Assembly (NCBI GenBank): GCA_002633005.1
Contig: NMRA01000456.1
Span: forward strand, 187,147-251,146
DNA from: Phoronis australis
Taxonomy: Eukaryota; Animalia; Phoronida
Length of the DNA stretch: 64,000 nt
Direction of reading: 5' to 3'
Positions 1 to 64,000 of the stretch are shown in pieces. The notes beneath the pieces were generated by a model that searched no databases, was not told the DNA's origin, and saw nothing but the letters and a program-made list of their open reading frames with translations. The position numbers and the translations under genes were made by a program. Within the stretch, counting starts at the first letter, position 1; every line of letters begins with the position of its first letter.

Positions 1-1502
1 AATGAAATACATGCCATTTCATATTGGCCAATGTGACTATTCTTGCACATTGCATTTGACCCAAGAGACTTTAAATTTACTGAGAGGGACTACAGTGACA
101 ACGGTCCTACTACTAGAAATGCATGCATTCAGATAGTCACAAGGGACACTTAGCCAACAGATGATGTCTTGCTCATGAAGTGCTTTCAGCTCTAATTCTA
201 TTAAGAGCCTTTAATTATCAGAACCATCAAGAGGGACCAGATTACTTAGGATTACCTAGTATATCCGATGTTTGCTACTTAAGGTTCAATTCAGAATTAG
301 GTGTTTCAGATGCCAAAGTTGGGTGTTAGCTGGCACCTTTAAATGTGATTACATTAAAATCTCACATATTTCGGATGAAATGATTGCCCAAATTTTTCTT
401 TTTACATTTTCAAAGGCGTCATACACTGTTCCGAATGCCCACTATTTCTGAAAACATTGTCTGACTTGAAAAAATAGGAAATTTCACTTGTTTGCCATAC
501 TGAGTCCTAAATTAATGAGATTTTACTATTTGACCGTTCAAGCCTTTTCAACCCCACAACTATCCGTTTCTATCCTATGTCTAGTCTCTACAACACTATT
601 CTTAACAATAAGCAATGACATTTAACCTAGAACCAGTCATGCACTAGACAGCACTATCTACACACACACAGTACCCTACCTAACCGCATATCAGTCTGCT
701 TCTCACAATTCAATCCCTTCACCTTGTATTCTCAGCAAGCTAATGATTATAAGGCAGCAAATTATATCAAAGGCAATTATCGTAAAAAGATCTAAAGGTC
801 TTAATGAGTTATCAAGTTATCTTTGATCGATAATTCTAAAAATCTGTTAAAGGAGAAATCTAGGATTTTCCTACATTTAGCCAAATGTTACAACGGGACA
901 CCGTTTTATTAAAAAATTCAAGCTGTCCAATACCAAGCATCCCTGAAACCAGAAGCTGAAATCATAATAATTCGTAGCTATTTCTCAGTGTCTGCCTATG
1001 GTAAACTCTTAGCTTGTATCGTGGGCTACATTAACTGTCTCTGCTCTTTGTAAAGCCATCGTTAGGAACTTCTGAATGATTCTCCACCTTGGGACGGTAA
1101 AACATTAATTATTTTGCTCAATATTAAAGCTCATAACAAAATTTTAGAAATATGCAACACTGTTCATTTCAAAATTCAAGAATTACAAAACAATGACAAA
1201 TGACGACTCATCTCGATCTTACACACGATTAGGGTGCTTGAAAAGGTAGCGTTGGCAGCTATTTTTGAAGATTTTATCAACTGCCATGTCTATTTTCAGA
1301 CTCTGTCAAAACAGAATAGTCTTTGAAATTATTTTTACTAATATGACGAATGCAAAAATGGACTGCGTCCCGATCTAAAGAATCAAGAAAATTGAATTTC
1401 TGTTTGAATTTCTGCGTCCCAATTCTTAGAGACAGTACCAAACTGGAGAATTTATACTGTAACCATCACGCTCCAGTCATAGATTCCACATAGGCGGGAT
1501 TA

Positions 1503-1661
1503 CCGTAATCGTTCGGGTTAACGCCCTGGGCGGTTAAATTGGCGAATCCAAAAAATCGGGGGAGGGCGGTTAACCGAGCAGTGGGCGGTTAAATCGAAAA
1601 TCCACCTAAAGTAGGAGGTGGGCGGTTAACTGAGCATGGGCGTTAACCCGAACGTTTACGG
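1503..1661. mobile_element. Short MITE with 24-bp TIRs and TA flanks (Tc1/mariner/pogo-type)
   Basis: TA|CCGTAATCGTTCGGGTTAACGCCC ... GGGCGTTAACCCGAACGTTTACGG|TA (1 mismatch between arms); four internal GGGCGGTTAA repeats. Confidence 0.8.
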
Positions 1662-2089
1662 TAAGTGACACGGTCTCCCGGGCACAACCGAGTCACAGAC
1701 TGCAACCTCGACATAGCAATGAGTACAGAAGCCTCAGATACCAAATGTTTGAAATTACATGGGGACTGGAATTTAGTATAAGATTATAAAATGTACTAAT
1801 GCATCATTGGCGTCAATCGAGAAAGATAAAAGCAGGAATCAACTAAAAACTCATACTCCCTATTTCACAAATTGGACATCAAAGTCCTTGGTGGGTGGTC
1901 ATTTTCCACACTTGCCGTGTAATTCGCTAAAAGTGGAGGTCATGCTTGCCCTTTCAGCAAACTTTGAAAGCAGTTTTCAAATTTCCCTCCAAACTTTTGA
2001 GGGTTGTCGAGGGTTACAGAGAATTTTGTTCCAGTGAAATTGATACGAGTCATTTTTCTTATCTGTTAATAGGCCAAAACGGGGTTCGA

Positions 2090-2730
2090 TCCTCAGAGGC
2101 TCATAAAAGAATACTGACGTAAAAGACTTTAAGCTCTCGTGTTAACAATTCAATAAAAAAATGGACTACTAGATTTTTTTCCGAAGAATTAAGAAAGCTT
2201 GGAAACACTGAGCCTGGATACAGAACTGACCATTCGTGCACAGTTTTGTTTTGCCGATCAATAATTTTTCTAGAGCCCCAGGATTCTGGCTCTTAAACAG
2301 CTCCATATTAAAGGATGAAAAGTGTATTGATTTAATTAAAAATGAAATTTATAACATCAAATCAGAATACGCAGTATTTTCCTATGATAGAACAACCCCA
2401 TTTTCAATAGTCCCAATAATGAGTTTCATTAGCAGATCCAATATTTTTTGATACCACGCTAATTAAACTTTGGTTGGCAACGATTCACTTTCGCATACAA
2501 GGAAAATAAGATGAGTAATCATGTGACTATCTTGCAGAATCACATTTGATATCTTGTTGGAGTTGACCAACCACTGTGACTCACACATCTTCCATGAGAT
2601 TTTGGAAGAATTAGCCGATTAATTGGAAACTATTCCAAGTTATGAAAGATCATTTAGTAAGAACCAGTGCAAGACAGCTTGCACAAGGCAAAAAACGTCA
2701 TAATTCATGAACTTAGACGGCTCGAATTCC
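2090..2730 (+). mobile_element. Degenerate L1/Tx1-clade LINE ORF2 fragment (end of APE endonuclease plus linker)
   Basis: Frameshifted motifs LDFF, EPGYRTDHS (endonuclease C-terminal SDH-type motif), RAPGFWLLNSSILKD (Tx1/L1 GxWxLNxSLL linker) and a VRTSAR..QGKK stretch resembling RSRxxW.E.GEK. Confidence 0.7.
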
Positions 2731-5700
2731 TAACATTGTGGACCTTTTGGTGACAAAATAGCCGATGGAGTAAAAAAAACAGACGCACCACAGTGAATTG
2801 TGCGTTTGTGCTTGTTTAGGGGACTTTTGTCTCATTTTCTCGGACTTTTTGTTTCTCACAGGCGGACCTTTTTGCCCACTTCGCCAAATGAGGGGCTCAT
2901 TCAAGCCCCCGAGCAACCCCGCATGGAATAATTTTCATGAAAATTTGTATTTATGCAATGATAATATAATGATTATGGTAATAAATGCAAACAATAACAG
3001 GATGCCAAAATATTTCAACTTTAAAAACATCAGGGGTAAATTCTGCGACAAGACATGAGAAATTACCCACACATTTTACAAACATATAACAAAAATTAAG
3101 ATTTCACGAAGGGCAGATGCAAACTCGAGCAATGAATTATTGTGAAATCAAACTCTGGTATAAATCAGGAATCTGTCAATTTTCATTGTTTCTTTCCTCA
3201 AAATGGCATCCATATCAGGTGTACCAAAAATGTTTTACATTCACAAGGCTGTACACATTTTAGTTTTACAACCAGATAAATTAAATAATAATAAAATTTC
3301 AGTTATTTATTTCTCACATCAAACCAAACTGAGTGCTCCTGTTTACTTATAAACTGCATTTAGTCCTGTTTACCAGGCTAAAAATGAATACTGAATTAGG
3401 CCTATTACTCTCGTAAAATCGGTCTCATGGCATCCCTTACCATGATAGGACTTGATTTTAGTTACTAAAAGAACATCAAAACCATTTGCAATTCAACAAA
3501 ACCCTTCAGTTCATTGTAGTTGGCCAAACCCAAAATTGCAAATTTGAATATGGTGTTCCAACGCAATGCCTCTTACTTGAGTTGCTAACTTATTCATGAT
3601 TGGATGGTCGTGGTAATGTTTTTAAACTTAAACCCCAAAGTGCTTCAGTTAAGAATTCATAGTTGACAGGTGCACAACAGAAAAATGAAACTTTAATTCT
3701 TGGACACAAAACATGTCTCTATAACTGCATAACTGCCTTATCAGCAGCTGAGCTGTAAAAAACTTATTTAGAACTAAATCAACAACACTGACTTCTCTGA
3801 CAAATGTAACTTTGATACTTCTTGATACATTTGTCAGAGTATCAGGATACAATGGTATCCAATTTTCAAAATGAGGGTTTTGGGTAAATTTCAATTTTGT
3901 GTAATTTCAAAACAGAATAAACTCAAAAGACAGAATTAAAAAATTGTGAAGAATGCATCAAATTTTATTAAATACCATTAAATACCTAACTCAGTTTAAA
4001 TAATGCACGTTCAATATTGGATCACGTTTGGAACACCCAATATAAACAAGCCATTTGAGTCTCTGACATTTGTCAAAATGAACACAAATCATGAAATTTC
4101 CCTTTAATTTGGAATTGACTACGCACTACGTCATCACGTGTAAATCATCAATAGTGCTCTAACCAAAATTAAATTACCTAGGATGTCAATTATTTAATGT
4201 CACCATCAACTTAATTCACCGAGACATTGCTTCTAAAGCGTGTTACTGCAGATGCATTGAGATTTCTCCATCTCTTAGTCAAGGGGTGGAAACAAATTCC
4301 ATAGCCACGCCTCTAAATTCTAGGCAACTGAGTGCTTAACAGCAGGAACAAGGCTACTGCATCTACACAAAAACATGAAGGTATTATGATTAGATAGGTC
4401 AGTTCTACAGTTTGGAGGCTCATAGATGAACATGGCCATCGGAGGAAATTAAGTGATGAGTAATTCATAAAAAATGGCAGCACTTATCCTAACAGGATGA
4501 GGCAAAATTAGTAAGTGATAACTCAAAACACTCAGGCTATAATCCAAATAAAATTATTATGAGGTATCACCAAGCAACAGATTCAGCCAATGTCAAGCAA
4601 CAAAAATAACATTGACATTTTCCGGGGCAAAACTACTTGTGAAGTAGAAAACCATTTTAATGACAATTTGCTAAGACTAGTTGCCATAAAAAGAAAAAAA
4701 AATGAACTATAGTTGTAAGTCTGACAAATTCTTCGAAGATTACCTGTATGTAAAAGCAAATGCATGCTGATCATTAATAAGGAAGAAAATTCTACATCTA
4801 CACAGCCATTCCCAGTTAGTGTAAGATCATTTCACAGAACCATACAAAATTAAAAGAAAATCTAGTCTACCATCAAAGTTAATGACAAGCGTAACAAATA
4901 TTTTTGGCTACATACAGGATACAGCTTGTGATATCACACGGCACAAACATTATCCACGCAAGCATGCTTGACTGACGAATCAATCATTGACTTGCATCAA
5001 AACATCTAAATTTCTCAAAAAACGACCTAACATTCACAGTTCAAGCAAGTAAAGGTTTATTCACCAAAAACATTTCTGTTATACAACCAGCTCAGCTTGC
5101 CAGCACATCATGACAAACAGGGAATATATAAACAGAGCAGAAAACACAAGGGGTGTTAAAATAAGCATGGTGCTTACACTGCTCACACTGACAATATCAC
5201 AAACTAAATTAATAAATTATTGATTGGACAGCAAAACTAAAGTTAAGAAGAAAATAGTTTACCATAAACAACAAAATAGTCACCCACTATTTGGTAGCAG
5301 CCACCATCAAGCATGAAAAAAAGACAATGAAAACGATTAGACTGATGGCGTAGATCCTGAAAAAGGACAATAACAGTCATTGTAACATAGCAAAGCTAAA
5401 AGGGAAGGTAACCATTTGTAGAGTGATTTACATTTAAACTACCATTTTATGGTTAGGCCAAAAAGCATAGTTGGTTGCAGTCTCTGTTTTATTGCAAATC
5501 GAGTTGGTAGAGGGTAATATTTAGTCGCTCACATTTTCAAAGATGAAAATCCACCCGAGAAGAGCAGAAATGATATGGGACTTATTTTGTTACCTATCGC
5601 TTAGCAAACCATGGCGATTCAAACCTTCCTTTCCCTTGCATATGTGCAGCTTTTCAAAAAAAACATGAGACCTTGGCCGAAGATGATGTGAGGGGGCAGT

Positions 5701-6974
5701 TTTTTCACTCGGTGAGCGCAGGTCTCAAAATGAATCGAAGGAAGAGACCGGAACCGAATATGCTTTGTTGGCCTTATCCTAAATAAATTTTCAAGGTTTA
5801 ATAAATTCTCCCAGGTTCTAATTAATTATGCATGCATCACTCTGGAAGTGGCATTCGCAGCCCCAATCAGTCACCACCACCTATGTCTGTGCGACGACTG
5901 ATTGCGGACATCTGTCGATTGTATACTGTTTTTCAAAAATTGCGTTCAACTAGTATTCTCAGATAATCCCAGATTGAACCTAGGAACCAAAATGATTAGT
6001 TCCTAGATCGAAGTATAACTCAGCTGAGCAAGAGTTAGACAATGTTTCATCCGCAGAGGACAAGAAACGGCAGGAGTTGTCGACTACAAAAACGCGAATC
6101 GCAAAAACGGAGAAGTTGTACTGGCTGCTGGCAGGTTGCCCTACAGTGACAGTTCACATGCACGGGCGACACCAACTTAGCAGACTTGAGAGTCACTATA
6201 GCGGCTGCAGCTCACAACAGAGCAAAGAAAGGAAAGACCGACGGTTTGACATACTTCACAACAAGTTCACCAGCTACCTTCAAGATCTCTGCACACATGT
6301 TCCTTTCATAATCCAGTGATAAGAAATGTTGGCCACACGCAATAGTTCCAGGCATACTGAATAAGACTGGGAGAAGGACAGCGAACAGTCCAATGTGTTA
6401 CAAGATGACAAACACAATGACGTATCCATGTCAAATATGGTCCTAAGTGGTTGTAAACATACGCAAAGCTGGCAGGGAATGATTCACGAGCGAACATCAC
6501 TTTCAGAGTGGCACATGCATAATTAATTATGGAACTTAATTAACTTGAACATTTATCTCTAAGTAAGATAACAAGAAAACGGTAATTTGACTAAAAATGA
6601 TAGTACAAATAGTTGCCTTACCTTTTCTGGCTAAACAAACAAATTCTGTCCTAGTCTACTGTTGTTTTAAAAATTGACATTGCATTTTCAATTGTTTATT
6701 TTTTCAAAGACAAACATTCATCTGACACAGCTCAGAAGTGGTGTAGTTCTAGCCAGCTTTCAAAATGCAACAACCTGTTTACGTGAACACACTTTCTTTT
6801 TTTCACAGTTTCAAAAATGAGTTGGCCGCAGACCAGAATCAAAACTGCAGTTTTTCCATATACAAGATTAAACCACACAGTAAACAATTATTCTCACAAC
6901 AAACTACAGATTAAAGGTTCGTTCCAAGGCAGACCTGAGGATACAGCTGCAATAAATAACTTTGGGGAGAGTTA

Positions 6975-7274
6975 CGGTAAAAAGTCTCCAATTTGGGATA
7001 GCGAAAAATAAATGATTTTGCCCAAGGTTGGACCTTGTTCCAAATTCTAGAAACAGCCAATATTTGTTCCCCCAAATTAAGAATCACCTGAAAAACGTGA
7101 AAATTATCCAACATGCAGATTGAAACAAAACACATTTTCTGAAATTTGAGAAATAAAATGAATGCCAAAATCGCCTTGTCCCAAATTTCAAAATTTGCTT
7201 ACCGGTACTCAATTTTTTCAGGACTTTCATGTCCCAAATTCTAGAGACTGTCCCAAACTGGAGAATTTTTAAAG
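6975..7274. mobile_element. MITE with ~27-bp imperfect TIRs and TA flanks; a partial copy of the same family ends near 1460
   Basis: TA|CGGTAAAAAGTCTCCAATTTGGGATAG versus CTGTCCCAAACTGGAGAATTTTTAAAG|TA; 1415-1460 (CCAAACTGGAGAATTTATACTGTA) matches the 3' end. Confidence 0.6.
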
Positions 7275-9949
7275 TACCTGCTTACAATATAGGAAGGGAA
7301 GGAACCTTCATGAAATAGTCTGGATCAATCTAGCTACACAGTTTTGGTGCTGGAGTTAACATACCGGTAAAATATATCATTATAAAGCCATTAAAAGCTA
7401 CGGCTCAATCCACTTTCACCAAGCAGGACTCGATTGGCTTGCAGGTCGCGACCTCAGATATTGTTTGGTGACCTGGTAAAAACCCAGGTTATCAGGACCA
7501 TGTACAAGCACATACTCAAAATACTAGCATAGGAAGTAAAAATTGGAAGGGCCCCTGTATGAGTCACGCACCAGTAAAGTGTCTCAATTATCTGTTATTA
7601 CCCAGGGATGTAAACCAGTGAGGGATATTGGGTGCGAAAGGAGACAATTGTTCGCTACCGAGCACACTAGACACTCAATTTTTCATTTGTCTAAAGAAAA
7701 GAAAAGGTTATCCAGCTAATCTCGGGTGTACTTGGTGGGCATTTGCTGTTTTTTCACTTTTTAAAAGATCTCATTGATTTAATACTTGGCTCTTGACAAC
7801 ATGCGCCATTAGCAGGGGGGAGGGGACTTTCACAAACCTCCCTCCCCTATGAGGTTGCCTTGTTTTGGCAACCTTGTTGGCAACCAATTTTGCCATGTCG
7901 CATTTGGAGAGTTGACGTTATACTAAACACATCTGCCCAAACAAAACCCAAGAAGTACTTCTTTGGAACTGTTTAAGGTCCAACAGTAACCCACGGTGGC
8001 TGATTAAGAGGAGTGACACCCCACCTGCCGAGTCAGGTAACCTGTGTTGTAGTCAGAGAGCATTGTCTTAGACGTCTTATTCCGACTTCCAAATGGATGA
8101 GAAAAAGTGAACATAATTATCACATGGATATAGCTACATTCTCAAGGAGTGATTTTCATAAATAGCCCGATAGTCTTAACTGAAACCTGTGTCAACATGG
8201 CACGGGTACATTTACATTGGCTTATCAGGTAAATACATGGCAAACATAGTACACCACTAGAAAATGGACGTGTTACGCGTACGTGATGTACAGCAATGGG
8301 AAAGCTTAACTAAAAGCAGTAATATATTTTGATTAAATTCATATTCCATGTTGCCAATTCTTGCATACGAATATCAAGATTAGTCTTTGAAGTTTCAATG
8401 GCAATGTTTTTTTTTACTTTGTATTTGTCAAAAACATTGAATTTTGCATTAGACAAACTTTAACCAGTTTCTCTAAGACTGTACGTCCAACAGTTCATGA
8501 GTGTCATATTGGCATGTCAAACAGAACAAACCTTTTTCCATCTGAACCAAACACAATCTAAATTAAGTGGACCAAGAGAACGGTTATTACTCACTCATTC
8601 CATTTTACGTTTGCAATCAATTTTCACACGTTTTGAAAGTTAGGTTGAAGTCTGAAGTACTCTGGTGACACAATCTAGCATCAACTGCATTGATGACATC
8701 AGGTCTGATTTAATACATGGATTGATGGCAGTGAATTCCCACAGCCACTTAAATCCATTGTCACAGTGTAAGTTGGTTAATGGATGTCCACTAATACAAG
8801 TAGGGTTAAAGGCAACAGAATCATCAGAACCCAGTTTTGTCTTCAGTCCAATTGCAGCTCATGAGTAACACCTGCTGACAGGAAACCATCACTTTAAACA
8901 GTGGATCACCACAGCATGACAGCCTGCATTGCTCAGGACACACTGTATTGTCAGGAGGAAAACAATGACCTACACCCAGGTTTTTATACATACATCTACT
9001 CTCTGCATCGTGCCCCAGTTCCAAGCACCACATGAGAACTGAGTTACTTAAATCATTAGTTATTACAGCATGAACAGATTGTCGAGGGTAAATTATTAAA
9101 CCACACATGGACAAGCCACCACCTTTTGGCAAATTTCCCGTATAGCCAAATGTTAACCAGTGTTAAAAATCCACCAGAATCCAGACTTGAAATCGAGATC
9201 ACTGGCGGGTGAGCCTAATATCGAAACTGACTGGTCTAAGCAATTGCCCTTCAGCAAACGATTTGGAGAGGGCTTATTTGATTGCCCAACAAACCAGGAA
9301 GTCACCTGATGCCCCAGCGCGTTATACCTGGCCACATGCTAAAAAACATCCATTGCCAGCCATGTTTATCACAACAATGTCAACATACTTTGTTTGGATA
9401 GTTGATGTATCATATACAATTTGCACACAAAACATAGCATTGTTCCTCAATTTAAATCATCAGTTGAACTTTCCCAGAACAGGAACTTCACAATACCACT
9501 TCACAGCAGCCAGTATCCTGGTAAATGATACAGGTGCTCAAACTATAGTAACTGACCCATACAGTATACTATCTCCATAGTGCCTTGTGGTGACATGTTG
9601 AAAAATTGACCAGAACCAACACTTGTACCCAGGACCTTCAGGATACGAGTATTTACTTTTAGTGTTTGCCGTTTGGCCAAGAGGCAATTGCTCATGGGCA
9701 AGGGATTTAGAAAGGCTTACGTCACACCTACAAGTGACATACTGCTAGTACTAAGTATCACAACACTCCTTCCTCTTCTGTAGAAAAGATGCGCATCCTT
9801 AGGCTACCTGTCTCAGAAACACCCTTAGCATTGCGAGCAATGAACAAATGGTCAGTAGCCAGATGGACTGTGTGAAAAGAAGTTTGATTTCAGGAGCATT
9901 TGTTCAAGCTAGAAAGAGATACAGACATCAAATGCTTCCAAAGTTGTCC

Positions 9950-10105
9950 CTCTATGTATAAACGTTACTAATACTAGTAACATGACTTTGATGATTTAAT
10001 CAGTGTGAGGCATAATTCGGCATAAAGCTTCGGGTGTATGGAGAGCCTTTTATGGGATGGCCACTGTCTCTACTGAGTGAGGCCAGTCGAGACAGTGGCA
10101 CTGTC
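9950..10105. mobile_element. One arm of the foldback MITE family also present at 42563-43655
   Basis: ACTTTGA..ATCAGTG..GGCATAA..GTGTATG..GCC..ATGGGA..CCACTGTCTCTACTG aligns with 43540-43655. Confidence 0.6.
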
Positions 10106-10257
10106 TAACCTCCCCTTGATTGGTGCTAAGACTGTTCATCACCCCTGGAGGTCACTATAGTGATAGCCAGGACCGTGGATAATTAGAGCACATTTCCATC
10201 ATTGTGTCTGTGGAGTGTGGTGAGCGAGGTTGTGTGCAGGAGATGGTAGAAGTGGCG

Positions 10258-10495
10258 TGTTGTCGACGGGCTAATACGATGAATCATATGAGCCTCTGTT
10301 AACCACTCGCTAACAAATGGGCAATTGCCTAGGCTATAGACAGCATAGTATTAGCCCAATGCCAATGCGGACTGTCCAATGCCAATGATACTGAATTATA
10401 TAACATTATAACAAGCTTGGTTGGCTATCACTATCAGTGCCGTGGCGTGGGTCACTGGTTCAATTCCCAAGTTGGTGACCTCTGAAATTACTACG
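10258..10495 (+). mobile_element. Diverged single LTR of the tRNA-bearing TRIM family, with ~80-bp insertion
   Basis: TGTTGTCGAC..GAATCATATGAGCCTCTGTTAACCACTCGCTAACA..GCAATTGCCTA and 3' GGTCACTGGTTCAATTCCCAAGTTGG..ATTACTAC match the LTRs at 42981 and 44702. Confidence 0.65.
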
Positions 10496-10576
10496 GATGT
10501 GATAAAAATGTCTACTTCAATAATATGTTTGTGAACAATATCTTTAACTAGCAACGGAAATGAGTTACAAGTATAC

Positions 10577-10706
10577 CTTGGCGTTCAGGAAATTCTATTT
10601 GAACACGATCTGATGAAACTGCTCCGTACTCGGTCTCTTTGCCGACATCGTCATCTGCTTTGGTAACTTGGAATCTCACAGAGGTCTTCGACTTTGACTC
10701 GGTCAT
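10577..10706 (-). CDS. First coding exon of a probable SLC12 K-Cl cotransporter (KCC/SLC12A4-7-like); 1-10576 is probably intronic and the rest of the gene lies outside the window
   Basis: ATG at 10706, MTESKSKTSVRFQVTKADDDVGKETEYGAVSSDRVQIEFPERQ, then phase-1 donor G|GTATAC. The N-terminal RFQVTK (RFxV, SPAK/OSR1 docking motif) resembles invertebrate KCC N-termini. No transmembrane exons are in the window, so family identity is inferred. Confidence 0.6.
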
Positions 10707-11133
10707 CTCAAGTTGTTCAGTGAGTTTTATCTTTGAAAACTAAGAAGGAAACTTGACTGATTTCAGAAGCTACGAGTCCGAGAAGTCAAGATCATACTGA
10801 GTCAGCGGGTCAAGATGTCGGAATATGTGTGAACGATGCAAATGTGCATCGTTGTAGTGAAGCGTTATAACACTACAGAGTATTTTAAAAATAGCATGGA
10901 TCAAAAGTCTTTTCGAAAGAAATTTGACAACATTAGCTAATTTGAATATAAAATAAAACTGTTGCAATATTTTACAAAACATGAAATTTATAATCTATGG
11001 ATGAAATACGCACCACGTAACATTTTATAAAAGAAAGTGCTAGGTTTGTTTATTTTTCATATCGGGGACTTTGCAGACGACAAAAATATCTGCATTTGTG
11101 ACCGTCAAGTCTCGAGGTTTATTTGTCCTAAAA

Positions 11134-14100
11134 ATGGCAGATTGGGTGCATTGCAATACTTGTTTCCATCAACCAGGGGATGGAAGAAAGTTTTCATTAA
11201 CCAACTGTGGACATATCTTTTGTGCTAACTGTACAGAACAAAGTGAGTAGTGCGCAATCCAGTTGCAACTAGCCAAGCGGGGACTACCCACGGCCACGGC
11301 ATGAAACTATGAAAGCACAGTGCCATACTAACCTAACTGCAACTGCAACACCTGTGCAAGAAGCTGTGTACTGTTACTAAATTATATTAAATACACAGCT
11401 TTGCGCTGATGTGAGAAAAAAATGGCCAACTAAAATCTCCCATTTATTCCATATTCCAGATGACACCAGGTTTTCAGAAGCCATCAATTTAATTTCTTTT
11501 GTGAAGCACCACTTCCACAGGCTCTTTCTTTTGTCCAATATCAGGGGGCATAAACACCAATTATCTACTCTGCTGAATGTAATTTAAACTTAAGTCAACT
11601 TAAAACCTTGTCAATAAATATATTTAAACTCATCGCTGCAATATGGACAATTCAGTATTTCTTCTGCGAAAGAAGGATTCTACACTAATTTTTCTTAAGC
11701 CGTTCGATTTCATTAGCCAAGCATGTTAAAAGATTAAAAGTTCTGTCCTTGGCATTTCCATTTATTTTAGCCAGTATTCTATTGTCCAGCATACATCGAT
11801 AATGTGATAATTGCTCTGCAACACACAATAGGAACTTAGAATAGACTCTCAGCTTTTGAGATGTCAAGGGCAGACGGCAACATCGGTTCAAGAGAAGCAT
11901 TGTCCAACTACAACAACCAGTGAATGGCCGGATTTCCTAATGTGGGGAAGTTGTCTGTCTGAGTGGGTATCTTCAATGGAACGCCAGTTGATCTAGACAT
12001 GCAGTTATGCCATAGAGGAGCGTCAGCTCAAATACTCCGCTCTTCTTCATGTACAGACCCGTTCAATCAATGCCTGCCCTTTGTTTTAGGCACCAAACCA
12101 AAGTGTAGAATGTGTGGAGTCTCATGCACTACAATTCAGTTGTCATCAAAGGTGAGGAGACTGTTATTGCATTATCATACACGATGATTATATTGGATTT
12201 AAACTATGGTAAAAATTTCTTCAAATTGGAACACGATCAATATTGTGGAACTCTAAAATTTGTTTTATGAAAATTAATTCCAACAAGAGTAATAAAAAGA
12301 AAATTTTCTGTGATTATTTGAAAATTTTAAGTATAGTATATGGCTGTCATCAGCAAATACACGATGAAATTTTGTTTTTGGCACTACAGTAGTGTTGAAA
12401 ACTGAAAAAAAATACAATTTTTACCATTATTTTTGTTTAAATTTGATCCAGAAACTTTACCATACTCAAAAAGTAAGTGTACTATCTGTTTTCCCTAATT
12501 TCTCTGAAAGTCACAAAATGAACTTATTTCAATTATGCATTTATAAGTTCAGTAGGAATTTTGTTGGAATTTTCGTCTTCATGGCAAGAGGACAAGATTG
12601 AAAAATCACTTATAGTCATAGTGAGTCTAATGTGACTAGGATGTCTTAGAATATGTGATGGACAGAGTTACGCAATGTCTGAATGTGACTTAATTGTGAC
12701 TGACGATCCTCTATTCAAATTTCACTGCATTCTTTGCGATTTTAAGATCACACTGGTGGTGTGCACAAGTCAGCAGTCAGACGCGACTGCGAACGATGGG
12801 GTCACGGGCAAGATCACCGTCAAGTATTGTTGTACAATGCATGCAAATGCATGTATATAAAGAACGTATGCTTTCCACTTTTTAATACAGTGCCTTGCAA
12901 ATTATTCTCCAGTAGTACAATTGGTCTATCTATGCCTTTTGCACTGGAATGAATGTGTAAGATACAGATTCTCAGTAAAACATTAGCATTCCATGCACAT
13001 GCTTAGATCAAGTATACCTCTGTGTCTTGACAAATGGAATATTTTGTTTAAGTGCTTGTCTTTAACACCATGCAATGAATCACACCATAGATTGCATTGA
13101 CTGAGGCAAAAAGACTGGGATTTCTGATTTTGATGAATTCATAATTTGTCAATAGCTCTCATGAACATTCTTGCAGTGAAATTCTGTCTGAAGTGTGATG
13201 TTTGTTCTCTGCCAAGAATGCTGTGCCTTTTTGATGAGACACAAGAGGGTGCCATTGCTGCCACCGACATAACAATATGCAATGAATAAAAGTTGATATA
13301 TTTATAATTATATTTGTTGTTTATTATACTGACATGGATACATTGCAGAGTACAATACAAAAACAAATAAGGTTTACCACGCAACACATCCCTGTCCCCT
13401 TGGGCTTATAAAAGTCACTTGACATGAATATCAATAAGCACCCAAACGGTTATACACAATGTAAATGTTGATAGTCCCCAGCCAAGTCGAGGTCACAGCT
13501 GTAATAATCAGACAATTTCACTTTAATGCTGTTTTTCATAGTAGGAAAAGCAGGAAACATCTGATGCAAAATATAATGTATTAGGCCTGGTTGGATATTG
13601 GCATGGCAGCTTCTGTTATTGGTTGTTTTATCATGTTTTTCCAATTTGAAAAAGTAATTATTTAACTAACACAGAAAGTGCATTGACATTTTCTTTTAAT
13701 TTCAAGAATGCTGATTAAATTTAGATGTGGTCTGCTTTCATCTGAAAAAACACATTTTAAGCCTGTCCTCACTGTAATATTATGAGATGTCGACATATTT
13801 TGTTGAAATCCTAGTTTTCAAGTACACTTGTTTGTAGATGAAACCTGATGTGGAAATATTTTTCACAGATCCTGGTGACATTGTTAAAAAACGTGACAAG
13901 CAATTATTACAGGTACTGTAAGTTTTTGATTTAAAAAAATTTATTTAGAAACTGTTGTTTTAGTGCATACATCGTATATCAATAATAATTACAGGCACAA
14001 TTAAATTCTCTGCATAAATTTTCATTCTTCCCATACCCATTTTTGTTTCGTTTATTTATTGTGGTAATCTTTGCTCTTGCCCATGACACATTTGTCTCAA

Positions 14101-17100
14101 CTTCATCTTGCAAAGTCTTATGTTTTCATGCATCATAATCAATGACTCTTGTCAACCATTCAGTTCTTGGTTTCCTATGCTACAGAACTCCCAGCATAAC
14201 TCACGCAAAAGAAATTTGGATACGTTTTACCACGCTGTGTACTGGGGACGGTCTCTGTGACAATTAATACTATGTGATATGCCCTTCGGAGTAAAACCAC
14301 AATCCGATGTGTTGTTTCTTTGCTCAGAAGGGTCAATATTAGGAATTTTTCGGAGTAAAACCGGCCTTAGGAGCAAAGGCTCTTGGGCAACTCAACCCCC
14401 CCCCCTCTATACACATCCATTCCTTTTTCACTGTCTATGTTTCCAGGTACTTGAATTTCAAAAAAACCATCGACAAAGATTTACACAGTACAGGAGAGAA
14501 AAGGTGAGTTATTTAAACTCAATCATTGGTTTTCGATCTGCGAGATTCTAGCTCCAAAACTTGTTCCACAATAGGTCTATGAGTTAATTTGACAGCTGTT
14601 TAACAAACTTGAAAGTCAATTTATCACGAACACTTTCGATAACATTCTCCTCAGGCAAGCAAGTTAACATTTGGATTTATTTACCGATTTATGGTTCAAA
14701 TTGGACTGGGAAGGCATAACAATGAACAAACTGACTGATGTTAACAGGGAACTGCTCATAAAGAGCACTTTGCAATGAGATGCTCACTAAATTGATATTC
14801 ATTTTAACTTATGTTATGGGGTGCAGTGTTTCATGTCCCAATTTCACATCCCTCCACTTTGACCACTAAGCCAATTTATATTAGCTGCAGCTGCAAATCT
14901 TATTTCATGTTCAAAATAGTTAGGTACTGGAGCTGCATATAAAGTATGGAAAAATTTCACCAATTAGGACACAGTGTGGCAATGAAATTTTATTTTCTTA
15001 TTTGTTCATAAATGATATGCAGAAAAAGTGATGCTTTGCCATGTCCAAGTTCTGTACCATAGCTACCGACTCACAGTATTGTGCCATATCCAAGTTGTGT
15101 ATCATAGCTATTAACATAGTACTTTGTAATTTGTGAGCATTCATAAGAATCTCAGAAGCTCTTGAAAAATGTAAAAAAAATGCAATTTTGGTAATTGTTT
15201 TGTCCGAGATTGGTATTACTTTGTCTATTTCATAACCCAATTAAATTTATTATTTTCCCTTTTTTCTTTTGCCTAATTCTCTACTTTCCACTAATTCTTG
15301 TTGTATCGGTTCAACATTGATATAACCACCGTGCCATGTTGGTGTGCACTTTCACATGGTGCTACAATATTGGCCATGCAGAAGTGAGTTCCAAATGTTA
15401 TTATTCAGCTCCATACGTCTTATTGACAGTTGGCAAAACAAGAGAATGCAATCACCAGGTCTCAGAAGTCTTCAGCACATAGTTTGGACCTAGAAAGGTA
15501 CAATGAGAATTGCTCATGATACAGTTATAGTATGACTAGTTATTTAAATATTTGTACCAATGGGATGTTTGAAAATTGTATACCATATTTGGATGTTTCC
15601 TTAGTTACAATATCATCACACGTAGACAAATGTATAGAACTATGCACATCGTTTCCATTGTGTAGAAAATGTTCAGTTTTAAAGCTGTAACATAATGAAC
15701 AAGTTTTGAAGGTGCAAACAGATGACGAGGTGTTTGTAGAACTTGACCGTAACATTGGTGAGGTGAGAAACTGATATGGCTACATTGGATTGTAACCAAG
15801 ATATGCAGGTTCACTATGTATTACTGCCAACAAGTTTCACACACCCGCCTAGATTTCCTATCAACTGAGGCCACTGATTTCTGCAATCAAAATTTCTGTA
15901 TACAGTTAATAATAACCTTAACAGTTCCAACGACTTATTTTCTTGTTAAAATGGAAATTCATTTGTTTTCTGAAATGACAGTTATGCCCTAAACAGACAG
16001 CAGTTATGTTTCCAAGTTGTTCTGCCAGTTGTCTACTTTTTGCAGAGAAGTTATACTTCTTAGAGAAGAAAACACCTATTTAAAGAAATTGTTGATGTCA
16101 GGAAAGTCGTCTTTTTCAAACAGGTACTATTACATCCCATTATATATACTGTTGACATTCAACCAAGTTACATTCTTTTTTAGGCTTGAAAAACAACAAA
16201 GTTAAAAGTCAATAATTGTTTCATTATATAATTGATATACAGGGTGTCCCAAATGTACTCGCACTTCTAATAAACATAAATGTGTTGTTTATTTGACTTA
16301 AGAATTGGTTCTTGAGAAACACAATTTTGTCTACAGTTTTGCAAAACATTGTCTCACAATTATAGAATTTTGAAATATTTATTTAGTATTACTTGTCTTC
16401 TTTAAAAAATAAAATTTTCCTTGTGTCCTAGACAGGTAATATTCTATCGTAAAGTCAGAGAGAGGTTCTTCTTAGTTTTCGTTTAAGGTCCATTTTTGTC
16501 TGCCACAAACTGAAAACTATAACAAAAAATGTTTTCATTTGCTACAGTTGGACGGCTTCAGGTTCTGACAGAAGTACACCAACTGGTCGATCCAATCAGT
16601 TGAGAGATCAAAATGGTAAGAAAAACATTTCTATATTACAATCCAAGAGAAAATGGACAGAATGAAATGGACGGAATGACCCATTATTTCAAATAGTGAT
16701 GGCTGCACACACACACACAGAATTTCACACTATGATGGTTGAGTGAAAGCAGAACTGACTCCCATAGTAGCCGTGTGTTATGACGGGTAATTTACAGTGG
16801 AAAAACTATTCCTAAATGTCGGATCTAATCAACGGTAGACGAACTTTGTTATTTCTTTAAAAGATTCACTGAAAGACAAAATCACACCACCGACACACAA
16901 CTTCTTGTGAGAGTTGCTCTTTCTCAGTTTCGCAAGTTCAATCGGAGTAATTAACTACAACATGTACTGCACACGCATCTTAGTTTTAAAAAACATGATT
17001 TTGGATCATAATTTACATTTAAAATGATGTGTTACTTATGCCAGTTACATTGTTCACGACTCCAGCACATGCACCGACCTAGGCCTAAATTTTGATGTCA

Positions 17101-20100
17101 TAAGCAGTTATAGAAATTGTCATTTGCAAAGATCTCCACATTTAACTTTTTTGGTGGTACACGATTTTTGCAAATTGGGTGCCAGTTTTGTTTGTAATTA
17201 TGATTTTGCGTCGATGGAGTTGCATGCAAGCATCAATCTTATCCTGGTGTTAAACAAAGTCTGATAAGAACATTGAAAAGGTCAACATGTTTGGTTACAT
17301 AATGGATCATTGTAGAGTTGAGTCATTATATGTCTATTGCTCCATCATTTTCAGAAGAAATTAAATTACTGGCGGAATAGCCGGTCATGATGCATTAACA
17401 GTATTTTACCTGTTTTCAATTGGCTTGTATTGTACATAGCAAGATAATGATGATGCTTATTCTGTTGTCATTTCCCTAGAGCAAAATTACCTTAGTTTGA
17501 AAGTCGGGAGAAACCGTGTTGTCTTTAGTTGAAAATTACCAGACATAGGATAAGTTATTGGAAAATTGCAGACCAATGCTAGTGAAGCTTGTATGGGCAT
17601 TTCAGTTTACCTCCTAACTATTCCAAAGGAAACTGTTGAGCATATAAATTGTTAGCTCTTAATTAGCAGTATATGTTTAGCAGTGAGTGTTTTCAGTTGT
17701 GTCACCTATTTTGTAGGTGCTGGGGTGTCCCTATCTCCACAAAACTCCCAGTACTCAAGCATGCAAGTCAAGTCACGACATGTTAGGCCAATGTAAGTGA
17801 ATATTCTATCTGAATTTACTACTATGTAACCATGACCGGGATAATTCTAGGACTGCGCCGCACGCTGATAGTGGATTAAAATTTTCATTCACCCACTCTG
17901 ACTGCTTATTAAACTCCAGCCAGTGGGCACATAAAATTGAGTCACAATCGTGGCTTATTTTGTTGTGAATAACACCGACTGCATCAGATTCTCACAAGGA
18001 TAATGCAGAGTAGACAATCAAAAGTTATGCCATCAACCAAAACAACAATGTTAGCGTCGGGATCAAGCATAATGTGCATGTAAATCCGGCCCAACAGTGG
18101 GTTCATTCGTTTGGTTTGCTCTGAAAATTACAGCAATTTTGACCAATCGCTAGTCACTACGTAATGGACTGCACGTAGCAGGCAAAAGCACACGTTGAAT
18201 CATAGAGTAAAAAAAGAATAGGAAATACCAAAATAATCGTCAAGTCCTCCAAATCTGCTTATGGATTTGAGACCTCTGGGTCAATTATAGTATAGCCACG
18301 TTTTTCTAAAATGATTCCTGCCAACTGCAGTATGGTTGCCAAGTTGGCAGCTCGGCAGTGTCAGTGTCAACTGTGTAAACTTGATTTATTTAAAAAAGAC
18401 TGACGCAGGTGGTGGACAGGTTAACTAAAAAGAAGGTGAGTACCGCGCCAGGATACTGGATGTCATGAAGCTAGATACGCGTGTCTAGGAGTAGCGTCAT
18501 GCATAAATATACCCCGGGGAGCTGGACACATAAAGAATTAAAGAATGAATACTTGCCATAATGGACTCGGGGTAATGATCTGAAAGTTAGGACATAAGCT
18601 ATAAACTGTTGTAATACTCACATTTTTTCAAAAAGAAAATACCTAGATGGCTTGAGACAGATTGATGCTATCAATGGAACTGCCCGTTATTGTACTTTAT
18701 GCTGTTCACGAGCATATTAAATTAAAGTTACATCTAGCGTAAACAAAGTCACCATTGCATGACATCCTCAACAACGAAGCTTCTTTTCAGTGGAATGCTG
18801 CTGCTCTCCATTACAAGTTTTGTGGTTTTCATGAAATTTTGTAACATGTTTTTTGTAAAAATCATAATTTGATTGTCTAGATGGCCTTGCTTTTAGTGGT
18901 TTAATCTTCCAGGGTTTACCAAGAACCACCTTGCTGCAATTTTGTTCATCATGTTTGTATTATGATTCTTAATAAATGTTTGTTTCTCTCTCTATAATAC
19001 ACAGCTATTTAAAGATGTATTTTCATGCTCCTAACTATGCTTAAGGTATAGCAGGAACTAAACAACAATGCTATTTGAACATTGTCTACCTTAAAGAAAG
19101 TGGAGTTGTATTCATTGACAACTTGTAAATGTGAAAAAAATCTTTGCACTAATGACATACCTTGGGGGCTCACATAGCACACATTATGTAGTGTTATTCC
19201 CCCAACACCACACCATGATACTTACTGGACACAATTCAGTGATTTGCGGTGGATCACATGATTTTCGACAAAAAACTCGTTCTTAAAAACATCCTACTTC
19301 ATATTCACATTGTCTCAATACGTTGTATTTGTAACTCATTTGACAAAGCAATCACAGAGATAAGGAGTTAACATACAAGTTCTTCTTTAAGCAATACCTC
19401 ATCCCAGTCTTATGTCCAGTTACGTCTCTCATCATATACATTCTTTCCTTCAGTGATCTGGTGAAACAGACGAGTTCACAAAAGACCCCTGAATCTGCAA
19501 CTATGAGGGTAAATTCAGTTTCATAGTATGTAATGTCAGAGCTATTAATTAATTAATCAATAAAACTTTTTTAAATCAGCCTCAAAGATGTTTGTCGTCA
19601 CAATTTCAGAATACCTAAATCATTTGTTTAGGGCCTTAGAAGAAAAGACAATGTATTGTGGCATGTAGTTATGGAGATTATGGACAAGAGACCATCAGTT
19701 CTATGACTTACAAATAAGAGAATGTTCAATATTAAAGATTAAAGCTTTATAAGTGAAATTTGTAGTAAACGATAATTTTAAAATGGTTAACTTATTTGTT
19801 GAGAAATTCGACTGTTCAACAAAAATACTTTTCTGACATGTTGTGCTTTAACTAAGTTTTACTGTAAGTGAAATTTTTAATAGAAAATCAGTAAAATTAA
19901 AAAGGTTTATATTCACTGTATTAGGAACCTCAGAATTTATTTACTGATTATAGGCAGATAAATTTTCTTTGTTGTATAAAGCTTTCAGTAGTGTACTGGT
20001 GTATATATGTCATTATCTATTGACAGACAGATTCTCCGTCAACGCAAGGCAGAATAACAGTAAGGACTCCACCCTCCGGAGGTAGAATGGGTGAGTGCAC

Positions 20101-22467
20101 GCGTACTTATAGGTGTACAATTTAGAGTTGGATCAGTTATAACAGGGAGCCAAGCAGGTGTAACAACGTACTCCCGAGGGCCTACAGTGATGAATACAGC
20201 ACAAGCTGATCAAAATACACTTTCATGATGCAATTTGAAATGTTTGCCTGCACAACATTGTCTCATCTTTTACCAACTCTCTCAGTGGACTAAAGTGGAC
20301 TTGACGTAATTCAAATTTAACTTTAAATTAATATTGATACCTCAAAAATTTGAAGTTACTTTTTGACAACACGAGTTATTCTGTGATGGTAAAGTATGTT
20401 GCATCAGAATTATAGCATTGCATCGTTACATTTCAACTGTCAAGAAAATGTGCACTTTCAGAGCCAGCAGCATCTTGGAAACATTTGGCAATAGGCTTAG
20501 CAGGATACACTTAATTTTACAGGTCACATACCAGGAACACCAGTGCCAGCTCCATATTACGGCAGGTAATGCTGTACATACACCGGCCCATGCACATACA
20601 CGGAATGCTTCATCTATATCCAGAATTAGCAAAACCTTAGAGCAAATTATTAAATTAGTACACGCCTGAAACTTATTTGTTGCAAAATAGCCTGTGTTGG
20701 TGTACATTCGTTGTAAAGCTAACTGTTAAAGGAAATGTGCTTAGTATAGTTACCTATACCTTCACGTGAAGCTTAATACTAGGTTAATGCAACTAGTATG
20801 TAGTTTTACCATATGTCACAAATCTCTGAGGACAGTCAGTGTTTTTAATATTATTGGTGACCAACTTTCTCTTCAGCTCACAACAGACGACCCTGCTTTT
20901 ACCCTACATAGTCTGATAGTTGACAACGTATTTAGTAGAACCGCTGCCTGGTACACGGACAAATTTTTGTTAAAAATTATTTCAAGCAGACCTATTCAAG
21001 GCCAGTGGTCTAATGTATTGTCAGTTTCTAAAAATATCAATACAGAAGCAGTTACAAACATTTCTTTATTCTTGTAAATCGTATACCCTAGAGCCTAACG
21101 ACTAATCCAGTGCTACAGTGAACCCCTGTTAACAAGAGCAGCTGTCATTGCAGTCACACCTTTCACTGTTGTTATGTCCCCTGGTTTGCGTATCTTGCAG
21201 ACTGGCGTGGTTTTTTAGCGGCTTGGCCTCCCATGCGAAATAATGTGGAATGAATCTATGAACTTGAATGATGCATGACCATTGATAAATCCACTTGACT
21301 GTGATGTTGAAACATTATTATTTTCAGCACTGGTACCACTCCTCACATTCCACTAGATGGCACTGTTAGTCCATCATATAGCTCTCCCATGGCACTAAGT
21401 CCAGCTTTGCGAAGGTTTGTAACTTGCAGTACAAGTCTTGCCTTTAGAGTGACACAAACACATTTAACACTGCTCTAAGTTTAAGATTTTAAAGGATTTT
21501 CTGAATGTTTTTATTAGATTTATGATTAAGCCTGCCAAACATGAAGTCATAGTATATCTAAGTATTTTCAGCAACACATCATCGTTAAGTCCCAGGGAAC
21601 CATCTACAACTTGAGAGTAACTAACTGCTGGTGATGTGCAGAATAGGAATATCTTTAATCACTTGTGCAATGTATGACAAGCTGGCCACTATTCCCAAAT
21701 AGGCCATTAGACAAAAGTGGAGATCCACCACACTGCATTGCAAATAGACCATTAAGAGGCCCAATGAATATAAGTGGCTGGATACAGTTTAACTTTGTCT
21801 TCTCTCTGACACTAATTGCCACGTTCTGTTTACATTGAATTTTGCCATTGGCATATTCTACTGACCAGTTTTATAATGATATTATATTTGTTTACTATTT
21901 ATTACACCAATCCCAATATTTGTCTCCTTTCAGTCACATATCTCAACACGCTTCTACATCTCAGTCATGTTCAAGCAGACCACAATCTAATTTGCAACAG
22001 CTGCGACAAATTCAGGTAGACATAACATAGATATGGGGGGTAAAGTGTAAATACAAATACAAATTTATTTGTGTGTATCAGTTCTCAGTTTCACTAGCTA
22101 ACTATACTTGGAATTACTTATTCATGAATTAACATTAAACTCTCCAATCACTCGATATTCAGATATTTAATGTTTAGTTGTCTGCAAGAATGCAAAGGCT
22201 TTGAAACCTGTGCTTTGAAGTAGTCTTCACACGACCCATTACTTTTTACGCACTTATTGTTTTATGTGTAAATTAGCTTGACACCGACAATGGAAGCTAT
22301 GCAATGGCACGCACAGCATATTTTGTTCAGTAGTTTTTCCATAACCCACGTGTCTATGTGTATTGTTGTTGCCCAGGTTTTGACTGGCACCACGTTTGTT
22401 TGTCGTCAGAGCATAATGGTGTCACTCACACGTATGTATGTATTTCCAGTTGCCTCGTACACAATGA
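11134..22467 (+). CDS. RNF212: RNF212/RNF212B (Zip3-family) meiotic crossover RING protein, ~313 aa, 14 coding exons
   Basis: Exons 11134-11242, 12090-12151, 13838-13912, 14447-14503, 15430-15497, 16046-16123, 16548-16615, 17717-17792, 19454-19508, 20027-20090, 20523-20565, 21328-21414, 21934-22015, 22450-22467, all GT-AG and phase-compatible. RING MADWVHCNTCFHQP..LTNCGHIFCANC..CRMC, coiled coil (VLEFQKNHRQR), conserved RITVRTPPSGGRMG, S/P-rich tail. The last exons are less certain. Confidence 0.88.
18430..18610 (+). mobile_element. Degenerate SINE body, possibly Nin/Deu-domain type
   Basis: TACCCCGGGGAGCTG...GGGGTAATGATCTGAAAG resembles invertebrate SINE cores; recognised by eye only. Confidence 0.3.
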
Positions 22468-22623
22468 TGATGAAGACCAGGACGTCGACCAACTGTTTGG
22501 ACGTTTCCTCAATTGTATACTATCGATAATGGTAAATTGATGCGAAGGTATACCACCTTCTTTAGCAGCTCCATTGTAATGCAACCCTTTAAAATGCCAT
22601 GAAATACTGCAATGTTGAATTTA

Positions 22624-22637
22624 AATAAAAGTTTAAT
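22624..22637. terminator. Adjacent polyadenylation signals: AATAAA (+, RNF212) and ATTAAA (-, TBC1D31)
   Basis: AATAAA at 22624-22629 and TTTAAT at 22632-22637, between the convergent stops at 22467 and 22744. Confidence 0.45.
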
Positions 22638-22743
22638 TTATATTTTTCAAACTTGAGGCATTCTACATTGTATATTATACAAAATTTAACACTTGACTGA
22701 GTAGGACTGCTCGACAATCAAAACCAGACTTTTTAAAAATAAA

Positions 22744-25700
22744 TTACGTTGGTGGTCTGTTATTCTTACTGCTTTCCGCCAACTTAAAACGCAGTCTTCT
22801 GATTTCACTCATCAGACTTTGTTCCTCTCTGTCCAAGCTTTCTCTTCCTCTGTCCAGTGACACTGAAATAATAAGTCATAAGGACATGGCATTATGATCC
22901 ACGTTTGCCAGTACTCAAGTACAAGTTAATGGAGTAGTGATATGATAACAGTCTTAAATGTATCAACTGACAGTTGCATACACCACTAGACTTGATCTTG
23001 GACAAACCAGTCAGATGTCATGTCTGTTGCATCAGATTGTGGCTGATCCTGGCAGGTACCTTAAACACTCAGTCTGTTCTAGTATGTCCATGCTCATGTG
23101 TTTTGAAGTCAAAATCCGTATGCCAATAATGTTCACTGACCTGTTGCTAGCTTTATTAGTCAGTGTTCAAGATTTTAAGGTGACACGACAGTAGCTCCAG
23201 AGAAAGCTCCACTAGGATTATTTTGCATATTCTTGTGAGCTACTGCTCGATCTTGTGCCACTTGCAAGATACTAGCCTTAATGCACCTACTCCTGGGGCC
23301 TGTCTCAATAAAACTATCAACTTTACCACCTTTTCTAGTTTACGTCAAAAATTATGATCAAGGTTTAAGCCCATTTCACTAAAAAGTCTAGTCTGATTTA
23401 CAACAAATTTACCATGACATTCATTCGTAAGATTCCCAAACTCATTAGATTTTTATCATTAGGGAAGTACACTAATTATCATGTATGTTGTCATGCCACT
23501 TGATATCCATGTTGGAAAATCTAAGGAATTTTCACTTTAATATATTTCCAAGTGAAACCACAATGACAATGCTGTCCCTCGACATTGCAATCACCCAGCC
23601 TGGACGTTATAAAATGTAAGCTGCTTCCCATGCCCATTTGATACAATGTCCGTGTGCTTTGAGGTGCCCACTATATAGTATAAAATAGGACTTCCCTCAC
23701 TGTAAGCAACAAAAAGTGATGGGTTTCCTGGCAAGTCTTCATCTCTTGAGGCCAGGTACTCCTCACTGAAAATCCATAGGCTCTCTAACAAGAGCAATGT
23801 AAAGTGTTAAAAAACTCCCACAACTGCACTGCAAACAGTATGTGTCTAAGGCTGTTCATTAATACCACCCAATATAATCAGACTGGTTCATACATTATGA
23901 ACAAGAAACTGAAAATTGACAGGTGTTGGTGCATTCCAACCACACACGTCTCTGTCATTGTCCATCAGATACAGACCAAATGGTGTTCTACATGCTGTGA
24001 TACTTACATTGAGTAGAAGAAGGGGCCGATGGTGAATCATTCAAGTAATTTGAATAGTTACTGGAATTTCGGTGCCTTTCATTGTTTATATCCAACTGGT
24101 CTGAAATGTTTCAAGCACAGATCATTAGGAATATGTGGCAACACAGCGCTGCTCACCATCACATTAAGTAAAAGATAGTTACTTCTAATCTTTGGTTGTA
24201 CCTTACATACCAAAAAAATAATAGACATTACAAGCCTGATTGACTATTTATTAAGAAATCTCTAAGACCGTTTACAATTTTCATAGCAAAAATACTTGAA
24301 AATAATCCCCTTCAACCACTTGTTTAAAAACTTCAGAACAGAACGAGCTAAGCATTTTACCTTTCCACCTTCGAATTTGATACTGCCCCCTTAGGATACT
24401 CTAAATAATGCTGTCTCTTAACATCAACTTTGACCAAACATTCAATGTAAAATTCAAGAGAATCTGCACAGTTTCCATACAATATGTCAAATGCGCTACG
24501 CCAACGTTTTTGTTAAAGCATTCAATGAGGCAACTGTCTTGCTAATTGGTGAGACTGTTTGTTACAAGTGTTACAGAATGCATGCCATGTTTCAGAACTT
24601 TCACATTCACATATTTCAGAACACATTTATTTTATTTTCTTGCACAAATTTTGTAGCAAGACACTGGTGAAGTAGAACGATAGTGGTAACACTGCACAGC
24701 AGCAAATGGATGTTAACTAGTAGAAAATAAACACATAAAAGTAATATTAACTGTATGAGGTACTCGGCCTTTCTTGAATGCTGTCGTTGACAGTCTGTGA
24801 TGAATTTCTTTCCTGATTTTCTGCTCTAAGCTGCTCTGACAATGTTCTTCTGACTTTTGAAGTCCTCAAGGAGCCCCGAGACATTTGTAACTGTTTCAAA
24901 AAGTTAAGATAAGTAGCACTAAGTATGGGTTACAAAGGGTAATATGGACCGCAAACTCTCTCTCTAAACGACCATACACCACAAAAATTTTTGGCATATT
25001 CAAAGAATCCTTACCACACACAAATAAGACAGTATTTATCCGGGCAATTTCGGCTGATATCATTTATCCAAAAGATTTTTGTACCATTTCATGTTCAACC
25101 ATATCTATGAATTTGTATGAATGTTCTGATATGATACGAGAGCAACATAGCACCCACCCTGTGTGTCACATGCAGCACAGATACAAGAGATGATTAATTT
25201 AAACATTTCCAAACAGATCAACGATCCATTCTTGTTTTATTTACATATATATATTCTACATTTCGAGAAACAATAGTATCCTTGAGAGGATCTGGATCGC
25301 CTTATTTAGTTTCAAGTTTATTTTCTACGTTATGTATCACTAAACAGAGCAATGCTAGTACACTTAAGTCAGACATGTTCTCAATAGAAACGCACCTGCC
25401 ACCTTTCTTCGTGATTTTTAAGAAGTTCACAGGAGAGGGAAGCAGACGACAAAGGACACAAAAACAATAAAAAGAACACTAGGGGGCGTAACATAGGTCA
25501 AATCCATCTGAAACAGGGCGAGTGGTGTTCTTTGTACTGTAACTTATTTGCCAAATTTCATGAACATCTGTCAGGTTCTTTGCTAGATAACAAGGCAGAT
25601 GAAAAGAAAAACAATGATGCCTCTTTCAATGCAATACAACATTGTAAATTGTGTGATAATTTAAGTAACCATGCACATGGTGTTGTGCTGAAAACGCAGA

Positions 25701-28700
25701 TAACTACCTTGGCATCTGTATTTTCAGTCAAGAGAGAATTGACTTCATCTTCTAAGCGCCGATTTTCATGTTCCAGCTCATTTAACTATAAGTTACATTA
25801 TAAAAGATCATTATCTCTGAAAGTATTTCTACCTTTTTGAGAAATTGTCTACAAGCTCTAAATACATTCATCTAATGTTTCTCCAAGCTCGTAAAAGCAA
25901 ATCTTTTAAAGTTAACTATTTTCTCATTGAGGATTGATTATATCTGCAAATCAACAATAGAAGTCAAATGGCCAGGTTAGGGGTAGTACAATTGAAAAAA
26001 TACAGTCAAAAGTTCAGTAAATAAATGTGTGCACTCATAAGCAAGAGTCACTATCAAGTCACTGTTCAATAGTTGGGACAAAGATAGAGAGGCGATTACA
26101 TTTCATCCAAATCCAGACAACAATGAACAGAAAACAGGACAAGGCCGCGTTTACAGACCAACAGAGAAAGTTTTTTAAGTTCACAACACATCTGCTAAAG
26201 ATATATTGTTCTTTTTGCAGTATTTTTATTAACTGAACTATTCAGGAAGAAATTTTGGTTCATGAAACACAAGCAAGGCTTCAAAATGAGAGTCATAGAC
26301 CAACTGGTCAAAGAAAATATCCAACCCAGTGGTTGGTGCTTGTTTACCTGGCTATCTCTGTCTTGTCTGTCCTCTTCACTCAGTTGGTGCAGACTGTCCA
26401 GGCGAGACTGGTGCTGTGCATCACTGTCAACCAGCTCAGCACGTGCCAAGATACCCTGAAGGCCCTGTTACACAACACAATGAAAACTCACTGATATCAC
26501 CATACCTTAAGGCATTTCTTTGATCATTTGGAAACCAAACTGTGTTCTGATGGAACATAACATATAACTGACAATGACCAATAATAATACGTATTTTGGT
26601 GATTTCTAGTATCGTGCTTGAAATCTCGATGCTTTCTTTGACCACCACTAGCCTTGCAAACCATATTTTAGACTATTACAGCCAGTTGCATGAGACTATA
26701 ACAAGTAATGTCAGTGTTAGCTGGAACTTACTGCATGTAATGCCATTTCTTTGGCCTGCTCCTGCTGTATGTGTAGTCGAGAGGCGTCTTCACTTAGCTC
26801 ACTCTGTTTACGTCTTGCCTCATAGTCTGCGCGGGTCTTAAACGTTGTCTCCTCACATCCTCTCTGTAATTCCTTAAAAGAGTAAAGAAACGGGTAGTTG
26901 ATCAAGCCTGTAGTACCTCGTACAAACACCATCTGTGCATAGTTAAGTTTGACATTACGGTCAATGAAATATCCACAAGACCTGAGAATGAGTGCAAGCA
27001 TACATACGAATGCTTAACAATTGAGACAAGACTCTGAACTGAATTGTGAAATTCAGATCTTTTCTGTTTTCGTTAAAACTAAAATATACCCATTGATAAC
27101 TTGATTACTAAAAGGAAAGTATCTGCTGATGGGGATATTATAATAATTAAATCGTAGTAAAGTTTAGTTTACTGATAAAGAAATGAATGATCACACTGGT
27201 ACGTTAATGTAATGTAACGCAGAATAGACATTGTGATCCACTGGGTGAAGTGAGCCTCATAAATTGCTATACCATGATTGCATTACAGTTCACATTGAAA
27301 TATTTAAGATTTCAAAAGTCTTGCACACAAGCGGTCAGCAACTAGGCCATATTACGCAGAGGAAACATTACCTGCCAACAGAGGGCAGGTATGATGGCAA
27401 CAAAACATGATAAGAAAGTGGTACCTGTTCCAACAGTTTCTTCTGTATCTGAAGCTCAACATTCCTTATGAATGCCTCTTCTATGGATGCCTGAGTTTCC
27501 AAGTCTCTTAGCCGTGCCTAACGGTCAATAAATGGAAAAGTATGACAGATATGAACTATATTCATATTTGGTCAATGCTTTGTATTGTCACACACCCAAT
27601 ACAAGTGATGCTACATGGCATAATTTTGCATCAGACGAAGCTCCAATTTTTTAAATAGAATATTTTCCTTGATGCTAGAGAGTACTGATCAAATAATCCC
27701 ACAAAACACCACGTCTGTGTTCCATTGACCCAAGAAACTTGTGAAAACGCAAGATCACACAAGACTTTGTGAAATTTCGCCACACATTACAAGCAAAGCA
27801 TGTAATCACTAGTTTTATTTGTGAAATTCTTGCGTCCATCCACACTAAAATATCAGGACAGCTACTCTCACCAAGAAAATGTTTTCATCACCACAATAAT
27901 TGTCAAATCTGTCTAATCAGCCCAATCTGAAGGACTCTGATGTTGACGTGATCTGGAATCGTATCAAAGGGTCCATGCTAGCTCCATTTTACCGCTTTCT
28001 TAACAATCTCCTCCGTGCCGACAGTTAATTTATATATGCCTCTCACCACTCACACATTTGCTCAGGCTCAACCAATGACAAAATCAGTCTGTCAGTGATA
28101 CCTGAGAACCACTCACCAACGGTACTGGCTGTGATGGGCAAATGATCACTTCACCATCCAAGAACTTTTAATGGGATAGAGTCATATTTTGCAGTAAAAC
28201 ATTCCTTGAACTAATAAAAACTAATAAGTAGACATAAAAATTAATAACTCTTTGAATTAAGAACATCCACAACTTTGTTGCTTTATGATATAAACACCGT
28301 TCTTAAATTAATTCAAACCTTTCTCTCGATCTCATCATCAAGTCGTGTAAGCTCAGCTTCTCTCAACCTTTGCTGGTGATGCATGAACCTTTTACGAGCT
28401 GCATTGAGAAGTTGCAGTTCTTTCATCTTTAGTTCACGAGTGAGAGCACCCAACCTGGAATGGAATGAACCACGCTTTTACAGGAGTCTTGCCAGACAAC
28501 ATTAGAAACCGTTATTAAAACCATGAGACCAAACATAGAGGAAAATTGACAATTTGACACTTGAAGCTAACCAGTACCTTTTTCTTTGCTCAGCTAGTTT
28601 ATCTTCTTCTTCTTGTATTATTCCACGTCTTTTCTTCTCAGCCTCCAACAACAACTCTTGTTGTCTGTACCAGTTCTCTTCTTCTGTTTGCCGCTGCTGT

Positions 28701-31700
28701 GTGTCTTTCTGCAGTTCTAAAGCAGCCGTCCTGTAAACAAGCGCACTTGTACACTTCATTCTACACTTCAATAAGCTAATCAAAGGACTTTCATTGTCTG
28801 AACGCAGTCATTTATGTAAACATTTTGTGAATGGATAAAATATCAAATCATTTGCCTTACAGTCACACACTGTGATTGAAACATTCACATCATCTCAAAA
28901 TAAAATGTAATTCAGTTGAGTTTAGTAGGAACACATTCGCCAAATTTCTAAGATCCTGCAAGGCATGTATTTACAAGATACAGCAGCGGATGTTAGACAG
29001 AGACGTTCATTGGCATTCATTTTCTACGACTGTCCTACTAACCGTTGAGTCAAGTATTCAATCTCCTCTTGACGAATCCTTTCTCTTTCCTTTACCTGAA
29101 CAATAAGTCACACAAAATAATTAATAGCAACCAGGACAAGAAGAAAACGAACATTCCTTAACAAAACAAACAACTTTTCCCTCAGTGCATTTCTGGCTTC
29201 TGTCCACTTAGAATAAACAAGCAGCATTAGGGGAATTGAAAACTTCGTTTTTTTTCAAAAATGCAACATTCTCCCAATGTTTAACATTATTTAATCAATT
29301 TTCATTGCTATTCATAACATTTCTTTAAAGGCATTGTTTGTGTCCTAAACGTGAGCAAAATTTCACTGAAACAGTAACATTCAGTACTCAGTGTGTCTGT
29401 CATTTACCAATAGAGGACAAGCCCCAACACTAGCTGTAGGTTAAAACAGTTATAAGAAATAATTTCAAAACAACCGATGACACACAAAGTACCTGATAAT
29501 CCACAATAAACTTTGGATATTTGTTGAAGACAGGGTATTGGCCCTGAGACAAGGGCACAAACTGGGCCGGCTGTTTATCTGGGTTGACAGACTCGGGTGT
29601 GTTGGCCAGCAGGCGATACGCTTCACTGATCACCTGATCAACACTGACTGCATTCCGGTGATGGAAAAAATACTGCAAAAATTGAATATTGTGAAAAAAT
29701 GAACCACCAACAATGTCTACAATTAAGACAGTGAAATACATCGTCAAACAACTCAATATCACTTTAAGTGCCCATTGAAGCTCTGTTATTATAACAGCTT
29801 AGATCTCCAATTCTGGTGCTTTTCCATATATTTTGCATAGTCCCATAGGACGCAAGAAAGCATCACCATACAATGTAAGTTCTACGACTAAACCGCATTG
29901 CTGATATTCCAAGCTGGTATTACCTCAAAGTCTTCAATCCGCCCACACTGTAACAACGGCCCTCTGGAGGTTACACAGTACGCTACAACCACCATCAACA
30001 TAAACGCTGGTGGATTGCTAAATATGTTATCAAATAACTTTAGCCACTCCTCTCGTGTAAACACCTCTGAAAACAGCGTCTCCAACAGAGGCCAGGCATA
30101 CGTCTACAATGTAGAGGTAACAGACTGACAAGGTGCAAAAAAATGTTGCCATACAGTCAGTTAACAAACTCATGTTTTGACATATGGTCATTTAAAAAAG
30201 CTCATGTTTTACTTGATGGCCATTTAACAAAGCTCATGTTTTGACATACAGTCAGCTAAAAATGTACTGAAGATGCAATTTCTGGGTTTGGCCAGAACTG
30301 ACAGTTTGTTAATGCGTGAGACCTTGCTCTGCAAGTTGCGGCCTGTCATTTTATTTGCCAAGCATGGACTCTAGCAATAATGAATTGCCAGTTCATTACA
30401 AGACAAAAACTCAGTTTTCATTTGAGTAAGGAACAAATTGAGACCAATTTCATAGTCGTATGTGGTCTTCCAAGGAGCATTGGTAACTAGCCGGTTTATA
30501 TATCGGCTAATACGTTTTAAGTTACACACCGTTGTCAAATAATATAAAGGAAATAGACAGCCCTCCAATAAACAGCAGCCCTCCAATAAACAAACGAAGG
30601 ATTCTGATGACTATCACTGTCACAGAATATGCATTAACACAACACTAACAAACCACTTTACCTGAGCAGTGACTTCACAGTTGATGAAATGTTGAAGCAG
30701 AGTGCGGTCGTGATATCCAATTATATTCTCAACCATACTTAGCACACTAATGGGTGGATTCGGAAAGTACTCAAACCAGTTTTGACACCAGTTAGCTAAA
30801 AATAGAATACAATTGAACTAGTTTTAACATGTTGTCTGCGAAATAAAATTTTGTAAAATGCACAATGACCCGGCTCAGACCTTTATCCTCGAATCTCTCA
30901 TAGGTAAACTGTTGTATTGATATACGGGATTGCTCTTTCACACTATGGAGCTGAGTAAAACAGATCTAATTTTTTAGCATATAGTTTTTACGTACATCAC
31001 AAACTAGATGAGTTCCTAGCAGAGACTAGACAGCTCCGTTCTATTCTGGATCATGACTGGTCCTAAAAATGACATGAAATAACATAGGTACAAAGACTGA
31101 TCCTCCCATCAAAGGAACAGATATGTCCCTTCATCACAACAAGTCTATCTGAGTTCCACACTGACGTTCACCCAGAAGTGGAAACACCTTTGCAAGCTCA
31201 CATTCTGCACATACTGCACTGGTGTTATTTCACAGTAAATGCACAGCACTGATGCAAAATTATCAGACTGTGCAGTTGTCTTCACATTATACTGCCTATA
31301 GTATACTTAGAATAATTCATTATGTACAGAATAATAAAAATAAGAAACATACAGTGTTTTATATATTCTCAACAGATTTTTGCATACGTAATGGCACCCA
31401 TCAGGCTAGTCAACTCATGTGACTTACCAAATAAGGAAGTCAATACAGTGAAGAGTCTGACTGTATTTTTGACTTGCACGAAGCCGACTGCACTGAAGGT
31501 CGGAACTGAGTCTAATGACAAACATACAAAAAGTTACTTAATACTAACACTATAAACCTAATCACTTGATGAATACAATAACAGTAAGACTTCTCAATAA
31601 CACGTGCACAGGCTGCTCATGTGTGCCCATTGCACTGATCACCTGGAAACATTTTATGCTTTATTAACGTATAGTTGAAACCGAGCTGAGGAGCTAAAGA

Positions 31701-34700
31701 CCAGATTCAAGGGTCTGGCAGTGTGACCCAGTGCAGGGCTTGGAATGACCAATGACAAAAAACGCGGAGACTTTTACGGCCCATAAGAAACATAAAGAGC
31801 AACTTCCGCTTTTCAAGGTGAACGTCGTCGGCAACGCCGCGGTAAGGAAGGAATTTGCCGCAGAAATTTTATATCAAATCCGATTTTTATTACGCGGAAA
31901 TATAATAAAATGCGCGGACAGAACATTTGAAAAAAGCGGAAATCAGCGTTTCCGCGGAAAATTCCAAGCCCTGCCAGTGGGACTCAAACTCACGACCTTG
32001 AGTAAAGGAAGTGAACACTTATCCCACTAGGCCAAACTGTCTCCTCAGATGTTCGCTTACTTCTGTGTACGATTTACTCACCTAGAATAGTTGCAATGAC
32101 TTCAAAGCATATAAGTTGGTTGTGTTGGAACAACTTAACGAACGGGAAGGCCAACAATGGAAGGAACTTGGTTTCACCAAATAATGGTGACCAGTGCGCA
32201 AAAGCAGACAAGGTTCTGAAATAGTAGTAAAACCTCATCATCCAAAAGTTTGTAACTGAACATTTCAGTAACTCAGATCCATCCTGTCTAATAATTATAC
32301 CATACTTCATGTTATGTAGGTCCCTGGTAAACATACAAATTTGGCTAACTATGGAACTTCATATATGAGAAATGACAGATCAGATTAATATGACATTTCC
32401 ACAGACTATGTGACACTCTGTGAGGAATTGTTTTTAAAATGTCCCACATTTACATGCAGGCTATCAAAAATAGGAAGTTTATGTCTTTCATAAAAAACTA
32501 AAAAGTTACGTATAACAGAAACCATCTTGAATTTTTGTATCAAATGAAAGTGGGTCTCCTCCCCAACATCCACGTCGAATTTTGAAATAACGTAATGTCA
32601 TAGAAGCGCACCATGGTTTAACAAGCAGACTTGATAGATGAATTGGTTTATAGTACGAACATTAATGAACTTTCACAAAACTAGTTCCAATTGTACTCTA
32701 GATATTTGGCAAATTGCACACACTTGTCAAGGTCTTACATAATCTTCATTGGGAAAATAGCATAATTATTTCATTCTAAAACAGATTCTGCACTTCAAAA
32801 ATAAAAAACACATACACGAAAAAGCATTTGACAAGGCACAGCAGCCACAACGTGCCCCATCTTATAAGTACATACCTTTGTAGTATTCTCAGTAATTTGG
32901 TACTTTTGATTGGATAGTCTTGGTGTATATTAGCATAAGCTGGGTGAGTGCCTTTATCCACTAGAGCTGCATAGGCAGTGTGGTTCTCAGGGAGTTGAAG
33001 GACAGAGCGCCATATGAACATGCGGTACTTGGCAGGGTACTCTCCATACCCTCGCAGAATTGCAAACAATCTGTCTTCATCAAGACCCTCAGGTAATGTC
33101 TATATAAGATGGAAATGACCCATTGATAACTTTCAAACATCACATGTCTATTGGTCTCTCTTGATAACAGTAATGGAATCCTATCATGGTAAGGAATATT
33201 ATGAGCCTGATACTTTCAGAGCAAAGACCGAATTTGAGTTACGGCTTTTTAGTCATCTAAATACTAGGCAAAAGGAAGTTTTAATATAATTTGCCCAAGA
33301 AAAACAAAAACGAAGACATTCAGTTTTCACTACACATTAATTAGCACCACAAATCAGAGTGATAGAAAAAGACATAAATGCTTATTTATTACAAACACAA
33401 CAAATAACCAACTTATCGGTTGTTTGGGTTGTTTATACTGAAGCGTTCACGAGTGGTTAAAGAACTAAAATCAATCAGCAAAGAGCATTATATATAACAC
33501 CAATAATAGTAACCAAGAGAGGAATCAACAGTTGATTGGACTTCAAAACCACTTGCCCAGACTTCAAAACCAGTCAGCTGGACTGCAAAAATGGCCAGTG
33601 ATCAAACACGTTGTCCGCACTTCAAAACGCGATGGCCTCACCCAAAAAAAAATAGTTTAGTTAGCTGGACCCAAAACAGGATAGCCGGTGTTATAACCAG
33701 CTGGCTGGTGATCAAACACGAGGGCCAGACTTCTTCAGCGACTCGCTTTAAGTCTCTAAGAATTCAAGTGACATCTAGTGTTTTTATTTTCGTACCCGTT
33801 TATTTGTTTTGTTCAAAATCGGTGATTTGTTTGGCCATTGTGTTTGAGCAACAGCCAACCCGTTTTAGGTCCGGCCAACCACTTTTTTGGGTGCGGCCAT
33901 CTGGTTTTGAGATACCGGCCAACCTGTTTTGAGGACAGACCACCAAGTTAGAACACCGGCCACTGGGTTTTGCAGTCCAGCCAGCTGGTTCTCAAGTCCG
34001 GGCAAGTAGTTCAGAAGACTGATCAATTGTTAATTCGCATCTCTAGGTAATGTGCAAGTATAACTTTACAGAATCAGACTCGGCCACAGTCTTCTTGGGA
34101 CTCCTGGAAGTGGACAATCTGTTGTTGGCTGTGCCAGGTGATCTTCGGCGGACTATGCTGCTTCTTTCACTAGCTTTCTCTGACATCTTGCTGGAGCTTA
34201 CCACTTTCACTAAAGGGGGTGGTGGCTTATTCCACTCTAAAGCAAAAAAAGAAATAAGCTTTTGGATTAGCCATTTCATGCAAAAAATGGACGGAACTCT
34301 ACGTCACTCACCTTATCATATTTATAAATTGTTGTCTCATTGCTGCACCATGAGAGAATTTTAACATTAGTGCAAAAAAACATCAGTGCAAGCTAGTTAG
34401 TTAAAACTACAGATTTAGTCATACTGGTAGCTCACACGAGTCACAATCGAGTTCCAGTTGCCTGAGGTCAATTCACAGCATGTTCAGAACCTTGCTCATT
34501 CTACATTAAATGCTTGGTTCATAAAATGACTTGCTTCTCACAACATCACCTTCTGTACAAAATTTTTACTTTCAGGGTTCACCAAGCAACTTTATGATAC
34601 GTTACTCCAGCTTCATGGGACAAAGCAACAGAAAAATGTTTATGTAAATTTGGAAGGTCAAGGAAACAATTTTTGTTAAATGCAATATAATTTCAAACTA

Positions 34701-37700
34701 TTGGACAACATTGCTAAATGTATTGTCAAGCTGTCTCTCCACGTTTTTGTAAAACTACATCTTGATCACTGAAATGTTTACAGACTCCCAAGATATTCAA
34801 GACATATGTCAGTTAAGAAGCCAAAAAGTACAGTCTGTGTGCAAGTGTCAAACATCCATTAGGTTCTAGTATCAGGACAATCCTCTACTTGAAGACAAAT
34901 GTTGAGAAACTAGTCAAATAAAGTTACTAGTAAGCTTGACTACAGCATTTTATTCTAAACCTGCTAAGCACCAGATAGACTTCCACTATTACAAAACCCT
35001 TTCAACTGATCAACTGTATACAAACCTAAAGTGAGAGATGCAACATCATAAATATGGAGCTGCCCACTGTCCATCAAGGCTATAATGTGTCGGCCAACAG
35101 GGGAAATGACCATGTTGTTGATGCGGTCATCCACAGAGCCGATATCAAACATCTGTTTATACGATATGATGTTAACAAACCGAACTATGCCATCCTGACA
35201 GAGCACTCCGAGAACCTGAAATATTAATAAGTACAGGATCAGTTGATGATAACTCTTTCGCACACTAACAAGTGACGCATTTCATGTGAAGTCTCAAAAT
35301 ATTGAAGGTTTATATTAAACAGACGCACCAAAAGTATTTCTCAATCTCATGGGGTAATATGGACTTTCTGAATTTCAGCGATAATGAACTAATCACTCAC
35401 AAAAATGGACTTCTTTCATGAACCATATCGTTTCCAAAGAAATTCACATAACTATAATGTTTCAGTATTAAAGCGGATATAATAACAATAATAATCTCCT
35501 TTTTTATGTACTGAAATTTTTAGCCCAAAGTCAGCTCTGGACCAATTGAAATCACTCCCTGACATATTCAAATAGGCTTACAACCGGGCAGAAGATTAAG
35601 CAAGAGGGGTGAGAGGTCATGACCTCATACAACCCTTGAACTCTAGGATACCAAGACACTTGAATAACACTACCAGGGATGCGTGATACAATGTCTTTGT
35701 TGAATTTCACTCTTTTGTGTTGCTCTCTTGTGAATTCACAAAAGTGATTACACATTTACCCCTTATTATTAGTTTTCTATCAGCAGTCAGATTACACTTG
35801 ATGAGTCAGATTACACTTGATGAGTCAGATTACACTTGATGAGTCAGATTACACTTGATGAGTCAGATTACACTTGATGAGTCAGATTACACTTGATGAG
35901 TCTGATTACACTTGATGAGTCAGATTACTCTTGATGAGTCAAGCTCTCAGATCCATCTTAGATCCTGTTAAAAGAGAAATCCCTGTGACTACTGATAGGT
36001 AGGTAACCATCATTGTTCATCACTATGACTTCACCAGTAACGTGGACACCCATGACACTACCTCAAACTGCTCTATAAAATAAAAATAAAAATAAAAAAG
36101 ACTTGCCTGGCTACTGCCTCCGTCAAAGTTATCGGGCAAAAACTCCATCATTTTGACCTGCTGCACTTTCTTTGGCATCTCAATAATGCGCTGTATAGAT
36201 TGGGTCTCCAGTGACCACATGTGAAGAAAGTTGGACTTCCCACCTGCCACCAGTGTGCGCCCATCACTGTAAAACAATTATTTCAACTGCAAGTCCAAGG
36301 TAAACGTCATTTTCCCATGTGGCACTTGTTCTGCCTGTACAAATGAATAACAAGTTTGATGACACAGATTCTTCAATTTCCAACAGCAGCTTTCTAAGAT
36401 GTCCCTGACAGGATGACGACAATATGCGACCACATGTGTGAGTGCAAACAATTGGTGGTTATTACAAATAATAATTAGGCATGAGTTATATAAATAAGTA
36501 CACTTAGGTGTTGAAAAGCCACAGTTAATATGCCACTTGATGAGTTGTGGAAGGACTTGAAGATTACGATGAGTATTCCTGTGACATGTAACGTGCTGTT
36601 AATTGCTCCGTGTTTCAAGAGAATTGCAAAGTCATAACCGTTCTGATTGATGTATAATTGGGTTCCAACGAAAGCTTTCATGTCGAAGGATCTGATGAGT
36701 GGACTGCCACAGAACTGTGTTTTGTGGTTTTGCTGTATTTTGTCGCTGAACTTTGTGAGTATCGATGAAAATTTTTGCTGCCATACCGATATCCTGCTGT
36801 GTACCCTTCCCAAGGATATTCCTGGTTGCTATTCAAGGTGCAGCATTCAGCTGAACAGAACTCAACAGGTGATAACCCACTGCATTGCTACTGCTATGTA
36901 TTTGGGACAATTGCATTGTTTCCCGCATTATGTCTATCCATGTTTCCAACCAGAGATGCACCATGACAATGTAATTGACAGGCATGAGGCTTTTAATGTG
37001 GGACTCCCCCTAGTCACTGAATCTGCTACCAATAACAGTGAGGTTCTTTACGGTCCTGGACAGAAAGATGACATAGCTGCAACCACGGAAAGGTGGNGCA
37101 AAAGCTTTATACCCAATGCTATCACCAGGGGGCACCGGTAACTGGTATTTGCAGTTCAATGTGTCCGCTTCCCAAGCAAAAATGGAGTCCCCTTTGAAGC
37201 ATGTTAATATCGTATTGCTAAGTGGTACAAAAAATACCTGAAATGAAAGTAGTTGAAATTGTGAAAAGTGAATCACACATTATAAACTCATTATTGGGTC
37301 TATTAAATAGAACAGTGACTGGATGAATCTTGCAACACTTTGCATGACTCTGTTTCATTGCCAAATCTAGCTACTGTAAAAATTCTCCAGTATAGGACAC
37401 TGAAAACTAAATTATTTTGCTCAAAGTCAGAGTTCGAACCCAATGTTGGCATCCCAAATTCAAGAATAACGAAAAACACAAATTTTGTATTGGCAGCTAT
37501 TTTTGACAATTTTATTTCAGACATTGTTAAATGCAATGTCCAATATTTAGGTATTACCAATTTGATTATTCTTCAAAATTCCCAATGTCCTATTCAGCTT
37601 GTCTTTTACTGTAGACTTTTTTACACCTGTCTAATCATTTTCTTCTAATTCTGCTTCTGTCGCCTTTATTCTAAAAGGTTGTATCGTTGCCAACTGTATT

Positions 37701-40700
37701 ATTGTGTGACACGTGAATCTCCACAGAAGCGAAAGCGAGGCTGCTGATCTGTCTGCCATATCTGGAGATGCACCGCTAATTCGTACCTCACAGTAAGGAA
37801 GAGCGATCAATGCAGTATCATCAGCATGTATAATTTGGTCATCGGTAGCCAACCATCACTTCTTTCTTAGTGTTCTAGGGTAACCTCTCAATCTACTTAC
37901 CAAACACTGAATCAACTCTCTGAACCACCCAACAATACAGAGGACAGCATTCATTATTCAGAGCTTGATGGGGTGGTTTGGAGTAGTGATTGACAGGCTA
38001 CTTGATAAGGTACCCCAGGCAAGGATTCTTCTATTCAAATTCACTAAAGAAGGTCAGCATGATTTCCAAATAACATGTGAAGCAACAACATGGTTACATT
38101 ACAAATGCTACATTTCTTTAACAAACCTTTCAAATTCAATCCCTTAGTAAAGAATAATAAAACTGAAATGCAACCTTGACAATTCCAATGTTTTCTTTAA
38201 TGTTCAACTTCCTCTTTCTCTTAAATGTGTCAAGATCCCATAGCTGAGCCACATCATTGGATGAGGTGATGGCATAGCGACCAGAGGCATGAATAGAAAT
38301 GGTATGAATAGGGGCACGGTGGCCCTTCAACCAGGCAACCAGTTCCTTGGAATCTGTAAACATATTATAATGTTCATAAGGTTAGTATCGTTCAACCACA
38401 TATCAGTTGTCAACTTCTGTTGAGTAACCTCTGACTTTAGTAAATATTTAGTCTTGTCCACACACAGCCTACCCTAGAACAACTTGCACTGGTGCAACCT
38501 ACCCTACTTTTAAGTGGAGCGTCCACACACACACACACACATATATACGATAACTATAGTTAGGCAGAAGTTGTCGCTCTGTGCATGACGATGGACAGCC
38601 GATGCAAACACGCAGTTGATTACTCAAGCCTTACCCAAATTATGCGACCACACAGCAACTAAAAGTGGCTCAAGTTTCCCTAGAACAGGTTACACTACCT
38701 CGATAAAGTGAACTAAATTGTCACAAGTGGGGCAAAATGCACTAGTTTAGTTAGCGTCCACACAGTCCCCAAACCAAGCGACAACTCGTTCCAGGGGTAA
38801 TTTGTTCCAGGATAAGTCTGTGTGTTGATGAGAATAGTAACTTAACACAATCTTCTCAGCAAAATACACATAAGTGATTGGACTAGACATGGAAGTAAAT
38901 AAACAGATGAGACCCAGCAGTTGCAGATTACCTGAATCAAAACACTTTAATGAGTAGTCTGACATTGCCACCAAGTATTCATTGCGGCGTCTTAGGGAAA
39001 ATGACAGTGATGTGGGCATGCTGCCTGTTCTTTGAAGAAGTGTAAACCTACAAGACAATAATACAGTTCATCCAATTAGAAAAACTAATTTACATTAAAC
39101 ATAAAACATCAACAAAATTGCTTAACATTTTAGAGCAAATTTGATCAGCGCGTAAGATGCATTACGCTTTACGATGGCCAAAAAACTTAGTGTTCAAGCA
39201 AACTTTAAGCATACTGGATATAATACAAAGCGCAGATCACAACTGGTCATCCAAGATATATTGCCAGGCTTTTCACAACTTTAATAGAGTCTATGTGCAC
39301 AAGCCTTAGAAGAGTATCGAAATCGTATTCCACCCACGCACTGACAACATCGTGAACTCTGTACACAAATATGCGACAAGCAGCTGACCTCATTCCCAGA
39401 CAATCTTAAAATTTGATACACAAATAAGTAGAATGTAAGACACTTGATGTGCTCACCTTTATCCAGAAATCAGTTACTAGTACAGATACAACTAGACTTC
39501 CTCTCGTACACTTTAGCTCATACTGCCTGCAAGAGCTAGCTGTCTGGGAGTGATGTCATCATACAAGTTAAGAGCTTCTATTTATAGAACGCACTGCTCG
39601 TCAGATGCCGTGCAGATCTAAAGATGTCCATCATTCTAGTATACAACTTCCCAATATACAATTTATTCAACATCTAATCTTGGGAGTATACCTTTAAGTA
39701 GGGATAATATACGGAATTATAACATGACCTCTGATAGTCTTGCATCCACCCTTTTGATTCTGGTGAACATATCTTACATCTGATTCTTCATCGGAAAATC
39801 AAAGATTAAGTCCTCTGTGTATTTAAATTGCCTCACATAAAAAGGCATGCTTTTACAACCTGAACTGGCATAACTTGCGTTATAATCCAGATGAAGAACA
39901 TAGGCTGTAATCACAATACCCGCTGCTCACAATGTCACTCGAGCAGAACACTTTGTCTTGATTATCAGCAAACTGAGCTTTTGGAATACACGTAATTGAA
40001 ATCATTGAGCAGTAACTGAATAAATATTTGTCACAGTAAATTACAGAAAAGAGAGAAATAAGAGATAATTAGCTTAGAACTGTAAAACAATCTGACTAAA
40101 TGGCTATTTCCGAGTTGTTCACCAGACTCTAATGGTAATATAGAGGCTGCAGGCAAGACAAGTCCTTGTGCTAATATAGAGGCTGCAGGCAAGACAAGAC
40201 CTCAGGTATTTCATATATAAACTGATCTAAACACACCTGTTTTTTGATAAATCAAACATGTGGATGTTACCCATGTGATCTCCAGTGACAAAGCGGTCAC
40301 CACTGACGTCAAATGCGGCATGAAGGAAACGCACTTGTTTGTTAGCAACAGACACAGTGTTGTATATGGACTGTGACACACCCACCAACACCCTGTAACA
40401 CACAAAGATGACAAGCGTTTACTCTGCACCAAATCATTGTGTTGATCTAACGGGCAACTTTCATTATTTATAACCTTTCATTTTGGATATGAAATGTCAA
40501 GTCCGACTGCAACTTCAATATCACCATGACATAAACAGTTGAACAGTCAGGGCCTCATAATTGTATGCCAGAGAAACATGTTTGGTCAGAGACTTCCAAT
40601 GGCAGGATGGAAACCATCAACAAATACCATGGATGCAGGTGCATTATAAGCAGTTATTATAGTAGTCTGTCTCAACATTACAAACTGTCTTCAAGGCTCA

Positions 40701-41698
40701 AGTGTCTATCAAGTTAGCATTAAGAATTTAAAAACTGGACGATCGCCGCACAAATAAAAAAGTTCATGTTCAATTCAGCATTTCGTCTATTCATAACTGT
40801 ACAGTAACTCCTATAAGGAGCTACTGCACATTAAAGAGTCATTGGGCATTCAGAACCAGCATGCCACTGATTCTCTGAATAACATGCAGAGCTCAGTGAC
40901 CCTGCAGCTATGGTGATGACCAGCTACTGACTATATTCTGTGTATCTCTCACTTCACTCTATGGATGTTACCTGAGCTGTATGTTGGCACTTGTTGTCCT
41001 AAATTGTTGTAAATATGATCCTGATGATGTCTAATGAAAAGGCGAAACGTTGAATTGAACATGAACTTTTTTATTTGTGTGGCGATCGTCCGGTTTTTAA
41101 TCTTATTGTGGCCAAAAACTGATTTCATTAAAAATTTGCACTTGACTGGAAAGACAGAAGTCAGATCGTCTATTCACGAAAATTTTAAATGTAAATGAAT
41201 GATTGTTCTAAGTCTAAACATATGATCTTAAATTTGAAATTTTTTAATTTTCATCAGGGTATTTTGTTTTATCTTTGATTAAAAGGGTGACTGAACAATA
41301 AACTAGTTTCATAGTGTTGTCTTTAAGGATTTCCCCGCGAGTCATTCACTGTTCTCCTTGTTACCCATCTGCTATTAACCAATGATTGACATGTAAGCCT
41401 CCCCAGAAAATTTTTGAGAATCCCAAGTCTTATTTGGTGCATTCTAGAGGCCTCGAAATCCCTTCTTGGTGTACTTTATGGAAAACATTGGTCCAGCAGT
41501 TGCCAGCGCTCATGGCTAACTTAAATTTCAACAAAGACTTTGAAAATGATTTCCCTATCTCCAATGTATGACCTTCTAATATTGTTGTAAAGAGATCGTG
41601 CATGAATTAACCTACCCATTGTGAGCACTTGGACTTGGTTTGCGATGAAATATCTTTCCACTTTCCTTCTGACCGATATCGTTAATTTCCAATGCCAT
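22744..41698 (-). CDS. TBC1D31: TBC1 domain family member 31 (WDR67): WD40 + TBC + coiled coil, ~1020 aa, 22 coding exons
   Basis: Exons 41698-41616, 40392-40237, 39047-38932, 38353-38175, 37237-~37098 (end lost at N), 36266-36107 (GC donor), 35215-35026, 34236-34070, 33099-32876, 32215-32082, 30795-30662, 30103-29924, 29672-29493, 29095-29043, 28730-28578, 28454-28319, 27517-27425, 26872-26732, 26464-26348, 25785-25708, 24890-24764, 22862-22744. Diagnostic peptides: GQKESGKIFHRKPSP, QLWDLDTFKRKRKLNI, KPPPPLVKV, GYGEYPAKYRMFIWRS, NWFEYFPNPP, YAWPLLETLFSEV, YPVFNKYPKFIVDYQ. Confidence 0.93.
30150..30255. repeat. Three degenerate ~37-bp tandem units
   Basis: CATACAGTCAGTTAACAAACTCATGTTTTGA-like units. 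Confidence 0.55.
31734..31973. mobile_element. 240-bp non-autonomous DNA transposon with 13-bp TIRs and 6-bp TSD, inserted into a tRNA-derived SINE
   Basis: CCAGTG|CAGGGCTTGGAAT...ATTCCAAGCCCTG|CCAGTG; internal CGCGGA repeats; the flanks rejoin into a minus-strand SINE head (TGGCCTAGTGG..GAGTTTGAGTCCCACTGGGTCACAC). Confidence 0.8.
33516..34044. mobile_element. ~530-bp foldback element with long imperfect TIRs built of ~21-bp subrepeats
   Basis: AGAGAGGAATCAACAGTTGAT..ACTTGCCCAGACTT..GCTGGACTGCAAAA is the reverse complement of TTTTGCAGTCCAGC..AAGTCCGGGCAAGT..ATCAATTGTTAATTCGCATCTCT. Confidence 0.75.
35785..35941. repeat. 19-bp minisatellite, ~8.3 copies
   Basis: (AGTCAGATTACACTTGATG)n with two single-base variants. 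Confidence 0.95.
40136..40200. repeat. Short direct duplication, period 36
   Basis: TAATATAGAGGCTGCAGGCAAGACAAG occurs twice. Confidence 0.8.
40721..41105 (+). mobile_element. Penelope-like element remnant: inverted ~72-bp arms, with a minimal hammerhead motif overlapping the right arm
   Basis: 40721-40794 is the reverse complement of 41034-41105; CTGATGA-TGTC..GGC-GAAACGTT at 41021-41051. Confidence 0.6.
41018..41055 (+). ncRNA. Minimal (Penelope-type) hammerhead ribozyme motif, probably degenerate
   Basis: Core CUGAUGA, a short stem II around loop AAUGAAA, then GAAAC and palindromic ACGU; stem I is weak. Confidence 0.45.
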
Positions 41699-42689
41699 GG
41701 TTAGAGACAAACAGTCAATAGTTTTTAACTAATCTTTACATCTGAAATAAACACAAACTTTGATTTGATATTTAGAATCAAATACTAACTGAATATGCAG
41801 TGCATAATTAACTTAATTAACACTAAAACATTTTAATTAAAATTCTTTTTACCGTCCCCACCCAAGAGATTTTTATGCACACCACACGCCGGGAGACTGA
41901 AACGAAACTAAGTAAGAAATGGCAGTTAAATCATGTCATTAGCATGAGATCGAAACAGCGAAATGTCAAATTGCCTTTCAAATTAATGAATTTGGGTGAG
42001 GATTTATGTCCTATCAAAACTTGCTGTGTTCATGACCACAGAATCACAGAGGCGTTAGGGGACTTGGAGCAATCATTCTCAATGGATGTGCATGTAGATG
42101 CAAAATTCCCTCATGATCAAAAATACATTTTGTCTTTGTTTTCCCTGGCACCATTCTATCCCATGTACACCTCATTGACTCAATATTATTGCGACTCGGT
42201 GAATGAAAGGACTTAGAATGAAGATAAGGTATTTTGCTACCATATATGTGAAATATAGTAAAAATGGCCAATTTTTGTGAATAAAGTTTGAAATATCCTT
42301 AAACAGTTGCGATTGAAACATGAAAGACAGCTAGTTGTATGAAGACCAATGTTAAAATACACTATATGTATTCATACAAGGCTGTTCAGCAACTTGAAAT
42401 TGATGGTTTAGCTACTAGTAGTGCATGCCATAATTTGTTTGTCAGAGTATTTGTTCATGAAGAGAAGAGTTAAAGACATTAACGTCCTCCTATGGTGTCC
42501 CTCTATGACTCTGTGCCATGCTCTAGTCTGATGTCTCACATTAACCACTATCTCTAGCTGGTCCAGTAGAGGCGGTGGAGCTCCTACAGGAGCTTCATAC
42601 GCCAGAACCTGTTTGGAGAATTATACTTCACATTAACTAAAACATCAAAGTAACCTTGTTATAAATACGTTTTGCACATAGAGGCACAT

Positions 42690-42976
42690 CTTAGGAGGCC
42701 GTCAATGTATTTAATTCCATCCAACTCGAATAAATACTCCCATTATCAAACCTTTTCTTTGAACAGTCCCTCGTTCAGTTCTCAAAACCAGTAACTCAAC
42801 AATTTTAACACTGCACGTGGCAGGTGGTATGACATCATATCACCTAACATGCACAGTGTAAAAGTGGTTCATTACTGTTTTTGAGAACTGAACGAGGGAC
42901 TGCTCAAAGAAAAGGTTTAATAACGAGAGTATTTGTTTGAGTTGGAAGGAATTAAATACACCCATGGCCTCCTAAG
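42690..42976. mobile_element. Inner ~287-bp nearly fully palindromic MITE
   Basis: CTTAGGAGGCC..TGTATTTAATTCC..AAACCTTTTCTTTGA..AGTCCCTCGTTCAGTTCTCAAAA mirrored by TTTTGAGAACTGAACGAGGGACT..TCAAAGAAAAGGTTT..GGAATTAAATACA..GGCCTCCTAAG. Confidence 0.85.
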
Positions 42977-42980
42977 AGGC

Positions 42981-43492
42981 TGTTGTAGATGTGCTTCCGG
43001 CGACTCATATGAGCCTCAGTTAGCTACTCGCTAACAGGTAATTGCCTATTAGCTGAATGGTTAGCATGCTCGCCTGTTTTATAGGGGTCACTGTCTCGAT
43101 TCCCAGGTCGGGTAATCTCAGCTATTACTACAAATGGCATAGTTGGCAAATGGATGATCTACCGATGAAGCACTGCCAACTAGTACCCACGGACTTCGGG
43201 ACGGCGAGCATGGAAAGTTCCAGGAGTCGAGGACCTGTATGAGAGACAACCTTGTGTTCACCCGTGTTGTGGTGGTAAAGGTACCAAAGGGACGTTGATG
43301 ACCTGTATGCGAGACGTCCTGGTGTTCACCTTCCTGGTGGCGTGCCTGTTCCGTAGGAAAGGGAGGGGGATGTTGTAGATGTGCTTTTGGTGAATCATAT
43401 GAGCCTCTGTTAGCTACTCTGTTAGCACCCTCTTCAGTTTTATGGGGTCGTTGATTCGACTCCCAGGTCAGGTAATCTCAGCTATTACTACA
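42981..43492 (+). mobile_element. Complete TRIM (non-autonomous LTR retrotransposon) with a tRNA-like sequence inside its LTRs (Helenus-type)
   Basis: LTR1 42981-43132 and LTR2 43371-43492, both TG..CA; PBS TGGCATAGTTGGCA at 43135; PPT AGGAAAGGGAGGGGGA at 43355-43370; 4-bp TSD AGGC; A-box TAGCTGAATGG and B-box-like TCGATTCCC in the LTR. Confidence 0.88.
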
Positions 43493-43799
43493 AGGCTACT
43501 AGGCTAAGCCTAAGAAAAAGATGTCCCTCTGGCTCTGTTTGCGCAAAAGTTATATATAACAACGTAACTTTGACACTTTCATCAGTGCAAGGCATAACTC
43601 GCCAAAAGGTTTCCAGTGTATGAAGCGCCTATGGGAGCTCCACTGTCTCTACTGGCGGTGCCAGTGGAGTCAGTGGTCACTGTTTGTGTATAGTACACTC
43701 AAGTCAGTGTGACAGTGTCACAGACATAGACACACAAATGACACAGTGTGACGCGTTACTGTATCTATAATGGTGTAACAAAGTACGGGAATACCTTAC

Positions 43800-44285
43800 A
43801 AAAACCAGCCGATCTTTACTGGTCTGTACCTCAACACACAATCACGACACAGGTGAAAACTAATCGTTGATCACAGAAACGGCACATGTTTTTCTGTCAA
43901 TGCTTAAAGAAACAACCAAAACATCAACAGGAACAGTTTTCAATATGGCGCGCTTACAAACATTGAAAATAGGGAATAAATCAACAAATTTAAATGTGTT
44001 TTATTGACATTAACAAACAAAATAGATGATAACTTTTCCTATTATTATGAATAAAAATACTACTTAACTTAAAATGTCATTTTATTACTATTAGCGATAT
44101 TATTAGTTAAATGAACTTTTCCACGTTACTAATTTTGCAAAACTCAGATGAAAACTTGCGTCTCAAAACGAGGCAATCAAAACTTACTGGTCCACGTATG
44201 TTAGTGGTTGTGTGTGGGACGTAGCTGGCTTGAACAGAATCTTTTTACCTTCTTACTCTGCGGATCACCTCTAGGATCACGCATA
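43800..44285. promoter_or_regulatory. Probable bidirectional promoter for TBC1D31 (non-coding first exon near 43800-43950) and DERL1, with an ERSE-II-like element
   Basis: The TBC1D31 ATG exon has an acceptor at ~41742, implying an upstream non-coding exon; candidate minus-strand donors at ~43799 and ~43829; ACTGGTCCACGT at 44186-44197. Confidence 0.45.
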
Positions 44286-47200
44286 ATGTCTGGTAACGAA
44301 TTGGGGGATTGGTATCGGGGAATCCCGATGATAACACGATACTGGTTTACTGGTTCCATCGTGTTGCCGCTGATTGGAAAGCTCGGCCTCGTCAGTGCAA
44401 TGACAATGATCTTGAATTACGAGGCAGTCGTGTATCATTTTCACGTGAGTTGATAGTTGGAGGATGGAATGTCACTTCTCATTGTAACGTACCTGCCATC
44501 CTCAAAAACAGATAGGTTCATGTTTCTACTTGGGGAGCTTATCTCTATTCTAACACATTTTATCCAGCCATATTACATTTGCTGGAAGTTACGCGATGTT
44601 CTCACTCTCGCAACACACTTGCGCTTGTCATCTCCGACCTACTCTTTGATTAGCTGCTGCCCTACCTTCTAGTGGGGTCATTTATCAAGTTAATTCAATA
44701 CTGTTGTGAAATGTGCTTCCGGTGAGTCATATATGAGCCTCTGTTAGCCACTCGCTAACAGGCAATTGCCTATTAGCTGAATGGTTAGCACGCTCGCCGG
44801 TTAAATCAGGGTGGCTGGTACGATTCCCGAGGTCGGGCAATCTCGGCTATTACGACAATACTAAAATTGTGAGCCAGATATTAACCAATCACAGCAGGGG
44901 CAGAGCCTGTTGTAGCCATGTGAGTCGCACAGTGGCAAGATTGAGAATCTCACGAAACTACAGACCATTAGACGGCATTAGAGAGTAGTATATTTAAATG
45001 GTGTAAAGCAGGTATGCTTTAAAAAGATCGAAATCAGCTCCAGTGTTCTATGTGTTGTAGACGTGCTTACGGTGAATCATATGAACCTCTTCTAGCCACT
45101 GGCTAAAGGGCAATTGTCTATTAGCTGAATAGTTAGTATGCTTGCCATTTCCTTGGTTGGGTGCTCTCATTAATTATTACACATGCAACCATGTCGCTGT
45201 GTTAGGTGTGATCTTAGAATACTGGAATTCTAGTCTGAGATAACGGAAGCAGTCTCAAAATTAAGCAACCAGCCGTGTTTGTAAAACATGCACTCTGTTA
45301 TCAAAGCAAAACATGTAGCAATAAATTTTATCCCTCCTTGTCTCGGTAATTTGAACGTTGCTAACCATTGAAAATGCATGGTAGTTGATAGCTGAGTTCA
45401 TTTCACTGGATATCTTTACTTGTCGCTTGTATTATGCACTCTGATGTAAAGTTATATGTTATTGTCAAGTGATGTTGAGTATGACTCATAACTGATGATG
45501 ATTAAGCTACTATTTTTGAATCAAAACGCTGATCATGAACACCGTTGTTATTATTTGTGTCGTTATCTTCCTGTTAACCAATGAAACCAATGTAAAACAA
45601 CCACTTTCAGTGCTCAATTTGCCAAAATGCAGGTCACCAATGCAACTTCAGATTGTGTTTGGTGACCTGGGAAAAATCTAAAGTCGTCATGAAGTATGAC
45701 TTTAAATACTTATTACTACTACCAGTATTGGAACCTGGACCAAATTGAAATATTTCGATTTGGGTTGATTCCGTATTGAAATTTGTATATGGCAGCCTGT
45801 ATTGAAATACATTTTATGGTATAAATTAAAACAATAGATTGAACATAAAATTCATGTTGCTTTTTCAACCCTCAACTATTTTTTTATCATTCAAAACAGA
45901 GTCAGAATATAGTTGTCAAAAACTAGCCATAAAGACTTGCATGTTATCTTGATCTAGTTGTGTTGTTCTGTTGCAGGTCTGGCGGCCAGTGACAGCACTG
46001 TTCTATTACCCGTTAACTGTTGTCAAAAACTAGCCATAAAGACTTGCGTGTTATCATGATCTAGTTGTATTGTTTTGTTTCAGATCTGGCGGCCAGTGAC
46101 AGCACTGTTCTATTACCCGTTAACACCACAAACTGGTTTTCACTTTCTCATCATGATGTATTTCCTATATTCATATTCAACAAGATTAGAAACAGGTTTG
46201 TTTTGTCAATTTTCACATTTTATCTTCATCAGATGATTTTTAATAGAATGGCGAGCTTCAGAAGATTTCTCAAGAAAAATTGCAATTGCATCTTTGAATG
46301 ACCAGACTATCGGCGTAAGTCTGTGTAAATCCCCTCACAATATCTGACATTTACAGCACAAGGAAACTTGACACATTCGTTAGTGTGCCAGTCATCCTAA
46401 AAGGATCACCCTTTTTGGCAAGTCATGAAACATCCAGAAAATACTGTTTTTGTGAGATAAAGCAAAATTTAATACTGATGTGTTGAAAAACGAGCAGTAA
46501 ATAATTGTATATGTAGTTTTAGATCAAAGTATACTGTATTTATTTATGTATTGTAATATTTAAAATGAGGGTGGCCTCTTCAGTGATAGCACTGTCCAAA
46601 GGTAGATTTAGGAGTGAATGCCTTAAGTTATAAGCCTGAGAATGGCACAAAATAACAAATTTCACTAGAATTTCTAGTTAGATAATTCTGCACCATGAAT
46701 TCTTTTAATAGAGTTATAAGAAATATTTATTAATAGCTGTGTCATTTCTTGTTTCAGGCGTATTTGATGGCAAGCCGGCTGACTACTTATTTATGCTGAT
46801 TTTCAACTGGCTATGTCTCGTTATCATCGGATTCATCGCAGGAATTATGGTAAACCTGATGTTAACTAATTTTTGAAATTTTGGAAGGAGTTTAAAACAG
46901 ATCCTCCAAGAATTTCAATTGCAATGCTTTTACCGATTGGCTGTACGTTATCATTAATTAATGAGAAAGTTACAAACAACTTCAGCATTCATGTCCTCTT
47001 TAACAGCTGTTTTATGATGAAATAATTTACAAATGATTAGTGTATCGCAGCACGCCACCTGTGACCACATCACGTGACCTAACAAATGTAAGTCTGTAAA
47101 GATTTCTGCCCCAAGCGGGACTCGAACCCGGGACCGTCTGCTACCTGTGCTGACCTTCTAGTCCACTGAGCCATCGGGACCACCGGTCAAATACAGAAAT

Positions 47201-50200
47201 CCAATCGGACTTAGTATCAGGCATCTCACCCTTGGGCCCGGGTTCATGCCCTGATTGGGGTAGAAATCTTTTCAGACTTAGATTCATTAGTTCACGTGAT
47301 GTGGGCACAGGTGGCGTGCTCACCAGACTTAGAAACACTGGTTTAAGAATTACATATTTGTGTAAATGACCAGTATGTGAGCACTGTCTACGACTTTTTC
47401 CACTGCAGTTCTTGTAGTTCGTACTGAACAATCTTGATGTTTTCTTCTGTAGAAAGAGTTTGAACTTAAATGCTTGAAGAGTTAAATGTTCTAATGTGTT
47501 AAGTGTTCTGAAGAGACAGATTGCATTCAAAGTTTTTTATTGTTGCAACCATGAATGAATGTTTCAATTAAACTGTCCCACAGTAGGGGGACTATACCTG
47601 AAACTTTTAAAATGACTGGTAAATTCAATGAGAGATTACAATGTAAAGAGCCTGTTCTTCAAATTAGAACACAATATGACAGAATAGTTAATTTATATTT
47701 TATTAAAGTTTTGACTAGAGTAAATGAGAAGATGATTTTGCTTGATTATTTGAAAATGTCATCAACAAGCATGATGAAATTTCCAACATTTTTTGGCAAT
47801 ACAGTGATTGTTTAAAAATGTTGCTTTAAGATTTCTCTGTCATTTTGTGGCATATCCTGCTTTAACATTAGCTCCAACATTTTGAGGCTTGTCATTTACT
47901 TTCAACCGTCTTCCTTCTTCAAATTTTTTTGTGATCTTGTACTGTCATTTTCAACGCGAGTCTAGTTTATATGCTTGTTTGAGTCTAGTTATANNNNNNN
48001 NNNNNNNNNNNNNNNNNNNNNNNNNNNNNNNNNNNNNNNNNNNNNNNNNNNNNNNNNNNNNNNNNNNNNNNNNNNNNNNNNNNNNNNNNNNNNNNNNNNN
48101 NNNNNNNNNNNNNNNNNNNNNNNNNNNNNTGATCTAGTTGTATTGTTCTGTTGCAGATCTGGCGGCCAGTGACAGCACTGTTCTATTACCCGTTCACAGT
48201 TGTCAAAAACTAGCCATAAATACTTGCGTGTTATCGTGATCTAGTTGTATTGTTCTATTGCAGATCTGGCGGCCAGTGACAGCACTGTTCTATTACCCGT
48301 TAACACCACAAACTGGTTTTCACTTTCTCATCATGATGTATTTCCTATATTCATATTCAACAAGATTAGAAACAGGTTTGTTTTTCAATTTTCACATTTT
48401 ATCTTCATCAGATGATTTCTTTAATAGAATGGCGGGCATCAGAAGATTTCTCAAGAAAAATTGCAGTTGCATCTTTGAATGACCAGACTATCGGCATAGG
48501 TCTGTGTAAATCCTTCACAAAATGTGACAGTTACAGCACAAGGAAACTTGACACATTTGTTAGTGTGCCAGTCATCCTAAAAGGGTCACCTTTTTGGCAA
48601 GTCATGAAAAATCCAGAAAATACTGTGTTTTTGTGGGATAAAGCAAAATTTACTACTGATGTGTTGAAAAACGAGCAGTAAGTAATTGTATATGTAGTTT
48701 TAGATCAAAGTATACTTTGTTTATTTATTTATTGTTATATTTAAAATGAGGGTAGCCTCTTCAGTGATAGCACTGTTTGTCCAAAGGTAGATTTAGGAAT
48801 GAATGCCTGAAGTTATAAGCCTGAGAATGGCGCAAAATAACAAATATCACTAGAATTTCTAGTTAGATAATTCTGCACCATGAATTCTTTTAATAGAGTT
48901 ATAAGAAATATTTATTAATAGCTGTGTCATTTCTTGTTTCAGGCGTATTTGATGGCAAGCCGGCTGACTACTTATTTATGCTGATTTTCAACTGGCTATG
49001 TCTCGTTATCATCGGATTCATCGCAGGAATTATGGTAAACCTGATGTTAACTAATTTTTGAAATTTTGGAAGGAGTTTAAAACAGATCCTCAAAGAATTT
49101 CAATTGCAATGCTTTTACCGATTGGCTTCACGTCGTCATTAATTAATGAGAAAGTTACACTCAACTTCAGCATTCACGTCCTCTTTAAAAGCTGTATTTA
49201 TGATGAAATAATTTACAAATGACTAGTGTATCGCAGCACGCCACCTGTGACCACATCACGTGACCTAACGAATGTAAGTCTGTAAAGATTTCTGCCCCAA
49301 GCGGGACTCAAATCCGTGACCTTCTGCTACCTGTGCTGACCTTCTAGTCCACTGAGCCATCGGGACCACCGGTCAAATACAGAAATCCAATCGGACTTAG
49401 TATCAGGCATCTCACCCTTGGGCCCGGGTTCATGCCCTCATTGGGGTAGAAATCTTTTCAGACTTAGATTCATTAGTTCACGTGATGTGGGCACAGGTGG
49501 CGTGCTCACCAGACTTAGAAACACTGGTTTAAGAATTACATATTTGTGTAAATGACCAGTATGAGCGCTGTCTACGACTTTTTCCACTGCAGTTCTTGTA
49601 GTTCGTACTGAACAATCTTGATGTTTTCTTCTGTAGAAAGAGTTTGAACTTCAATGCTTGAAGATTTAAATGTTCTAATGTGTTAAGTGTTCTGAAGAGA
49701 CAGATTGCATTCAAAGTTTCTTATTGTTGTAACCATGAATGAATGTTTCAATTGAACTGTCCCACAGTAGGGGGACCATACCTGAAACTTTTAAAATGAC
49801 TGGTAAATTTAATGAGAGATTACAATGTAAAGAGCCTGTTCTTCAAATTAGAACACAATATGACAGTTAATTTATATTTTTTTAAAGTTTTAAAGTTTTG
49901 ACTAGAGTAAATGAGAAGATGATTTTGCTTGATTATTTGAAAATGTCATCAACAAGCATGATGAAATTTCCAGCATTTTTTGGCAATACAGTGATTGTTT
50001 AAAAATGTTGCTTTAAGATTTCTCTGTCATTTTGAAGCATATCCTGCTTTAACATTAGCTCCAACATTTTGAGGCTTGTCATTTACTTTCAACCGTCTTC
50101 CTTCTTCAAATTTTTTTGTGATCTTGTACTGTCATTTTCAACGCGAGTCTAGTTTATATGCTTGTTTGAGTCTAGTTATAATAATGTGAATCTAGTTATA

Positions 50201-53200
50201 TGTTCATGCAAGTAGTTATACATTCATGTGAGTCTAGTTATATTGTAATGTGGGTCTAGTTATATGGTACTGTGGTTCTAGTTATATGGTAATGTGAGTC
50301 TAGTTATATGGTAATGTGGGTCTAGTTATATGGTAATGTGAGTCTAGTTATAGGTTAATGTGAGTGTGTGTTAATTGTATTCCAGTTACTTCTTGATCCC
50401 ATGGTGATGAGTGTGCTGTATGTGTGGTGCTCTCTCAACAAAGATGTTGTTGTACAGTTCTGGTTTGGTACACAGTTTAAAGTAAGTCCTATGTCTTTTT
50501 TATTTACCACTCATTTGTAATAGGACGAAATCTATGGTATTGCAGTAAATTTTTTTCAAGATAGAGCATAATATGGCGGAAGGTTGAAATTTTTTGTTTT
50601 ATCAAAATTTTCAACTTAAGTAAATTAGAAGACAGATTTACTCTAATCATTATTTGGAAACTGCTTATGGCAAACACAATGGATTCCGAAGCATTTGAAA
50701 AATAAAAAATGACACTTTTGGTCATTAGTTTTTTATTGAATTTGAGGAAACTTTACCATACTGGTGTTTTGCATAGTGATAAGGTTCATCACTATGCCTT
50801 TATGTGTTGAGTCACTTCACTAGGCTAGAACCAATGCACCATTTTGAACTTGAAGGACCATGAATTGTAGCGTACTGTTTACGCTGTTGACAATGAACTT
50901 GAATTTAGCTTGCACGTTTTTGTCACATTTCTTTATAGCGTTTTTTGCTTGCTAGCTTGTTTGTGTGCGCAAACTAGTGTCATTCGTAGTTAAACCGTCA
51001 TAGATTGCACACAGCAGTGTACTCCCACCTAGCTTCAAGTGTACTGATTTTGTGTTAAAATTGATTCAAGATTGTAGCTATTCCCTTTTTTCTCCAACAT
51101 CTTGATGGGTTTGACCACAGCACGTCTTTGTCAGTAGACATCTCTCGCAACTTTTAATCTGTACATGCTCAATGTGACTGTTGAAAACAGGTACTTATAT
51201 AATGTTGTCCTATGATGTGCCAAGCCACAAAGAAAAGGTATTGAATTCCAGAACTGTAATTCTTTTTTCTCTTTTGTCTTGTTTCATACAATTATGTCTT
51301 GATTTTTTGTTTAATTGGTAACATTCCGGGATAGCTTTGATAGATGTCCAACATTTCTGAGAAAAATCGAAATCAAAAAACATAAAGAAAAAAAAGTTGT
51401 GACTGATGCAGTCTTACTTGTGAACTGAGTCGTTATTTTGTGTGTATCGTGACATTTTTGCCTGGAATTAAAACTTTAAAAAAAATTTGGAAATCGTACA
51501 AGCTTCACTTTCAAAGCATACATTTTTTGCATAAAGGTTACACATGTGCTAATAGGTTGGAAACACTGGAATATTGCAAGCAATATTGATATCGCTGGTG
51601 CCACAGTATATTATTTAAAGTTCCACTTACCTTCATACTGAAGCTATATAAGGCAACTGTAGGACATGCATTACCCTGGGTTCCAACTGCTTTCATATTG
51701 ATGCTATATTGTACAGTTGACTTTGCTCCTACTTGCAGTGTATTTACCTTGGATTCCAACTGTCTTTGTACGGTGTTGTAGTTATATTTGTCTTTGTTCA
51801 TACTTGCAGGCGATGTATTTACCCTGGGTTCTCCTAATCTTTAATATGATCATCATGGGAGGGTAAGTTAATCAACCTTCAGAGTCTTCTCTCTGCTCCC
51901 TTGTTAATTTATTAGTTGATCAGTACCTTTGTCCATAACAGTCTTAAATTCACATTTGCAGTTTAAAAGCTTTATTTTGGAATGCTCTTTGTAAGGAAGC
52001 CAAAGTACCATATGTGACTAGTTTCGTCTAGTGAATATTCATGGCTAGTCTCGTCTAGTGTATATACGTGGATAGTCTCGTCTAGTGTACTACATGGCTA
52101 GTCTCGTCTAGTGTATAATATGTATGTGATATGTATGTATGCATGCATGCAACCATCAATTGTTCTTTTTTTCTTTTCAGAGGTATTGCAGAAATTCTTG
52201 GTATATTAGTGGGCCATCTCTACTTTTTTCTCATGTTCAAGTACCCACAAGACTTTGGTGGGCGCTCATTTTTACAGACTCCAGCCATTCTGTAAGTGTA
52301 ATATCTTAACACAACAATGATAGTTTATATTATTATGTGCCCACCTACTTGTATGGGGGCTCATGCTGTCAACCCCATCCGGTGTCCATCTGACGTCTGC
52401 TGCTGTATTTCCAAAATCCCTTGATGTATGTTTCCAGATAAGTTCCTTTCATGGATAGGCCAGCTTGAGCGAATTTTAGACAGATCCGAAAAGCAGTTGC
52501 CGTACTGGAAATTTTATTTTTTTACGTTTGCCTCTATGTCTTCGAAACTCTTTAACAGATTTTCATGAAATTTGGCAAGGTATCTATTAGGAAGATGACA
52601 CCAACCTTAAGTTTTTGAATGTCTTATTTTGTGCCACCTAGTGGCCATTTTTACTTTTCAAACCTGTTTTTGTTGCCATCAGCCCCTCTGTCGTCCTAAC
52701 CACTATAAGGATGATTATGAATATTGATCTATTGGTTCCTACTAGTGGCAGTTTTGTTTTTTTTTTGCATCTGTGGCTGTTTCTCTTAAACCCTTTGAAG
52801 GATCTCTGATAAATTTGGGTAGTGTATTTGTATGAAGCTGACAACAGATAACGATGACTTTTCGACAGATATGACTACTGCTGTGTCCCCTAGTGGCAAT
52901 TTTATTTTTGTTCTCTGTTTATGTGGAGTTCCATAGTAATGGATTTTTAAAAAATTTGGCGAATAGGTTTGTATTAAAGAGGTTATGACACCTTGTTTTC
53001 AGATGGATTTGACTTAGTGTACGCCTCCTTGTGGCTATTTTGAGTCTGTTTTTGACATCCATCTCTTTATCGGCCAAACCACTTTAAGAATTGTTATGAA
53101 AATTGGTAAAGGTGTTCCTAGTGGGAAGAGCATGGCTGACAATGATTTTTGTATATTTTTGACTACTGTGGTGCTCTATAGAGACAATTTGCTTTTTTTT

Positions 53201-54409
53201 GCATCCGCAGCTGTTTTTCCTACCCCTTACAGGATCTTTGTGAAATTGAGCAAGTTTATTTCTATGAGCGTGACAACGGATGACGACAACTTGTGGACAT
53301 ATGTGACTAAACCGCTGTACCTCCCCCAGTGGCAGTTTTAGTTTTTACGATCTTGATAGGTGTGTTCCTATTGAGGAGAGCATTGCTGACTTGTTATGCA
53401 TCCCTTGGGGGCTATTTAAAGTTTACAAGCATTGCACCCTTTAGTGGGAATTTCCAAAATAGTAATCATCCCTTGTATCTGTGTCATATGCGATTCACAC
53501 TTTGGGCGCATGTCACTGCACCGCGTTGCTCATGTATTGTTGAAAACTGTAAAGAATGCTTCATTGTCTTTCAACCATGATTGAACTATCAACAACTTGT
53601 GGCTTTTTTAATATAAGTGAAATTGGTTTGGTGGTTACGAGATATCTGTTGTAACTCATGTGTTGTCAAATGTTTTAAAGAAATCAAGCATAGCAGTCTG
53701 TATACATGTTATGAGCACCCCATAGGTAAACATTGCAGGTCCGTTAAAGGGGGTACAACGACACATAGCCAAACATTACAAATCACTAACAGGGATACAA
53801 CCACATACATAGCCAAATCCTGCAGACTGCAGATCCACTGAAGGAGATACAACCACACTCGCAGTCAAACATAGCCAAACATTGCAGATCCACTAAAGGG
53901 TACACACACACACACACACACGCACACACACGCACCCACACGCACATAGCTGAACACTATAGATCCATTTAAGGGAATACAATCACACTCACTGACACAT
54001 ACATGTCAACATTCTCGTTCTTCATGACTGCTGTGGTGTGGCCCCAGAATGACTACTTTACCTTCTTAAAACTTTTTTACTTATTTTATGGTACTTAAAC
54101 TTATTTTGATTGTTCATTTTTGCTTATTAAAGCTTCTGTTTATTTCTTTTTGCTTAGTAAAACGTCTTTCACTTATTGGAACTTGTTTTACTTTAAATTT
54201 TCTTTTTTGTTGTTACTTGTACATGATAGAGGGCACTAGTTGTCTTTACTCTACCTTTGTTGATTCACAGCTACCATTATCTCCCTAACCGCCGTGGTGG
54301 TGTGTCTGGGTTTGGCATGGCTCCATCGAGCAGGAGACGACCGGATGATGATGGACAGGATGGTGGTAGACACACATGGGGAGCAGGCAACCAGCTGGGC
54401 GGTAACTGA
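44286..54409 (+). CDS. DERL1: Derlin-1 (ERAD rhomboid pseudoprotease), 253 aa, 7 coding exons
   Basis: Exons 44286-44444, 46084-46195 (copy 48264-48375), 46758-46849 (copy 48943-49034), 50386-50481, 51810-51862, 52181-52291, 54271-54409. Motifs: IPMITRYWF, IWRPVTALFY (WR motif), FDGKPADYLFML, FWFGTQFKAMYLPWV, GILVGHLYFFLMFKYPQDFGG, C-terminal SHP box RHTWGAGNQLG. Confidence 0.96.
44702..44857 (+). mobile_element. Solo LTR of the tRNA-bearing TRIM with a perfect 4-bp TSD
   Basis: ATAC|TGTTGTG...TATTACGACA|ATAC; tRNA-like segment ~44768-44839. Confidence 0.85.
45053..45183 (+). mobile_element. Diverged, internally deleted single LTR of the same TRIM family
   Basis: TGTTGTAGACGTGCTTACGGTGAATCATATGAACCTC..CTATTAGCTGAATAGTTAG; B-box region missing. 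Confidence 0.7.
45912..46125 (+). repeat. 107-bp tandem duplication spanning the DERL1 intron1/exon2 acceptor
   Basis: GTTGTCAAAAACTAGCCATAAAGACTTGC...CAG|(G/A)TCTGGCGGCCAGTGACAGCACTGTTCTATTACCCGTTAAC twice; also at 48130-48303. Confidence 0.92.
45950..50180 (+). repeat. ~2-kb near-identical duplication (45950-47993 and 48130-50180) flanking an N gap at 47994-48129
   Basis: Both copies contain DERL1 exons 2 and 3; differences are scattered SNPs and small indels in the introns. Confidence 0.92.
47049..47320. mobile_element. Inverted-repeat element made of two divergent tRNA-derived SINE-like units (copy at 49235-49506)
   Basis: 66-bp imperfect terminal inverted repeats; minus strand has A-box TGGCTCAGTGG and B-box GGTTCGAGTCC; plus strand has a degenerate GGGTTCATGCCC B-box. 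Confidence 0.7.
50145..50365. repeat. ~22-bp minisatellite just upstream of DERL1 exon 4
   Basis: (GTGAGTCTAGTTATATGGTAAT)n, degenerate. Confidence 0.9.
52015..52112. repeat. Four ~27-bp tandem units
   Basis: GGCTAGTCTCGTCTAGTG core repeated. Confidence 0.8.
52331..53541 (+). mobile_element. Degenerate Helentron-associated non-autonomous element (HINE/DINE-1-like) with an internal ~145-bp tandem array
   Basis: 5' subTIR ATGTGCCCA followed by a partial inverse TGGGGGCTCAT and a GTCC-like microsatellite remnant; 3' subTIR TGGGCGCAT plus imperfect palindrome GCACCGCGTTGC; T-rich flanks. Confidence 0.55.
53740..53995. repeat. Degenerate 45-70-bp tandem repeats with an embedded (CA)n
   Basis: Recurrent CATAGCCAAACATTGCAGATCCACT..GGGATACAACCACAC. 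Confidence 0.65.
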
Positions 54410-54984
54410 ACCAACCACTCCTTGTTGCCATGGTACATGTGACTTTATAAGGAAAAACATGGCGGTGAAGGAAATGCAACTAAAGTGTCCAACAGCTGTG
54501 TTGTTTCAAAAGTGGAGCTCTTTCGTTTTTATCATTTTCTGGGATAACGCAAACCATCTGAAATCTGTTATATAACTATTTCTTGCCCGCACTCTGACCT
54601 GGTTAGTCATAACTACATGACTGTTGTTCATTATCATGTTTAATTCTCAACCAGACCATTTCATTCGTTGCAAAACCAACTTAATACATTGTGACTTTTG
54701 ACTTTGTCTTATTCAGTGCAGCATCTGCTGGCTGAAAATTGCTTGTACCATATTTATTTTATGTGTAAGTATTGTAAATTTCCTTCTTCTGGTCATATAT
54801 GTCTATGCTTATTCACTCTTATTTACTGAATAATTGCAATGATTGTTTACAAGCTGTAAATGTCATGTTAAAAGTTGTTTCATTACAGTAAAAGTACAAA
54901 GTCTTAACAACCAATTTTGTAATCACTATTACTGTAAGTCCGTTTTTCGGAAATAAAGAATTAATTGAAAATTTATGATGTGCA

Positions 54985-57900
54985 TCAATCCCTCTTACTG
55001 GCGTCAATCACTCTAATGTCGCTGTTATAACCATTGGCTTCTGATTTGTCTTCTGGTTGAATTTTGGAGAACATCTCTTTCCGAAGTTGAGAACTGCTTA
55101 TGCCCTGTGTGTAGGGAAAAAATCGGATTGGCATCAGTGACTCAACTGTGGAGCGTGATGGAAAGTCAGGCATGTCATCTCCACGCACGTAGAGGGCTGT
55201 TTCTTCCTCCTCCAAGTAGACAATGCAGGTGATGAAGTTTGAAGGGTCAGTGCTGGAGATGCAATATACCTGCAGATGATGATCATATCAATGTACATGA
55301 TAATTTGGTTGGCATGCCTTGCAAGTGTAAAAACAAACGAAAAATCTTGGTTTCTTTCATGGCTTACTGTCTTGGATGATGTTAATGTTTGAGGGCTTTT
55401 TGGATTTTTGGCCAGTGGTCGGAATATTCAGCTTCATCCCGGTTTTCAACTCTAGATTAAAACATACTTTTAAAGGGTATTGTTTGATCATTTCCTAATC
55501 ATGACACATACCACACCTAGAAAGCAGATCATTACCATTGGACAACATATTCATTACTGACCTGATCAGCGTACTGTTTGACGTTCAACATACGTTTCTC
55601 TGTACTGTCTATTGGGAACTTTTTCTTTAATTCAAAGTAGCTGCGAGAGTCGTGTAGTCCAACAATGACCTAAATGAAAGATTGACTTATGAATTCAGTC
55701 GCCAATGGAAAAATGGAAGCTTAATTACATCTAATATCGGACTTGTCTGACAAAACGTTCCAACCTGCGACATCGACAATGTGATCTGGGTACCAATTCC
55801 ATTATTGGTTTAACTGGTGAATTGCACGATACTATAATGTATTCTAAGAGTTGGTTTGTTGCTATTGGGTAAAGAAAATGCGATGCAGATTATTCATTAC
55901 AATAGTCTAAAACTGAGACTAAATCGTCTGCTATTGGCAAACCTCTGTAACTTGTCAGAACTGAGTCACGTTTTCATTGACAAACCTCGAACTACATGGC
56001 ATCTATGAAATCACGATAACGCTTACAGCTTGAAAGTTGACACTTCTCTGACCACACCTGTTTGCCCAGTTGTCTCATGCGGTGCATCAACTTCATGTGA
56101 CCTCGATGGAAGAGATCAAAACAGCCTATCGTATACACTTTGTCAACGCGGCCATCAAATGCTATCGAGGGAAGTGAATGACGTCTTGTGTGCAGTCTCT
56201 CCCTTTGTTCGTCCTCGCTGTCATCCCCAGTCTCACTACTTACAGATGACGTGTTACTACTCGTTCTGAAAAATCGTGATATTCCGTCATTGGAAACGAC
56301 AGGATGACGAACGTTGAAGGTACCAAAAACTGCAGGTGTACTATGCGCATTTAAAACTGTGTTTAATTTATCATGTCCGAAAAATATTAAAGCAACATCT
56401 CGCCCTGCTTAGCTGGCTAAACCGAAAATCAATATTAGGCTTCTTGGTGTCATAAAGTCGGCCTCGTAATATTCCTTTCCCAAATAGAATTTTCTGTTAA
56501 CAAGAACACCACAACCGTCAGCGACTCGAGCATAAGCGACTTCGAAAATGTACGCATTGCCTGTTAACTTAGGTTACCGACTCATTCGGCAATAAATCGA
56601 GATAGGATGAGCGTGCTAATGTTTAAAAAGAGCATCGGTTGAGATTGTGTAGGATTTCGTTGACAAGTCGTATTTAGCCAAATATATACAAAATTAGAGA
56701 TTTTAATTCAGTAAAAGTATATTTTCTGAAAGTAAAAGGCTTTCAGAATGTGATTTTTTACTTTACCATGTCTTTTCAGTACAATTTAACAAAAAAGGAA
56801 ACGTCCGTTGATAGCAAATCAATGGCATGATCAAATTATATTTGATATAAATGTTCAAGATGAGATATCGAGAAGGTGTTAAAGTTTTCTAAAATATTTC
56901 GCTTATGTTTTATGCAACTTAAAGCGTTTTTTCATGAAATCATAAATTATAGCCTTTCTTTTTCAAAATAGTACCTCCTGCAAAAATGAAAAAAATTAAA
57001 AACAAGAGCTTTTTGGAGAACAACGCTGCATCTAAAAGTTTCTTACGTTTTAAAGTTTTCAATCGGCCGTTTCTGAGATGTGATGTTAGCCATTTGGACA
57101 TTTTGTACGGTCCTGCATAACTTTAATATTCAACATTGACACCTAAACTGCGACGAAATGCCCCTTTAAACAATTTTGTCACTCGGCATACCTTACAACT
57201 ACCGGTTATACGCCGATTGCCAGTCAAATTCCATAATTATTTGTATGATTAATGAGGAGATGGTACATTTAAATAATGTCTCATTTTCCTGCATACTTTT
57301 TCAAAGTTGGTACACTTGTCCGAGTGTAAGCGTTCGAGCGATGTCTAACGCCATTCGACACAGATTCATTTTGTGGTACGTTGGCTTCGGTTTCAACAGA
57401 GTCAGCGGCGGTCTTGGCCTAAGGGTAACAAGGCCTAATTAATGTCAAATAACGAAAAACATGTTGTCAAACTATGGAGCATTCCCTATCAGCTAGGGGG
57501 TGAATGAATCTGGCCCACATGTACAGAAAATAATTTTACTCACGAAGGGTTAGAGTTTTCGATTATCACCGCTTGGCTGTGGCTTAGCCGCGGAGAGCAC
57601 AACGGGGTCATGTCCCCCCCCTCCTCTGTTCATTACAAAAGAGACCCCCGTCGAAACTCATTTCAAGCTTGCCACTCATTCTAGCCCTCACCTCCCTCTC
57701 CCCCAATCGTCAAAAATTTCGCGTTTTGCCCAGTTGTTTAAAAACAGTGCCTCTTGGTACTTCTGAAGCTGGACATTCAATTGCTTTCCACAACATGCCC
57801 GTGCATAAATTGATCGCACCTGAAACACTTCTGTAATATCTAGTTAGTGATCTAAGCCTCCGCCTATACTGCTGAAAATGCATGGCACACATTTCGTTCA

Positions 57901-60900
57901 CGTTATTGTTGCCGGTCTTTAATTGGCAGGTTCTCCTAGATGAATGGGCTGTGGGCACATGGATACATGTATCCTGTCACTGTAAAGCGTACGCCATAAA
58001 AATGTCAACATTGAGCTAGCACCAAATTGGTATAAACACTGATAACCCGAGAAATTAGTCTTCAGCCAGTCTGAGGATTAGTTTCATAATGCACTCATGC
58101 TATACGTTTATTTGTGCCATGCCTTGAAACTCTGTCATAGATTCAAAACAATCACAAAAATCGAATTTCATGAGAGCTTCACCACCGACATTAAGATTGT
58201 CAAGTGACAGAATGACTGAATAGCCGGTGTAGCATTGAATTTAACGTACAGAATTTTCAGCCAGTTGGAGAAATGTCCTGGGGAATATTTTTTTCAACAG
58301 TTTTGTGTAGCCAAAGCAAGTGATTTGAGTTTAACGTGACACGTGCTCAGACACCATTTCTAAGTGAGTGCAATTTGACGGCGGTTGCAGAAAATTGATG
58401 ACGAATCGCACGAGGATGCGGAAACTTTTTTCGGTCATGAGCGGTCAATTATACTTTTTCGGCCTTATCGTGTGGATGTCGAAACAAAAAAGTTTTATTG
58501 TTACAATAGCAGGCTCCAACTAATTCCACAGACCCGATCTTTTGGCTCACCTTTTGGGACTGGACCTTTCTCGATCCATCCTCGTTGTATAGGGGCTTGT
58601 TGGAATAGTTTCTCTCTGTGTGGTATTCTACAGTCGCCATATGCGATGATAGGAGATATTGGGTTTTCGACTTAATTCCCCTTGCCTCAAGTTTCCTTGA
58701 CAAACTCGCGTGCGCAAGACGAACACTAAGTAACAAGCATACGATTCCCAATTGTCCGGCTGCAATGCATATTGAAATGAAATAGAATTACGCAGTCGGA
58801 CAATTTAGAAAAAAATAAGTCATGTTTCTTACTATTTTTGTACTCAGATGAAAATAAATAATCAAAAACATGTAATCTACACAAAAATCGTTTTCCACAA
58901 TGATAGTAGTTTAAGTGGTCTATCCTAAATAGAAATTTCCGTCTAGTCAGTGCGCGAGTGAGCGAAAATTGTCATCTCGACGTTGCTATTCTCAAACACC
59001 AAGAAGTGACACGTCCACACATGCAACTCATTATGTCCAATGCAATGAGAACGCGCCAGAGCTATACTTCCAAGAGAGACCGGCTCTCTCCAGCTCCAAA
59101 CAAGAGGAGCGCGTCTTTGGACAAATGCTTGGAATACTATCGCCAACGAAGGACTTACCCCAGCTCTCCATCGGAACTACATGCCCCTGAGATAGTGCCA
59201 GGAACGCTATTCCCAACGATTCCAACTTCTCTTTCAGTTTTCCTTCCATAACTGACTTTGTACCGGAAGCAACATTGTGAAACTCTTTCCCTTTTTTCTC
59301 CAAATGTCTTCTCTTGTGTGCCCTGAAACGAACGTTTTTATCGAGACGTACGCCATCCATGCAGTTTCCAACGTGTGTCTCTTCTCGTACTATTGCAAAC
59401 TCAGTTACACGTTGTACAAATACAACTTTATTTTCAGCTTTACGGGCAAAACTTAGACGAAAACAGTGAGGGGAACTGTTGAGTTTGTGTGGGCAGGGGG
59501 GAAATTCTGTACAGGTTACACAGGGAGTACTAAATAAAAGTATTCTAAAACATTAAACTAATTCCAGGATACGATTTTCTGGAAACTATTAAGTGGTGTT
59601 TAAAGTTTTCATTCCAGGAACTCCAAAGTTAGTTTTGTTGTGCCTAGAAGTTAAAAAAGTTCCATCTTATTGTAAATAACAAACATAGATATTTTAGTTT
59701 TGGCACCAAATCCAACCAGCTCTGAAATTCTAGCACAAATATCAAGAATTGTTAACAAAGTTGAAGTGCCGAAGTGGAGAGCTATTCAAACGTGTTTTCG
59801 ACTTGAATGCAGTGATGAGAATTTGCTCATTCTGACGGAAAGCATCCAAAGGTTGTAAAAGCGAAAGCTGTACAATGTCTGAAAAATCCATCAGTCGGTT
59901 CATTATTTTCTGGTATTCATATTTCAGAGTATATTTGTCAACAGTAATGAGAGACCCAATATCTGATTTGATACCCTATTGTATATTTACACGACAAGGA
60001 CAGCAGCCAGTTAGTACATCATAACACAGCTAATCGTCAAACAAGACGTCATAGCATACATGGGGCCCGTTCCCACAAAACTGACTTAGCTAAGACAAAT
60101 CTTAAATTTTAGGAAATTTTAAAATGAAAATTATATTTGTCACAAAACCAATTCAAGAACGAGATCTTAAGTTTGACTTAAGTGTTTGACATAAATTTTG
60201 TCTTAATTTTGACTAACTTACCGAATATGGAAGTTTCAAAGTTTGGAAGTTAAGACAAATCTTAAAATTAAGTAAAAAATGAACTTAAGTCAGTTTCTTA
60301 AATCAGGCCCATGGTCCTCATGTTTTCCGATGTCGAAGAACGCAAGTTGGCTAAGGCTAGATCATTATGGCATTTTTGTATTCGAGTGCAATTACATAGG
60401 CCTATTGACTTCGTTGTAAGTCACTAACGGTATAATAACAACTACTTTGACAGTACTTACAGGTAAAAGTAATCCTGAACGCGCACAACTCCAAGGACTG
60501 CCTCGTACAGCATAATGACCACGGACACAGTGAGGTACAGCGTTGTTTGCATCAGCGTCATCTCGGAGAAGTTAGTTACAGTCAGTATGGTCCAAAGACA
60601 TGTGACGTTAACTACCTGGAATTTCAAATGGCGCACTTGATTTCACGATTAGGCCGGATGGTTTCTCCTCCTTGGAGAAAATATGTTGAGAAGAAGAGTT
60701 TCAGGAAGACTCCGAGGAGTTGCGTACATGACAACTGCCAGGACAGAAAGTCATACACATTGTTAGTTGCGAGTTGAAACAGATACAATCTACAACTTTC
60801 CGCTAAAATCCATAATGCGAATTGTTCATCCAAGCAGTACAAAGGCTGTTATTTCTGTAGAACTACAAGAAAAACTTTGACCTTTATTAGTGTTACCTTG

Positions 60901-62389
60901 TCGCAAAAGGCGTCCATGAAGCCTCCCAACAGCGGGTCGTCGACTGGGCCATAAATCCGCGCGTGCACTTTAGCCACGATCCCATCAACGTGGTCGAGGT
61001 AATCGTGCAATACAACCATCCAAAAGACATTCCAGAAATAGCCATATCTAAAAGATTGACGAGTTTCCTATAATCAAACATTCTTAGATAAGTTCACATA
61101 TTTTGGAAATACTCCAAACTTTAAGTCGCTTTCGAGATGTTTTTTATTATCCATTTTGGTGCTCTCGGGCGAGAGCGGCATATCAAACTGTAGTCCCTTC
61201 AGCCCAGTGATCAAGAGCCTGCCTTAGTGTATTGGGCACGAGGTTCCCCACCTCAAGTGCATTATCGGAAAAAAAACACTTTTTGTGATAACAACACTAG
61301 GTCGGATATGAACTGAGAACCTCCGCTGCCGCAACCAAACGCTCTGTTGGCTGAATTAAATCTCAAACGTGAGAGAAATTTAAGCGTATTTGACTGGTCA
61401 TGAGTCAACGACCTTGATTTTAGCACTGTCTGGCAGAAAACGGCCATAACTGGCGATTTGATTTGAAATAAAATCACAAAATACAACAGATTTTATTGTT
61501 GTATATGTCTGGTCCTTGCTAATAACTTCAACAAGTCTATCCCATCCATTTCACTTTCATTGAAAACCTCTTCGAAGAAACACCAGGCGACCACTTAACG
61601 GCGAGATTTCATCAAATTAAACCGTATAGTAGCACCGGTTTTTCCTACTTTTACACGACAAAAAAGCTCTTGACACGGAATGAGTTGACACGGTGCGAGT
61701 TGATCCATGTCCGTATATATCAATGGAGTTGTCACATTTACTCCAAACTTTCGAAAGTTGATGTTCCACGCGGTCGTAGTTTTCGGTTTTTAATAGTTTT
61801 AATCTAGTTCAGGATGACCATTAACAGGTACTAAATCACAATCGAATGTTACTGCTTCCGCGTGCCTCCAGTTTTAACAGTGAAGCTATGGAAGTAGAAC
61901 ACATGTGAGATACTTACTTAAGACAGACTGCTATTGGTATGATCAGAATGGTCCTCGCCCATGAAACAATATTTGCGGAGAAAACTGTGCGGGAAGCTCC
62001 GTTTTCAGCCCCGCAGGAAAGTAATATTATTGGGGGGGGGGGGGGGGGGGTGGGGGGTGGNTGTTTTACTCTGCAACATAGCTCGTGGCGTACCCCGGGC
62101 AAAATAGATTACGATAAATGCTGATAGTTCTCGGTATCTTGGCAACAACAGGAGCCGTCACCAGTTGTATTGGTGTATACACGAAGACGTCATACCAATT
62201 AACCTGAAAATGAAAACAAGTGACTGATCGTTACAATTTTCTGGTACAAATCCCCTGGCTTTAATTTGAATTAGAAATTGGGATGAGGTTAATTAACACA
62301 AAGAATGCAAACACTTAACTTACCAGCACAAACAGCAGTCTCTCGATGATACGTACAAGCCAAACAACTGCTTTCAGAGGATGAGTCAT
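54985..62389 (-). CDS. Fused CDP-alcohol phosphotransferase (N-terminal, PgsA-like membrane domain) and HxGH cytidylyltransferase (C-terminal, TagD/GCT-like), ~541 aa, 11 coding exons
   Basis: Exons 62389-62324, 62203-62113, 61984-61918, 61047-60897, 60615-60461, 59322-59159, 58759-58551, 57418-57297, 56265-56058, 55669-55562, 55269-54985, all GT-AG and in phase. Motifs ANIVSWARTILIIP, DHVDGIVAK..GGFMDAFCD, EGKLKEKLESLGIA, then VYTIGCFDLFHRGH, VIVGLHD, YVRGDD, PYTQGISSSQLR. The start codon is less certain. Confidence 0.88.
56391..57165. mobile_element. Possible Kolobok-type non-autonomous DNA transposon
   Basis: TTAA|AGCAACATCTCG ... CGAAATGCCCCT|TTAA: TTAA flanks, AG..CT termini, imperfect TIR. 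Confidence 0.45.
60062..60311. mobile_element. ~250-bp MITE with GGGGCC termini (PIF/Harbinger-like)
   Basis: GGGGCCCGTTCCCACAAAACTGACTTA ... TAAGTCAGTTTCTTAAATCAGGCCCC; internal TAAGACAAATCTTAA repeats. Confidence 0.65.
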
Positions 62390-64000
62390 GGTTGTTTCAC
62401 GATTGGTTACCTAAAACAAACAATTATAAATGAATAGACCCTCTTCGAAACGAAATAAAAAATGATAGAGCTGATCTGAGGAACGACACTTGGCGAAATC
62501 GACCGAACACGTAAATTCGAGTACGAAGGCAGCAACACCAAGGACGATCACTATGACGACCCTTATACCTGGACGCCTACGGCGATAGCAAAAACGACAT
62601 CGAAGACTATTGACTACACAGCAATCGAAACTTTTCGACAATGTAAACCCCGACAGCAATGACAGCATGCACTACCGAAGGCGACACTGATGCCAACCCC
62701 AGCACCAATTATACCACTTAATGACGCAGATGATGCCGTATTGTACGCGATTAATTCAACATTTTGAAGTACCAGTCGTCTAAACCCACTCAGTCAACAG
62801 ACTTCGAAAATGGACGAGAAACTTTTATGCAAACATGAAGGTTTTACAGAGTAAATTGATTAAGATTTCAAAACCAAGAGAACAGTTTTTTGGAAATGCA
62901 GAATTAGTTCTCCAGGTACCCTTCTCTAGAAAGTGATAATGGAGTAATCTGTCGCTCCGTCTCTATTTTTGAAAATGTACATCACTATATGAACTTGACG
63001 GAGATGAACCTAATGCTAGCATCAATTGCTGCAATGGTTCATTAGTGTCTGATTTATATGTTTATGTGTCAACGAAAATCGACCGATTCATTGACGAATT
63101 TTTATAATTAGAAGGTAATCTTGTAGGAAATTGATGATGCTTCAGTGAACTTATGTACACAGAACTTCGGGGAAATCTCTATTATCTGACCTCAAACAGC
63201 TTAGTGAACTTGACGATGTATTTGCCAGTCTGAAAAAGTCTAATAAAATGGTGTTTCCGTGAATTTTGACATTGATGACATTATGTCAGTTCTATAGTAG
63301 TTGCGACCCCCCCCCCCCGGGGGAGGGCCAAGCACCAGAAACTTGTTTTAATATGCGTTCTTCAACAGAACGTATTTTTGAACACTGTTTTAGGCAACAT
63401 ACTAATAAAACCACTTCCTGATAAAACGCATCCTAACTGAAAGTTATTGCGTGCGTATCGATCTCGACTTCCGTCGTGTTCTGGGCAAAAATGGGGTATG
63501 TCAACGAAAACGTCGCAGTATCCGCTATGAACGGGTGGCGGTTGAAATTTCGTATAGCGGTAGGACCCGTACTAGACGATTTAGAGCGTAATGTGATGGA
63601 AAATGTGATCGTGACGAAAAGAAATAGGCAATCAGAGATTAAGAAGTTACAGGCTGTACGAAAATTTCATGTTAGTCAGCAGATAAGAAATGCGGCCTGT
63701 ACCTGCGAACAAACAAAATTCTTCACAATTGAGACAGACATACTTAGGGAAATTTATTTTGTCAAGTATCTGCCAATGGCAAAAACGTTAACGCGATGAC
63801 AATAGGAGGAAAACCAAGGTTTCATAGAAAACGAACAAATATGGCTATGTTATGCAAGGAGACTTTGGAAACCATGGTATCCAAGGCTGAAATGTGAAAC
63901 GCCAACATCATTACATGTACTAACAAAGCAACCAATGCGCGCAGGTGAGTTGTTATTGATACGAGAGGCTGAGAAGCCTGGAATGATGCATAAATTGAGT

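What the first reader, a model, noticed from the sequence alone, without database searches (positions are those of the whole stretch)
54985..62389. Animal gene fusing a CDP-alcohol phosphotransferase to a TagD-like cytidylyltransferase: candidate single-protein head-group pathway
Seen: 11 in-phase exons, none fully captured by the ORF track, encode a membrane domain with the complete CDP-alcohol phosphotransferase signature (D-x2-D-G-x2-A-K ... G-x3-D-x3-D = DHVDGIVAK..GGFMDAFCD), a long low-complexity linker ending in a Ser/acidic tract and an RRHS kinase-like site, and an intact HxGH nucleotidyltransferase (GCFDLFHRGH ... PYTQGISSSQLR). Established: these two activities are consecutive steps (CTP activation of a phospho-alcohol, then transfer to an acceptor hydroxyl). 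In vertebrates they are separate proteins (PCYT1/PCYT2 versus CEPT1/CHPT1/SELENOI). The characterised fusion, archaeal IPCT/DIPPS, has the opposite domain order and a different nucleotidyltransferase fold. Inference: both domains look more like compact bacterial PgsA and TagD than Kennedy-pathway enzymes, so this may be an old horizontal acquisition, now intron-rich, that makes an invertebrate-specific product. Candidates are aminoethylphosphonate lipids (CAEP), a glycerophosphodiester, or a serine-ethanolamine-phosphate-type diester. The substrate cannot be read from sequence.
Basis: partly seen in the sequence, partly recalled or inferred. Interest (0 to 1): 0.88.

Follow-up and report, generated by a model that had tools for sequence, protein, structure and literature searches.

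The report
Two-step phosphodiester synthase in invertebrates
This spliced invertebrate gene codes for a bacterial-style membrane phosphotransferase domain and a cytidylyltransferase-type domain, a pairing kept in one protein in molluscs, rotifers, lancelets and many protists, and it likely makes a still-unidentified phosphodiester (best guess: a water-soluble glycerol-phosphate-glycerol compound) by a route not known from vertebrates.

Summary
The gene is real. It lies on the minus strand (62389-54985) and encodes about 560-570 aa with an intact CDP-alcohol phosphotransferase (CAPT) signature and an intact HxGH domain. RNA reads show 7 of 10 introns. The intron linking the two halves was not seen, so one transcript is inferred from homologues (73 of 120 carry both motifs in this order).

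The family is uncharacterised and wider than animals: molluscs, brachiopod, nemertean, rotifers, lancelet, sponge, Balamuthia, Creolimax, and in reverse order Amoebophrya and Pelagomonas. The CAPT domain is six-helix, PgsA/PIP-synthase-like. It keeps most of PgsA's basic glycerol-3-phosphate pocket but has His where PgsA's Phe58 contacts CDP-DAG. It has been fused to two different cytidylyltransferase lineages: true TagD-type in the reversed form, and here a separate clade also found fused to SPX and beside LicD genes in giant-virus-type contigs.

Best reading: CTP activation, then transfer to a phosphorylated soluble acceptor, probably giving a diglycerol-phosphate-type diester (0.4); substrate untested. 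Phosphonolipid synthesis is less likely (no named cnidarian or ciliate hit). Transfer into animals is not supported. No paper and no earlier scan finding describing it turned up.

The parts
62324..62389 (-). Exon 1 (start codon at 62389; N-terminal amphipathic helix)
   Evidence: intron 1 shown by 4 and 5 reads in two runs
62113..62203 (-). Exon 2 (juxtamembrane helix); its 3' end is uncertain
61997..62112 (-). 'Intron 2': GT-AG stretch holding a multi-copy repeat, a G-run and one N (62061); young intron or haplotype insertion
   Evidence: 179-210 reads per listed row end loose at 62118/62119; homologues continuous here; junction not seen in reads
61918..61996 (-). Exon 3 (TM1, conserved Asn equivalent to SaPgsA N5); acceptor 61996 or 61984
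   Evidence: intron 3 shown by 5 reads
60897..61047 (-). Exon 4: TM2-TM3 with the full CDP-alcohol phosphotransferase signature and the family-specific HDxLDH stretch
   Evidence: PF01066 weak on this frame alone (E 0.007), over the cut-off on whole homologues
60461..60615 (-). Exon 5: TM3 end and TM4 with the Arg equivalent to SaPgsA R118
   Evidence: intron 4 by 3 reads, intron 5 by 2 reads
59159..59322 (-). Exon 6: TM5 with GKLKE (SaPgsA K135/K137; T138 replaced by Glu)
   Evidence: intron 6 by 2 and 6 reads
58551..58759 (-). Exon 7: TM6 and start of the linker
   Evidence: intron 7 by 7 reads
57297..57418 (-). Exon 8: linker; donor site uncertain (57297 or 57316)
   Evidence: acceptor side shown by reads, donor side not
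56058..56340 (-). Exon 9: Ser/acidic linker end, RxxSxP motif (from 56186) and start of the HxGH domain; acceptor uncertain (56340 or 56329)
   Evidence: PF01467 over its cut-off on this exon; motif count; no Met in this frame before HxGH
55562..55669 (-). Exon 10: CT domain, with the invariant Lys (TagD K44 position) and Arg (R55 position)
54985..55269 (-). Exon 11: CT domain end (RGDD, PYTxGISS) and stop codon
   Evidence: intron 10 by 3 reads

Best explanation
The protein likely works as a two-step phosphodiester synthase: its C-terminal HxGH domain is predicted to join CTP to a small phospho-alcohol (most likely glycerol-3-phosphate), and its N-terminal membrane domain would transfer that unit onto a second, phosphorylated, water-soluble alcohol (most likely glycerol-3-phosphate again), giving a diglycerol-phosphate-type diester after a phosphatase step. 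Shown: gene structure, both catalytic signatures, fold class, conserved co-occurrence of the two domains. Inferred: CTP as the nucleotide (strong); coupling of the two steps (strong, about 0.8); a soluble donor and a phosphorylated soluble acceptor (moderate); glycerol as the alcohol (weak to moderate); control by phosphorylation of the RxxSxP site (weak to moderate); a role as phosphate store or compatible solute (speculative).
For: (1) Coupling. The same CAPT family is fused to two separate CT lineages. In one search's list 73 of 120 rows are CAPT-CT and 17 of 120 are CT-CAPT. The reversed form's CT groups with TagD/TarD (97/92), while ours lies in its own clade (99/100, stem 2.0). The reversed CT scores 100-113 bits on TIGR01518, ours 30-40; the cut-off is 165. 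(2) Our CT clade makes a CDP-alcohol elsewhere: 8 of 10 distinct low-GC contigs with a free-standing member have a LicD gene directly upstream on the same strand. Its top folds are TarD, the Fom1 CyTase and HldC, tied at Z 14.2-14.6, and Fom1 shares the PYT tail. (3) Acceptor side. The CAPT aligns end to end with S. aureus PgsA and keeps K83, R118, K135 and K137 (K83 in 73 of 73, R118 in 72 of 73, GKxK in 71 of 73). PMC8640168 (passages) assigns K83, R110, K137 and R118 to the G3P site. (4) Donor side. PgsA F58, which contacts CDP-DAG (PMC8640168), is His in 72 of 73 and 17 of 17 fusion members but Phe in the stand-alone bacterial relatives shown. PMC4634129 (passages) says soluble-donor enzymes have a small hydrophilic pocket there. 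(5) Six helices, without the extra C-terminal helices of DAG-accepting enzymes (TM 0.59-0.66 to PIPS/PgsA against 0.22-0.27 to CEPT1/CHPT1; criterion from PMC4634129). (6) Phosphate link: the same CT clade is fused to SPX in 16 of 16 long ORFs scanned.
Against: No substrate was tested. Our CT is not in the TagD clade and has I/T/P where TarD has E71/W74/K77 (their role in glycerol binding is recalled, not read), so glycerol is borrowed from the reversed form. PgsA R110 is Tyr here. T138, which binds the glycerol 2'-OH in PgsA, is Glu here (71 of 73) but Gln in the reversed form (16 of 17), so the two forms may take different acceptors, and Glu could bind an amine. Residue mapping is by sequence alignment, not by superposed pockets. 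PIP synthase (Z 15.1) ties with PgsA (Z 15.4), and HldC, an adenylyltransferase, ties with TarD; TIGR02199 (RfaE) outscores TIGR01518 on our CT. I found no report of glycerophosphoglycerol accumulating in these animals. Balamuthia and Creolimax records hold the CAPT alone and Amphiura the CT alone. The intron 8 junction was not seen in reads.
Confidence: 0.4

Rival explanations
1. Same two-step logic, but with an amino-alcohol: a soluble serine/ethanolamine-phosphate-type or choline diester, or a mixed glycerol-amino-alcohol diester.
For: Glu at the T138 position and an invariant His-Asp pair one turn before the first motif Asp could bind an amine. By whole-chain score the closest solved sequence to the CT is human PCYT2. 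LicD enzymes classically use CDP-choline (recalled).
Against: Per domain, B. subtilis TagD (62 bits) outscores the PCYT2 N-domain (51 bits). The sister form uses a TagD-clade CT with the same HDxLDH stretch. The basic acceptor pocket suggests a phosphomonoester acceptor.
Confidence: 0.17
2. Lipid head-group synthase: CMP-AEP, CDP-ethanolamine or CDP-glycerol is transferred to a lipid acceptor (ceramide, DAG or a phosphorylated lipid), making CAEP, CPE or a related lipid.
For: Molluscs are rich in CAEP (recalled). PF01467 domains are fused to PEP mutase in some phosphonate clusters (PMC8942020, passages). The Fom1 CyTase ties for best CT fold. A compact CAPT acting on a ceramide-derived acceptor is mentioned in an earlier scan note (e1-4814863, unchecked).
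Against: No named row among the 120 listed or the 120 listed is a cnidarian, ciliate or arthropod, although Acropora has the full AEP pathway (PMC3640398, passages); many rows are unnamed and the search is word-limited. Six-helix architecture without the lipid-acceptor helices. No phosphonate gene among the neighbours scanned in the bacterial or virus-type loci.
Confidence: 0.18
3. The membrane domain is a PgsA-type phosphatidylglycerophosphate synthase using CDP-DAG; the CT is a tethered but separate activity, for example supplying CDP-glycerol to LicD/fukutin-type glycan enzymes.
For: Best fold match is SaPgsA (Z 15.4) and its G3P residues are largely kept. The nearest outgroup is a stand-alone bacterial family with no CT beside it. 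The CT clade does sit beside LicD in virus-type contigs.
Against: F58 to His in all fused forms. Scores on TIGR00560 are about 30 bits against a cut-off of 109. Repeated fusion with different CTs is hard to explain without shared chemistry.
Confidence: 0.15
4. In this species the two halves are separate transcripts, or the allele in the window is disrupted by the repeat in exon 2.
For: Introns 2, 8 and 9 were not seen in reads. Exon 8's frame stops at 57281 if intron 8 is retained.
Against: Exon 9's frame has no Met before HxGH; phases fit; 73 homologues are single chains; strand and depth are alike across both halves.
Confidence: 0.05

Closest known systems
Archaeoglobus fulgidus IPCT/DIPPS (PDB 4MND) and Af2299 (PDB 4O6M, 4Q7C)
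   Same: A cytidylyltransferase(-like) domain fused to a six-helix CAPT; soluble CDP-polyol donor; Af2299 was solved with CDP-glycerol (PMC4634129, PMC8633023, passages). Membrane domains match our models.
   Different: Opposite domain order; their soluble domain is called IPCT-type (PMC8633023) and 4MND matched only through its membrane part; 12-15% identity; prokaryotic.
Staphylococcus aureus PgsA (PDB 7DRJ; TIGR00560)
   Same: Best fold match of the membrane domain (Z 15.4, rmsd 3.2 over 168 residues); N5, D57, D60, D78, D82, K83, R118, K135, K137 kept.
   Different: F58 to His, R110 to Tyr, T138 to Glu, Y181 to Lys; extra N-terminal helix and hairpin; far below the TIGR00560 cut-off; fused to a CT.
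TagD/TarD glycerol-3-phosphate cytidylyltransferase (PDB 1COZ, 2B7L; TIGR01518)
   Same: Fold (TM 0.78-0.82 on target length; Z 14.6); H14, H17, K44, R55, D94 and the SS/ST tail kept.
   Different: Separate clade; RTEG replaced by YTxG; E71/W74/K77 positions not kept; 30-40 bits against a 165 cut-off. The reverse-order protist fusions are the TagD-clade ones.
Fom1 CyTase domain (PDB 5X3D), 2-hydroxyethylphosphonate cytidylyltransferase
   Same: Tied best CT fold (Z 14.6); same PYTxGISS tail.
   Different: 22-25% identity; fused to PEP mutase, not to a CAPT; no phosphonate genes seen beside our clade.
PCYT2/PCYT1 with CEPT1/CHPT1/SELENOI (Kennedy pathway) and Drosophila CPES
   Same: Same two reaction types in sequence; one Branchiostoma record is labelled PCYT2.
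   Different: Separate proteins; CEPT1/CHPT1 folds match poorly; PCYT2 match is 25 bits over 68 residues, so the label looks like a mis-transfer. CPES could not be compared: no sequence fetched, and the paper is not held.

Membership tests
CDP-alcohol phosphotransferase superfamily (PF01066) | D-x2-D-G-x2-A-R...G-x3-D-x3-D signature | tested here: met
   Complete, with Lys for Arg; PF01066 28-35 bits against cut-off 22 in 5 of 5 homologues
CDP-alcohol phosphotransferase superfamily (PF01066) | Six-helix membrane core with juxtamembrane helix | tested here: met
   AlphaFold2 models of two homologues; Z 15.4 PgsA, 15.1 PIPS. The window's spliced protein itself was not folded.
HxGH cytidylyltransferase-like family (PF01467) | HxGH, catalytic Lys, GxD, (R/Y)TxG(I/V)S(S/T) tail, Rossmann-like fold | tested here: met
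TagD/TarD (TIGR01518) | Score over the curated cut-off of 165 bits | tested here: not met
   30-40 bits in 5 of 5 homologues
TagD/TarD (TIGR01518) | Groups with TagD in a tree | tested here: not met
   Own clade 99/100; the reverse-order fusions group with TagD at 97/92 (only two TagD rows)
TagD/TarD (TIGR01518) | Makes CDP-glycerol | not testable with these tools
   needs an assay
PgsA (TIGR00560) | Score over 109 bits | tested here: not met
   29-31 bits for eukaryotic members that scored, up to 48 for bacterial relatives; not listed for 5 animal-type fusions
PgsA (TIGR00560) | Basic G3P pocket K83/R110/K137 and R118 | tested here: inconclusive
   3 of 4 kept, R110 is Tyr; by alignment only
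IPCT/DIPPS (NF041135) | IPCT-type domain N-terminal to the CAPT; score over 580 bits | tested here: not met
   13-17 bits where listed; HxGH domain, C-terminal
PCYT2/PCYT1 | Nests among eukaryotic ECT/CCT orthologues | tested here: inconclusive
   No PCYT sequence could be put in the tree; 19-22% structural identity and lower Z (11.5-12.4) than bacterial enzymes; no row named ethanolamine-phosphate cytidylyltransferase or 64
CEPT1/CHPT1/SELENOI | Three or four extra C-terminal membrane helices for the lipid acceptor | tested here: not met
   Models end after helix 6; TM 0.22-0.27 on target length
CRLS1 / CDIPT | Nests in these clades | tested here: inconclusive
   Not in the tree. The CAPT profile finds only 561 proteins at E<=0.001 among 1.84 billion unnamed representatives; nearest Atlas cluster is mostly Ca. 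Magasanikiibacteriota
Ceramide phosphoethanolamine synthase (CPES) | Orthology to Drosophila CPES; presence in arthropods and cnidarians (range recalled) | tested here: inconclusive
   No CPES sequence compared; no named arthropod or cnidarian row; the motif quoted in PMC9550178 is the generic one
Phosphonate (AEP) tailoring pathway | Co-occurrence or linkage with PEP mutase | tested here: inconclusive
   No eukaryotic genome profiling possible; no named cnidarian hit although Acropora has the pathway (PMC3640398); none among scanned neighbours

The most novel reading that the evidence does not exclude
An ancient, unrecognised eukaryotic pathway builds a soluble glycerol phosphodiester de novo (CDP-glycerol plus glycerol-3-phosphate, as recalled for hyperthermophilic archaea) as a phosphate store or compatible solute. 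It is run by one fused enzyme in molluscs, rotifers, lancelets, sponges and many protists, gated by a 14-3-3-type phosphosite in animals and by an SPX phosphate sensor on the related cytidylyltransferase in marine microeukaryotes, and giant viruses have taken the same cytidylyltransferase to feed LicD transferases.
Probability: 0.25. Interest if true: 0.85.

Novelty: new variant of a known kind. Interest (0 to 1): 0.66.

Why it matters
Animal CDP-alcohol chemistry is taught as Kennedy-pathway lipids plus PI and cardiolipin. This family points to a further, bacterial-style branch in many invertebrates and protists, whose product nobody seems to have named. Because both steps sit in one protein and the soluble domain is about 135 aa, the substrate can be found with one CTP assay panel. 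It would give candidate genes for unidentified phosphorylated metabolites (three are reported in Dreissena, which carries the fusion: PMC7345047 passages), or, if the rival is right, for CAEP synthesis. It also corrects database labels (PCYT2, HldE) on these proteins, and it ties SPX phosphate sensing and giant-virus LicD genes to the same new cytidylyltransferase clade.

Tried and rejected
No whole genome is held for the window, so paralogues and PEP mutase could not be sought in this species. No indexed RNA holder was listed; raw-read runs of the same species label were laid instead. A closer look at introns 8 and 9 in reads was not obtained. Pfam on single exons misses the CAPT, because the signal needs the spliced domain. 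Virus contigs gave one chance-level CAPT match (L001; rejected). Bacterial CAPT relatives (7 loci) have no CT beside them; 10 PF01467 hits in 5 of these genomes lie elsewhere; 1 of 301 genomes of that phylum matched, the seed itself. A degenerate CT in the C-terminal half of P0266-type proteins was not shown (probability 1.6%; Pfam blank). The intron 2 repeat has no second copy in the window. Hydropathy alone undercounts helices. Literature: 10 searches; the four aimed at this fusion listed no paper describing it; the library lacks most subscription papers; Vacaru 2013 on CPES was not held and may mention such fusions; no supplements were read. PMC3315573, PMC12168105, PMC8233357 and PMC10649022 (passages) said nothing on this family. 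Earlier scan findings: 0 look-alikes by sequence, 0 holding all words. I considered calling Af2299 a TagD-type fusion and dropped it, since PMC8633023 calls its domain IPCT-type. AU tests and rooted origin tests were not run, so no donor or direction of transfer is claimed.
Full report
1. The observation. Reading the minus strand in three frames and fixing the borders gives 11 exons from 62389 to 54985, joined by GT-AG introns into one frame of 556-570 aa. Introns 2 and 8 have alternative sites. The CAPT signature is complete in exon 4, HxGH is in exon 9, and the PYTQGISSS tail is in exon 11. The Lingula homologue hits 9 of 11 exons in order by tblastn. Against the spliced model, full-length animal homologues are 44-48% identical over most of the length, and Lingula is 53% and 65% over the two halves. 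Three stranded RNA runs of the same species label (about a fifth of each read) and one contig set were laid on 54400-64000. Reads come from the minus strand at depth 0.1-3. Six introns (1, 3, 4, 6, 7, 10) are shown by at least 3 reads in a run, intron 5 by 2 reads, and introns 2, 8 and 9 are not listed. So the chain of reads does not close between the two domains in this species. One transcript is still by far the likeliest: exon 9's frame has no Met before HxGH, and homologues are single chains.

2. One flaw in the model. The 'second intron' holds a multi-copy repeat (rows of 179-210 reads end loose at 62118/62119), a G-run and an N. A genomic read-through of a homologue (P0021) and tblastn show continuous coding there. 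It is a young intron or an insertion in this haplotype.

3. The family. Exon 4 alone found 151 relatives (120 listed); the Aplysia protein found 122 (120 listed). By motif, 73 of those 120 are CAPT then CT, 17 are CT then CAPT, and 30 hold one motif only, many of them fragments (one of the 73, P0171, is an atypical longer form). Named same-order members are molluscs of three classes, Lingula, Tubulanus, bdelloid and monogonont rotifers and Branchiostoma; one more carries an id (scpid) that I recall as the sponge Sycon. CAPT-only records are Balamuthia and one whose id (Nk52) I recall as Creolimax; a CT-only record is Amphiura. Reverse-order members include Amoebophrya and Pelagomonas. Pycnococcus/Pseudoscourfieldia have the reverse order with our type of CT. 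No named row is a cnidarian, ciliate, annelid, arthropod, nematode or vertebrate; many rows are unnamed and the search is word-limited. All named records are 'uncharacterized', 'hypothetical' or carry transferred labels such as PCYT2 and HldE. The ESM Atlas has the family as one 60-member eukaryotic cluster.

4. The membrane domain. Two AlphaFold2 models of homologues (Tubulanus, mean pLDDT 81.5; Balamuthia, 83.1) show a juxtamembrane helix, a hairpin and six helices. Best matches are S. aureus PgsA (Z 15.4) and R. salmoninarum PIP synthase (Z 15.1), then M. tuberculosis PgsA1 (13.3) and IPCT-DIPPS (12.3); human CHPT1 gives 9.0. Foldseek agrees, with no row under E 0.001. PMC4634129 (passages) states that enzymes with lipid acceptors usually have 3-4 extra C-terminal helices, and that soluble-donor enzymes (Af2299 with CDP-glycerol, DIPPS) have a small polar pocket where CDP-DAG enzymes have a hydrophobic groove. 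Aligned to SaPgsA, the window keeps N5, the four Asp, K83, R118, K135 and K137. It has Tyr for R110, Glu for T138, Lys for Y181 and His for F58. PMC8640168 (passages) places K83/R110/K137 and R118 at the glycerol-3-phosphate site, T138 at the 2'-OH, and F58 in contact with CDP-DAG. The His is in 72 of 73 and 17 of 17 fusion members; the stand-alone bacterial relatives shown keep Phe. I read this as a phosphomonoester acceptor and a polar donor. That is inference from an alignment. The nearest outgroup is a rare bacterial family (7 loci), three titled Ca. Magasanikbacteria and four titled Gammaproteobacteria, three of which share the Magasanikbacteria gene order. In a quick tree of 86 domains (I chose the rows; no CRLS1, CDIPT, CEPT1 or CPES rows) animals group with Balamuthia and Creolimax (SH-aLRT 92), next to the reverse-order group (91). 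This fits an old eukaryotic family of bacterial type, or spread among eukaryotes. It does not show a transfer into animals.

5. The soluble domain. Its fold matches TarD, Fom1 CyTase and HldC about equally (Z 14.6, 14.6, 14.2; PCYT2 12.2). H14, H17, K44, R55 and D94 of TarD numbering are kept in 27 of 27 aligned rows; PMC6060094 (passages) describes HxGH, the RTEG tail and the role of such lysines. In a careful tree of 63 domains (no PCYT or Fom1 rows) our CT lies in a 44-row clade (99/100) apart from TagD, whereas the reverse-order CTs group with TagD/TarD (97/92). HMM scores agree. So the same CAPT family was joined to two CT lineages. Our clade also occurs fused to SPX (16 of 16 long ORFs scanned, picked from about 45 similar loci among the 80 kept) and free-standing in low-GC contigs. 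Three of these come from the virus collection; the rest I take for giant viruses from their GC content, gene layout and tree position. In 8 of 10 distinct such contigs a LicD gene lies directly upstream on the same strand; L019 and L091 lack it. LicD enzymes use CDP-alcohols (established knowledge), which favours CTP over ATP and a small alcohol over a heptose. No named prokaryotic member appeared among 78 shorter hits, and plasmid and phage records gave at most 34% over the full domain.

6. The linker. It spans molluscs, brachiopod, nemertean and bdelloid rotifers and is absent in lancelets and the sponge. It fits the mode-1 14-3-3 consensus (recalled). Phospho-control is a testable inference.

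7. Mechanism and rivals. That the two domains act in sequence is well supported (about 0.8). For the product I put 0.4 on a soluble polyol diester of the diglycerol-phosphate type, 0.17 on an amino-alcohol diester, 0.18 on a lipid head group such as CAEP, 0.15 on a PgsA-type lipid enzyme with an uncoupled CT, and 0.05 on separate transcripts. The archaeal route from CDP-glycerol and glycerol-3-phosphate to diglycerol phosphate is recalled, not read. Against my best reading: our CT lacks TarD's E71/W74/K77 positions, Glu replaces T138 only in our form, and no paper listed reports glycerophosphoglycerol building up in these animals. For the phosphonate rival: PF01467 domains are fused to PEP mutase in some clusters (PMC8942020, passages), and Fom1 ties for best fold. 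Against it: Acropora has the AEP pathway (PMC3640398, passages) but no named cnidarian hit appeared.

8. Novelty. The working principle is known (IPCT/DIPPS, Af2299). This architecture, with an HxGH domain, C-terminal, in eukaryotes, is visible in domain databases but was not found described in searches. Vacaru 2013 could not be read and could mention it. All papers cited were seen as search passages only; no supplements were read. I file it as a new variant of a known kind, interest 0.66.

Noticed in passing
L047, L050, L052, L055, L058, L067-L069, L077, L081, L082, L086, L090, L095, L097, L098; P0189, P0391: A widespread SPX-cytidylyltransferase fusion in unnamed marine eukaryote contigs, same CT clade as the window's but with an RTE-type tail; not mentioned in the passages read from the diatom SPX paper PMC8233357.
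   Followed up: partly
L020:4220-5417, L021:3679-5414, L042, L044, L061, L062, L063, L065: LicD-family gene directly followed by a stand-alone CT of this clade in giant-virus-type contigs: a two-gene CDP-alcohol glycan-decoration cassette. L044 adds a methyltransferase; L021 has a ceramidase about 2 kb upstream of LicD.
   Followed up: partly
L002-L006, L008 around 5800-7700: Small-genome bacteria carry this CAPT family next to a second, more ordinary PgsA-like gene (Pfam-checked in 3 loci), among 700-aa membrane proteins without a Pfam family and dTDP-sugar genes; three such records are titled Gammaproteobacteria but share the Magasanikbacteria gene order.
   Followed up: partly
P0227: A 382-aa protein on a 16.5-kb contig joins a divergent member of this CAPT family to a third kind of CT (long branch outside both clades): possibly a third independent fusion.
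   Followed up: partly
P0262, P0266, P0269, P0279, P0285: A sister CAPT subfamily with a C-terminal domain that looks like an HxGH-less CT remnant by eye; profile tests did not confirm it.
   Followed up: partly
window 54400-54918 (+): A well-expressed plus-strand transcript end (depth 35-68) stops about 70 bases short of this gene's stop codon: convergent genes whose 3' ends may overlap.
   Followed up: no
window 44205-48479 (+) and 38139-38381 (-): Exons of a Derlin (DER1) gene and a weak WD40-repeat exon; ordinary eukaryotic neighbours with no link to the pathway.
   Followed up: partly
window 60061-60299 and 56672-57150: High-copy repeats inside introns 5 and 8; the first has short inverted ends (60088-60116 and 60248-60276) and looks like a MITE.
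   Followed up: no
P0130, P0381, P0183: A Branchiostoma lanceolatum paralogue with a degenerate CAPT signature, and CT-only records in Lingula and Amphiura: possible half-gene paralogues.
   Followed up: no
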